The notes beneath the pieces were generated by a model. The model saw only the letters and a program-made list of their open reading frames with translations, searched no databases and was not told where the DNA came from. This document shows positions 1 to 32,000 of a stretch of DNA of 32,000 nt, piece after piece. Within the stretch, counting starts at the first letter, position 1, and each line of letters starts with the position of its first letter. Source of the DNA: Dehalococcoidia bacterium (GTDB lineage Bacteria; Chloroflexota; Dehalococcoidia; GIF9; UBA5629); contig JBEKIW010000003.1 in assembly GCA_050011565.1 (NCBI GenBank), positions 133,765 through 165,764 on the forward strand, written 5' to 3'. A program made the translations under genes and the position numbers.

Positions 1-887
1 GGGTTTACCAGGCCGGCTGCCAGCGTGCCGGGCATGAAGTCGAACAGCTCGTCAATCGTCCAGCCACCGATCTTGACCAATGCTTTTTCCTGCACCGGCT
101 CGGAAAATAGAGCCACCGTTCCCGTCTGAACGAAGAAAGTACGGCCGTTTACATTAGCGGCAGCGTCAGATGCCAGCCAGACGACCAGCGGCGCGATGTC
201 GTTGGGGTCCATCTTCTCCATGGCGGCGATGATAGCCTCTCTTCCCGCCTTCTTCCAGGCGGCTTTCAGCTCATCGCTCAACGTCATCCTAGTGCCGGCA
301 TTGGGCCTGATAGCATTGCAGGTCACGCCATACCTGCCCATGTCTCTGGATACCTGCCGGGTGAAGCCGACAATGCCTTCCTTGGCAGCGCCGTAATTCG
401 CCTGACCGAAGGTGGCGCCCAGTCCGGCAAGTGATGATGTATTTATGATGCGCCCGCTTTTCTGTTCCCTGAAAAGAGCACAGGCGAACTTGGTGGTGAA
501 AAAGTGGCCGTAGAGATGCACTTTCATCACCAGGTCCCAGTCTTCCTCGGTCATGTTGTATATCATCTTGTCGCGGAGAATTCCGGCGTTGTTGACCAGT
601 ATATCCAGCCTGCCGAATTTGTCGACGGCAGTTTTGATAATGTTTTCGCCGCCGACCAGCGTGGTCACCGAGTCGTAGTTGGCTACGGCTTCTCCACCCA
701 TCTTCTTGATTTCGTCTACTACTTTATCCGCTGCCGACGTGGAAGTGCCCGTACCAGCAACGGTGCCGCCGAGGTCATTGACCACCACTTTGGCACCCTC
801 GGATGCCAGCGCCAGAGATTCACCCCGGCCGATGCCGCCGCCGGCGCCGGTGACCACAGCTACTTTGCCCTTCAGTCTATCGCCCAT
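1..887 (-). CDS. short-chain dehydrogenase/reductase (3-hydroxyacyl-CoA / 3-oxoacyl reductase-like); C-terminus runs off the window
   Basis: Absent from the ORF track because it is open at the window edge. My reverse-complement translation from the ATG (comp 887..885) reads MGDRLKGKVAVVTGAGGGIGRG... It shows the TGxxxGxG Rossmann motif, NNAG, and YGAAK (the YxxxK catalytic motif). An AAGGAG SD lies just upstream. Confidence 0.85.
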   Translation of the reverse strand, partial: MGDRLKGKVAVVTGAGGGIGRGESLALASEGAKVVVNDLGGTVAGTGTSTSAADKVVDEIKKMGGEAVANYDSVTTLVGGENIIKTAVDKFGRLDILVNNAGILRDKMIYNMTEEDWDLVMKVHLYGHFFTTKFACALFREQKSGRIINTSSLAGLGATFGQANYGAAKEGIVGFTRQVSRDMGRYGVTCNAIRPNAGTRMTLSDELKAAWKKAGREAIIAAMEKMDPNDIAPLVVWLASDAAANVNGRTFFVQTGTVALFSEPVQEKALVKIGGWTIDELFDFMPGTLAAGLVN

Positions 888-932
888 TTTTTAACTCCTT
901 TTCGTTTTTATTTTACGCAAAGATAAACTTGT

Positions 933-1145
933 TTAAGATTTAACAACAAATATCGGGATGAGAATTCCCAGATAAATCAGCACTCCCGCTGCCATCCAGA
1001 TTATGGCGATAACCTGCATATCTCTCGCTTTTTGTTTCTTTTCATTTTCAGGTGCTCGAAAATATCTTCCTAAATAAAAAAGGGGCAGTCCGATAGCTAT
1101 CATGACTACTCCCATTACCCATAAAATCAGTCTGGTAATATCCAT
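933..1145 (-). CDS. small hypothetical membrane protein (2 predicted TM helices)
   Basis: 70-aa ORF with two hydrophobic stretches flanking a basic loop (RYFRAPENEKKQKARD). A weak SD (AAAGGGG) lies about 7 nt upstream. It sits between operon genes on the same strand. No family recognised. Confidence 0.5.
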   Translation of the reverse strand: MDITRLILWVMGVVMIAIGLPLFYLGRYFRAPENEKKQKARDMQVIAIIWMAAGVLIYLGILIPIFVVKS

Positions 1146-1194
1146 TACTATACCCCTTTTGGAATATTTTTGAGTTCAAACGATTCGCAAAAAG

Positions 1195-1659
1195 CTAACT
1201 CTTGTTCGGCAGTATGACGGTAGCCGTACCGGGAGTGGTCACCTCGCCCTTGCCGTTCTCAATCCAGATATCGCAGTCCGCGCAGTGCTCACCGCCCTCG
1301 GCGTATTTCTTGGTGACCTTACCCTTGCACTGCCAGGTCTCGCCTTCTTCAGGTGTCATCGGCGTGGCCATCTTCCGCGGCCAGTCCATGGCACGGTAGC
1401 TGCAGGCGAATTTCTTCAGCGTACCCTGCTCACCCATCCAGTCGGTCATCAATTGGACCAGCCACTGTCGCTTCAAGGCGCCGTGGACAATGGGGCTGCC
1501 CACTCCCTGAACAGCAGCAAAGGCGGCGTCATAGTGAAGCGGATTGAAGTCGCCCGAGGCGCCCGCCCATTTGACCAGCATACGGGTGGTAGCTATTTTT
1601 GGTAACGGCGTTACCTCACCGCCTACCTCAACATTTTCCCAGTAAAGTTGTTTAGCCAT
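1195..1659 (-). CDS. MaoC-like (R)-specific enoyl-CoA hydratase/dehydratase, catalytic hot-dog subunit (HadB-like)
   Basis: 154-aa ORF containing the GDFNPLHYD motif typical of MaoC dehydratases. A GAGGAGG SD lies upstream. It is adjacent to a second hot-dog gene. Confidence 0.85.
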   Translation of the reverse strand: MAKQLYWENVEVGGEVTPLPKIATTRMLVKWAGASGDFNPLHYDAAFAAVQGVGSPIVHGALKRQWLVQLMTDWMGEQGTLKKFACSYRAMDWPRKMATPMTPEEGETWQCKGKVTKKYAEGGEHCADCDIWIENGKGEVTTPGTATVILPNKS

Positions 1660-1677
1660 CTTATTCCTCCTCGAATG

Positions 1678-2178
1678 CTAGCGATAAATAGCAGTGGCGC
1701 GGGCTATAGCCACCAGCTCATCTTTCTGGTTATGATAAGTTGTCTCGATAATTACAAAAGCCATCTTGCCCGTTTTGCCTTCCCGCTCAGTGACGTCTTT
1801 AATCATTGATTTGGCTGACAACATATCGCCGGCGCGGACCGGCAGGAAAAACTCGTACTCTATGCCGCCATCGACAACGCGCCAGTAGCCTCCTTTAGCC
1901 AGTGCCGCCCTCATACCCTCGGCAACTTCCGGAGGGTCGCTGATATCAGTGGGCCGCTGGAAGGTCATGCCTCTGGGCAGATTGACCGGCCAGCCGAAGA
2001 AGCCGGGAGGCGCGATAATCGAACCGTATCTCGATTTCCCGGCATGTTTTTCGTCCCAGTAAAGCGGATTGGTTTCTTCCACGGCATCGGCAAAGCGCTT
2101 GATAGACCCCTTCTCCACCTCGCAGGCAACAACACCGATGCTTTTCCCGATGAATTTGCTTATCTCTTCCGGCAGCAT
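1678..2178 (-). CDS. MaoC N-terminal-like / UPF0336 hot-dog protein (HadA-like non-catalytic partner)
   Basis: 166-aa ORF whose length and pattern (IKRFADAVEETNPLYWDE) resemble the N-terminal hot-dog half of MaoC/FAS dehydratases. An AGGAGGTG SD is present. It lies 18 nt upstream of the catalytic subunit. Confidence 0.75.
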   Translation of the reverse strand: MLPEEISKFIGKSIGVVACEVEKGSIKRFADAVEETNPLYWDEKHAGKSRYGSIIAPPGFFGWPVNLPRGMTFQRPTDISDPPEVAEGMRAALAKGGYWRVVDGGIEYEFFLPVRAGDMLSAKSMIKDVTEREGKTGKMAFVIIETTYHNQKDELVAIARATAIYR

Positions 2179-2276
2179 AATTACACCTCCTGATAGAAAC
2201 TGGAAGCAAACGCCATTGTATATTTGTGGTTACCTGTTGTCAAAGGTCTGTTATAAATTTATACGGGCTTATATAC

Positions 2277-2304
2277 TTGGTGCAAGTGCAGACTGTGGTA
2301 GAAT
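2277..2304 (+). promoter_or_regulatory. candidate sigma70-type promoter with extended -10; would give a leaderless mRNA for the 2311 ORF
   Basis: TTGGTG (2277-2282), a 16-nt spacer, then TGgTAGAAT (-10 at 2299-2304). The ATG at 2311 is 7 nt after the -10, so the predicted TSS falls at or next to the start codon. Confidence 0.4.
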
Positions 2305-2310
2305 AGCGGC

Positions 2311-3114
2311 ATGCAAAAAGTCAAATGGCCATCAACTATTATCGGTATCGCAATTCTCCTTATCGGGTGGGGGTTGGATATGGCTGGAATAACGAATATG
2401 ATAGTGGCCATTGTTTTATGGGTTGTTGGTGGCATACTTCTTATCATCGGTATTTCTTCATGGATATATTATTTCTGGCCTTGGTTTAAAAAAGTATTCT
2501 GGAAAGGGAAAAAGAATACATCTATTACAACGGAAGATTATGCCCAAAATAAAGAGGTGGATAAATTAAGACGTATAAAAGCAAATTTAATACATTTTAG
2601 AAGAGAACTAAATTGGATTTTGTATCTTTACACACACGATTTATTTGGGAATCTTGATAATAAACTTAAAAAACATGAACTTCTAGAAGGGGAAGAATTC
2701 AAAGATGACATATCTGTATTTGACGAGATATATGGATATTATAACTGGGAATATGGTTATGCTATACGAAAATATGATGCTGCAAAATTAGTCTATCCAT
2801 TCAATAAGAGACACATTGAGGGTACTTTTGCCAAGGCATTGGGCGCTTTAAGTAAAATTGAAAAACAAATAAATGGGTTTCCCATGCTTTTGGAATTGAA
2901 TGATGAGGCATCTCACATAATGGGATTATCATCTGAAATAGACAAATATAGGTTATTGTTAAACGAGTGGTCAACAAACAAAAATATTGATAAACCCATT
3001 ATCGATTATTATGGTAATGATTTAGTTACACTGGGCACAAAAATCTGGACTATTTTAAAGGCCATTAATAACGAGATAGAAAAGATTCCAAATGAAGTTA
3101 AATTAGGGTCGTAA
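2311..3114 (+). CDS. hypothetical membrane-anchored protein (2 N-terminal TM helices plus a K/E/N/Y-rich soluble domain of about 200 aa), in an AT-rich islet
   Basis: 267-aa ORF, the only long ORF in this stretch. G+C is about 30% in 60-nt lines I hand-counted, versus about 50-60% in flanking genes. No recognisable domain. Confidence 0.65.
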   Translation: MQKVKWPSTIIGIAILLIGWGLDMAGITNMIVAIVLWVVGGILLIIGISSWIYYFWPWFKKVFWKGKKNTSITTEDYAQNKEVDKLRRIKANLIHFRRELNWILYLYTHDLFGNLDNKLKKHELLEGEEFKDDISVFDEIYGYYNWEYGYAIRKYDAAKLVYPFNKRHIEGTFAKALGALSKIEKQINGFPMLLELNDEASHIMGLSSEIDKYRLLLNEWSTNKNIDKPIIDYYGNDLVTLGTKIWTILKAINNEIEKIPNEVKLGS

Positions 3115-3243
3115 GTACTTTATATTTTAAATTATCAGCGCTAATGAATTTCAAAAGTGTATGACTAAACAAATATAGATTCTCACGATTGTTAAATAGC
3201 CATTCTAATTCATCGGGATAATTTTTATTATTTTGACCTGCCG

Positions 3244-3394
3244 CTACATACACCTCCCCACCGACTCAGCAATAAGCTTAAGCTCAGCCATCACACCGGT
3301 TCTTGCCGATTTCGGTCAGTAGCGCGTTGTTCTCCATATTCCTGGCTCCGACCTGAAGTATATCGGCGCATTCTGCTACCCGGATAAACTCAGC
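3244..3394 (-). pseudogene. decayed, internally deleted fragment of a DAHP synthase paralog
   Basis: Segment 3244-3298 aligns by eye with 3829-3885 (the aroF 3' end) and translates to ..ELKLIAESVGRCM* versus ELKLIAEAVGRYI*. Segment 3299-3392 aligns with about 4243-4335 and translates to ADILQVGARNMENNALLTEIGK versus ADILQVGARNMQNYALLTEIGK. The roughly 115 codons between the two segments are missing, and there is no start codon. Confidence 0.75.
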
Positions 3395-3422
3395 TTAAAG
3401 GTACACTTTTGTTCATATTTTA

Positions 3423-3450
3423 TTGAAACCTTGATGGAGAGTGCTACAAT
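3423..3450 (+). promoter_or_regulatory. candidate promoter of the dodecin gene
   Basis: TTGAAA (3423-3428), a 16-nt spacer, then TACAAT (3445-3450) preceded by TGc. An AAGGAGG SD lies at 3468-3474, ahead of the ATG at 3481. Confidence 0.5.
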
Positions 3451-3480
3451 GGATACAGCAATAAAAGCAAGGAGGTTATC

Positions 3481-3702
3481 ATGGAAGAGTCTGTAGGTAA
3501 GGTTGTCACGTTAATCGGATCCAGTCGCGAGTCCTTCGAAAAGGCTATTGCAAATGCTGTAGCGGCGGCAGCGAAGACATTGCATGAGATACACGTTGCC
3601 GATGTACGGAAGCTGTATGTGCACGTTGAGAATGGCAAGATTACCAGCTATCGGGCAAGGGTCAGGGTGGCCTTTCAATACGATCCAAAATATAAGAAGT
3701 AG
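3481..3702 (+). CDS. dodecin family flavin-binding protein
   Basis: 73 aa. The pattern VGKVVTLIGSSRESFEKAIANAVAAAAKTLHEI...V.VENGKITSYRARVRVAF matches the dodecin pattern as I recall it (V.ELTGSS..S.EDAI..A...A.KTL). Strong SD. Confidence 0.8.
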   Translation: MEESVGKVVTLIGSSRESFEKAIANAVAAAAKTLHEIHVADVRKLYVHVENGKITSYRARVRVAFQYDPKYKK

Positions 3703-3828
3703 TTATAATCCGGTAAGCTGCTAGACCCTCTATACGACTAATAGTTTATGATGATTTCAGGTCAGGTGGCCTGCGAAGTAATTGCAGCCTGTTGCTACCT
3801 GAGAAGTTCTGTTTTTGTGACCGGCCAG

Positions 3829-4845
3829 CTAAATATACCTCCCCACCGCCTCGGCAATGAGCTTAAGCTCGGTCATCAACCGGGCAAAGTCCGACGGTGT
3901 CAGCGATTGGAGGCCATCCACCAGGGCTTCCTTGGGGTTGGGATGGGCTTCGATGAGGAGACCGTCGGCACCGGCGGCTATAGCCGCTTTAGCCAGCGCG
4001 GGCACCAGAGAATAATGTCCGGCGGCGTGGCTGGGGTCGACAACTAAAGGCAAGTGGCTGGATTTCTTTATCACGGGAATCGAGCCGATATCCAGAGAAA
4101 AACGAGTGCTGTCCTCGAAGGTCCTGATGCCCCTCTCACATAAAATAACCCGGTCATTGCCACCAGCCAATAAATAGTCGGCGGCGGTAAGCCATTCGGT
4201 AACCGTAGCCGATAAGCCCCGCTTAAGTAGAACAGGGCACCGGCTCTTACCGATTTCGGTCAGTAGCGCATAGTTCTGCATATTCCTGGCTCCGACCTGG
4301 AGTATGTCAGCATACTGCGATACCCTGTCGACATCATGAGGTGCCACCACCTCAGTGATTACAGGCATGCCGAATTGCTGCTTGGTCTGCTGTAACATCT
4401 TTAGACCGGCCTCCTCCAGACCTTGAAAGGCAAAAGGTGAGGTGCGCGGTTTATAGGCGCCGCCTCGTAGAATGCAGGCTCCAGCCTCCTTAACCATCAT
4501 GGCTGCCGCCATGAGCTGTTTCTCGCCTTCGACGGCACAGGGGCCGGCCATGACCACAATGCGCTTGCCGCCGATTTGAACCCCGTTGACGGAAACTACG
4601 GTGTTCTCCGGTTTGAACTCGCGGGCACTGAGCTTGTACGGCTTCATAATCCTGGTCACGCTCTCCACACCGGGGAGAACGGCAAAGATGTCAATAGGCA
4701 GCTGGCCGGTATTGGGTCCCAGCAAAGCGACGACCACCTTGTTGGTGCCCAGATTCAACTGGACGCCCAGCCCTAGCTCCTTGGCCCGCTGCACGACGTC
4801 GTCTACTTCTGCTTGAGGAGCGCCGGTTCTCATTTCAACTATCAT
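3829..4845 (-). CDS. aroF: 3-deoxy-7-phosphoheptulonate (DAHP) synthase, type I-beta with N-terminal ferredoxin-like regulatory domain (Thermotoga maritima type)
   Basis: 338 aa. It appears collinear with the T. maritima enzyme as I remember it: MIVxxxxG...VESVxRxxKPYKLxSREF, AGPCxVEG, LRGGAYKPRTSPxxFQGL, LLKRG, CERGIRTF, VDPSH. An AAGGAG SD is present. Confidence 0.92.
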   Translation of the reverse strand: MIVEMRTGAPQAEVDDVVQRAKELGLGVQLNLGTNKVVVALLGPNTGQLPIDIFAVLPGVESVTRIMKPYKLSAREFKPENTVVSVNGVQIGGKRIVVMAGPCAVEGEKQLMAAAMMVKEAGACILRGGAYKPRTSPFAFQGLEEAGLKMLQQTKQQFGMPVITEVVAPHDVDRVSQYADILQVGARNMQNYALLTEIGKSRCPVLLKRGLSATVTEWLTAADYLLAGGNDRVILCERGIRTFEDSTRFSLDIGSIPVIKKSSHLPLVVDPSHAAGHYSLVPALAKAAIAAGADGLLIEAHPNPKEALVDGLQSLTPSDFARLMTELKLIAEAVGRYI

Positions 4846-4882
4846 GATTGTAACTCCTTAATTTTTTTCACCCTCACCCTGA

Positions 4883-4905
4883 CCCTCTCCCCTCAAGGGA
4901 GAGGG
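4883..4905. repeat. REP-like hairpin CCCTCTCCC-ctcaa-GGGAGAGGG
   Basis: Perfect 9-bp stem seen directly. It shares the GGGAGAG core with hairpins at 5179-5199, 5303-5323, 9533-9548 and 23158-23190. It lies between the attenuator terminator and the aroF SD and has no U-tract. Confidence 0.6.
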
Positions 4906-4912
4906 AACATTT

Positions 4913-4944
4913 AAAAACAGAAAGCCTCCCGCGGGGCGGGAGGC
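4913..4944 (-). terminator. intrinsic terminator (candidate attenuator terminator upstream of aroF)
   Basis: On the minus-strand RNA, GCCUCCCG-loop-CGGGAGGC (4944..4924) is followed by UUUCUGUUUUU (4923..4913). The same hairpin is followed by TCTTTTT on the plus strand, so it could act in both directions. Confidence 0.6.
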
Positions 4945-4976
4945 TCTTTTTGCCTTAGATATTTTGCTGCTGTTTT

Positions 4977-5075
4977 TTAGGTCGATGCCATCCCAGACCC
5001 GCGCCGAGGCGTGCTAAACCAAAAGCCAAAGAAAAACCAGCTATAGCTGCGAGTCAGGTTATGCATTTCGACCAT
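4977..5075 (-). CDS. candidate aromatic-amino-acid leader peptide (32 aa from ATG 5075; 29 aa from the in-frame ATG at 5066)
   Basis: My translation reads MVEMHNLTRSYSWFFFGFWFSTPRRGSGMAST*. It is too short for the ORF track. It sits directly downstream of a strong promoter and upstream of a terminator and aroF. Eight of ten consecutive codons (5045..5016) are Tyr, Trp or Phe. Confidence 0.55.
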   Translation of the reverse strand: MVEMHNLTRSYSWFFFGFWFSTPRRGSGMAST

Positions 5076-5085
5076 GGTGTTTAGA

Positions 5086-5115
5086 ATGATAGCAATAAAT
5101 GTTGAACGTTGTCAA
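5086..5115 (-). promoter_or_regulatory. candidate sigma70-type promoter for the aroF leader transcript
   Basis: On the minus strand: TTGACA (5115..5110), an 18-nt spacer, then TATCAT (5091..5086). The ATG at 5075 is 10 nt after the -10, giving a near-leaderless transcript. Confidence 0.55.
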
Positions 5116-5162
5116 CCAGATCAGGGTCCGTCTAATATGGATAAAAGTTTAAATCCTAAATT

Positions 5163-5330
5163 AGAAAATCCCTCTCAATCTCCCTTTACGAAAGGGAGAG
5201 GTTAGTTGCTAGCTTTGCGAAAGGGAGAAGCTGGTTTTTGCCCGTTGCTACTCTCCCCCTTAGAAAAAGGGGGATTAAGGGGGATTTAAAATCACTCTCA
5301 GTCTCTCCTTACGAAAGGGAGAGGTCCCAT
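5163..5330. repeat. cluster of REP-like hairpin units (composite element A...B, plus extra units)
   Basis: Hairpins: TCTCCCTTT-acg-AAAGGGAGA (5179-5199), a degenerate unit around 5211-5232, CCCCCTT-agaaa-AAGGGGG (5255-5273), and CTCTCCTT-acga-AAGGGAGAG (5303-5323). The element recurs inverted at 9489-9568. Confidence 0.7.
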
Positions 5331-5355
5331 CAATCCAGGAGGAAAAGGAGCAATA

Positions 5356-5811
5356 CTAGACCAGGGGAATTGTGGTGCCGGTGGCTTTGGCGATGAGCTT
5401 GCCGTCCTGGTTGGTCACCATCATCTCGGAGATGCAGACCCGCCTGCCGGCCCTGACCACACGGCATTCGGCGATAAGCTCGTCTTTCACATCGGCGCTG
5501 GCGACAAAATGGATGTTGAACTGCGAGGCTACGTTAGGAGTGATTACGGAGTTGGTGCCGTAGGCGAAAGCCTGGTCAGCCACAGCCATGATAATGCCGC
5601 CGAAGACCAGGTTATTGAAGTTAAGGTATTCGGGCTTAAGCTTCGCCGATACTCTGGCATAGCCCTCGGATAACTCCAGCAACTTTATGTCTAAAAATTT
5701 GGCGATAGGCTCACTACCGGCTTTTGCCTTCAAGGCTGCTACATTGTCAGAGGCATTGGCGCCCACAGCGGCATTTGCTCCGGGTTTTTGTTTATCAGTT
5801 TTCTTATCCAT
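5356..5811 (-). CDS. PaaI-family hot-dog acyl-CoA thioesterase
   Basis: 151 aa. The core ..ELSEGYARVSAKLKPEYLNFNNLVFGGIIMAVADQAFAY.. matches the PaaI/PaaD-type thioesterase pattern. It is the last gene of the ior operon. Confidence 0.8.
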   Translation of the reverse strand: MDKKTDKQKPGANAAVGANASDNVAALKAKAGSEPIAKFLDIKLLELSEGYARVSAKLKPEYLNFNNLVFGGIIMAVADQAFAYGTNSVITPNVASQFNIHFVASADVKDELIAECRVVRAGRRVCISEMMVTNQDGKLIAKATGTTIPLV

Positions 5812-5817
5812 AATATA

Positions 5818-7005
5818 TTAACGCAAGCCAAATTTTTTGGCTGCTTTTTTGAAGCCGTCCAGAGAACCTTTTAAGGTCTTGTCATCAACGCAGTACGAAA
5901 TGCGAAAATAGCCCGGTGTGCCGAAGCCCCGCCCCGGCACCACCAGCACATTCCACTGCCGCAGCTCGTTGACAAAGGCAACGTCATCCTCTACCGGCGA
6001 CTTAGGAAACATGTAGAAAGCACCATGCGGCTTTACCACCGAGTAGCCCAGGTCAACAAGATTGCCATAAAGAAAATCCCTCTTCTTTTGATAATCGGCT
6101 ATAGAGACGGTGACATGCTGCAGGTTCTTCACCAGGTGCTGCATCAACGCCGGTGCATTGACAAATCCCAAAATCCGGGTGCAGAAAATAAAGCCGTTGA
6201 CCAGCTCATCATGCTGGCTGCAATCCGGATGTATGGCGATATAACCAATGCGCTCACCAGGTAGCGCCAGGTCTTTGGAATGGGAATGAACAACTATGGT
6301 GTGGCGGTGGTGATGGAAAACAGGCGGGTATGGCAACCCGTCAAATATGATTTTGCGATATGCCTCGTCGCTTATAAGATAAATCTGCTTGTCGTTTTGA
6401 GCCTCTTTTCGACGCAGCAGCTCGCCTAATTGCATCACCAGGTCCCGGCTGTAGACCGCGCCGGTCGGGTTATTAGGAGAATTGATAATGACGGCTTTTG
6501 TCTTGGTCGAAATGGCGGCTTCAAGGGAATCCAGCTTCGGCACAAATTGCTCATTCGTGGGCAAGACCTTGATAACTCCACCGTGATTATCTATGTAGTT
6601 GCCGAATTCCATGAAGTAAGGAGCGAACACAATCACCTCGTCTCCGGGATTCAGTATTGTCTTCAATACCACATTCAAGCCGCCGGCAGCGCCGCAGGTC
6701 ATGACAATATCGTTGCCGCAGAATTTAATGCCGGTCTCGTGCGAGAGCTGTACGGCAACGGCGGCTCGTGTGTCTGCATAACCGGCATTCTCCATATATC
6801 TGTGCATACCCGGCACAGGTTTTTTCATCAGCTTCTTCAATTCCTGGTTAAACTCAGGCGGCGGCTCCATGACCGGATTCCCCAGGGACAGGTCGAAAAC
6901 ATCCTTCTCACCGTATCGCTTTTTGAGATTAGCCCCTTCCTCGAACATCCTCCGTATCCACGACCCCTCCATCATGCGTTTGCTGACATTATCTGACACC
7001 GGCAC
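5818..7005 (-). CDS. pyridoxal-phosphate-dependent class I aminotransferase (aspartate/aromatic type)
   Basis: 395 aa. It contains NSPNNPTG and SHSKDLALPGERIGY (the PLP lysine). The start is GTG, preceded by a GGGAGGAG SD, and it overlaps the iorB 3' end by 17 nt. Confidence 0.9.
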   Translation of the reverse strand: MPVSDNVSKRMMEGSWIRRMFEEGANLKKRYGEKDVFDLSLGNPVMEPPPEFNQELKKLMKKPVPGMHRYMENAGYADTRAAVAVQLSHETGIKFCGNDIVMTCGAAGGLNVVLKTILNPGDEVIVFAPYFMEFGNYIDNHGGVIKVLPTNEQFVPKLDSLEAAISTKTKAVIINSPNNPTGAVYSRDLVMQLGELLRRKEAQNDKQIYLISDEAYRKIIFDGLPYPPVFHHHRHTIVVHSHSKDLALPGERIGYIAIHPDCSQHDELVNGFIFCTRILGFVNAPALMQHLVKNLQHVTVSIADYQKKRDFLYGNLVDLGYSVVKPHGAFYMFPKSPVEDDVAFVNELRQWNVLVVPGRGFGTPGYFRISYCVDDKTLKGSLDGFKKAAKKFGLR

Positions 7006-7588
7006 GAGACATCTCCTCCCTGCCTTTATCGAAGGCGACCATGTTCATTTTTAGAATGTTGGGTGACAGCCGTTGAGAAATGCAGTCTTTCCAAACATCA
7101 ATGCCAATGGGCAGAAACGAAGATAAACAGCCCAGCATAATCATATTCAGCGTCCTGATATCGCCCAGTTCCTTAGCCTGGCGGGTGCCATCAACGAAGT
7201 AAAAACGCTCAGCCCACTGCCGCAATATGCCCTCTATCTCCTTATCGCCCGGGTACCGCTGGGTCCCTAGGCTCACCGACAATGGCGGCGTCGACTGATT
7301 ATTGACAATGGAGGCACCGCCCTCGTGTAAATAGTAGCTCCACCTGGCTGCCTCCAATTTCTCGAAAGCGACCAGTATATCGACCTCGCCTTCTTTGATT
7401 AAAGGCGACCACACCTTATCAGATATACGAACATGACTGACGACGCTGCCGCCTCGCTGTGCCATACCCAACGTATCCGTTTTCTTGACATCATAACCGG
7501 CAGCCAGTGCCACCTCACCCAGTATATCGCTGGCCAGAACTATACCCTGCCCGCCTACGCCCACCATAAGCAAGTCCTGCTTTTTCAC
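6989..7588 (-). CDS. iorB: indolepyruvate:ferredoxin oxidoreductase, beta subunit
   Basis: The GVGGQG motif lies near the N-terminus. I place the start at GTG 7588, which overlaps the iorA TGA in a GTGA arrangement suggestive of translational coupling. An alternative ATG is at 7567. The track ORF extends to 7672 inside iorA, and that extension is unlikely to be coding. Confidence 0.85.
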   Translation of the reverse strand: MKKQDLLMVGVGGQGIVLASDILGEVALAAGYDVKKTDTLGMAQRGGSVVSHVRISDKVWSPLIKEGEVDILVAFEKLEAARWSYYLHEGGASIVNNQSTPPLSVSLGTQRYPGDKEIEGILRQWAERFYFVDGTRQAKELGDIRTLNMIMLGCLSSFLPIGIDVWKDCISQRLSPNILKMNMVAFDKGREEMSRAGVR

Positions 7589-9402
7589 TTCGACTCTCCG
7601 ACAGCAGTCAATGGGCCTATTGCCTTTTTGGGGCAGAGCTGCTCGCAGATGGTACAGGCAGCACCAGCACACAGCGCGGCATCGATGTAAATCTGCTCAT
7701 CCAGATTTTGTATTGCCGGACAGCCGATTCTCAGGCACGTCTCGCAGTCGTCGCATTTTTCTATATCAACAGCTCTTTGGCCGGAGCGCTTTCGCAGCCG
7801 TACCGAGCAAGCTCCGCGGACTATTATGACAGACAGCTCAGGGTTATCCAGCGAACTTCTCACCGCCGCTCTAAGAGCTTTCATATCAAAGGCGTCAACT
7901 ACCTTGACGTCGTTAACTCCGACGCCTTTAACCAGCCGCTCCAGCTCAACCATCCGGGTCTTTTTGCCCTTGGCTGAAACTCCCGTTCCGGGATGGTCCT
8001 GGTGTCCGGTCATAGCCGTAGTGCCGTTATCCAGTATGATAATCGTCACTCCCGATTTGTTGTAGACGGCATCGACCACGCCGGTAATACCGGAATGGAG
8101 GAACGTGGAGTCGCCGATAACAGCCACCACCTTGCCCTCAACGCCGGCCTTCTCCATTCCCAGAGCCTGACCGATGCCCGCACCCATACAGGCGGTAGTA
8201 TCCATAGCGCGCAGCGGCGGATAGGTAGCCAGCGTATAGCAGCCGATATCGCCGGTGATAATCAACTTCCCTTGCTCTTCCGACTTGCCTCTGGCATCCA
8301 GCAGCTTGGACCTCTGGCCTATGGTGTTAAGCACAAAGAATATGCCGGCATGCGGACAACCGCCGCACAGGACGGGGGGCCGTCCCGGTAATCCCTGCGG
8401 CAGCGGCACCTGCCTGCGTGAAGGCTTGGCTAATAGTCCAGCACGGTAACCGGCTGCCTCGACAATGCCCGGATTCAACTCACCGATTCTGGGGATGAAC
8501 TCCTTTCCCGTCACCTTTATACCCATGGCCAGTATATTTTCCTCCAGGAATGGGTCGAGCTCTTCAATAACGATTAGCCTGTCCACCTGTGCGGCGAACT
8601 CTTGGAGTAACTTCCGCGGCAGCGGATAGGTCATGCCCAGCTTAAGAAAAGAAGCCCTGGGAAATGCCTCTCTGGCGTACTGGTAGGCAACGCCGCTGCT
8701 GACCACACCGAGGTGGCATTCTCCCTTGATTATCTGGTTGCCGGGAAAGGTATCGGCATAGGCAGTAAGCTTGACCAGGCGCTGCTCGACGACCGGCCTC
8801 CGGAGACGGACATGAACTGGCAGCATGACATATTTCTCTACATCGTGCTTGAAGCTGGCTGGATTTGCCGGCGCCACCCGGCTCCGGTTCGTCTCCACCA
8901 CGGACTTGGAATGAGAAATGCGGGTGCTGGAGCGCACCAGCACCGGCGTATCGAACCGCTCACTGAGTTCAAAGGCAACAGCCATCAATTCATAGGCTTC
9001 CTGGCTGTCGCTGGGCTCAAGCATGGGCACCTTAGCCAGTTTGGCATAGTGGCGCGTGTCCTGCTCGTTCTGGGTGCTGAAGACACCAGGGTCATCGGCT
9101 ACAATCACCACCAGTCCACCATTAATGCCGGTTATAGATGCCGCCATAAAAGGATCACTGGCTACATTCAGTCCCACCTGCTTCATGGATACCAGAGCTC
9201 GAACTCCAGCATAAGCGGCTCCCATGCCCAGCTCCATAGCCACCTTCTCATTCGTCGACCACTCCGCGTAGACATCGTCAAAGCGGGCTATCGATTCAAG
9301 TATTTCGGTGCTGGGCGTACCGGGATAGGCTGCTGCCACCATAACGCCGGCATGATAGGCTCCGAGGGCAAAGGCTTCGTTTCCGGAGAGCAGTTTTTTC
9401 AT
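7585..9402 (-). CDS. iorA: indolepyruvate:ferredoxin oxidoreductase, alpha subunit (TPP-binding, C-terminal 2x[4Fe-4S])
   Basis: 605 aa. It has TPP-type motifs (GDIGCY, GDSTFLHSG) and two Cys clusters at the C-terminus (CDDCETCLRIGCP, CAGAACTICEQLCP). Confidence 0.92.
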   Translation of the reverse strand: MKKLLSGNEAFALGAYHAGVMVAAAYPGTPSTEILESIARFDDVYAEWSTNEKVAMELGMGAAYAGVRALVSMKQVGLNVASDPFMAASITGINGGLVVIVADDPGVFSTQNEQDTRHYAKLAKVPMLEPSDSQEAYELMAVAFELSERFDTPVLVRSSTRISHSKSVVETNRSRVAPANPASFKHDVEKYVMLPVHVRLRRPVVEQRLVKLTAYADTFPGNQIIKGECHLGVVSSGVAYQYAREAFPRASFLKLGMTYPLPRKLLQEFAAQVDRLIVIEELDPFLEENILAMGIKVTGKEFIPRIGELNPGIVEAAGYRAGLLAKPSRRQVPLPQGLPGRPPVLCGGCPHAGIFFVLNTIGQRSKLLDARGKSEEQGKLIITGDIGCYTLATYPPLRAMDTTACMGAGIGQALGMEKAGVEGKVVAVIGDSTFLHSGITGVVDAVYNKSGVTIIILDNGTTAMTGHQDHPGTGVSAKGKKTRMVELERLVKGVGVNDVKVVDAFDMKALRAAVRSSLDNPELSVIIVRGACSVRLRKRSGQRAVDIEKCDDCETCLRIGCPAIQNLDEQIYIDAALCAGAACTICEQLCPKKAIGPLTAVGESK

Positions 9403-9444
9403 CGTTTTACCGGCTCAATGTGGAAAGCAATAAACCAGGTTAGC

Positions 9445-9474
9445 ATTATGCCACGTGAGGAACCTAAATGGCAA
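9445..9474 (-). promoter_or_regulatory. candidate promoter of the iorA-iorB-aminotransferase-thioesterase operon
   Basis: On the minus strand: TTGCCA (9474..9469), an 18-nt spacer, then TGgCATAAT (-10 at 9450..9445). It lies about 45 nt upstream of the iorA ATG. Confidence 0.45.
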
Positions 9475-9488
9475 CTGGGTGGTAGGAG

Positions 9489-9568
9489 GAAAATCCCCCT
9501 TAGTCCCCCTTTTCCAAAGGGGGAGAGTTTCTTCCTTTCCTAAAGGGAGATTGAGAGGGATTTTATTT
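9489..9568. repeat. inverted copy of the composite REP-like element seen at 5163-5292
   Basis: The reverse complement of 9489-9568 reads AAAATCCCTCTCAATCTCCCTTTAGGAAAGG...CTCTCCCCCTTTGGAAAAGGGGGACTAAGGGGGATTTT. This matches 5165-5202 plus 5250-5288, with about 50 bp missing in between. It contains the hairpin CCCCCTTT-tcc-AAAGGGGG (9505-9523) and abuts the asd stop codon. Confidence 0.7.
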
Positions 9569-10651
9569 GACTAATCCCTTGGCTTTAAGAAGCTCGGCGA
9601 TGAGTATGGCGCCACCCGCCGCGCCCCGAACCGTATTATGGTGCAGACCGATAAAGCGGTAGTCGAAGACATTACATTTTCGCAGTCTGCCCACGGAGAC
9701 CGTCATGCCTCTGCCGGCATTCCTGTCCTTCTGCGGCTGCGGCCGGTTGACCTCCGTACGGTATATCATCGGCGGGATAGGCGCCGAGGGCAGTTTCAAT
9801 TCCTGCGGCAAAGCCGTGAAATTCTGCCAGATACTGATAATCTGATCCATCTCCGGTTTTTTGCCGGCAAACTGGAGGCTGACGCAAGCCGTATGTCCAT
9901 CGGTCACGGCAACCCTGTTGCAGTGCGCTGAAATCTTGATACTTTCATCGTCGACAAAACTGCCGTTCTTTATCTTGCCGAAAATCTTCTTCGGTTCCAC
10001 CTCTGATTTCTCTTCCTCACCGGAGATATACGGGACGATGTTGTCTACCAGGTCGATAGCAGCCGGCCCGGGATAGCCGGCGCCGGACAGCGCTTGAAGA
10101 GTGGTGACAATCATCTTATCTACCGCATAACCGGCTTTCATCAGCGCGTAGATAGGCAGCATATAGCTCTGAATACTGCAATTAGGTTTGACCACAATGA
10201 ATCCCTGGCTCCAGCCGTGATTTTTCTGCTGGGCGGGAATAATATCGAGATGGTCGGCGTTGATTTCCGGTATAAGCACCGGCACGTCTTCCGTATGCCG
10301 GTGAGCGGAGTTGTTGGAGACTACGGCGAATCCCTTGGCGGCGTATTCTGATTCCATGGCGATAATTGCCTGTTTATCCATTTCAACCGCCGAGAAGATG
10401 ATGCTGCACTTTCCCTTTGCTTTCCCGATATTGCTGGCATCTTCAACCACTACGTCTCTAACTTCCTCCGGAATGTCCTCCCTCATGTGCCAGCGTCCGG
10501 CAACGGCCTCGCTGTATTTCTTGCCGGCCGAATTTGCCGATGCTGCCAGATGCACCACCTCGAACCAGGGGTGATTGTTCAACAGTCTTATGAAGTTCTG
10601 GCCAACCATTCCGGTGGCACCAATGACACCTACCTTAATCTTTTTTTCCAT
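9563..10651 (-). CDS. asd: aspartate-semialdehyde dehydrogenase
   Basis: 362 aa. It has the N-terminal GATGMVGQ dinucleotide fold, the active-site NCSIQ cysteine and a conserved C-terminal GAAGGA region. Confidence 0.92.
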   Translation of the reverse strand: MEKKIKVGVIGATGMVGQNFIRLLNNHPWFEVVHLAASANSAGKKYSEAVAGRWHMREDIPEEVRDVVVEDASNIGKAKGKCSIIFSAVEMDKQAIIAMESEYAAKGFAVVSNNSAHRHTEDVPVLIPEINADHLDIIPAQQKNHGWSQGFIVVKPNCSIQSYMLPIYALMKAGYAVDKMIVTTLQALSGAGYPGPAAIDLVDNIVPYISGEEEKSEVEPKKIFGKIKNGSFVDDESIKISAHCNRVAVTDGHTACVSLQFAGKKPEMDQIISIWQNFTALPQELKLPSAPIPPMIYRTEVNRPQPQKDRNAGRGMTVSVGRLRKCNVFDYRFIGLHHNTVRGAAGGAILIAELLKAKGLVK

Positions 10652-10839
10652 GTCTGCTCCTCCGGATACAGTATTTAAGCTCCCGGTGAGAAATTATAGC
10701 AGTTTTCGAATGCCCATTGTCCAGTTTGCCTTCAATCAGCCGCTCACACTATGATTTATTGTTCCATATCAATTATAGGTGCTACAATTCAACGAATGTC
10801 GGTTAATGCACAAGCTTGACGAACAGGAGTCAGTGAAAA

Positions 10840-11241
10840 ATGAAGACTAAAACAATCCACCAGACAGTGACGTTTAAAGCCACTCCACATGAAGTATACG
10901 AGACGCTTATGGACTCGAAAAAACACGCGGAGCTTGTCGGTGCTGAAGCGAAAATAAGCAAAAAAGTTGGCGCCAAATTCAGTATTTATGAGGGCGAAAT
11001 CGAAGGTGTAAATCTCGAACTGGTGCCCGACCACAAGATCGTTCAGTCGTGGCGGTACAACGACTGGCCGGAAGGCCACTACTCAAAGGCTACTTTCTTG
11101 CTTGAAGAAAGCAAGGGCACCACGAAACTAACTTTTACCCAGACCGAAGTCCCCGAGGAACGTTACGAAGATGTCTCGCAGGGGTGGCATGACTACTACT
11201 GGTCACCTATGAAAGAGATGCTGGAGAAACCAAAGAAATAG
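10840..11241 (+). CDS. SRPBCC / Aha1-domain (activator of Hsp90 ATPase homolog 1-like) protein
   Basis: 133 aa. The pattern ..FKATPHEVYETLMDSKKHAE....W...W.....S.ATF.LEE..GTTKLTFTQTEVPEE matches the AHSA1/SRPBCC family as I recall it. An AGGAG SD is present. Confidence 0.75.
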   Translation: MKTKTIHQTVTFKATPHEVYETLMDSKKHAELVGAEAKISKKVGAKFSIYEGEIEGVNLELVPDHKIVQSWRYNDWPEGHYSKATFLLEESKGTTKLTFTQTEVPEERYEDVSQGWHDYYWSPMKEMLEKPKK

Positions 11242-11281
11242 TCACTGCTGGCGCCAGCATGGGTCAAACACCCAATGAAGG

Positions 11282-12118
11282 TTAGGCGCCCATGGCAGCA
11301 ACTACGATGGTACCTGGCCCGCCGTGTACGCCCAATCCGGCGCCTATTCTGGTCATTAAAATGTGTTTCTCGTCGATGACAGACCCCAGCATTTTCTTGA
11401 GCTTTTCAGCCTCTTCGGGGACCGTGCTCTGGGCTATGCCAACCTCCATCAGATTGGGATAATTCTTAACAAACTTGAATACCTGCTCTACACCCTTGGT
11501 GTACGAGCGAGCCATACCTGCCTGAATGAGTTCACCATCGCGCATTTTAAGTATGGGCTTTACATTCAGCAGTGCGCCTACCAGCGCCCTGGTCCTGGTT
11601 ATGCGCCCGCCCTTGAGTAGATATTGCAGCGTGTCAAGCAGTCCCCGGATTTGAGTCTTACCGATAGCTTTCTTCGTCTCCTCCAAAACCTCTGCCAGCT
11701 TACCGCCACTGTTAGCTACTCGAGCCGCTGCTAAAACTATTAGCCCCAGACCTACTGATACCGACAAACTATCAAATACATGCACTTCGCACTTGGGCTT
11801 GGCTATCTCGAGCCCCTGCAGCGCTGCGTTATAGGTGCCGCTGACTTTAGTCGGTAGATGTATGGAAACAATAGCCTCAGCATCTTTGGCAAGAGCGGTA
11901 TACGTCTCAGCAAAGTCAGCGGGCATCGGCTGCGTGGTGGTGGGATAAATCGGGCCTTCCACCAATTTCTTGTACAGCTCATCCGGCCCTATGTCTACTC
12001 CGTCTTTGTATGCCTTATCACCGAAATAGATGTACACCGGGACAATGGTTATACCCAGTTTCTTAGCCAGCTCGAGCGGTATATCCGAGCCGCTGTCAGT
12101 GACAATCTTTACCGTCAA
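11282..12118 (-). CDS. DegV family fatty-acid-binding protein
   Basis: 278 aa. The N-terminal VKIVTDSGSDIP signature and the length are typical of DegV. The start is TTG, preceded by a GGAGGTG SD. Confidence 0.88.
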   Translation of the reverse strand: MTVKIVTDSGSDIPLELAKKLGITIVPVYIYFGDKAYKDGVDIGPDELYKKLVEGPIYPTTTQPMPADFAETYTALAKDAEAIVSIHLPTKVSGTYNAALQGLEIAKPKCEVHVFDSLSVSVGLGLIVLAAARVANSGGKLAEVLEETKKAIGKTQIRGLLDTLQYLLKGGRITRTRALVGALLNVKPILKMRDGELIQAGMARSYTKGVEQVFKFVKNYPNLMEVGIAQSTVPEEAEKLKKMLGSVIDEKHILMTRIGAGLGVHGGPGTIVVAAMGA

Positions 12119-12231
12119 AACTCACCTCCGAATACTTCCGATAGTAAAAGTCACCGAATTCTACCTGCGGTTAAGGGGAAATGCAATACCTTGCTATGCT
12201 ATGGCACGGTGGATGAATAGATAGAAACGCT

Positions 12232-13437
12232 CTACTCGTGGCGCAGAGATTCGATGGGGTCGAGCCGGGCGGCTCTAAAAGCCGGATAGGTGCCGGATAT
12301 GACGCCGATTCCAATGGACACAGCCAGCGCCAGTATGACAATGCCCGCTGAAATCTGAGCCCCAACGGTTAACTCTCCAAATGCAACGTTCTTCAGGAAC
12401 AACGAGAAGAATAACGCCAGGGCTAAGCCAATCAAACCGCCGGACAGACTCAGTGCCGCTGCTTCAATTAGAAACTGGATTAAAATATCACGCCTTTTAG
12501 CACCGATGGCTTTGCGTATGCCGATTTCTCGTGTGCGTTCGGACACCGAAACCAGCATTATATTCATAATTCCGATGCCGCCTACAAGAAGCGAGATGGC
12601 GCCGACGCTGCTTAAGAAAAAAGAAAAGGCAGCCAGTTGTGATTGCAATTGATTAAGTACATCGCGCATGTCCCTGATCTGGAAATCATCTGAAGCCCCC
12701 GACCCGATAAAATGCCGCGCTCTCATGATGGAGGTTATCTCGGCAATAGCCGCATCCACCTGGTCGGGACTGGCCGCCTTTACCGCAATCTGCTGGATAT
12801 TGTTGCCGCCTGATATTTTGGATTGCATAGTGGTAAGTGGCATCAGTATAAAGCTGTCTCCAGTGAAACCACCCATTTTCGCTACGGCGCCGACAACCTG
12901 GTATCTACCACCGGCGACACGTATGGTCTGGCCCACTGCCGTTTGATTCCCGAATAAGTCCTGGGCCGTCTGCCAGCCGAGCACCACCACATTCTGCCTG
13001 GCTGCCAGGTCCTGGTCGGTTATGAATCTGCCAGCTGAAAGATCATATTTTTTTATCTCACCTATTAACGGCGTTATTCCCGTAGCCTGCACATTTACGT
13101 TATTATTGCCGTAAGATGCACTGACTCCCTTGCTAAGGGTAGGCGCAGCTAGGGCTATCGACGGAGCCAGGGATTTATCTGCCAGCGCCTGCGCATCGTC
13201 AAAAGTCAACGGACGAATAATAGAAACAGTTTTATCTGTAGTGCCGGAAACATAAAGAGCGCTGGCTCCCAGATTTTCAAAAGTCTGCTGCATACTTTTC
13301 TGGAATCCGTTTCCCAGGGCCACCAGCAGGACCACCGCGCTAACTCCGATAATAATGCCCAGCATGGTGAGAGACGACCGCAGTTTATTGGCAAATATCG
13401 ACTGCCAAGCGGTTTTAAGGCTCTCCAGTATATTCAA
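12232..13437 (-). CDS. ABC transporter permease, MacB/FtsX family
   Basis: 401 aa. It has an N-terminal TM helix, a large extracytoplasmic domain and a C-terminal FtsX-type 3-TM bundle (..ERTREIGIRKAIGA...). The start overlaps the ATPase stop by 4 nt. Confidence 0.9.
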   Translation of the reverse strand: MNILESLKTAWQSIFANKLRSSLTMLGIIIGVSAVVLLVALGNGFQKSMQQTFENLGASALYVSGTTDKTVSIIRPLTFDDAQALADKSLAPSIALAAPTLSKGVSASYGNNNVNVQATGITPLIGEIKKYDLSAGRFITDQDLAARQNVVVLGWQTAQDLFGNQTAVGQTIRVAGGRYQVVGAVAKMGGFTGDSFILMPLTTMQSKISGGNNIQQIAVKAASPDQVDAAIAEITSIMRARHFIGSGASDDFQIRDMRDVLNQLQSQLAAFSFFLSSVGAISLLVGGIGIMNIMLVSVSERTREIGIRKAIGAKRRDILIQFLIEAAALSLSGGLIGLALALFFSLFLKNVAFGELTVGAQISAGIVILALAVSIGIGVISGTYPAFRAARLDPIESLRHE

Positions 13438-14120
13438 CGCTTCTTTTCCTCTACTATTTTTCCATCCCTGATATAGATCGTCCTCTCCGTGTAAGAGGCG
13501 ATATCTTCTTCGTGGGTAACGATAACGATAGTAATCCCTTTTTTGCGCTGTTCCAGTAAAACATCCATGATATTGTGGCTGGATTGGGTATCCAGGTTGC
13601 CTGTCGGTTCATCGGCAAGTATTATCCGCGGATTATTTACCAGGGCGCGGGCGATAGCCACTCTCTGCTGTTCGCCGCCAGACATTTCGGTCGGGTGATG
13701 GCGCGCCCTGTTGCCGATGCCTACGGCTTCCAGCGCCGCCATAGCGCCTTGCCGCCTCTGACGGTGGCCGGCATACATCATCGGCAATTCCACGTTCTCC
13801 AGCGCCGTCATTTTAGGCAACAGGTTGTAGGACTGGAAAACAAAACCCAGTTTTCTATTTCTTATCACCGCCAGCTCATTATCGCTGAGGCTGGAGACAT
13901 CCTGACTATCCAGACAGTAAATTCCACCAGAAGGGCGGTCCAGGCAGCCGATTATATTCATAAGCGTAGACTTGCCGGAGCCGGATGGCCCCATGATGGA
14001 AACTACTTCACCTTTCTCGCACCGAAAAGAAATACCGTCCAGGGCATTAACCTTAACCTCTCCAAGGTCATACACCTTGGTCACATCCTTTAATTCAATA
14101 ATGCCATCTGATTCAGCCAT
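13434..14120 (-). CDS. ABC transporter ATP-binding protein (MacB/LolD type)
   Basis: 228 aa. It has Walker A (GPSGSGKST), the ABC signature (MSGGEQQRVAIARAL) and Walker B (IILADEPTGNLD). Confidence 0.93.
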   Translation of the reverse strand: MAESDGIIELKDVTKVYDLGEVKVNALDGISFRCEKGEVVSIMGPSGSGKSTLMNIIGCLDRPSGGIYCLDSQDVSSLSDNELAVIRNRKLGFVFQSYNLLPKMTALENVELPMMYAGHRQRRQGAMAALEAVGIGNRARHHPTEMSGGEQQRVAIARALVNNPRIILADEPTGNLDTQSSHNIMDVLLEQRKKGITIVIVTHEEDIASYTERTIYIRDGKIVEEKKR

Positions 14121-14168
14121 GTCGTAACACCAAATCCAAGAAGATTATACAATATAGAAGCCGGTCTA

Positions 14169-15893
14169 TTAACGTATCGGGATACCTGTACCTCGCGTCC
14201 CCTGCCGAGAGGCACCGTTACTCGTTGTCGGCGGAGTTCCCGTTACCGTGACTTTGTCTCCTTCTTTTAATCCCGATAGCACCTCAGCGTACTGAAAGGT
14301 TTGCTGGCCCAAAGTAACCGGCCTGTATTCGGGCTGTCCCGTCGTTGGGTTGATGACCGCCACCACGGGGCCCTCACGCGTCTCTACAATTACCGATACG
14401 GGCACCAGCAATGCGCCTTTAGCGCTGTATATGCTGATATCGGCAGTGGCGCTTAAGCCACCTCTGAGTTCGACATCAGTCGGGTCCAGCTGAATGGTAA
14501 TAGCAAATTTAATGACGTTGCCGGAAGCTACGCCAAAGGGAGAGATAAATTTAACCGTACCGGTAAATACCTTGTTGGGTATGGCATCCACTGTGATATT
14601 TACCTTTTGCCCGGGTTGCACTTTCATAATGTCGATTTCATCAACCGTTCCTTCGAACCTGATGGAGTTGGTATCAACCAGCGTGATGGCTGTCGTCGAC
14701 GAATAGTTCTGCGCCGAAAGTACGGAGGATTTCTTGAGGTTTGCGCTGACCACAGTGCCATCGGCAGGGGCTATGATGGCCGTATTCATGATGGCCTGCT
14801 TCGCCTGGAATAGAGATATTTGAGCACTTTGAAGGCTGAGGTTGTATTGCTGCAATGTTTGCCAGTTGATGTTTTTCCCGACCACAAAGAGTGACGTCTG
14901 ATTTTCCAGAACGTCCCGGCCGACGAGCAGGTTAAGCTGGGTAATATACAACTTCTTGGCGGCTTCAATCGGCTCGGCGCCGTCCTGTGCCAGATAGTTC
15001 TCCAAATCCTGCAGAGAACGAATAGATGACTGCAGGAAATCAGCGCTGGTAGCGGTATCCGGATATTCGAACATCTCGCTGCCCTTGAGATATACAGTGC
15101 TTTCAGCCAGATTGTAAGCCGTAAACATTTCCTGCTGGGCAGCAGCTAATTTAGACGCCACTTTATCATATGCTCCGACTTTCATATCACTGCTTATGTC
15201 CAAAAGTTTCTGCTGGTACTTCTGCATGTAATCGACCACCGCCGCATCAGTGGGAGTCGGAGATTTAAAGCCGCCTTCGTAAAGGTCAGGATAGTAAGTC
15301 GAGTTTATCTTGGCTCCGGCCAGTGCGGCGGCATCGGGCTTGGATGCGATAAGGTCCGCACCCACTTCGACGTCGAAATAGGTCATTATTAAATCACGAC
15401 CGGCGTCTTTGTAATCCCCCTGCTTGAACTCGTTAACCGCCGTATCCAAATCTTTTCGTGCCTGGTCAAATATGCGGGGCACGCTCAAATCAGGATAAGT
15501 ATAAGGAAGATGGTCGCAGCCCACCGCAGCACTGTCGGTCTTTGACTGCACCGTTATATTATTTTGCGCCGTCTGTACACTTAGCAAGGCGGTTTTAATG
15601 GCATTCCTCTGAGTCGTATCATCGAGCATAGCCAGCAGTGCACCCTGCTTTACCTTATCACCTTCTTCAACAAATATTTGTTGCACCTGCCCGTTGGTGC
15701 CGAAGCGCAGGTCGTACTCATCGGGCATGGTGAGGTGGCCATCGGATGATACATTGATATTCAGGTCTCCCTTTTTTACTTCGAAAACCTGGCCCGGGGT
15801 AGCAGTAGTAGCGGTGCTCTTAGCGCAGGCACCAGCCACTATCGGGAATACGATAACGGCCAGTATCAGTATGCTTATCAGGATTTTTTTCAT
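14169..15893 (-). CDS. HlyD-family membrane-fusion/periplasmic adaptor protein, long form (paralog 1), probable lipoprotein
   Basis: 574 aa. The signal peptide ends in AGAC. The two lipoyl-domain halves (VEEGDKVKQGALLAMLD and IIAPADGTVVS) are separated by about 270 aa. The C-terminal beta-barrel/MP region is closely similar to the upstream paralog. Confidence 0.85.
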   Translation of the reverse strand: MKKILISILILAVIVFPIVAGACAKSTATTATPGQVFEVKKGDLNINVSSDGHLTMPDEYDLRFGTNGQVQQIFVEEGDKVKQGALLAMLDDTTQRNAIKTALLSVQTAQNNITVQSKTDSAAVGCDHLPYTYPDLSVPRIFDQARKDLDTAVNEFKQGDYKDAGRDLIMTYFDVEVGADLIASKPDAAALAGAKINSTYYPDLYEGGFKSPTPTDAAVVDYMQKYQQKLLDISSDMKVGAYDKVASKLAAAQQEMFTAYNLAESTVYLKGSEMFEYPDTATSADFLQSSIRSLQDLENYLAQDGAEPIEAAKKLYITQLNLLVGRDVLENQTSLFVVGKNINWQTLQQYNLSLQSAQISLFQAKQAIMNTAIIAPADGTVVSANLKKSSVLSAQNYSSTTAITLVDTNSIRFEGTVDEIDIMKVQPGQKVNITVDAIPNKVFTGTVKFISPFGVASGNVIKFAITIQLDPTDVELRGGLSATADISIYSAKGALLVPVSVIVETREGPVVAVINPTTGQPEYRPVTLGQQTFQYAEVLSGLKEGDKVTVTGTPPTTSNGASRQGTRGTGIPIR

Positions 15894-15897
15894 CTTA

Positions 15898-17982
15898 TTA
15901 TCTACCCGACGGCGGCGGTGGCCCTCCGACCCCGCGAGGGAAGCCGGTTACGACCGGCGCGCCGGTTATCTTCTCTTGACCTATTACTTTATCGCCCTCT
16001 TTCAAGCCGGACAATACCTCGGCAAATTGCAGGTTTTGACTACCGAGTGTGACCTCCCTTTTCTCCTGCTTGCCTGTAGCTTCATCGACTACCGTAACAA
16101 AAGACCCGGCAGAAGTGGTGGTAACTGCCGACAAGGGCACCAGCAGTACATTGGCCGCACCGGATATGGCGATATCAGCCGTGGCCGTAAGGCCGCCCTT
16201 GAGCGCCACGTCTGTAGGGTCAAGCTGGATGGTTACCGGAAATTTAACGACGTTGCTGGTGTTCGGCGTGCCGAAGGGTGAAATGAATGACACTTTGCCG
16301 GTGAACGTTTTATTCGGTACGGCATCCACGGAAATCGTCGCCTTTTGACCCGTCTTTATTTTCAGAATATCTATCTCGTCGACCTGCCCCTGAAACTTAA
16401 TCTGGCGGGTATCGACAAGTTGAACCGCAGTCTTGGAAGCATAGTCGATAGCGGAGAGCACATCATTTTTCTTGACGCCCACACTTACCACCGTGCCGTC
16501 GAACGGCGCCAGTATTACCGTCTTGAGGAAATTGTCCTTCGAGTTGCCCAGGCCAATTAAAGCGTTTGCCAGGTCCACGTGGTACTGCTGCTCATTTTTC
16601 AGAGACAGGCCATGCTGCAATACATAACCGTTGCTATCCAAAATGCTGTTGCAGATTTGCATGTAATGCAGCGCAATTCGCAGGTTGTCATTTAATTCAG
16701 GTGAGGTTAGTCCGCCGGTCTCTATGCCTTTCAGCGCGGCGTTCAGCTTGTCGGCAGCGGCTCCGTAGAAATACAGGCTTATGTCCTTTCCGTAAACGGT
16801 GGAATAGTTGTGCGCTTTTATCACATTTATATTGTTTCTGACCGCTTTACCTATATCGCCAACCTGCTTCAGCAGTGAGTTGAACATCGGGCTGGCTTGC
16901 TCGCCTTTACCTTGAGCTATCAATCCCCGGACGGTCTCTATATCCGCCTGCCCCTGCTTTATTGTATCCACCACCTGGCGCAGTTGTACGATATAGGAGA
17001 CGGCGAACGACTGGTCCGTATTTATCTCTAGCAATATTATGTCGGTTTCGTTATCGGAGACTAACGGCGCCATGTTGCCCAACCCTGATTTCGGGTTATT
17101 TATGGCGTCTTCCAGTATCTGTATGCAGGCATCCAGGTCGGACAGTGCCACATATAATTCAGATGCCGCCGCGTCATAGCTTTTAATCTGGTACAACATG
17201 TTTGCGCGGTTGACCTCATCCTGCGCCCAATTAAAGGCCGACAGGGCCGTGGCATTCGGATAATAGTATGGAGAACTGGTGCCCAAATTATCACTATTCT
17301 GTTTAAGAGTGTATGTATTTTTGGTTATCGATTGAATTTGTCTATGTGTAGTCTGAAATTTATCACCTGTGTCAAGATCTGGTACCGCAGCGTCTACTGT
17401 AGTATTTGTAATGGTTATTACTTCGGTCACTATCGAGGTACCCGGTTCACCGCTGTCGCTGGTAGTCGTACTTGTTGATGAACTTGTGGTAGGTCCAGAT
17501 GCGAGAGGAGGGGTGGCACTTGAATCGTATACTGTCACGCTTGTTGTGTCGGGAAATGAACCAGAACTGGTAGATGAAGTTTGAAGATTCTTTTCATATA
17601 TATAGTTCCGAAACTGGGGCAGCAGCGGCACGTTTTCATACAGCTTGCTCAATACCGTCTGCACATTATTGTTGGAGGATTCGACGCCCAATTTTTCAGT
17701 AGTATTATTCAGCGTCGCCAGCACAGTCCCTTCTTTAACGAAATCGCCTTCTTCCACGAACACGTCCTGGACATCTCCCGGCGCACCGAAGAGCAAATTG
17801 TACGCCTGAGGCATCACCAGGTTGCCATCAACCGAGGTAGATACCGTCAGATTGCCTGACCGCACGGTAGTCACCTGCGTGGCTGCTGCCGGCGTCGTTG
17901 TTTTTGGAGCGCAGCCAATACCGGAAATAAGCAAAGCAGCTACACAAATAACGGAGGCTAGACTTTTAACTAATTTAGACAT
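15898..17982 (-). CDS. HlyD-family membrane-fusion/periplasmic adaptor protein, very long form (paralog 2), probable lipoprotein
   Basis: The track ORF starts at TTG 18009 (703 aa). I prefer ATG 17982 (MSKLVKSLASVICVAALLISGIGC...), which gives a typical-length signal peptide. The lipoyl halves (VEEGDFVKEGTVLATLN and ILAPFDGTVVS) are separated by about 390 aa, including a Ser/Thr-rich tract. Confidence 0.8.
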   Translation of the reverse strand: MSKLVKSLASVICVAALLISGIGCAPKTTTPAAATQVTTVRSGNLTVSTSVDGNLVMPQAYNLLFGAPGDVQDVFVEEGDFVKEGTVLATLNNTTEKLGVESSNNNVQTVLSKLYENVPLLPQFRNYIYEKNLQTSSTSSGSFPDTTSVTVYDSSATPPLASGPTTSSSTSTTTSDSGEPGTSIVTEVITITNTTVDAAVPDLDTGDKFQTTHRQIQSITKNTYTLKQNSDNLGTSSPYYYPNATALSAFNWAQDEVNRANMLYQIKSYDAAASELYVALSDLDACIQILEDAINNPKSGLGNMAPLVSDNETDIILLEINTDQSFAVSYIVQLRQVVDTIKQGQADIETVRGLIAQGKGEQASPMFNSLLKQVGDIGKAVRNNINVIKAHNYSTVYGKDISLYFYGAAADKLNAALKGIETGGLTSPELNDNLRIALHYMQICNSILDSNGYVLQHGLSLKNEQQYHVDLANALIGLGNSKDNFLKTVILAPFDGTVVSVGVKKNDVLSAIDYASKTAVQLVDTRQIKFQGQVDEIDILKIKTGQKATISVDAVPNKTFTGKVSFISPFGTPNTSNVVKFPVTIQLDPTDVALKGGLTATADIAISGAANVLLVPLSAVTTTSAGSFVTVVDEATGKQEKREVTLGSQNLQFAEVLSGLKEGDKVIGQEKITGAPVVTGFPRGVGGPPPPSGR

Positions 17983-18017
17983 GTCTGTATTTTGCTTCGC
18001 TGTTTTCAATGAAATTT

Positions 18018-18052
18018 ACTCTAACAGGGAAATATTAAGATATTATTAAGAT
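18018..18052 (-). promoter_or_regulatory. tandem 11-bp direct repeat plus -10 element upstream of the adaptor/ABC operon (site a)
   Basis: The minus strand reads ATCTTAATAAT ATCTTAATATT tccctgt TAGAGT. This is the same architecture as sites b, c and d (22630, 22114, 23217). Confidence 0.5.
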
Positions 18053-18115
18053 AGCAATTTTTAGGCGATAATAAAAGTGAAACGACTTTCTATAACCTAT
18101 TTTGCGCAAGTTAAT

Positions 18116-18145
18116 ATTATACGTCTCCAACCGTTTATTTGGCAA
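18116..18145 (-). promoter_or_regulatory. second candidate sigma70-type promoter upstream of the adaptor/ABC operon
   Basis: On the minus strand: TTGCCA (18145..18140), an 18-nt spacer, then TATAAT (18121..18116). It lies about 65 nt upstream of the direct-repeat site. Confidence 0.4.
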
Positions 18146-18212
18146 ACCAATCCCTGCTCGACCCACTGCCTGTATTCGTAACCTCATTAAATCGCTTCAT
18201 CATTCGATGCCC

Positions 18213-18244
18213 GTAAAAAGAAGAGGGGAAGAATTCCTCCCCCC
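18213..18244 (-). terminator. intrinsic terminator after the 18278..19045 gene
   Basis: GC-rich hairpin GGGGAAGAATTCCTCCCC (18224-18241, one mismatch). On the minus-strand RNA it is followed by UCUUCUUUUU. Confidence 0.5.
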
Positions 18245-18277
18245 TTCTACGACTGACTCCGGCTGCAGATAATGTTT

Positions 18278-19045
18278 CTAATATGTCGTTGGACTGGCAC
18301 CTGTCTGGGGGTTTTGAGTTCCTTGAAATCTATGCCACGGCCCTCCACCCCGTTGCCCAGGTGATTTAGGTTCAGGCAGTGGAACATCGGGTTTTGCCGC
18401 CAGCCATGCCTTGAAAGCATCATACTGCGCCTGGGTTATTTTGCCGTCTTTCAACAGCTGGTCTAAGTTTCCGGGGCGGACTCCTACTCCGGGGACATCC
18501 GGCCTGGAGGCAAGCCATGCCTTCAAACTATCGGCCTGCTCTTGAGTCAATTTGCCATTTTCCACCAGGTTCTGAAGTCCGGCGTCGGGTCTTTGCGCAC
18601 CCCATCCCGGTCCAGGCTGTCCCAACGGCAACGGAACATCCGGTTTCGCATCCATCCACGCTTTGTACGCTTCATACTGCTCTTGAGTTATTTTGCCGTC
18701 TTTTAATAGCTGGTCCATGTTTCTGGGATTGACTCCAGGGAGAACCGGTTTGGAGTCCAGCCAGGCCTTCAATTTATCGGCCTGGTCTTGTGTCAGCTTC
18801 CCGCTGGTTACCAGGTTCTGAAGCCCGGTATTCTGCCTTTCCGTACGCATTTCTGAAACGGCTTGCTTGAACGCATCCGTTAACTTCTGTACGTCGATGT
18901 TCAATATCTGGGCAACCCTGGCTAGTAATCCGTTTGACTTTCCCTGGGTGTTTTGCCCATCATCGGCAAGTACTACACCTGCAGAACCAGCCATCATCGT
19001 AACCGCCAGTATGCTTGATAACAGCAATTTCGTAATTTTCCTCAC
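18278..19045 (-). CDS. secreted LTXXQ-motif repeat protein (CpxP/Spy-like?), internally duplicated
   Basis: 255 aa. The start is GTG with an AAGGAGG SD. It has an N-terminal signal peptide, four (L/I)TQxQ motifs, and two units of about 69 aa (GLQNLV..GKLTQ.QAD.LKAWL.S.P..PGV......DQLLKDGKITQ.QY.A.KAW..AKPDVPLP). Confidence 0.75.
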   Translation of the reverse strand: MRKITKLLLSSILAVTMMAGSAGVVLADDGQNTQGKSNGLLARVAQILNIDVQKLTDAFKQAVSEMRTERQNTGLQNLVTSGKLTQDQADKLKAWLDSKPVLPGVNPRNMDQLLKDGKITQEQYEAYKAWMDAKPDVPLPLGQPGPGWGAQRPDAGLQNLVENGKLTQEQADSLKAWLASRPDVPGVGVRPGNLDQLLKDGKITQAQYDAFKAWLAAKPDVPLPEPKSPGQRGGGPWHRFQGTQNPQTGASPTTY

Positions 19046-19115
19046 TTTTTTAGCCTCCTTGGTTTTACTTGAACAGTTATTATAACAATAGATTGTTTCC
19101 CGAAATTAGTCTTTT

Positions 19116-19136
19116 TGTAAAATCTATGTAAAATCC
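19116..19136 (-). promoter_or_regulatory. tandem 11-bp direct repeat, variant core (GATTTTACATA GATTTTACAAA on the minus strand)
   Basis: Seen directly. It lies about 31 nt upstream of a TATAAT (19084..19079) that precedes the 19045 gene. The core TTTTACA differs from TTAAYA by one position or an indel. Confidence 0.3.
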
Positions 19137-19155
19137 AGCGGAGCTTAAAAGAATC

Positions 19156-20871
19156 TTATGAAGAACCGGGGCTTGACCCCCAGTCACCTTCTTCGCGATA
19201 GACATACTTTCCGCCCCTGAGCCAGGAGGCACCTGCCGCAATGAGACACATCACTATGGAGAAGATTAAAACTTCGACCAGCCCATGATCGAACGCACCG
19301 GATATTAGCTGAGGGAAGAATGTCCTAGAGGTAATGGTGGCTGCCTGAGCTGGCGGCAAGGCATGAAGCACCTGCGGGGGAATCAGTGTGCCGAGAGGAT
19401 TGTAGCCCAGGAACGCGGCGAATAAATAGGTTATGGCCGGCACATCAGCTAGCCGCTGCGCAATCGGCGCCGGCATGCCCTGCTGCGTCAGCCCGCCGTA
19501 CATAGCGGACGGCACCAAGGCGTTCATACCCAATATCATGAAAGAGAAGAAGATGGTTATCGATAAGGGCATTCCGGCATTAATCAGCGTGGCTCGCATG
19601 CCGGAACTCACACCACGATGCCGTGCTGGTACGCTGTTCATAATAGCCGCTGTATTGGGCGCGGTAAACATGCCCATAGCCACACCGTTAAGCAGAATTA
19701 ATACAGCGAAGGCAGGATAGGAGAAATTTACCGGCAGGACTATCATCAGCCCGAAGCTGATGGCAGCCAGCAGCATGCCGCCGGTGGCAAAATAGCGCGC
19801 ACCGTATCTATCGGAAAGGCGACCGAAAAGAGGTCCGGCTACGAGAAACCCGATGCTCATGGGTACCATGTAAATTCCGGCCCACAGAGGTGTTACCTCG
19901 AAGTCGTAGCCGCGCATAGGCAGCCAGATACCCTGCAGCCAGATTACCAGCATAAACATCAGCCCGCCTCGCGCCACCGAAGCCAGGAACCCGGCGACAT
20001 TGCCGGCAGCGAAAGCCCGGATGCGGAATAAGTTAAGCCGGAACATCGGCACCCGCACCCGTCGTTCAATAAAAATAAAAGCAACTAAGAGAACAATTCC
20101 TCCTATAAGCATGCCTAAAACAAAGGGTGTGGTCCAGCTCATCAAAGAAGCACCGCTCGGATTGATACCGTAGGTAATGCCGGTCAATAACATGCTGAGA
20201 CCGGCGGCAAAGGTGATGTTGCCCAACCAGTCAATCGGCTCGCGTTTCCTGATACCGATTTCCTTAAGCGACAGGTAAGCCCAAACGGTTCCTATAATAC
20301 CTATGGGCACATTGAACAGAAAGACCCAACGCCATCCTATTTCCGCCAGCAATCCACCGACCAGTATGCCCAGTAAACTACCGGCGATGCCGGCCACCTG
20401 GTTTAGTCCTAGAGCCATACCGCGCTGCTCCACCGGAAAAGCGTCGGTGAGTATGGCTGCCGAATTAGCGAACAGGAACGCGCTGCCGATTCCCTGGACC
20501 ACGCGAAAGATAATCAACTCCACAGCTCCGGCAGGCCCGGTGCTCCAAGTGACGGCACATAGAAGTGAACCAATAGTGAAGATGGCGAACCCGAGGTTAT
20601 ACATTCGGGTCCGGCCAAAAAGGTCGCCCAGCCGGCCGAAGGTGACCACGAGAACTGCCAGTACCAGCATATAACCTACTAGCAGCCAGAGCAAGTAGGT
20701 GAAGCTGTTAGGGGCCAGTGGGTTAATGCCGATGCCCCTAAAGATGACCGGAAGCGCCAGGATTAAGCTGGATGAATTGAGGAAAGCCAGCAGTACAGCT
20801 AATGTCGTATTCGACAGGGCAATCCACTTATAAGTACTGCTAACCGGTGATTGGGTCGAGTCTATTTCCAT
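19156..20871 (-). CDS. MFS transporter, DHA2 (EmrB/QacA-like, about 14 TMS) family
   Basis: 571 aa and highly hydrophobic throughout. It has the MFS motif A-like sequence FGRLGDLFGRTRMY after TM2. The length fits 14-TMS drug:H+ antiporters. Confidence 0.88.
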   Translation of the reverse strand: MEIDSTQSPVSSTYKWIALSNTTLAVLLAFLNSSSLILALPVIFRGIGINPLAPNSFTYLLWLLVGYMLVLAVLVVTFGRLGDLFGRTRMYNLGFAIFTIGSLLCAVTWSTGPAGAVELIIFRVVQGIGSAFLFANSAAILTDAFPVEQRGMALGLNQVAGIAGSLLGILVGGLLAEIGWRWVFLFNVPIGIIGTVWAYLSLKEIGIRKREPIDWLGNITFAAGLSMLLTGITYGINPSGASLMSWTTPFVLGMLIGGIVLLVAFIFIERRVRVPMFRLNLFRIRAFAAGNVAGFLASVARGGLMFMLVIWLQGIWLPMRGYDFEVTPLWAGIYMVPMSIGFLVAGPLFGRLSDRYGARYFATGGMLLAAISFGLMIVLPVNFSYPAFAVLILLNGVAMGMFTAPNTAAIMNSVPARHRGVSSGMRATLINAGMPLSITIFFSFMILGMNALVPSAMYGGLTQQGMPAPIAQRLADVPAITYLFAAFLGYNPLGTLIPPQVLHALPPAQAATITSRTFFPQLISGAFDHGLVEVLIFSIVMCLIAAGASWLRGGKYVYREEGDWGSSPGSS

Positions 20872-20921
20872 TTGAAAAGAAGAAACTACTTGCCTTTCTA
20901 TAGGGTCAAGCCAAACGGAAT

Positions 20922-20950
20922 ATTATCATCTATTTCACTTGCCCTGTCAA
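20922..20950 (-). promoter_or_regulatory. candidate promoter of the MFS gene
   Basis: On the minus strand: TTGACA (20950..20945), a 17-nt spacer, then GATAAT (20927..20922). It lies about 50 nt upstream of the ATG at 20871. Confidence 0.5.
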
Positions 20951-21066
20951 CAAACTTTTGTGGGTTGCTCAGTGTAGAAAGAAATGGCTCAGTCTGGGCA
21001 GTATTTAGTTGTTGTTATGTTTTTAATGACAACGAGTTCTCGTTTAGAGAATTATTTACTGGTTAT

Positions 21067-21264
21067 TTAACCAAGCTGGTTTCTGAACCAGGCGGCTATT
21101 ACCGATAATATAATGCTGAATGAGCCGAAACCAAAAGCAGCAGTCATCCTGGACCCGCTCGATAACATGGCTAACCCGACGAATCCCATAACCAGTCCCA
21201 GGCAGCCCACCACGAAGAGTATCCACACAGATATGGTCACCAGCGCTAACAACATTTTCGGCAT
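21067..21264 (-). CDS. small hypothetical membrane protein (2 TM helices)
   Basis: 65 aa with two hydrophobic segments. An AAGGAGG SD lies about 10 nt upstream of the ATG. Its G+C content is like the bulk genome. Confidence 0.55.
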   Translation of the reverse strand: MPKMLLALVTISVWILFVVGCLGLVMGFVGLAMLSSGSRMTAAFGFGSFSIILSVIAAWFRNQLG

Positions 21265-21457
21265 TGATTTTCTACCTCCTTTTTCTAACAGCGAATTAGC
21301 TTGGAAAAATTAACCTGACTGAGCTATTTCCACCAACGGACAGTGCGTGTATTTACACTATATTACTCTCCATTAGTAACCTTAGCAATATCTCTAGTAC
21401 ACGACTTCTTCACTTCAATGCCGGCATATCAATGAATAAAATGGACAAATGTTTCAA

Positions 21458-21916
21458 TTAATATACCTGACAATCTATTTCCTTAAGTGATTGAGGAGGG
21501 ACCGGTTCATCCTCTCTTGTTGATGGCAAAACAATTTCCTCCTTTAATTGTTTTCGCAAATTTATTGCTTCGCTCCAATCCAATTTAGCTATTTCACCAA
21601 TATATTCCTGAATTCGCTGATCACCGGAAAGAGCGTAGGTGGTAAGGCCATTACTATCGTGCTGGCCTATAAGAATGCCTTTTTCGACCAAGGCTGTCAT
21701 TGCATCCCTCAAGTTAATCCTTGCAGTATTCAACGCCCTGGCGACGGTGTAAAGACTCAATTTTGACTTGGGATGTCTTCCCCAGAAGCAGAGTAGCCTG
21801 AATTGTATACCACTGCAACCGATGTCTTTGAGAAATAATAGTAGATCGTAATTCACTATCCGATTTATTTTGTAGTCAGTTACCATGTCTGTTTTCTCCT
21901 TTTTCACAACTTTCAT
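21458..21916 (-). CDS. winged helix-turn-helix (MarR/ArsR-like) DNA-binding protein
   Basis: The central segment LSLYTVARALNTARINLRDAMTALVEKGILIGQHDSNGLTTYALS has a typical wHTH layout. A more likely start is the second ATG at 21886, preceded by an AAGGAG SD, giving 142 aa. The gene is AT-rich. Confidence 0.55.
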   Translation of the reverse strand: MKVVKKEKTDMVTDYKINRIVNYDLLLFLKDIGCSGIQFRLLCFWGRHPKSKLSLYTVARALNTARINLRDAMTALVEKGILIGQHDSNGLTTYALSGDQRIQEYIGEIAKLDWSEAINLRKQLKEEIVLPSTREDEPVPPQSLKEIDCQVY

Positions 21917-22113
21917 CTATACTTCGTCAACCCACTGATACGTCAATGGTAACAAGCAAATATTAATTTCTCGTTAAGATTTTAAGCTGGAACTATACAC
22001 TCTCGCTTACAATCAGCTGCCATATTTATCGCGGCTGCTAAGTATCAGCGTAAGTCTCATGGTGCGATAGATTACTACTCAGGCAACCTAGTCTTAAGAG
22101 ACACATCACATAA

Positions 22114-22148
22114 AAATTAACAGTTTTTTAACATTTGATGGTTATAAT
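22114..22148 (+). promoter_or_regulatory. tandem 11-bp direct repeat plus -10 element (site c) upstream of the zinc-ribbon gene
   Basis: AAATTAACAGT TTTTTAACATT tgatggt TATAAT. The two TTAACA cores lie at 22117-22122 and 22128-22133, exactly 11 bp apart. Confidence 0.5.
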
Positions 22149-22228
22149 TAAAGCATGATGATTCCACTCTTGACTGTATATCATTTGAACAAAGTTATGA
22201 GCGTATCCGTAAAAAGAGGATAACTCTT

Positions 22229-22612
22229 ATGCGGCAGATATATTTCTGTCCTAATTGTAGGGCACCAATCGGTTACAGTGATAGGTTTTGCGGTAACTGC
22301 GGTATTAACTTGAAGTGGGAGATACGACAAGTCTCACCTCACTCAATACCTTTATGGTACGATTGTCAGAATCCCGGCCAACAACAAACGTCGAGTAGTC
22401 AGCAGCCACAGTGTAATCAGCCACCCTATAATCAGGCATTGGTATCGGGATATGCGAATCAAAACCAGCAGCAATATGTGCATGGTAATCGTGCCACTAC
22501 CTCGTCAGGTAAGCGCTCACCGGTTGATGGCACCGCAAAACCAATAAGTTCTGAGATTTCCAAGCTGCTGGCAGACTTCTTCAACAAGCAGGCTAAATGC
22601 AGCTTAAGATAA
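22229..22612 (+). CDS. zinc-ribbon protein with Q/N/S-rich low-complexity C-terminal region
   Basis: 127 aa. The N-terminus CPNC-x12-CGNCG is a classic 4-Cys zinc ribbon. It is followed by a QQQTSSSQQPQCNQPPYNQ...NQNQQQ tract. Confidence 0.6.
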   Translation: MRQIYFCPNCRAPIGYSDRFCGNCGINLKWEIRQVSPHSIPLWYDCQNPGQQQTSSSQQPQCNQPPYNQALVSGYANQNQQQYVHGNRATTSSGKRSPVDGTAKPISSEISKLLADFFNKQAKCSLR

Positions 22613-22629
22613 GTGCCCGATACCAAAAA

Positions 22630-22664
22630 ATCTTAATCAGATTTTAATATTAGGTTGCTATGCT
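22630..22664 (+). promoter_or_regulatory. tandem 11-bp direct repeat plus -10 element (site b) upstream of the second LTXXQ gene
   Basis: ATCTTAATCAG ATTTTAATATT aggttgc TATGCT. It aligns position by position with site a. Confidence 0.5.
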
Positions 22665-22699
22665 TAAATCATCTACATAAGAAAGGAGGTGACACAGAA

Positions 22700-23128
22700 A
22701 TGCGGCTGAACAAAAAATTGATTATTATTGCGGTATCAGTGGCTGTGCTGCTAATCGGGAGCATCGCCGGGGTTGTACTGGCTGCAGGCAACGACAACAG
22801 CAATCAGTCTAATGCTCAAGGCGAGGACCTGTTGGCAAAGGTCTGCACCATATACCAGCAGAACACGGGCAACGCTATTGATGAAACAGCGCTCAAAAAC
22901 GCTTTCACTCAGGCTGAAAATGAGGCGCAGTTGGCGCGGGAGCAAACCCGCCTTAATGACCAGGTAACGCAGGGCAAGATAACCCAGGATCAGGCTGACC
23001 AGTATCTAAAGTGGTGGCAGTCGAGGCCCAATTTACCGGGTGGATTTGGCTTTGGTGGACCTGGTGGTTTCCCCGGTCGGGGTGCACCGTGCGTCCCACC
23101 TGCAACAGCTCCTAGCACGACACAATAG
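22700..23128 (+). CDS. secreted LTXXQ-motif protein (single-unit paralog of 18278..19045) with Gly/Pro-rich tail
   Basis: I place the start at ATG 22700 (MRLNKKLIIIAVSVAVLL...), 9 nt after an AAAGGAGGTG SD. The track ORF begins 15 codons earlier without an SD. It shares LLAKV..I....D...L..AF.QA and GKITQDQADQYLKWWQSRPNLPG with the 255-aa paralog. Confidence 0.75.
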   Translation: MRLNKKLIIIAVSVAVLLIGSIAGVVLAAGNDNSNQSNAQGEDLLAKVCTIYQQNTGNAIDETALKNAFTQAENEAQLAREQTRLNDQVTQGKITQDQADQYLKWWQSRPNLPGGFGFGGPGGFPGRGAPCVPPATAPSTTQ

Positions 23129-23157
23129 CTGACCAAACCTAGGACTTCTGCCTATAT

Positions 23158-23190
23158 TAGAGAGGGAGAGAAATATTCTCTCCCTCTCTA
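23158..23190 (+). terminator. intrinsic terminator after the LTXXQ gene
   Basis: Perfect 14-bp stem TAGAGAGGGAGAGA-aatat-TCTCTCCCTCTCTA, followed by an A/T-rich tract (attattgtatat). Confidence 0.6.
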
Positions 23191-23216
23191 ATTATTGTAT
23201 ATAGGGCTTAAAAATA

Positions 23217-23251
23217 AACTTAACAATTTTTTAACATTTGTGTTATAACAT
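23217..23251 (+). promoter_or_regulatory. tandem 11-bp direct repeat plus -10 element (site d) upstream of the response regulator gene
   Basis: AACTTAACAAT TTTTTAACATT tgtgt TATAAC. The alternative reading is a 7-nt spacer followed by TAACAT. The TTAACA cores lie at 23220-23225 and 23231-23236. Confidence 0.5.
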
Positions 23252-23281
23252 TAACAGCGTTGAATAATCAAGAGAGCAAAT

Positions 23282-23977
23282 ATGGCCAGTAAAAGGGTTT
23301 TGGTAGTTGATGACGATGTGAAGACAGTAGAACTGGTCAAACTTTACCTGAGCCGGGATGGCTACAGCGTTATGACTGCCTACGATGGTACTGAGGCTCT
23401 GCGCCTGTCTCGTCAAAGTCACCCCGACCTTATCGTCCTGGACTTAATGCTGCCAGGGACGGATGGCCTTGAGGTCTGCCGTAGTATTAGAAGTGAATCC
23501 GATGTACCAATAATTATGCTTACTGCCAGAACTACGGACGAAGATAAGCTAACCGGTCTGAATTTAGGGGCTGATGATTATGTGTCCAAGCCCTTTAGCC
23601 CGAGGGAGCTGGCAGCCAGAGTCCGGACAGTTCTCAGGCGCTTGCCTGGTGAACGTGGCCCTGCAGAGATTAAGCGGGGCGAACTTGTCCTGAATTTTCT
23701 CAAGCAGGAAGTATCTTTTGCTGGCAAGCCTCTAAATCTTACGCCGGTTGAATTCAAGTTGCTGGGAGTTCTCGTTAGAGAAGCTGGAAGAGTTTTCAGC
23801 CGGGCAGAACTTGTTGAAAAAGCCCTGGGCTACGACTACAGGGGCTTTGACCGTACCATTGATGTGCATATTCTGAACCTGCGTCGGAAACTGGAGCCCG
23901 ACCCCGTACACCCTAAGTACATAAAGACAGCATACGGCGCTGGTTACAGGTTCTCAGAGGTCCAAGGTGATACATAG
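23282..23977 (+). CDS. OmpR/PhoB-family response regulator
   Basis: 231 aa. The receiver domain has VLVVDDD and [10 protein letters not shown] with the phospho-acceptor Asp. The C-terminal winged-helix effector domain has LTPVEFKLL...[13 protein letters not shown]...[12 protein letters not shown]. Confidence 0.93.
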
Positions 23978-25349
23978 TTTACGATTTCGCCTCCTGATGG
24001 CTTTCGCCCTCGTAATACTGGTCGCAGTCGGAGCCATATATTTATTTGTCAGCCATGCCAGCGTGGTTGAAATCGGGCGGTTTGGCGAAAGAAGCGAACA
24101 AGCACGCTTTGGAAGATTAGCCTTCGAGCTAAATCGGTATTACCACGACCATGGGGACTGGGAGGGCATTCAACCCTATGTGGAACAGTGGGGCAGTCTC
24201 TACGGACGACGGATTATACTTACGGACTCCAGTGGGCTAGTAGTAGCAGATTCCCAAAAAGAATTGTTGGGGCAGCAATACTTTCCTGATACACCAGGTA
24301 TGCGCTTCCCGCCACCGCCAGAAGGAGGTCCCGGTACACCAGGCATGAACTCCCCGTCACCGCCGGAAGGAGACAGCGTGGGAACTTTATACATGAGCCC
24401 CGAACCATCAGCGGTTTTCCCTTCACCACTGAGTCTTTCCCAGGCAGTGAGTCATTACCTTCTCTGGGGTGCACTGCTGGCGGCTGCCGTTGCTTTCTTA
24501 ATAACCTATTTTCTGTCCCGGCGAATTTCAGCACCGGTCAAGGCTCTTACCGTTGCTGCCAGACAGATGGGCCAGGGAGACCTGTCTCAGAGGGTACTGT
24601 CTAAGGACAAAGGTGAGCTAGGCGAGCTGGCTCAAGCCTTTAACACCATGGCGGAAAATCTGGAGCGAGGTGAGTTCCTTCGCCGCAATATGATAGCTGA
24701 TATTGCCCACGAGTTGAGAACGCCACTATCCAATCTCAAAGGTTATCTGGAAGCAATGACCGATGGTGTTATAAAGCCAGGTTCAGGCACAATCCGCTCC
24801 CTTGACGAAGAAGCAAACCTCTTATCGCGAATGGTTGACGACCTGCAAGAGTTGAGCCTGGCTGAAGCCGGCGAGCTCAAGCTGGATTGTCAGATACAAG
24901 ATATCACCAAGTTATTAAAACAGACGGTAGCTGTGAGGCAGACTCAGGCGGCGGCAAAAGGAGTATCATTATCCGCTGACCTGCCTAGAAAACTGCCACG
25001 GGTGAAAATTGACACCCATCGTATTAACCAGGTCTTGCTCAATCTTATAGATAACGCCATAACTCACACACCAAAAGGCGGTATCATAACCATAACCGCG
25101 AGGAAGCTTGATCAATGGCTGGAGATCAGCGTGGAAGATACCGGAGAGGGCATTTCTGCTAAGGACTTGCCGAATGTCTTTGAGCGTTTCTACAGGGTGG
25201 ATAAATCGCGAGCCAGGGCAACCGGAGGTGCGGGCCTGGGGCTTGCTATTGCCAAAAGCCTGCTAGAGGCACATGGAGGCAAGATTGAAGTACGGAGCGA
25301 AGAAGGTAAAGGTAGCCGCTTCTCCTTCACGCTACCCGTCGCACCGTAG
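23967..25349 (+). CDS. sensor histidine kinase (2 TM, HAMP, HisKA, HATPase_c)
   Basis: 460 aa. It has the H-box [10 protein letters not shown], the N-box [14 protein letters not shown]1 (DTGEGI) and G2 ([11 protein letters not shown]). It overlaps the RR gene by 11 nt. Confidence 0.92.
24291..24380 (+). repeat. imperfect 2 x 45-bp tandem duplication inside the kinase sensor region
   Basis: Unit 1 is 24291-24335 ([15 protein letters not shown]) and unit 2 is 24336-24380 ([15 protein letters not shown]). The similarity at nucleotide level is visible by eye. Confidence 0.6.
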
Positions 25350-25538
25350 ACAGCCACTTATATAATTTTTGCTCCTGCCGAATCAACTGGCCTGGGGCAT
25401 CGCCATCGACATCATACTCGTCACCCATACCCTCTTCCTGATTTTTAAGACTGGTTTGCACCTAAGCTTGTCCTCCTTCCAGAGGCAAGGAAAAGCTTAA
25501 AAAATCATAACATTTGCCAAAATTAAACCAAAAGGGTA

Positions 25539-25567
25539 TTGACAAGGTCTATTTGGTATGTTATCAT
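25539..25567 (+). promoter_or_regulatory. candidate promoter of the ferredoxin-hisH-glutamate synthase operon
   Basis: TTGACA (25539-25544), a 17-nt spacer, then TATCAT (25562-25567). It lies about 50 nt upstream of the ATG at 25619. A small hairpin CGGCAA-ccgc-TTGCCG sits in the 5' UTR. Confidence 0.6.
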
Positions 25568-25618
25568 ATGGTATACGGCAACCGCTTGCCGCTTACCACA
25601 TAATTAAAGAAGGAAGAA

Positions 25619-26071
25619 ATGATGAAGAGAGTCTATGTGCAAGAGGAAATCTGCATGGGCTGCGGCCTCTGCCGGGTTTACTGCCAGACAGAGCATTCCA
25701 GAACTAAAGATATAATCAAAGCCTTTAAGAAAGAGAGCCCGCGTTCGGTGCCCCGTATTCGCGTAGAAAGAAAAGGTGAAATTTCCTTCTCCCTTCAGTG
25801 CCGGCATTGCGACGAGCCGTGGTGCGTTTACTCCTGTCTAACAGGGGCGATGCAAAAGGACCCGACAACAGGTATAGTTACCGTCGATACCCAAAAGTGT
25901 ATGGGCTGTTGGACATGTATACTAGCTTGCCCTAGCGGAGCATTGACCAGAGACAATGGTGAAAAAGTTGTCGCCAAGTGTGACCTGTGCCCCGGACGTG
26001 ATGTGCCGGCTTGCGTGGCTAACTGCCCGAATGAAGCACTGGTATTTATAGAAGATGGTGTAGGTAAATAA
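25619..26071 (+). CDS. 4Fe-4S multi-cluster ferredoxin-domain protein (electron-transfer subunit)
   Basis: 150 aa with four Cys clusters (CMGCGLCRVYC, CRHCDEPWCVYSC, CMGCWTCILACP, CDLC...PACVANCP). Confidence 0.85.
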   Translation: MMKRVYVQEEICMGCGLCRVYCQTEHSRTKDIIKAFKKESPRSVPRIRVERKGEISFSLQCRHCDEPWCVYSCLTGAMQKDPTTGIVTVDTQKCMGCWTCILACPSGALTRDNGEKVVAKCDLCPGRDVPACVANCPNEALVFIEDGVGK

Positions 26072-26088
26072 CTTGCAGGGATAAAGAG

Positions 26089-26715
26089 TTGAAAAAAAAG
26101 ATTGCTATAGTTGACTATGGTGCCGGCAACCTGGGCAGCGTGGCTAATGCCATTGTCAAACTCGGTTATGAGCCAAATGTTACCGGCAAGCCGTCGGAAG
26201 TGCTCAGCGCTGCAGCAGTTATACTGCCCGGCGTCGGCGCGGCAGGTGACGCCATGGAAAATCTAAAGGTAATAGGTATGGCTGATGTGATTCGCCAACT
26301 GATTGAAGCCAGACGACCTCTGTTCGCTGTCTGTGTCGGACTGCAACTCCTCTTTTCCGGCACCGAGGAGGGTGGCTGGCATGAATGTTTAAACGTGATT
26401 CCCGGTACCGTAAAGAGATTACCTGCGGGCCTCAAGGTTCCTCATATGGGTTGGAATCAAGTCAAGCAGATAGTCGGGCATAAGGTCTTCGATGCTATAC
26501 CGGATGAAGCTAATTTCTATTTCGTTCACAGCTATTATGTCGACCCGGAGGATAAGTCGGTTATAGCCGGCACCACAGATTACGGGATATCTCTTAGCAG
26601 CGTGATTATCAAAGACAATCTGATAGCGACCCAGTTTCACCCGGAAAAAAGCGGCAACTGGGGTTTAAAGATGTATTCTAATTTTTTGAAAAAGGCACTG
26701 GGCCGGGAAGGATGA
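26089..26715 (+). CDS. hisH: imidazole glycerol phosphate synthase, glutamine amidotransferase subunit
   Basis: 208 aa, TTG start. It has IAIVDYGAGNLGSV, the catalytic Cys in FAVCVGLQLL, VPHMGWN, and QFHPEKSG. Confidence 0.9.
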   Translation: MKKKIAIVDYGAGNLGSVANAIVKLGYEPNVTGKPSEVLSAAAVILPGVGAAGDAMENLKVIGMADVIRQLIEARRPLFAVCVGLQLLFSGTEEGGWHECLNVIPGTVKRLPAGLKVPHMGWNQVKQIVGHKVFDAIPDEANFYFVHSYYVDPEDKSVIAGTTDYGISLSSVIIKDNLIATQFHPEKSGNWGLKMYSNFLKKALGREG

Positions 26716-26716
26716 T

Positions 26717-28015
26717 ATGGCAACTAAAAAAGCTCTCAGAACTGAATATCTAATCATAGGCAACTCAGCCGGCGGCATCGGAGCTGCTGAAGCAATACGT
26801 GAGACTGACAAGAAGAATTCCATAACCATAGTCTCCGATGAACCGTACCCAGCATATTCCCGTCCGCTTATCTCTGAATATCTGGCTTGCGAGCGGACCG
26901 TTGAGGAGATGCTTTTCCGTCCTGCTGATTTCTACAAACAAAATAATATCGACCTTATGCCGGGCAAGAGCGTAAAAAGCCTGGACTTGCCCCGACGGCT
27001 TGTGGAACTGAACAGTGGCGAAAAAATCTCATGGCACAAGCTATTACTCTCCACCGGCGGCATACCTATCGTCCCGAAGATGAAGGGAATAAATAAAAAA
27101 GGCGTATTTAAGTTCCTGACGCTCGACGATGCCAAGGCAATTGATAAATTCTTGAAGGATTATAGTCGCGCTGTGGTTATAGGCGGTGGTCTTATCGGCG
27201 TGAGTGTCAGCGAAGCTCTGACGAAACGCGGTGTGTCAGTCACCATAATAGAAATGAAAGACAGGGTGTTGAATACCATACTTGATGAACGTGCATCTGC
27301 AATAGCCGAAGAAATGCTCACCGAAGCCGGCATCAGGGTCATTGTCAACAACACGGTTTCGGAAGTTATCGGGGAAAATACTGTCGAGGGCGTCGTCCTG
27401 GACAGCGGTGAGACAATACCGTGTGACCTGGTGGTCATAGCTATAGGCGTTTTGCCACGGACTGAACTTGTGCAAGGTACTAAAATAAAAGTGAATCGCG
27501 GCATTGTAGTTGACCGATACATGGCCACCAGTTTTCCGGATGTTTACTCCTGCGGAGATGTCGCTGAAGCTTACGATTTCGTTTTGGATACAAACCGGCT
27601 GACACCTATCTGGCCAAATGCTTATATCGGCGGCAGAGTGGCCGGCTGTAACATGACCGGTGTCAAAAAAGAATATCTCGGCGGCACGGCTATGAATTCA
27701 ATCAACTATTTCGGCCTCGATATAACCACAGCCGGAATTGTAAATCCTCCTGACGTCAACAACTACGAGGTCATAACCAGGAACCAGGATGGCGTCTATC
27801 AGAAGGTGATGTTAAGCGATGGGCTTATTGTGGGTATGGTCTTTGTTAAGGATATTGAGAAGTCGGGTATGATTTTTGGCTTAATGAGAGACAAGGTGAA
27901 TGTCAGCGACTTTAAGGACGCACTTCTGGCTGACGACTTTGGGCTGGCATATCTGCCCCAGGAGCTATTGCGGGAGCGTTTAGGAAATGTGTCTCTGCTG
28001 GTGGCTAAACATTAA
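26717..28015 (+). CDS. FAD/NAD(P)-dependent pyridine nucleotide-disulfide-type oxidoreductase (probable NAD(P)H-oxidising partner of the split glutamate synthase)
   Basis: 432 aa. It has two dinucleotide folds (IIGNSAGGIGAAEA and VVIGGGLIGVSVSEA) and the GD motif CGDVAE. Confidence 0.85.
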   Translation: MATKKALRTEYLIIGNSAGGIGAAEAIRETDKKNSITIVSDEPYPAYSRPLISEYLACERTVEEMLFRPADFYKQNNIDLMPGKSVKSLDLPRRLVELNSGEKISWHKLLLSTGGIPIVPKMKGINKKGVFKFLTLDDAKAIDKFLKDYSRAVVIGGGLIGVSVSEALTKRGVSVTIIEMKDRVLNTILDERASAIAEEMLTEAGIRVIVNNTVSEVIGENTVEGVVLDSGETIPCDLVVIAIGVLPRTELVQGTKIKVNRGIVVDRYMATSFPDVYSCGDVAEAYDFVLDTNRLTPIWPNAYIGGRVAGCNMTGVKKEYLGGTAMNSINYFGLDITTAGIVNPPDVNNYEVITRNQDGVYQKVMLSDGLIVGMVFVKDIEKSGMIFGLMRDKVNVSDFKDALLADDFGLAYLPQELLRERLGNVSLLVAKH

Positions 28016-28031
28016 ATCCTGGAGTATTTAG

Positions 28032-29180
28032 ATGAAAGATATTATGCAAATTAATAATCCCCACCTTGACGACAAAGTAATCGATGCCTGCTCTATCTTT
28101 GGAATGATGGACACCACGGGTAAGTGTTTTTCGGGTAAGGACATAATTAAGGCCATCGCCAATATGCATGTCCGCGGCAACGGACTTGGCGGCGGTTTTG
28201 CCGTTTACGGACTGTACCCGGAATATGCTGACCTGTACGCTTTCCACATAATGTATTTAAGCCGCGAAGGGAAGACGGAAACAGAGGAGTTTCTGAAGCA
28301 GAAGTTTAATATAGTTCGCGACGGCGTAGTGCCAACCCGACCGATAGCAGCTATAACGAATCCGCCTTTAGTCTGGCGTTACTTCGTGGAAGTGAATCGT
28401 CGTGAATCCAAGGGGCAGTCGGACGATGATTATGTAGTAGCCAGGGTCATGGACATCAATACCGATATCAAAGACACGTTTGTCTTCTCCAGCGGAAAAA
28501 ATATGGGTGTATTTAAAGGCGTGGGTTACCCCGAGGAGATTGGCGAATACTTCTGCCTGGAAAACTACCAAGGTTATTTGTGGACGGCACATGGCAGGTT
28601 CCCAACCAATACCCCCGGTTGGTGGGGTGGCGCACATCCGTTTAATATCCTGGACTGGACGGTAGTACACAACGGCGAGATATCATCATACGGGATAAAC
28701 CGTCGATATTTGGAGCAATTCGGCTACCGTTGCACTCTTCAGACTGATACCGAGGTGGTAGCTTATGCCGTCGACCTGCTGATAAGGAAACACGGCCTTC
28801 CTATTGAGGTGGTAGCCAAGATACTGGCGCCTCCTTTCTGGAATGATATAGAGCGCCGGCCTGCTGAGGAGCAGGAACTTCTCCGAGCCTTGCGTCAAGT
28901 ATATGGCAGCCTTCTCTTAAATGGGCCGTTCACCATAATCATTGCTCATCAGGGTGAAATGATCGGGCTTACCGATAGGATAAGGTTGCGCCCCCTAACC
29001 GCTGGAATAAAAGACCAGATACTTTATCTGTCTTCGGAGGAATCGGCGATCCGCCTGATTTGCCCCGAATTAGATGAAGCCTGGATACCGGTAGGCGGCG
29101 AACCGATAGTTGGTAGCCTGGACAAACCACTTCGACGACAGAGCATTTCAGTGACAGAAAAGATGGCGGGAGCCAAATAG
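28032..29180 (+). CDS. class II (Ntn) glutamine amidotransferase, glutamate synthase domain 1-like
   Basis: 382 aa. CSIFGMM begins at residue 20. [19 protein letters not shown]...[11 protein letters not shown] resembles the GltS amidotransferase core (RFSTNT...HNGEINT). Confidence 0.85.
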
Positions 29181-29205
29181 AATTGTTAAAAAGGGGTTTA
29201 AGCTG

Positions 29206-29979
29206 ATGTTGACTAAGAGGATTATACCCTGTCTCGATGTAACTCAAGGGCGAGTGGTAAAGGGCACGAGCTTTACCGACCTCCGCGATGCCGGTGACCC
29301 CGTTGAGCTTGCCGCATTTTATTATCAGGAAGGCGCCGATGAGCTGGTCTTTTTAGATATCGGCGCTACGCCTGAGGGGCGCGATACCATGGTGGATATA
29401 GTTGAACGCGTATCAAAACAGGTCTTTATTCCGCTTACCGTCGGTGGCGGGCTGCGAAGCATCGAGGATATTAGACGTATGCTCAAGGCGGGTGCTGACA
29501 AAATAAGCATAAACACGGCTGCCGTCCTTAATCCCGAGCTTATTAAAGAGGGTGCACTTAAGTTTGGCTCTCAATGTATCGTTATCGCTATTGATGCCAA
29601 GCGGAACAATGGGAGCGGTGAATTTAAATGGGAGATATGCACTCACGGCGGACAGAGGCCGACGGGCATCGATGCCATTGCCTGGGCGAAGAAAGCCGCT
29701 GGACTTGGGGCCGGCGAGGTTCTACTTACCAGTTGGGATGCCGATGGTCAACGTACAGGTTATGATTTGGAGTTGACTCGTACTATCGGAGATGCAGTGA
29801 CGATACCGATTATCGCCAGTGGTGGCGCCGGAAATCTGGAGCATCTGTATGAGGCACTTGTGCTGGGCAAGGCTGATGCTGTTCTTGCCGCCAGCATCTT
29901 TCACTACCGGACTTATTCCATACGCCAAGCCAAAGCTTATCTGGGAGAAAGAGGTATCCCGGTAAGAACTGAACAATAA
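29206..29979 (+). CDS. hisF: imidazole glycerol phosphate synthase, cyclase subunit
   Basis: 257 aa. It has RIIPCLDV (the catalytic Asp), [15 protein letters not shown] and IIASGGAG, which are canonical for HisF. Confidence 0.93.
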
Positions 29980-29993
29980 CAGGGAGAACATAG

Positions 29994-31499
29994 ATGAAGA
30001 CTTATTTACCGCCAAAGTTTTTAATAGAAAGGGACCAGGCACGGTGTATCCAGTGCCAGGTTTGTTGCAATCAATGCAGCTTTGATGTGCACTACTACGA
30101 TGCCGAGGACGTCGAGGTAAGAAGCCGTGAGGAAAACTGCGTTGGCTGCCATCGCTGCACGGTATTTTGCCCGACGAATGCCGTCAATATTCGAAGAAAC
30201 CCGCTCGAATACAGGGAAAACTATAACTGGCGTCCTGAGGTAATCGAAGACATTATCAAACAGGCTGAGACCGGCGGCGTGTTACTTACCGGCATGGGCA
30301 ATGATAAAAGCCAGCGCATTTACTGGGACCATCTGGTTTTGAACGCCAGCCAGGTGACAAACCCTTCAATTGACCCTCTCCGGGAGCCTATGGAGCTAAC
30401 CACCTATCTGGGTCGTAAACCGGATATCGTTGAAATAGACCTGAGTTCCATGCGCTTGAAGACAAAAATGGCGCCTCAAGTAAGAATCGATATCCCGGTG
30501 ATGTTCACAGCCATGTCCTATGGTGCGGTAAGCATCAATGTCCAGGAGTCTTTGGCTCGAGCGGCTACCGAGGCTGGTACTTTGTGGAATACCGGTGAAG
30601 GCGGCCTTCATCCCAGGCTATACAAGTACGGTAATAACACCATCGTCCAGGTAGCTTCGGGAAGGTTCGGAGTACATCAGGAATATCTGGATGCTGCCAG
30701 AGTAATTGAAATCAAGATCGGGCAGGGAGCCAAGCCCGGCATCGGCGGACATCTCCCCGGAGAAAAAGTCAGCGCCGATGTATCCAAGACCAGAATGATT
30801 CCCCAGGGAACGGACGCCCTGTCACCGGCACCGCAGCATGATATCTACTCCATAGAGGACCTGGCTCAGCTGGTCTATGCTTTGAAGGAAGCTACCAACT
30901 ATACCAAGCCGGTATCGGTGAAAATAGCTGCCGTCCATAATTCGGCAGCTATCGCCAGCGGCATGGTCAGAGCCGGAGCCGACATTATAGTCCTTGATGG
31001 GCTGCGAGGTTCTACCGGGGCTGCTCCCAAAATCATTCGCGACAATGTTGGTATTCCCATCGAGATGGCACTGGCCTCACTGGATACACGATTGAGGCAA
31101 GAAGGCATTCGAAATCAAGCATCAGTGGTCATTGCCGGCGGCATCAGGAATAGCGGTGACGTGGCTAAAGCCATAGCCCTCGGCGCCGACGCTGTTTATA
31201 TCGGCACGGCGGCTCTAATGGCTCTCGGTTGTACCTGTTGCCAGCAGTGCCATACCGGCAAATGTGCCTGGGGAATTTGCACCAGCGACCTGGCGCTAAC
31301 CAAGAGAATCAATCCGGACATTGGCGCTAGACGTCTGGCAAACCTTCTCCGCGGCTGGAGCATCGAGCTGAAGGACATACTCGGCGGCATGGGCATTAAT
31401 GCCATAGAAAGCCTGCGGGGTAACAGGCTGGCATTGAGAGGTATTGGGCTCAGCGATACCGAGCTGGATATCTTAGGTGTAAGGATGGCAGGAGGCTAA
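29994..31499 (+). CDS. glutamate synthase FMN-binding domain (domain 2) fused to an N-terminal 2x[4Fe-4S] ferredoxin module
   Basis: 501 aa. It has CIQCQVCCNQC and CVGCHRCTVFCP, KIGQGAKPGIGGHLPGEKV (the GltS signature) and the Cys cluster LGCTCCQQCHTGKCAWG. Confidence 0.9.
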   Translation: MKTYLPPKFLIERDQARCIQCQVCCNQCSFDVHYYDAEDVEVRSREENCVGCHRCTVFCPTNAVNIRRNPLEYRENYNWRPEVIEDIIKQAETGGVLLTGMGNDKSQRIYWDHLVLNASQVTNPSIDPLREPMELTTYLGRKPDIVEIDLSSMRLKTKMAPQVRIDIPVMFTAMSYGAVSINVQESLARAATEAGTLWNTGEGGLHPRLYKYGNNTIVQVASGRFGVHQEYLDAARVIEIKIGQGAKPGIGGHLPGEKVSADVSKTRMIPQGTDALSPAPQHDIYSIEDLAQLVYALKEATNYTKPVSVKIAAVHNSAAIASGMVRAGADIIVLDGLRGSTGAAPKIIRDNVGIPIEMALASLDTRLRQEGIRNQASVVIAGGIRNSGDVAKAIALGADAVYIGTAALMALGCTCCQQCHTGKCAWGICTSDLALTKRINPDIGARRLANLLRGWSIELKDILGGMGINAIESLRGNRLALRGIGLSDTELDILGVRMAGG

Positions 31500-31500
31500 A

Positions 31501-32000
31501 ATGGTAAAAACCAACGCCAGAAGAAAGAGCAACTCGGTCGTAGAAATCGACGCCCAGGACCTGCTAACGCGTGAGCTTAACATCCAGCTTAGAGAAGCAG
31601 CATCCAACGGAGCTCAGCGAATTGAGCTTCGCAATGTTTACGGGCAAAGATACATCGGCACCGATTTGAACAAGCCCGTGGAAATCGAGATATTCGGCAC
31701 TCCGGGCAACGACCTGGGAGCATTTATGGATGGACCAAAAATTACAGTTCGTGGCAATGCCCAGGATGGCTGCGGAAACACCATGAATAACGGCGAAATA
31801 ATAGTTCACGGTCACGCCGGCGATATTATTGGCCTATCGGCTCGTGGAGGAAAGATATTTGTCAAAGAGGGCGTGGGCTACCGTGCCGGCATACACATGA
31901 AGGAATACGGAGACAAAAAGCCCGTCCTGGTTATAGGTGACACAGCCCAGGACTTCCTGGGCGAATATATGGCAGGGGGAATATTAATATTACTCGGCCT
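31501..32000 (+). CDS. glutamate synthase GXGXG domain (domain 3) protein, 3' end outside the window
   Basis: Absent from the ORF track because it is open at the window edge. The ATG at 31501 lies 1 nt after the upstream TAA. My translation reads MVKTNARRKSNSVVEIDAQDL...GNAQDGCGNTMNNGEIIVHGHAGDIIGLSARGGKIFVKEGVGYRAG, showing repeated GxxG beta-helix motifs. Confidence 0.85.
   Translation, partial: MVKTNARRKSNSVVEIDAQDLLTRELNIQLREAASNGAQRIELRNVYGQRYIGTDLNKPVEIEIFGTPGNDLGAFMDGPKITVRGNAQDGCGNTMNNGEIIVHGHAGDIIGLSARGGKIFVKEGVGYRAGIHMKEYGDKKPVLVIGDTAQDFLGEYMAGGILILLG

Follow-up and report, generated by a model that had tools for sequence, protein, structure and literature searches.

A candidate mixed-aromatic leader-peptide attenuator upstream of a type I-beta DAHP synthase gene in a Dehalococcoidia bacterium

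Attenuation by leader peptides in aromatic amino acid biosynthesis is typified by the pheL-pheA and trpL-trpE systems of Enterobacteria, in which a short ORF close to the promoter contains a series of codons for the cognate amino acid, its stop codon being sited such that region 2 is masked by the ribosome that terminates there; the ORF is accompanied by RNA segments capable of alternative 1:2, 2:3 and 3:4 pairings and by an intrinsic terminator ahead of the biosynthetic gene. In the Firmicutes the usual control of aromatic genes is by T-box leaders. To our knowledge, gene regulation has hardly been explored in the Dehalococcoidia-type Chloroflexota and the Planctomycetota, most of which are uncultured. 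The DAHP synthase behind the aroR leader of Corynebacterium glutamicum is presumably of another class, a type I-alpha AroF and not a type I-beta enzyme with an FXD domain. This leader peptide, with its Phe-Tyr-Phe codons, is reported to attenuate transcription of an operon that includes a gene for a DAHP synthase, with limitation for Phe mattering and that for Tyr not (Neshat et al. 2014, as reported in PMC11802643 and PMC4046766); the original prediction, made from the sequence of the locus described below, had correctly named a leader of this kind upstream of aroF. The uORFC-13-1 motif of Acholeplasma is a computationally defined uORF with a promoter, an RBS, a start codon and a Phe-coding U-run, which lies directly before an intrinsic terminator and occurs exclusively upstream of aroF; outside Acholeplasma it is limited to some environmental sequences (Brewer et al. 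2021, PMC8632094). Finally, a study of mycobacteria describes attenuators with leaderless poly-Cys short ORFs, the regulatory ORF being at or next to the 5' end of the transcript (bioRxiv 10.1101/834739). Our search of the open-access literature found no described aromatic leader in Chloroflexi, Planctomycetes or Dehalococcoides.

The window analysed here is a whole stretch of 32,000 nucleotides from a Dehalococcoidia bacterium, and all features below lie on its minus strand unless stated otherwise. It contains aroF (4845..3829, with the SD AAGGAG at 4859..4854), whose product matches the DAHP_synth_1 and DAHP_snth_FXD domains as well as NCBIfam PRK08673 (467 bits), and which is a DAHP synthase of type I-beta; its ferredoxin-like N-terminal domain agrees with the original prediction. 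From the sequence and from modelled RNA folds we consider it likely that this gene is controlled by a ribosome-mediated leader-peptide transcription attenuator that would respond to charged Phe-, Tyr- and Trp-tRNA; the trpL/pheL-type logic first proposed for it is supported by orthologous leaders in eight further loci and by similar leaders with terminators in several phyla. We see it as a new and well-supported instance of a classical mode of control and not as a new kind of system, and it leaves the understanding of attenuation as such unchanged. It has the shared features of pheL and trpL listed above, with the 2:3 pairing as a candidate, and differs in that its codon run mixes Phe, Trp and Tyr where theirs serves one amino acid, and in that it precedes the gene for the common-pathway DAHP synthase where theirs precede that for a terminal-branch enzyme. 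With aroR it shares an aromatic-codon leader before a DAHP synthase gene, a functional analogy; aroR is from another phylum and has only three aromatic codons and no Trp. Since aroR is reported to answer to Phe and not to Tyr, a response to all three aromatic amino acids is not to be assumed here. Compared by description, uORFC-13-1 is likewise a functional analogy only, coding for at least one Phe as against the dense F/W/Y run of the present leader.

Transcription of the leader would begin at a promoter comprising the -35 hexamer TTGACA (5115..5110) and, 18 nt 3' of it, the -10 hexamer TATCAT (5091..5086) within a TG-extended box TGcTATCAT (5094..5086). This near-consensus promoter, already recognised in the original prediction, matches the consensus at 11 of 12 positions, is the top promoter-like site within 3500..6500 and is kept in relatives, the -35 hexamer being invariant in 9/9 aligned orthologous leaders and T33 A34 .. 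A37 T38 of the -10 box being invariant in the same alignment (A2). The first ATG (5075) of the leader ORF (5075..4977; 32 codons and the stop TAA at 4979..4977; peptide MVEMHNLTRSYSWFFFGFWFSTPRRGSGMAST) follows the -10 box after 10 nt in the window and after 7-8 nt in most relatives, and a second in-frame ATG stands at 5066; the start and stop positions proposed earlier were verified. As no more than 7-10 nt separate the -10 box from the first in-frame start, the mRNA on which the leader ORF is translated is probably leaderless or nearly so, with the proviso that the 10-nt gap in the window exceeds the ideal for a truly leaderless start. No convincing SD precedes the leader ORF in the window. 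In relatives whose first start is ATG, decay has affected either the second ATG or the SD-like AAGG; in those with GTG both are retained. The probable leaderless or near-leaderless start sets the leader apart from pheL and trpL. The poly-Cys attenuators of mycobacteria are alike in that a short 5'-end ORF senses the supply of its cognate amino acid, and different in the amino acid and the genes concerned, as well as in that the leaderless start is deduced here from the -10 spacing.

The regulatory run itself (5045..5016) reads Y S W F F F G F W F, with eight of ten codons aromatic, as first noted from the sequence; of the 659 small ORFs of 8-70 aa on the two strands of the window, the leader ORF has the highest aromatic density. 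The sole other ORF in this set with at least 7/10 aromatic codons is out of frame and inside a gene. Orthologous leader peptides are present in nine related Dehalococcoidia-like contigs (L081, L161, L163, L164 and L166-L170; DAHP synthases 81-92% identical), and the whole unit of promoter, ORF, aromatic run, region 2 and terminator recurs in them as eight further distinct loci, so that the proposed combination of an F/W/Y-run ORF with a terminator proved to be conserved among orthologs. The aligned leaders differ by four indels in the ORF, all of them multiples of 3, and always possess an in-frame start and stop. The aromatic identity of the run is preserved through F/Y/W swaps and synonymous changes (e.g. 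TAC/TAT between L161 and L163), while the segment is free to vary in sequence and length. The unit stays with aroF behind four different upstream neighbours (a 4HBT thioesterase gene, a DUF169 gene, a minus-strand gene and others). These closer relatives were gathered by protein identity; the first comparison, with GTDB neighbours, had looked negative. The leader is missing in the nearest GTDB genomes (L001 and L002; DAHP synthase identity 77% and 75%) and in L082, L083-L089 and L171-L174, several of which are close metagenomic relatives, and in all these loci aroF stands directly behind another gene or has its own promoter. Hence the leader is patchy even within its clade, and dispensable.

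The 234-nt leader folds with z = -3.49 relative to dinucleotide shuffles. In the fold, the P0 5' strand GGTCGAAATGC (5072..5062), part of the stretch in which the leader ORF starts, pairs with the 3' strand GCATCGACC (4988..4980), which abuts the stop codon and in which GCAT.GACCTA is invariant in the nine aligned sequences. Region 1, the P1 5' strand CCTGACTCGC (5058..5049), lies directly 5' of the aromatic codons and pairs with 5002..4993 in region 2. Over the nine sequences 96% of the cells of P0 are paired, and one pair occurs as G-C, G-U and A-U; the 10 pairs of P1 are 94% paired, with no pair invariant and two showing compensatory changes. Taken together, P0 and P1 are 95% paired as against 26-46% in slid controls. 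RNAalifold independently predicts P0, P1 and the terminator. These comparisons and fold predictions support as the default structure a long P0+P1 helix enclosing the leader ORF and its aromatic run, plus the terminator. The regulatory codons are enclosed by the 1:2 helix, since region 1 is situated 5' of them, and this is a further difference from pheL and trpL. The P0/P1 anti-antiterminator, both of whose 5' strands are upstream of the aromatic run, did not figure in the original prediction.

The terminator hairpin that had been predicted before the aroF SD was confirmed at 4944..4924, with a 5' half GCCTCCCGC (4944..4936), the loop CCC and a 3' half GCGGGAGGC (4932..4924). The U-tract TTTCTGTTTTT (4923..4913) follows, and a terminator scan extends the stem to 12 pairs (4947..4921), 8 of them G-C, giving -24.8 kcal/mol with the A:U extension. 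The extended arms are region 3, AGAGCCTCCCGC (4947..4936), which is also the antiterminator partner, and region 4, GCGGGAGGCTTT (4932..4921); they are conserved, being 95% paired with one compensatory change from an A-U to a G-C pair. The hairpin scores on the plus strand too, and the upstream operon iorAB-aminotransferase-thioesterase ends at 5356 without any other obvious terminator, so one might suppose that 4947..4921 is the terminator of that operon, perhaps a bidirectional one, that the ORF and promoter are coincidental and that aroF is driven from elsewhere. We regard this as extremely unlikely: the promoter-ORF-terminator unit remains with aroF in L167-L170 though the upstream gene is different, the same unit occurs before a ligase gene elsewhere, the P0/P1 helices covary, and the promoter scan found no promoter-like site between 4913 and 4845.

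Region 2, CGCGGGTCTGGGATGGC (5003..4987), falls within the last nine codons of the leader ORF and can act either as the P1 3' strand or, alternatively, as the antiterminator strand. The third positions of its GGG, GGG, GCA and ACC codons are invariant in the nine sequences, which indicates selection on the RNA. As antiterminator its partner is the 5' arm of the terminator together with the loop and the start of the 3' arm (to 4931), a pairing that is 90% conserved, with a core that is 97% paired in the nine sequences. We folded the RNA downstream of a ribosome with and without the terminator 3' arm. With region 2 free the antiterminator has a predicted energy of -17 to -25 kcal/mol; with a ribosome footprint on the stop codon this becomes -5 to -12 kcal/mol, a drop of 10-15 kcal/mol, and the loss is seen in all 8 distinct sequences. 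The candidate antiterminator segment of the original prediction is present, and its pairing is conserved in relatives and predicted to be lost with a ribosome on the stop codon. Support for this element comes from the relatives: in the window alone, the complementarity between regions 2 and 3 is no better than that of shuffled G-rich sequence (z = -0.77, p = 0.24), and the antiterminator has no covariation in the clade because regions 2-4 are nearly invariant there. At the level of the whole class, 10 of 21 loci have a complementarity better than that of shuffles (mean z = -2.0), nearly always situated in the final 10-30 nt of the leader ORF. Folding bore out the existence of an alternative pairing and predicted the terminator and P0/P1, but the antiterminator was never the equilibrium structure here: equilibrium folds of the window sequence with the ribosome footprint masked at seven positions kept the terminator every time. 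As the terminator always wins at equilibrium in the window, any switch must be kinetic. Masked-footprint equilibrium folding was itself rejected as a test of switching, having also permitted unrealistic pairing around the ribosome.

The high nucleotide-level conservation of P0, P1 and region 2, third codon positions included, is also what one would expect of a structured cis-regulatory RNA, riboswitch-like or protein-binding, which would operate the same P0/P1/terminator switch without translation, the 'ORF' being a by-product of a U-rich loop. Covariation backs the RNA helices and not the peptide, and the lack of a clear SD in the window fits this explanation as well. Yet the frame survives four multiple-of-3 indels with start and stop always there, and the interchange of F, Y and W codons (TGG, TAC, TAT) means that it is not U-richness that is kept. 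Moreover, the sequence-unrelated leaders of other phyla share only aromatic coding and a terminator, and no Rfam family is found at threshold, and we judge an RNA switch that dispenses with translation to be very unlikely. The peptide keeps a C-terminal motif, G-x-G-(R/K/M)-A-(L/S)-T, within the clade, as a functional small protein might; an NCBIfam scan of four leader peptides gave no family at E<=10. Downstream translation can also be raised by small ORFs close to genes (PMC4833913), and the ORF might act mainly on aroF translation or mRNA stability (e.g. by ribosome loading or Rho) and not through the intrinsic terminator. We hold either role to be very unlikely, as the conserved C-terminus coincides exactly with the RNA pairing strands, with synonymous positions invariant, and the aromatic segment varies freely; translational coupling would have to span the 131 nt between the leader stop codon and the aroF start, which is too great a distance and contains a strong terminator.

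For the attenuator that we favour, the following course of events is proposed, in which the promoter, the default helix and the pairings of the full-supply and stall steps come from sequence and comparison, and the behaviour of the ribosome and the outcome are what we infer. From a strong sigma-70-type promoter, transcription would start a few nucleotides 5' of the leader ORF. With no ribosome, P0 and P1 would enclose the ORF and sequester region 2; with region 2 locked, the terminator and its U-tract would form and transcription stop about 70 nt before aroF, making the default state OFF. When aromatic aminoacyl-tRNA is ample, the ribosome would reach the stop codon and cover region 2, and the terminator would again form. 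Should any of the three aromatic aminoacyl-tRNAs become scarce, the ribosome would stall in the aromatic run (5045..5016), leaving P1 open and region 2 exposed downstream, which could then pair with the emerging 5' arm of the terminator, so that no terminator forms and RNA polymerase enters aroF. The decision would be kinetic rather than thermodynamic, antitermination resting on a kinetic argument.

A survey of 139 loci with this type of DAHP synthase recovered upstream aromatic leader ORFs (at least 6/10 aromatic codons) in the sense orientation in 24, from at least five phyla, as against 1/139 in antisense and 0/264 in far-upstream control windows; 18 of the 24 are followed by a strict intrinsic terminator. 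A frequency of 24/139 suggests that many such leader ORFs have escaped annotation; no Rfam 15 or NCBIfam model captures them, the present leader included. Leaders in other phyla are unrelated in sequence, and a search of all 174 loci by nhmmer, using the clade HMM, gave no match in planctomycete, Anaerolineae or other leaders, which leaves cross-phylum homology not shown. A shared TGGTTTA(G/C)C motif was discarded as a sign of homology, being explicable by W-F-S/T codons. Rfam searches over the whole window yielded no family, T-box included, at the gathering threshold, and in 4800..5400 no T-box at E<=10. The leader falls below the gathering scores of Phe_leader (RF01859; 21.0 bits against 55, at 4916..5050(-), with a comparable 23.6-bit match on the opposite strand) and Trp_leader (RF00513; 14.1 bits against 41), another difference from pheL and trpL. 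The sub-threshold matches to Phe_leader, Trp_leader and PyrG_leader (E<=10, 4800..5400) were dismissed as noise, a match of equal strength lying on the wrong strand.

In relatives, full-length copies of the same element also stand ahead of a gene for an acyl-CoA ligase, as they would in a regulon; in the window itself, the clade HMM detected no second copy and, together with the small-ORF survey, no leader upstream of iorA (9403..9562). On balance we lean slightly toward a wider reading of these data, in which the locus belongs to a broad set of mixed-aromatic attenuators, as yet uncatalogued, before type I-beta (FXD-domain) DAHP synthase genes. The set would extend over at least five phyla (Chloroflexota, Planctomycetota, Calditrichota, Acidobacteriota and Bacillota), and its members would often share a [F/Y]-W-F-[S/T] core and typically be leaderless or near-leaderless. 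The paralogous copies in this Dehalococcoidia lineage would then also control an acyl-CoA ligase gene next to an iorAB-aminotransferase cluster, and the result would be an aromatic regulon based on attenuation, in which the shikimate route is coupled to a possible salvage of arylacetates. An attenuator recognisable from sequence offers a direct handle on when such organisms make aromatic amino acids, and would add a transcriptional layer above the allosteric FXD domain of this class of DAHP synthase. The element before the acyl-CoA ligase gene, adjoining as it does the genes for indolepyruvate:ferredoxin oxidoreductase, could help in assigning the function of the ligase. Between the terminator and the aroF SD the window has a further G+C-rich hairpin, CCCTCTCCCTTGAGGGGAGAGGG (4905..4883), in a spacer that is completely different in L081 and L161-L170; not being conserved in relatives, this hairpin is probably a REP-like insertion and not a part of the switch.

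The evidence supports ribosome-mediated attenuation of the classical kind, by a leader mixing Phe, Trp and Tyr codons, ahead of the type I-beta DAHP synthase gene of the window, aroF. Reading the minus strand of 4700..5400 bore out all coordinates of the original prediction and gave the following parts on that strand: 1) a promoter with TTGACA at 5115..5110, an 18-nt spacer, TATCAT at 5091..5086 and a TG at 5094..5093, which in a consensus scan proved near-consensus as claimed (11/12 matches, extended -10). 2) A leader ORF encoding MVEMHNLTRSYSWFFFGFWFSTPRRGSGMAST, with an ATG at 5075, a second, in-frame ATG at 5066, the aromatic codon run Y S W F F F G F W F at 5045..5016 and a TAA stop at 4979..4977. 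3) Region 2, CGCGGGTCTGGGATGGC, at 5003..4987. 4) A hairpin, GCCTCCCGC/CCC/GCGGGAGGC, at 4944..4924, followed by the tract TTTCTGTTTTT ending at 4913; the scan scored it as a terminator of 12 pairs, 8 of them G-C, in agreement with its assignment as an intrinsic terminator ahead of the aroF Shine-Dalgarno sequence (SD). 5) The SD, AAGGAG, at 4859..4854 and the aroF ATG at 4845. The downstream ORF (4845..3829) is by Pfam a Bacillus/Thermotoga-type DAHP synthase (DAHPS) with a ferredoxin-like N-domain, and scores 467 bits against NCBIfam PRK08673. The leader is more than a chance feature: none of the other small ORFs across the two strands of the whole window (659 in all) is as dense in aromatic residues as its ORF, the one further small ORF reaching at least 7 aromatic residues in 10 lies out of frame within a gene, and the 234-nt leader folds 3.5 standard deviations better than dinucleotide shuffles. 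That other ORF (23011-23115, plus strand; ..WIWLWWTWWF..) is Trp-rich, overlaps ORF 22655..23128, and was judged a chance by-product of the overlapping gene. A different G+C-rich hairpin, CCCTCTCCCTTGAGGGGAGAGGG (4905..4883, minus strand), separates the terminator from the SD; as this spacer is wholly different in relatives, which have unrelated hairpins at the same place, it was left out of the switch.

The upstream regions of the nearest GTDB genomes, Dehalococcoidia MAGs with 75-77% identical DAHPS, were scanned and contained no leader. Closer relatives were obtained by a metagenome scan (locus L081, 81%) and by fetching contigs by protein identity, and the small ORF with an F/W/Y run and terminator expected ahead of related aroF genes is indeed conserved: the orthologous unit occurs at nine loci, which represent eight distinct sequences. 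Besides that of the window, the peptides are MVEMHNWARSYNWYLFFFGFGTSRCGLGRALT (L166), MKVETHNWARSYNWYFFFFGFGTPRRGLGKALT (L161/163/164), (VKVE)MRNQASSYRFFFFFFEFSTPPSGPGWALT (L081), (VKVE)MHNQVHSYCFYFWFSALPRGLGRALT (L170), (VKVE)MHNQVHSYRFYFWFSVLPCGLGRALT (L169), (VKVE)MHNQVRIYFWFFFSYGTPCGPGMALT (L168) and (VKVK)MHNQARAYYCFFWFGTLPHGHGRALT (L167). In A2, the alignment of these nine leaders, little or no variation is seen in TTGACA, the -10 box, the start region, region 2, the GCAT.GACCTA stop context or the arms of the terminator, and the aromatic run is free to vary in sequence while its residues remain aromatic. Leader indels come only in multiples of three, and within the run a synonymous TAC/TAT exchange distinguishes L161 from L163. 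The unit cannot be the 3' end of the upstream operon, since it stays with aroF behind four different upstream genes across the clade. Its distribution is patchy, a plain promoter taking its place in L082, L173/L174 and L171/L172. The DAHPS proteins of L170, L171 and L172 are identical (P0054), yet only L170 has the leader and attenuator; the L171/L172 upstream regions match it only over the final ~30 nt ahead of the ATG, which suggests a recent strain-level gain, loss or rearrangement.

Unguided RNAalifold on A2 recovered P0 (start region paired with stop region), P1 (region 1, 5058..5049, paired with region 2, 5002..4993) and the terminator with an A:U extension. P0 and P1 together are 95.3% paired in A2, versus 26-46% in slid controls; all 10 pairs of P1 vary, two of them by compensatory double changes (one from A-U to G-C, the other from C-G to U-A). 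For the terminator the figure is 95%, with a single compensatory pair. The proposed antiterminator, GCGGG/GGGA/GGC with GCC/UCCC/CCCGC, shows 90% pairing in total and 97% in the core, but its columns are nearly constant, so that covariation speaks neither for nor against the pairing. Codon choice in region 2 points to constraint at the RNA level: two Gly codons are GGG throughout, Ala is always GCA and Thr always ACC, against a mean column identity of 76%. Sequence comparison lends good support to the promoter, the aromatic run and its coding frame, the terminator and the anti-antiterminator helix; the antiterminator and kinetic switch are plausible but not proven.

In equilibrium folding, masking a ribosome footprint at any of seven positions left the terminator in place, hence a purely thermodynamic switch is unsupported in the window. 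Folding was then confined to the RNA lying 3' of a ribosome stalled where the aromatic run ends. Before the terminator 3' arm exists, the antiterminator reached -22.4 kcal/mol in the window and -17 to -25 kcal/mol in relatives, and in L166, L161 and L167 it stays the structure of lowest energy once the 3' arm is included. A footprint on the stop codon reduced it to -12.3 kcal/mol in the window and -5 to -12 kcal/mol in relatives. This modeled response to ribosome position is what a trpL-type attenuator needs, and with the comparative conservation it supports the trpL/pheL-type interpretation. In the kinetic step, the 2:3 pairing would form ahead of the 3:4 terminator. As region 1 precedes the aromatic codons in the window, a stalled ribosome would sit inside or on P1, a helix that on steric grounds could not close with a 70S ribosome in the way. 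In 9/9 sequences 7-10 nt separate the -10 box from the first in-frame ATG/GTG, L161 has ACG in place of the second ATG, and AAGG-N6-ATG is kept where the first codon is GTG; together these suggest that translation starts leaderless or nearly so, with SD-led initiation as an alternative, and a leaderless start is probable.

The clade HMM found only the aroF copy in the whole window. In relatives it recovered full-length second copies, each immediately ahead of a gene for an AMP-binding acyl-CoA ligase (PF00501, beginning MTARDTIPQLIKNNYE), at L173:3711-3871, L081:3648-3809, L163/L164:4643-4797 and L165:2672-2826, besides a cut copy at L161:4937-5017. L173 has the leader on the ligase and none on aroF, and two of the second leaders are Phe-only (..NFNFFFFF.. 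and ..GFRFFFFFFGF..). Upstream of the aroF leader in the window lies an apparent minus-strand operon (5356-9402) for indolepyruvate:ferredoxin oxidoreductase, iorA (7585..9402; TIGR03336, 690 bits) and iorB (6989..7672), a PLP aminotransferase (5818..7005) and, directly upstream of the leader, a PaaI-like hotdog thioesterase (5356..5811). Taken with the leaders ahead of the ligase genes, these neighbors hint, speculatively, at an aromatic regulon in which an arylacetate/arylpyruvate route tied to aromatic amino acid supply would be included. The aminotransferase and thioesterase genes also lie upstream of aroF in L161, L163, L164, L166 and L173. REP-like hairpin repeats occupy the 240 nt separating the iorAB operon from the leader promoter; CTCTCCCTTTCGTAAAGGGAGA and variants occur intergenically at 5179-5200 and 5302-5323 (minus strand) and 9529-9550 (plus strand).

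The mechanism itself is not new, and interest lies in the breadth of the class, a second target gene and a start that is probably leaderless. The precedent in C. glutamicum is confirmed by the literature, where the aroF leader aroR (Phe-Tyr-Phe) is reported to respond to Phe limitation and not to Tyr (PMC11802643, PMC4046766). A uORFC-13-1 motif upstream of aroF in Acholeplasma is computational (PMC8632094), and an attenuator was hypothesized long ago for E. coli aroF. The window element belongs to neither Rfam Phe_leader (21 bits versus 55 needed) nor Trp_leader (14 versus 41); no Rfam 15 family reached threshold, no NCBIfam model matched the leader, and we found no description of such an aromatic leader from Chloroflexota or Planctomycetota in the open-access literature. 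For 139 DAHPS homologues (48-81% identical) taken from genomes and metagenomes, we searched the upstream 400 nt for small ORFs in which 6 or more of 10 residues are aromatic, and recovered them in 24/139 on the sense strand, versus 1/139 antisense and 0/264 far-upstream control windows. A strict intrinsic terminator follows in 18 of the 24, and 14 runs contain all three aromatic residues. Members come from Planctomycetota, Anaerolineae, Calditrichota, Acidobacteriota (L057) and one Negativicute. An [F/Y]-W-F-[S/T] core is common to many of them, as is a -10 box placed 6-9 nt ahead of the ATG. The clade's nucleotide HMM matched none of these distant leaders, so common descent across phyla is unsupported. 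Where both a leader and a terminator are present (21 loci), the end of the leader ORF is more complementary to the terminator 5' arm than in shuffles in 10 cases (mean z -2.0), the arm's partner lying nearly always 10-30 nt ahead of the leader stop codon. In a Thermoanaerobaculia MAG (L057:2559-2990) a short aromatic leader, MSHSALRYAYYFGYCT, with a terminator lies just after trpA and before a chorismate mutase (CM_2)-DAHPS pair, so that the same logic there controls a two-gene unit. The planctomycete leaders L032, L065, L075, L132, L134, L053 and L030 have a common motif, TTCTGGTTTAC/AGC (F-W-F-T/S), an ACCCG...CGGGT hairpin directly 3' of the aromatic codons, and CCCCGAG...CTCGGGG terminators followed by TTTTTTGTTGG; their region 1 is downstream of the regulatory codons, opposite to the window.

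Follow-up and report, generated by a model that had tools for sequence, protein, structure and literature searches.

A 32-kb stretch of a Dehalococcoidia metagenome-assembled genome, analyzed here in full and called the window, carries five intergenic copies of one promoter architecture. To judge from the sequence, these copies are probably binding sites of the OmpR/PhoB-family response regulator encoded beside them (Table 1). Each is oriented toward its downstream gene, 30–80 nt from the start codon, and the sites occur together with the genes of a two-component system. All four sites of an earlier note (a–d) are real, with coordinates and sequences exactly as it gave them when re-read from the window; its tally rises to five, because a matrix scan added site e, which lies back to back with site c. 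The earlier proposal of a regulon under the adjacent OmpR-family regulator is supported, as predicted binding, by the specificity of the motif and by its conservation at orthologous loci. On this sequence evidence the predicted regulon, although well supported, is an ordinary case of OmpR/PhoB-type regulators marking their target genes, and it reveals no new regulatory principle. It does give an abundant, uncultured lineage of Dehalococcoidia that lacks genetics a motif, a promoter geometry, and a list of targets, and it would place the uncharacterized p142 protein family in one signaling pathway with a drug-pump-like MacB exporter, unusual in having two adaptors.

Table 1. Tandem-repeat sites, promoter elements, and genes of the predicted regulon (window positions)
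Feature	Position	Strand	Sequence or description	Predicted role or remark
Site a	18052..18018	-	ATCTTAATAAT ATCTTAATATT tccctgt TAGAGT	Predicted promoter of adaptor-adaptor-ABC-MacB operon
Site a, tandem units	18052..18031	-
Site a, 7-nt spacer	18030..18024	-
Site a, hexamer	18023..18018	-	TAGAGT
Site b	22630..22664	+	ATCTTAATCAG ATTTTAATATT aggttgc TATGCT	Predicted promoter of p142
Site c	22114..22148	+	AAATTAACAGT TTTTTAACATT tgatggt TATAAT	Predicted promoter of zinc-ribbon gene
Site d	23217..23251	+	AACTTAACAAT TTTTTAACATT tgtgtta TAACAT	Predicted promoter of regulator/kinase operon (autoregulation)
Site e	21980..21946	-	ATCTTAACGAG AAATTAATATT tgcttgt TACCAT	Predicted promoter of 142-aa winged-helix-like ORF
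Exporter operon	12232..17982	-	Four genes
Adaptor, 694 aa	15898..17982	-	HlyD-type (Pfam)
Adaptor, 574 aa	14169..15893	-	HlyD-type (Pfam)
ABC ATPase	13434..14120	-	Pfam
MacB-type permease	12232..13437	-	Pfam
Consensus-like sigma-70 promoter	18145..18116	-	TTGCCA-18-TATAAT	11/12 matches
ORF, 142 aa	21458..21886	-	Winged-helix-like segment; weak GntR match, E = 0.056	Predicted site e target; lineage-specific
Zinc-ribbon protein, 127 aa	22229..22612	+	Pfam	Predicted site c target; lineage-specific
p142	22700..23128	+	Membrane anchor at the N terminus, core of three helices with invariant GKITQDQADQYLKWWQSRP block, Gly-rich tail
Terminator-like hairpin	23156..23192	+	Between p142 and regulator promoter	Equivalent GC-rich hairpins in orthologues
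OmpR/PhoB-family response regulator, 231 aa	23282..23977	+	Response_reg + Trans_reg_C	Proposed binder
Sensor histidine kinase, 460 aa	23967..25349	+	HAMP, HisKA, HATPase_c

The promoter geometry is uniform across 32 instances, comprising the five window sites and 27 orthologous ones. Every instance has two 11-bp units with a hexamer 7 nt downstream, and spacing and orientation are fixed throughout (32/32). Equally invariant are the proximal TTAA, the A at unit position 9, and A2 and T6 of the hexamer. The spacer mostly gives a TGn-extended −10, as at site a, where it ends in TGT, and at site b, where TGC precedes the hexamer. No −35 hexamer lies at 16–18 nt at the five sites, and a promoter scan found no sigma-70 −35/−10 pair there; the neighboring MFS gene, by contrast, has TTGACA-17-GATAAT. 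The sites thus combine direct repeats of 10- to 11-bp period with a fixed orientation and distance to a −10 lacking a −35, the pattern of an OmpR/PhoB-type regulon. At site d, the TATAAC reading of the −10 in the earlier note gives way to the alternative it also offered, a 7-nt spacer followed by TAACAT, which is conserved and has the universal A2 and T6. The proposed division into TTAATA and TTAACA sub-types survives as a bias in most orthologues, though not in all (the p142 site is mostly TTAAT and the regulator site mostly TTAAC); affinity tuning is a speculative account of it.

At more than 15 orthologous loci, with regulators 68–92% identical, the flanks have diverged, whereas the repeats and the TAnnnT hexamer are kept ahead of three units: the regulator/kinase genes, p142, and the two-adaptor MacB exporter operon. 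The regulator-gene site is retained in L007, L009, L012–L014, L016–L018, L087–L089, L096, L115, L132, L144, L187, and L199, and the p142 site upstream of its orthologues in 11 aligned loci and in L096, L132, L178, and L187. L010, L011, and L015 have only the proximal unit, and p142 is absent from them. The exporter site (L087, L089/L090, L008, L014, L093, L096, L187) travels with its operon through three gene arrangements (8 loci): in the window and in L087 it lies 5 kb off on the other strand, in L008, L014, L089, L096, and L187 it directly follows the kinase gene, and in L093 it is divergent. In L013, the exporter genes have become part of the regulator operon, beginning 45 nt past the kinase gene. 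Two sites have a narrower distribution, site e being kept in L004/L005, L087, and L088 and site c in L004/L005 and L087.

Pfam agrees with the earlier calls of an OmpR-type regulator, a kinase, two adaptors, an ABC ATPase, a MacB permease, and a zinc ribbon. The regulator combines a receiver domain (Response_reg, 9.6e-33) with a winged-helix Trans_reg_C domain (5.4e-26), and in alignments with BaeR and MtrA its Asp54 falls in the region of the acceptor Asp. Across all orthologues the recognition helix, ending in (N/K)LRRKLE, hardly varies, with substitutions only in L018 and L096. The adjacent ORF, which overlaps the regulator stop codon, encodes the HisKA/HATPase kinase expected of a cognate partner. 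By inspection, this protein has two membrane helices flanking an extracytoplasmic loop of ∼140 aa, then HAMP, HisKA, and HATPase domains.

From these features we infer a binder, a direction of regulation, start sites, and a signal; a literature search returned nothing on this lineage. Through its loop, the kinase would sense a signal that is extracytoplasmic or comes from the envelope, and it would phosphorylate Asp54. The phosphorylated regulator would then bind as a head-to-tail dimer on the two 11-bp units, with their core TTAAYA-N5-TTAAYA. These units would span approximately −41 to −20 if transcription starts ∼7 nt past the hexamer, and they would replace the missing −35 before the TAnnnT, mostly TGn-extended −10. 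The bound dimer would recruit RNA polymerase, as PhoB does at the pho box. A pho-box-type, activator-dependent promoter is the most likely mechanism. Predicted targets are the regulator's own operon, implying positive autoregulation, p142, and the MacB-type exporter with its two large adaptors, joined in this lineage only by the small winged-helix-like protein and the zinc-ribbon protein. By analogy with known systems, the physiological role is likely to be an envelope-stress or detoxification response.

The most constant partner in this regulon is p142, a member of a DUF2680-like, membrane-anchored family confined to Dehalococcoidia. DUF2680 itself gives only weak matches, in p142 orthologues, and p142 resembles a neighboring protein with four DUF2680 repeats. 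The gene had previously been labeled LTXXQ, a name that finds support neither in Pfam, where no LTXXQ match appears even at E ≤ 5, nor in a fold search, where its AlphaFold2 model (core pLDDT 72–88, overall 60.5) has no Foldseek match in the PDB with E < 1. Since that model is only moderately confident, a remote kinship with LTXXQ/CpxP/Spy may nevertheless exist. The p142 gene nearly always sits just ahead of the regulator/kinase genes and in every case has a regulator-type promoter of its own. We consider it rather unlikely that p142 is an obligatory third component of a Dehalococcoidia-specific signaling module whose regulator, of ancestral PhoP/WalR-type specificity, was rewired to an exporter. 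In such a module, p142 could be an extracytoplasmic co-sensor or could inhibit the kinase by feedback, a role like that of CpxP but without homology to it. The rewiring itself may have led from phosphate or cell-wall control to the exporter, with the ancestral DNA specificity retained. If so, and if the genome also has a true PhoB, two regulons would share one box.

Activation by the adjacent regulator must also be weighed against repression by it, with repeats that lie over the −35/spacer region blocking RNA polymerase and site a additionally blocking transcripts from the promoter at 18145..18116. The repeats do overlap the core promoter region. The consensus-like promoter reported earlier is indeed present, ∼70 nt upstream of site a, and L087 retains it as TTGCTA-17-TATAAT. 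Moreover, a partial inverted copy of the half-site overlaps the −10 hexamer of site d and could mean repression at high regulator levels. However, the five promoters have no −35 hexamer of their own, and therefore there is little to repress, and the orientation and 7-nt distance fixed in all 32 instances are expected of an activator that contacts polymerase. Most exporter loci also have no upstream consensus promoter and would receive only read-through from the kinase gene. Repression as the general mode is thus improbable. The more local idea that site a acts as an operator or roadblock also appears unlikely, because exporter sites retain their own xAnnnT hexamer in 8/8 loci. The upstream promoter probably supplies basal transcription of the exporter operon.

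A further question is whether the sites are Pho boxes, either with this system as the phosphate-starvation regulator or with a separate PhoB/PhoP-type regulator as the binder. PHO boxes are 11-bp direct repeats, and Bacillus subtilis PhoP binds TT(A/T/C)ACA units at 11-bp periodicity (PMC11870197). The TTAACA half-site found here, at the same period, is that Bacillus unit (PMC11870197). In both cases the repeats stand in for the −35 at a fixed short distance upstream of the −10, and an OmpR/PhoB-family regulator is involved. In one source the regulator described here carries the annotation "PhoP." In addition, a motif-only metagenome scan matched sites in other organisms (L125, L135, L139, L183, L197, L202) between a kinase gene and PstS/PstC-like or PhoU_div+PHO4 genes. 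The likeness does not extend to the rest of the system. There are two units here and four in Bacillus, and half of the units are TTAATA, one base off. In place of phosphate-acquisition genes, the predicted targets comprise an exporter and small envelope proteins; for the window and the orthologous loci examined, neither gene lists nor tblastn tables include a pst, pho, or pit gene. The regulator falls below the PhoB cut-offs (TIGR02154, 228 vs. 296; NF053854, 192 vs. 270), and a third model used in testing for PhoB/PhoR equivalogs, NF007546, gave 170 vs. 471. The kinase has no PAS domain, and PhoR models match only its catalytic core. Finally, it is the regulator gene itself that constantly accompanies the motif. 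We therefore regard a phosphate-starvation regulon as doubtful and retain the adjacent regulator as the probable binder. Because the half-site and its period serve as Pho boxes in other phyla, the genome may nonetheless hold a second regulator of the same specificity. The reuse of a Pho-box-type half-site for non-phosphate targets calls for caution in motif-based annotation of regulons in metagenomes.

The specificity of the motif was quantified with a weight matrix built from the eight units of sites a–d, a strong tandem match being one of at least 20 bits. Across the 32-kb window the matrix found five such positions, the next independent one scoring 10.7 bits. Site e scored 22.1 bits with a matrix made without it and is thus a blind prediction. 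By chance, a first-order Markov model of the window predicts 0.02 matches of this strength per 32 kb, and a model trained on local AT-rich intergenic DNA predicts 0.01 per 1375 bp. The plain pattern TTAAYA-N5-TTAAYA occurs three times in the window, against 0.01 expected, and in leave-one-out scans each site ranked within the top 5 of 63,958 positions. In 234 kb of orthologous Dehalococcoidia loci, 24/24 matches of at least 20 bits fell at five promoter classes (regulator/kinase, p142, exporter operon, winged-helix ORF, and zinc-ribbon ORF). Over the ground scanned, the 32-kb window plus these neighborhoods, none of the matches (5 and 24, respectively) lay outside these classes, as the regulon proposal anticipated. 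In 995 kb of unrelated paralogue loci there were three matches. The motif is AT-rich, and most of 120 motif-only metagenome matches lay in DNA of <40% G+C and were chance-like; yet the notion that the repeats arose by chance in AT-rich intergenic DNA, or are generic A/T tracts upstream of promoters with no specific binder, is effectively refuted by the blind fifth site, the Markov expectations, and position-specific conservation inside otherwise diverged flanks.

It is useful to compare the predicted circuit with other known systems. The WalR/VicR (YycF) consensus is TGTWAH-N5-TGTWAH, and VicR also footprints TATTAA half-sites (PMC4168254). The reverse complement of TTAACA-N5-TTAACA, namely TGTTAA-N5-TGTTAA, fits this consensus (PMC4168254), as sites c and d do on the opposite strand, and both motifs consist of two hexamers with a 5-bp gap. 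By contrast, no cell-wall hydrolase targets occur here, and orientation to the promoter is fixed, whereas VicR sites lie on either strand. As candidates for WalRK, the regulator scored 217 vs. 340 against YycF and the kinase 274 vs. 725 against WalK, and this identity was rejected.

The envelope-stress systems BaeSR and CpxAR-CpxP offer a parallel in circuit logic, with an autoregulated OmpR-type system controlling an efflux pump and a small extracytoplasmic helical protein encoded beside the regulator genes. BaeSR regulates mdtABCD, acrD, and spy, and cpxP belongs to the CpxAR regulon. Among solved structures the regulator is closest to BaeR, and the BaeS_SmeS model spans most of the kinase. 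BaeSR identity was likewise rejected on scores (BaeR, 227 vs. 380; BaeS_SmeS, 263 vs. 500; BaeS, 252 vs. 603). Unlike the helical partners of those systems, p142 has no LTXXQ/CpxP/Spy match in Pfam or the fold search, and the host here belongs to the Chloroflexota, class Dehalococcoidia. In Acinetobacter, BaeSR is reported to regulate MacAB-TolC (PMC4498774).

HssRS-HrtAB and Bce-type modules similarly pair a two-component system with an FtsX/MacB-fold ABC exporter. The hrtAB promoter contains a direct repeat to which HssR binds. HssRS-HrtBA is described as a two-component system beside a MacB-fold ABC exporter that it induces for detoxification (PMC11237747). The system described here differs from these modules in that its kinase has a large extracytoplasmic loop instead of an intramembrane-sensing architecture, its exporter has two large YknX/HlyD-type adaptors, and an extra conserved partner, p142, accompanies them.

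Our analysis extends the set of tandem-repeat sites in the window and places it in a wider family of conserved promoters. The four sites described in the earlier note, each with two 11-bp units and a -10-like hexamer, were read back from the window as described. A log-odds matrix built only from that note's eight units, scoring two adjacent units on both strands, reached at least 20 bits at five window positions, and the next independent position scored 10.7. The additional match, site e, has the same architecture as the other four and lies upstream of a winged-helix-like ORF. In leave-one-out tests, every site ranked in the top five of 63,958 positions. A first-order Markov model of the window predicts 0.02 matches of at least 20 bits in 32 kb, and even a version trained on the local AT-rich intergenic DNA predicts 0.01 in 1375 bp. 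Three such matches turned up in 995 kb from unrelated paralogue loci. Shuffled sequence would give 0.01 copies of the core TTAAYA-N5-TTAAYA, and the window has three. Thus, the matrix scan, the fifth site, and the chance statistics confirm and extend the original observation. An Rfam search of the window gave no match.

Features of the window, with site hexamers and the source of gene annotations
Feature	Coordinates	Strand	Hexamer, sequence or basis
Site a, exporter operon	18052..18018	-	TAGAGT
Site b, p142	22630-22664		TATGCT
Site c, zinc-ribbon gene	22114-22148		TATAAT
Site d, regulator/kinase	23217-23251		TAACAT
Site e, winged-helix-like ORF	21980..21946 (units 21980..21959)	-	ATCTTAACGAG AAATTAATATT, then tgcttgt + TACCAT
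-10 region of regulator promoter	23240..23251		(A/G)TGTTATAACAT
Second tandem	19127..19106	-	GATTTTACATA GATTTTACAAA (GATTTTACA x2)
Exporter operon: two HlyD/YknX-type adaptors (694 and 574 aa), ABC ATPase, MacB_PCD+FtsX permease	12232..17982 (adaptors 14169..17982)	-	Pfam
Four-DUF2680-like-repeat protein	18278..19045		Pfam
MFS transporter	19156..20871		Pfam
65-aa hydrophobic ORF	21067..21264	-	
Winged-helix-like ORF, 142 aa	21458..21886	-	
Zinc-ribbon protein	22229..22612		Pfam
p142, 142 aa	22700..23128		no Pfam match
OmpR-type regulator	23282..23977		Pfam
HAMP-HisKA-HATPase kinase	23967..25349		Pfam
Split glutamate synthase set, then NrpR-like regulator	25619..32000		

Conservation was followed in fetched loci of three kinds: L007-L018, one genome per species, with regulators 69-79% identical; L087-L090, reached via closer homologues (84-92%); and L093, L096, L115, L132, L144, L178, L187, and L199, which were chance finds from a motif-only scan. 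In L007, L009, L012-L014, L016-L018, L087-L089, L096, L115, L132, L144, L187, and L199, the tandem motif precedes the regulator gene by 50-70 nt. Wherever a p142 orthologue adjoins the regulator gene, the motif stands upstream of it (11 aligned loci plus L096, L132, L178, and L187). The motif also precedes the adaptor-ABC-MacB operon in each of three gene orders: on the opposite strand at a distance of 5 kb (window, L087), directly after the kinase gene (L008, L014, L089/L090, L096, L187), or, in L093, divergent from a second target. The L013 exporter, with its first adaptor gene 45 nt past the kinase gene, has thus joined the regulator operon. The sites are thus conserved in relatives upstream of the orthologous regulator, p142, and exporter operons. 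Where the regulator/kinase pair (74-79% identity) occurs without p142, in L010, L011, and L015, the proximal unit and hexamer alone are kept upstream of the regulator gene.

In alignments, the units and the hexamer are conserved and the flanks around them unrelated. Across 32 instances, the proximal TTAA, the A at unit position 9, and A2 and T6 of the hexamer 7 nt downstream are invariant, and the distal TTAA is nearly so. The orthologous loci (234 kb) hold 24 matches of at least 20 bits, all of them at one of five promoter classes (regulator/kinase, p142, exporter operon, winged-helix ORF, and zinc-ribbon ORF), in keeping with the restriction to a few promoters that a regulon entails. The regulator's recognition helix, [10 protein letters not shown](N/K)LRRKLE, is almost constant in orthologues, with substitutions only in L018 and L096. 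The winged-helix-like ORF was rejected as the binder: tblastn found no copy in the more distant L007-L018, where the motif persists. In L093, back-to-back sites at 7671..7757 face the exporter operon on one side and, on the other, a gene for a 1016-aa secreted protein with no Pfam match, possibly a further regulon member in that lineage.

The geometry of these promoters suggests how they may work. The spacer is uniformly 7 nt and ends in TGn, an extended -10, at three of the five sites and at almost all orthologous p142 sites. A promoter scan found no -35-like hexamer 16-18 nt upstream of the -10 at any of the five; the neighbouring MFS gene has TTGACA-17-GATAAT. The 17-bp core ends 9 nt before the -10, and a start about 7 nt past the hexamer would put the two units at about -41 to -20. 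The pho box in E. coli pho promoters has essentially the same placement. Fixed orientation, fixed distance, and the lack of a -35 element are what is expected of an activator that stands in for the -35 contact, and we therefore prefer an activator model. A dimer of the phosphorylated regulator, bound head to tail on the units, would recruit RNA polymerase; at site d it would activate its own gene, and it would also induce p142, the exporter, and, in the window's lineage, the winged-helix-like and zinc-ribbon genes. We infer binding by the regulator, the direction of regulation, the start sites, and the signal from sequence.

Other readings of individual sites fare less well. The earlier note suggested that site a might act as a roadblock or operator for a promoter upstream of it. 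Exporter sites retain their own xAnnnT hexamer in 8/8 loci, whether or not an upstream promoter is present; this favours a basal promoter over a roadblock target as the reading of the TTGCCA-18-TATAAT upstream of site a. For site d, the note's alternative of a 7-nt spacer and TAACAT proved to be the conserved reading, with A2 and T6 kept in all orthologues. An ordinary promoter there, with the distal TTAACA as -35 located 18 nt from TGn-TATAAC, is less likely; the last base of TATAAC is C, A, T, or G among orthologues. The -10 region of the regulator's own promoter reads alike in the window, L007, L012, L014, L087, and L199. Several orthologues have it as a perfect palindrome of 12 bp, in which the half-site TAACAT stands once inverted and once direct; this arrangement could allow autorepression at high regulator levels.

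Regulation of this kind is well known rather than a new mechanism. The window half-site TTAACA and its 11-bp period equal the PHO-box unit of B. subtilis PhoP; E. coli PHO boxes are two 11-bp direct repeats (PMC11870197). Sites c and d also match, on the opposite strand, the WalR/VicR consensus TGTWAH-N5-TGTWAH (PMC4168254). Despite its Pho-box-type half-site and period, the window system fails the tests for PhoBR. Regulator and kinase score under every model cut-off for PhoB/PhoR, the kinase differs in being without a PAS domain, and the gene lists and tblastn tables for the orthologous loci examined show no phosphate genes. No named equivalog can be assigned to the regulator, every score (MtrA, RpaB, PhoB, BaeR, YycF) being below its cut-off. 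BaeR is its best match among solved structures; for the DNA-binding domain alone, no solved regulator is especially close. In circuit logic, the system resembles BaeSR or CpxAR-CpxP, combining autoregulation with an efflux pump and with a small helical extracytoplasmic protein whose gene adjoins that of the regulator. Literature searches on DUF2680 and on direct-repeat regulators of Dehalococcoides yielded nothing relevant.

The resemblance is not borne out for p142 itself, which had been labeled an LTXXQ (CpxP/Spy) protein. Pfam, NCBIfam, structure prediction, and Foldseek gave that label no support, and kinship with this family is not demonstrable. The protein has no Pfam or NCBIfam match, its orthologues match DUF2680 only weakly, and it resembles the neighbouring DUF2680-repeat protein. 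Its AlphaFold2 model, of moderate confidence, has a three-helix core with no PDB match at E < 1 in Foldseek. About 90 p142 clusters share an invariant GKITQDQADQYLKWWQSRP block; the few with names are Dehalococcoidia, and the members examined lie in Dehalococcoidia-type loci.

With these corrections, the proposal of a regulon under the adjacent regulator holds as a conserved, predicted regulon signature. It provides a hypothesis ready for experiments on an uncultured lineage, and cautions that a Pho-box-type motif need not imply a Pho regulon. An archaeal origin with TATA/BRE promoters, prompted by the downstream split glutamate synthase and NrpR-like genes, is ruled out by homologues named Dehalococcoidia or Chloroflexota. 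The source of the window is an uncultured Dehalococcoidia bacterium (Chloroflexota), and contigs of these loci occur in peat and sediment samples such as JGI 3300018018. Metagenome contigs as long as 453 kb encode the identical regulator protein, and hundreds of homologue clusters at 82-92% identity carry, where named, Dehalococcoidia or Chloroflexi names.

A metagenome search for TTAAYA-N5-TTAAYATT-N7-TAnnnT returned at least 120 loci; it is dominated by chance matches in AT-rich DNA and is not a genome-wide specificity test. Among the matches listed, eight belong to the regulator/p142/exporter system and six adjoin or lie near an unrelated kinase gene (within ~50 nt of its end in five cases) with phosphate genes downstream, either a PstS-type binding protein with an ABC-permease (PstC-like) or PhoU_div+PHO4. 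Pho boxes in other phyla therefore have this half-site and period. Among the matches listed, those in L125, L139, L197, L202, L183, L135, and L171 appear to be such boxes from other organisms. TTAACATTAACTTAACATTG follows a histidine-kinase gene (~40-50 nt past its end in L197 and L202) upstream of PhoU_div+PHO4 genes, and similar boxes precede PstS-type and ABC-permease (PstC-like) genes and a secreted protein that is porin-like by eye only. In L109, L112, and L114 (45-55% G+C), TTAACAGGATyTTAAyATT and a TAnnnT hexamer precede genes for secreted or solute-binding-like proteins, which a related regulator could also control.

Several features of the window stand apart from the regulon. Another 11-bp tandem precedes the four-DUF2680-repeat gene, 29 nt upstream of a TGTTATAAT extended -10, and may be the site of another regulator; among fetched loci its exact pattern recurs only in L001/L002, which equal the window at every site examined. 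Metagenome records, too, list the 65-aa ORF between the MFS gene and the winged-helix-like ORF as a gene; it has a strong Shine-Dalgarno and is not preceded by a regulator-type site. The tandem adaptors of the MacB-type pump are unusually long (591 + 565 aa in L089, 12251-15729), and their pairing is conserved; Dehalococcoidia are generally regarded as single-membrane organisms. Downstream of the kinase gene, the glutamate synthase set is split and archaeal-style, with GATase_2, Glu_synthase, and GXGXG as separate proteins (L001 12338-20008), followed by an NrpR-like regulator (WHD_RNase_R + NRD1_2). The remaining window genes serve housekeeping metabolism.
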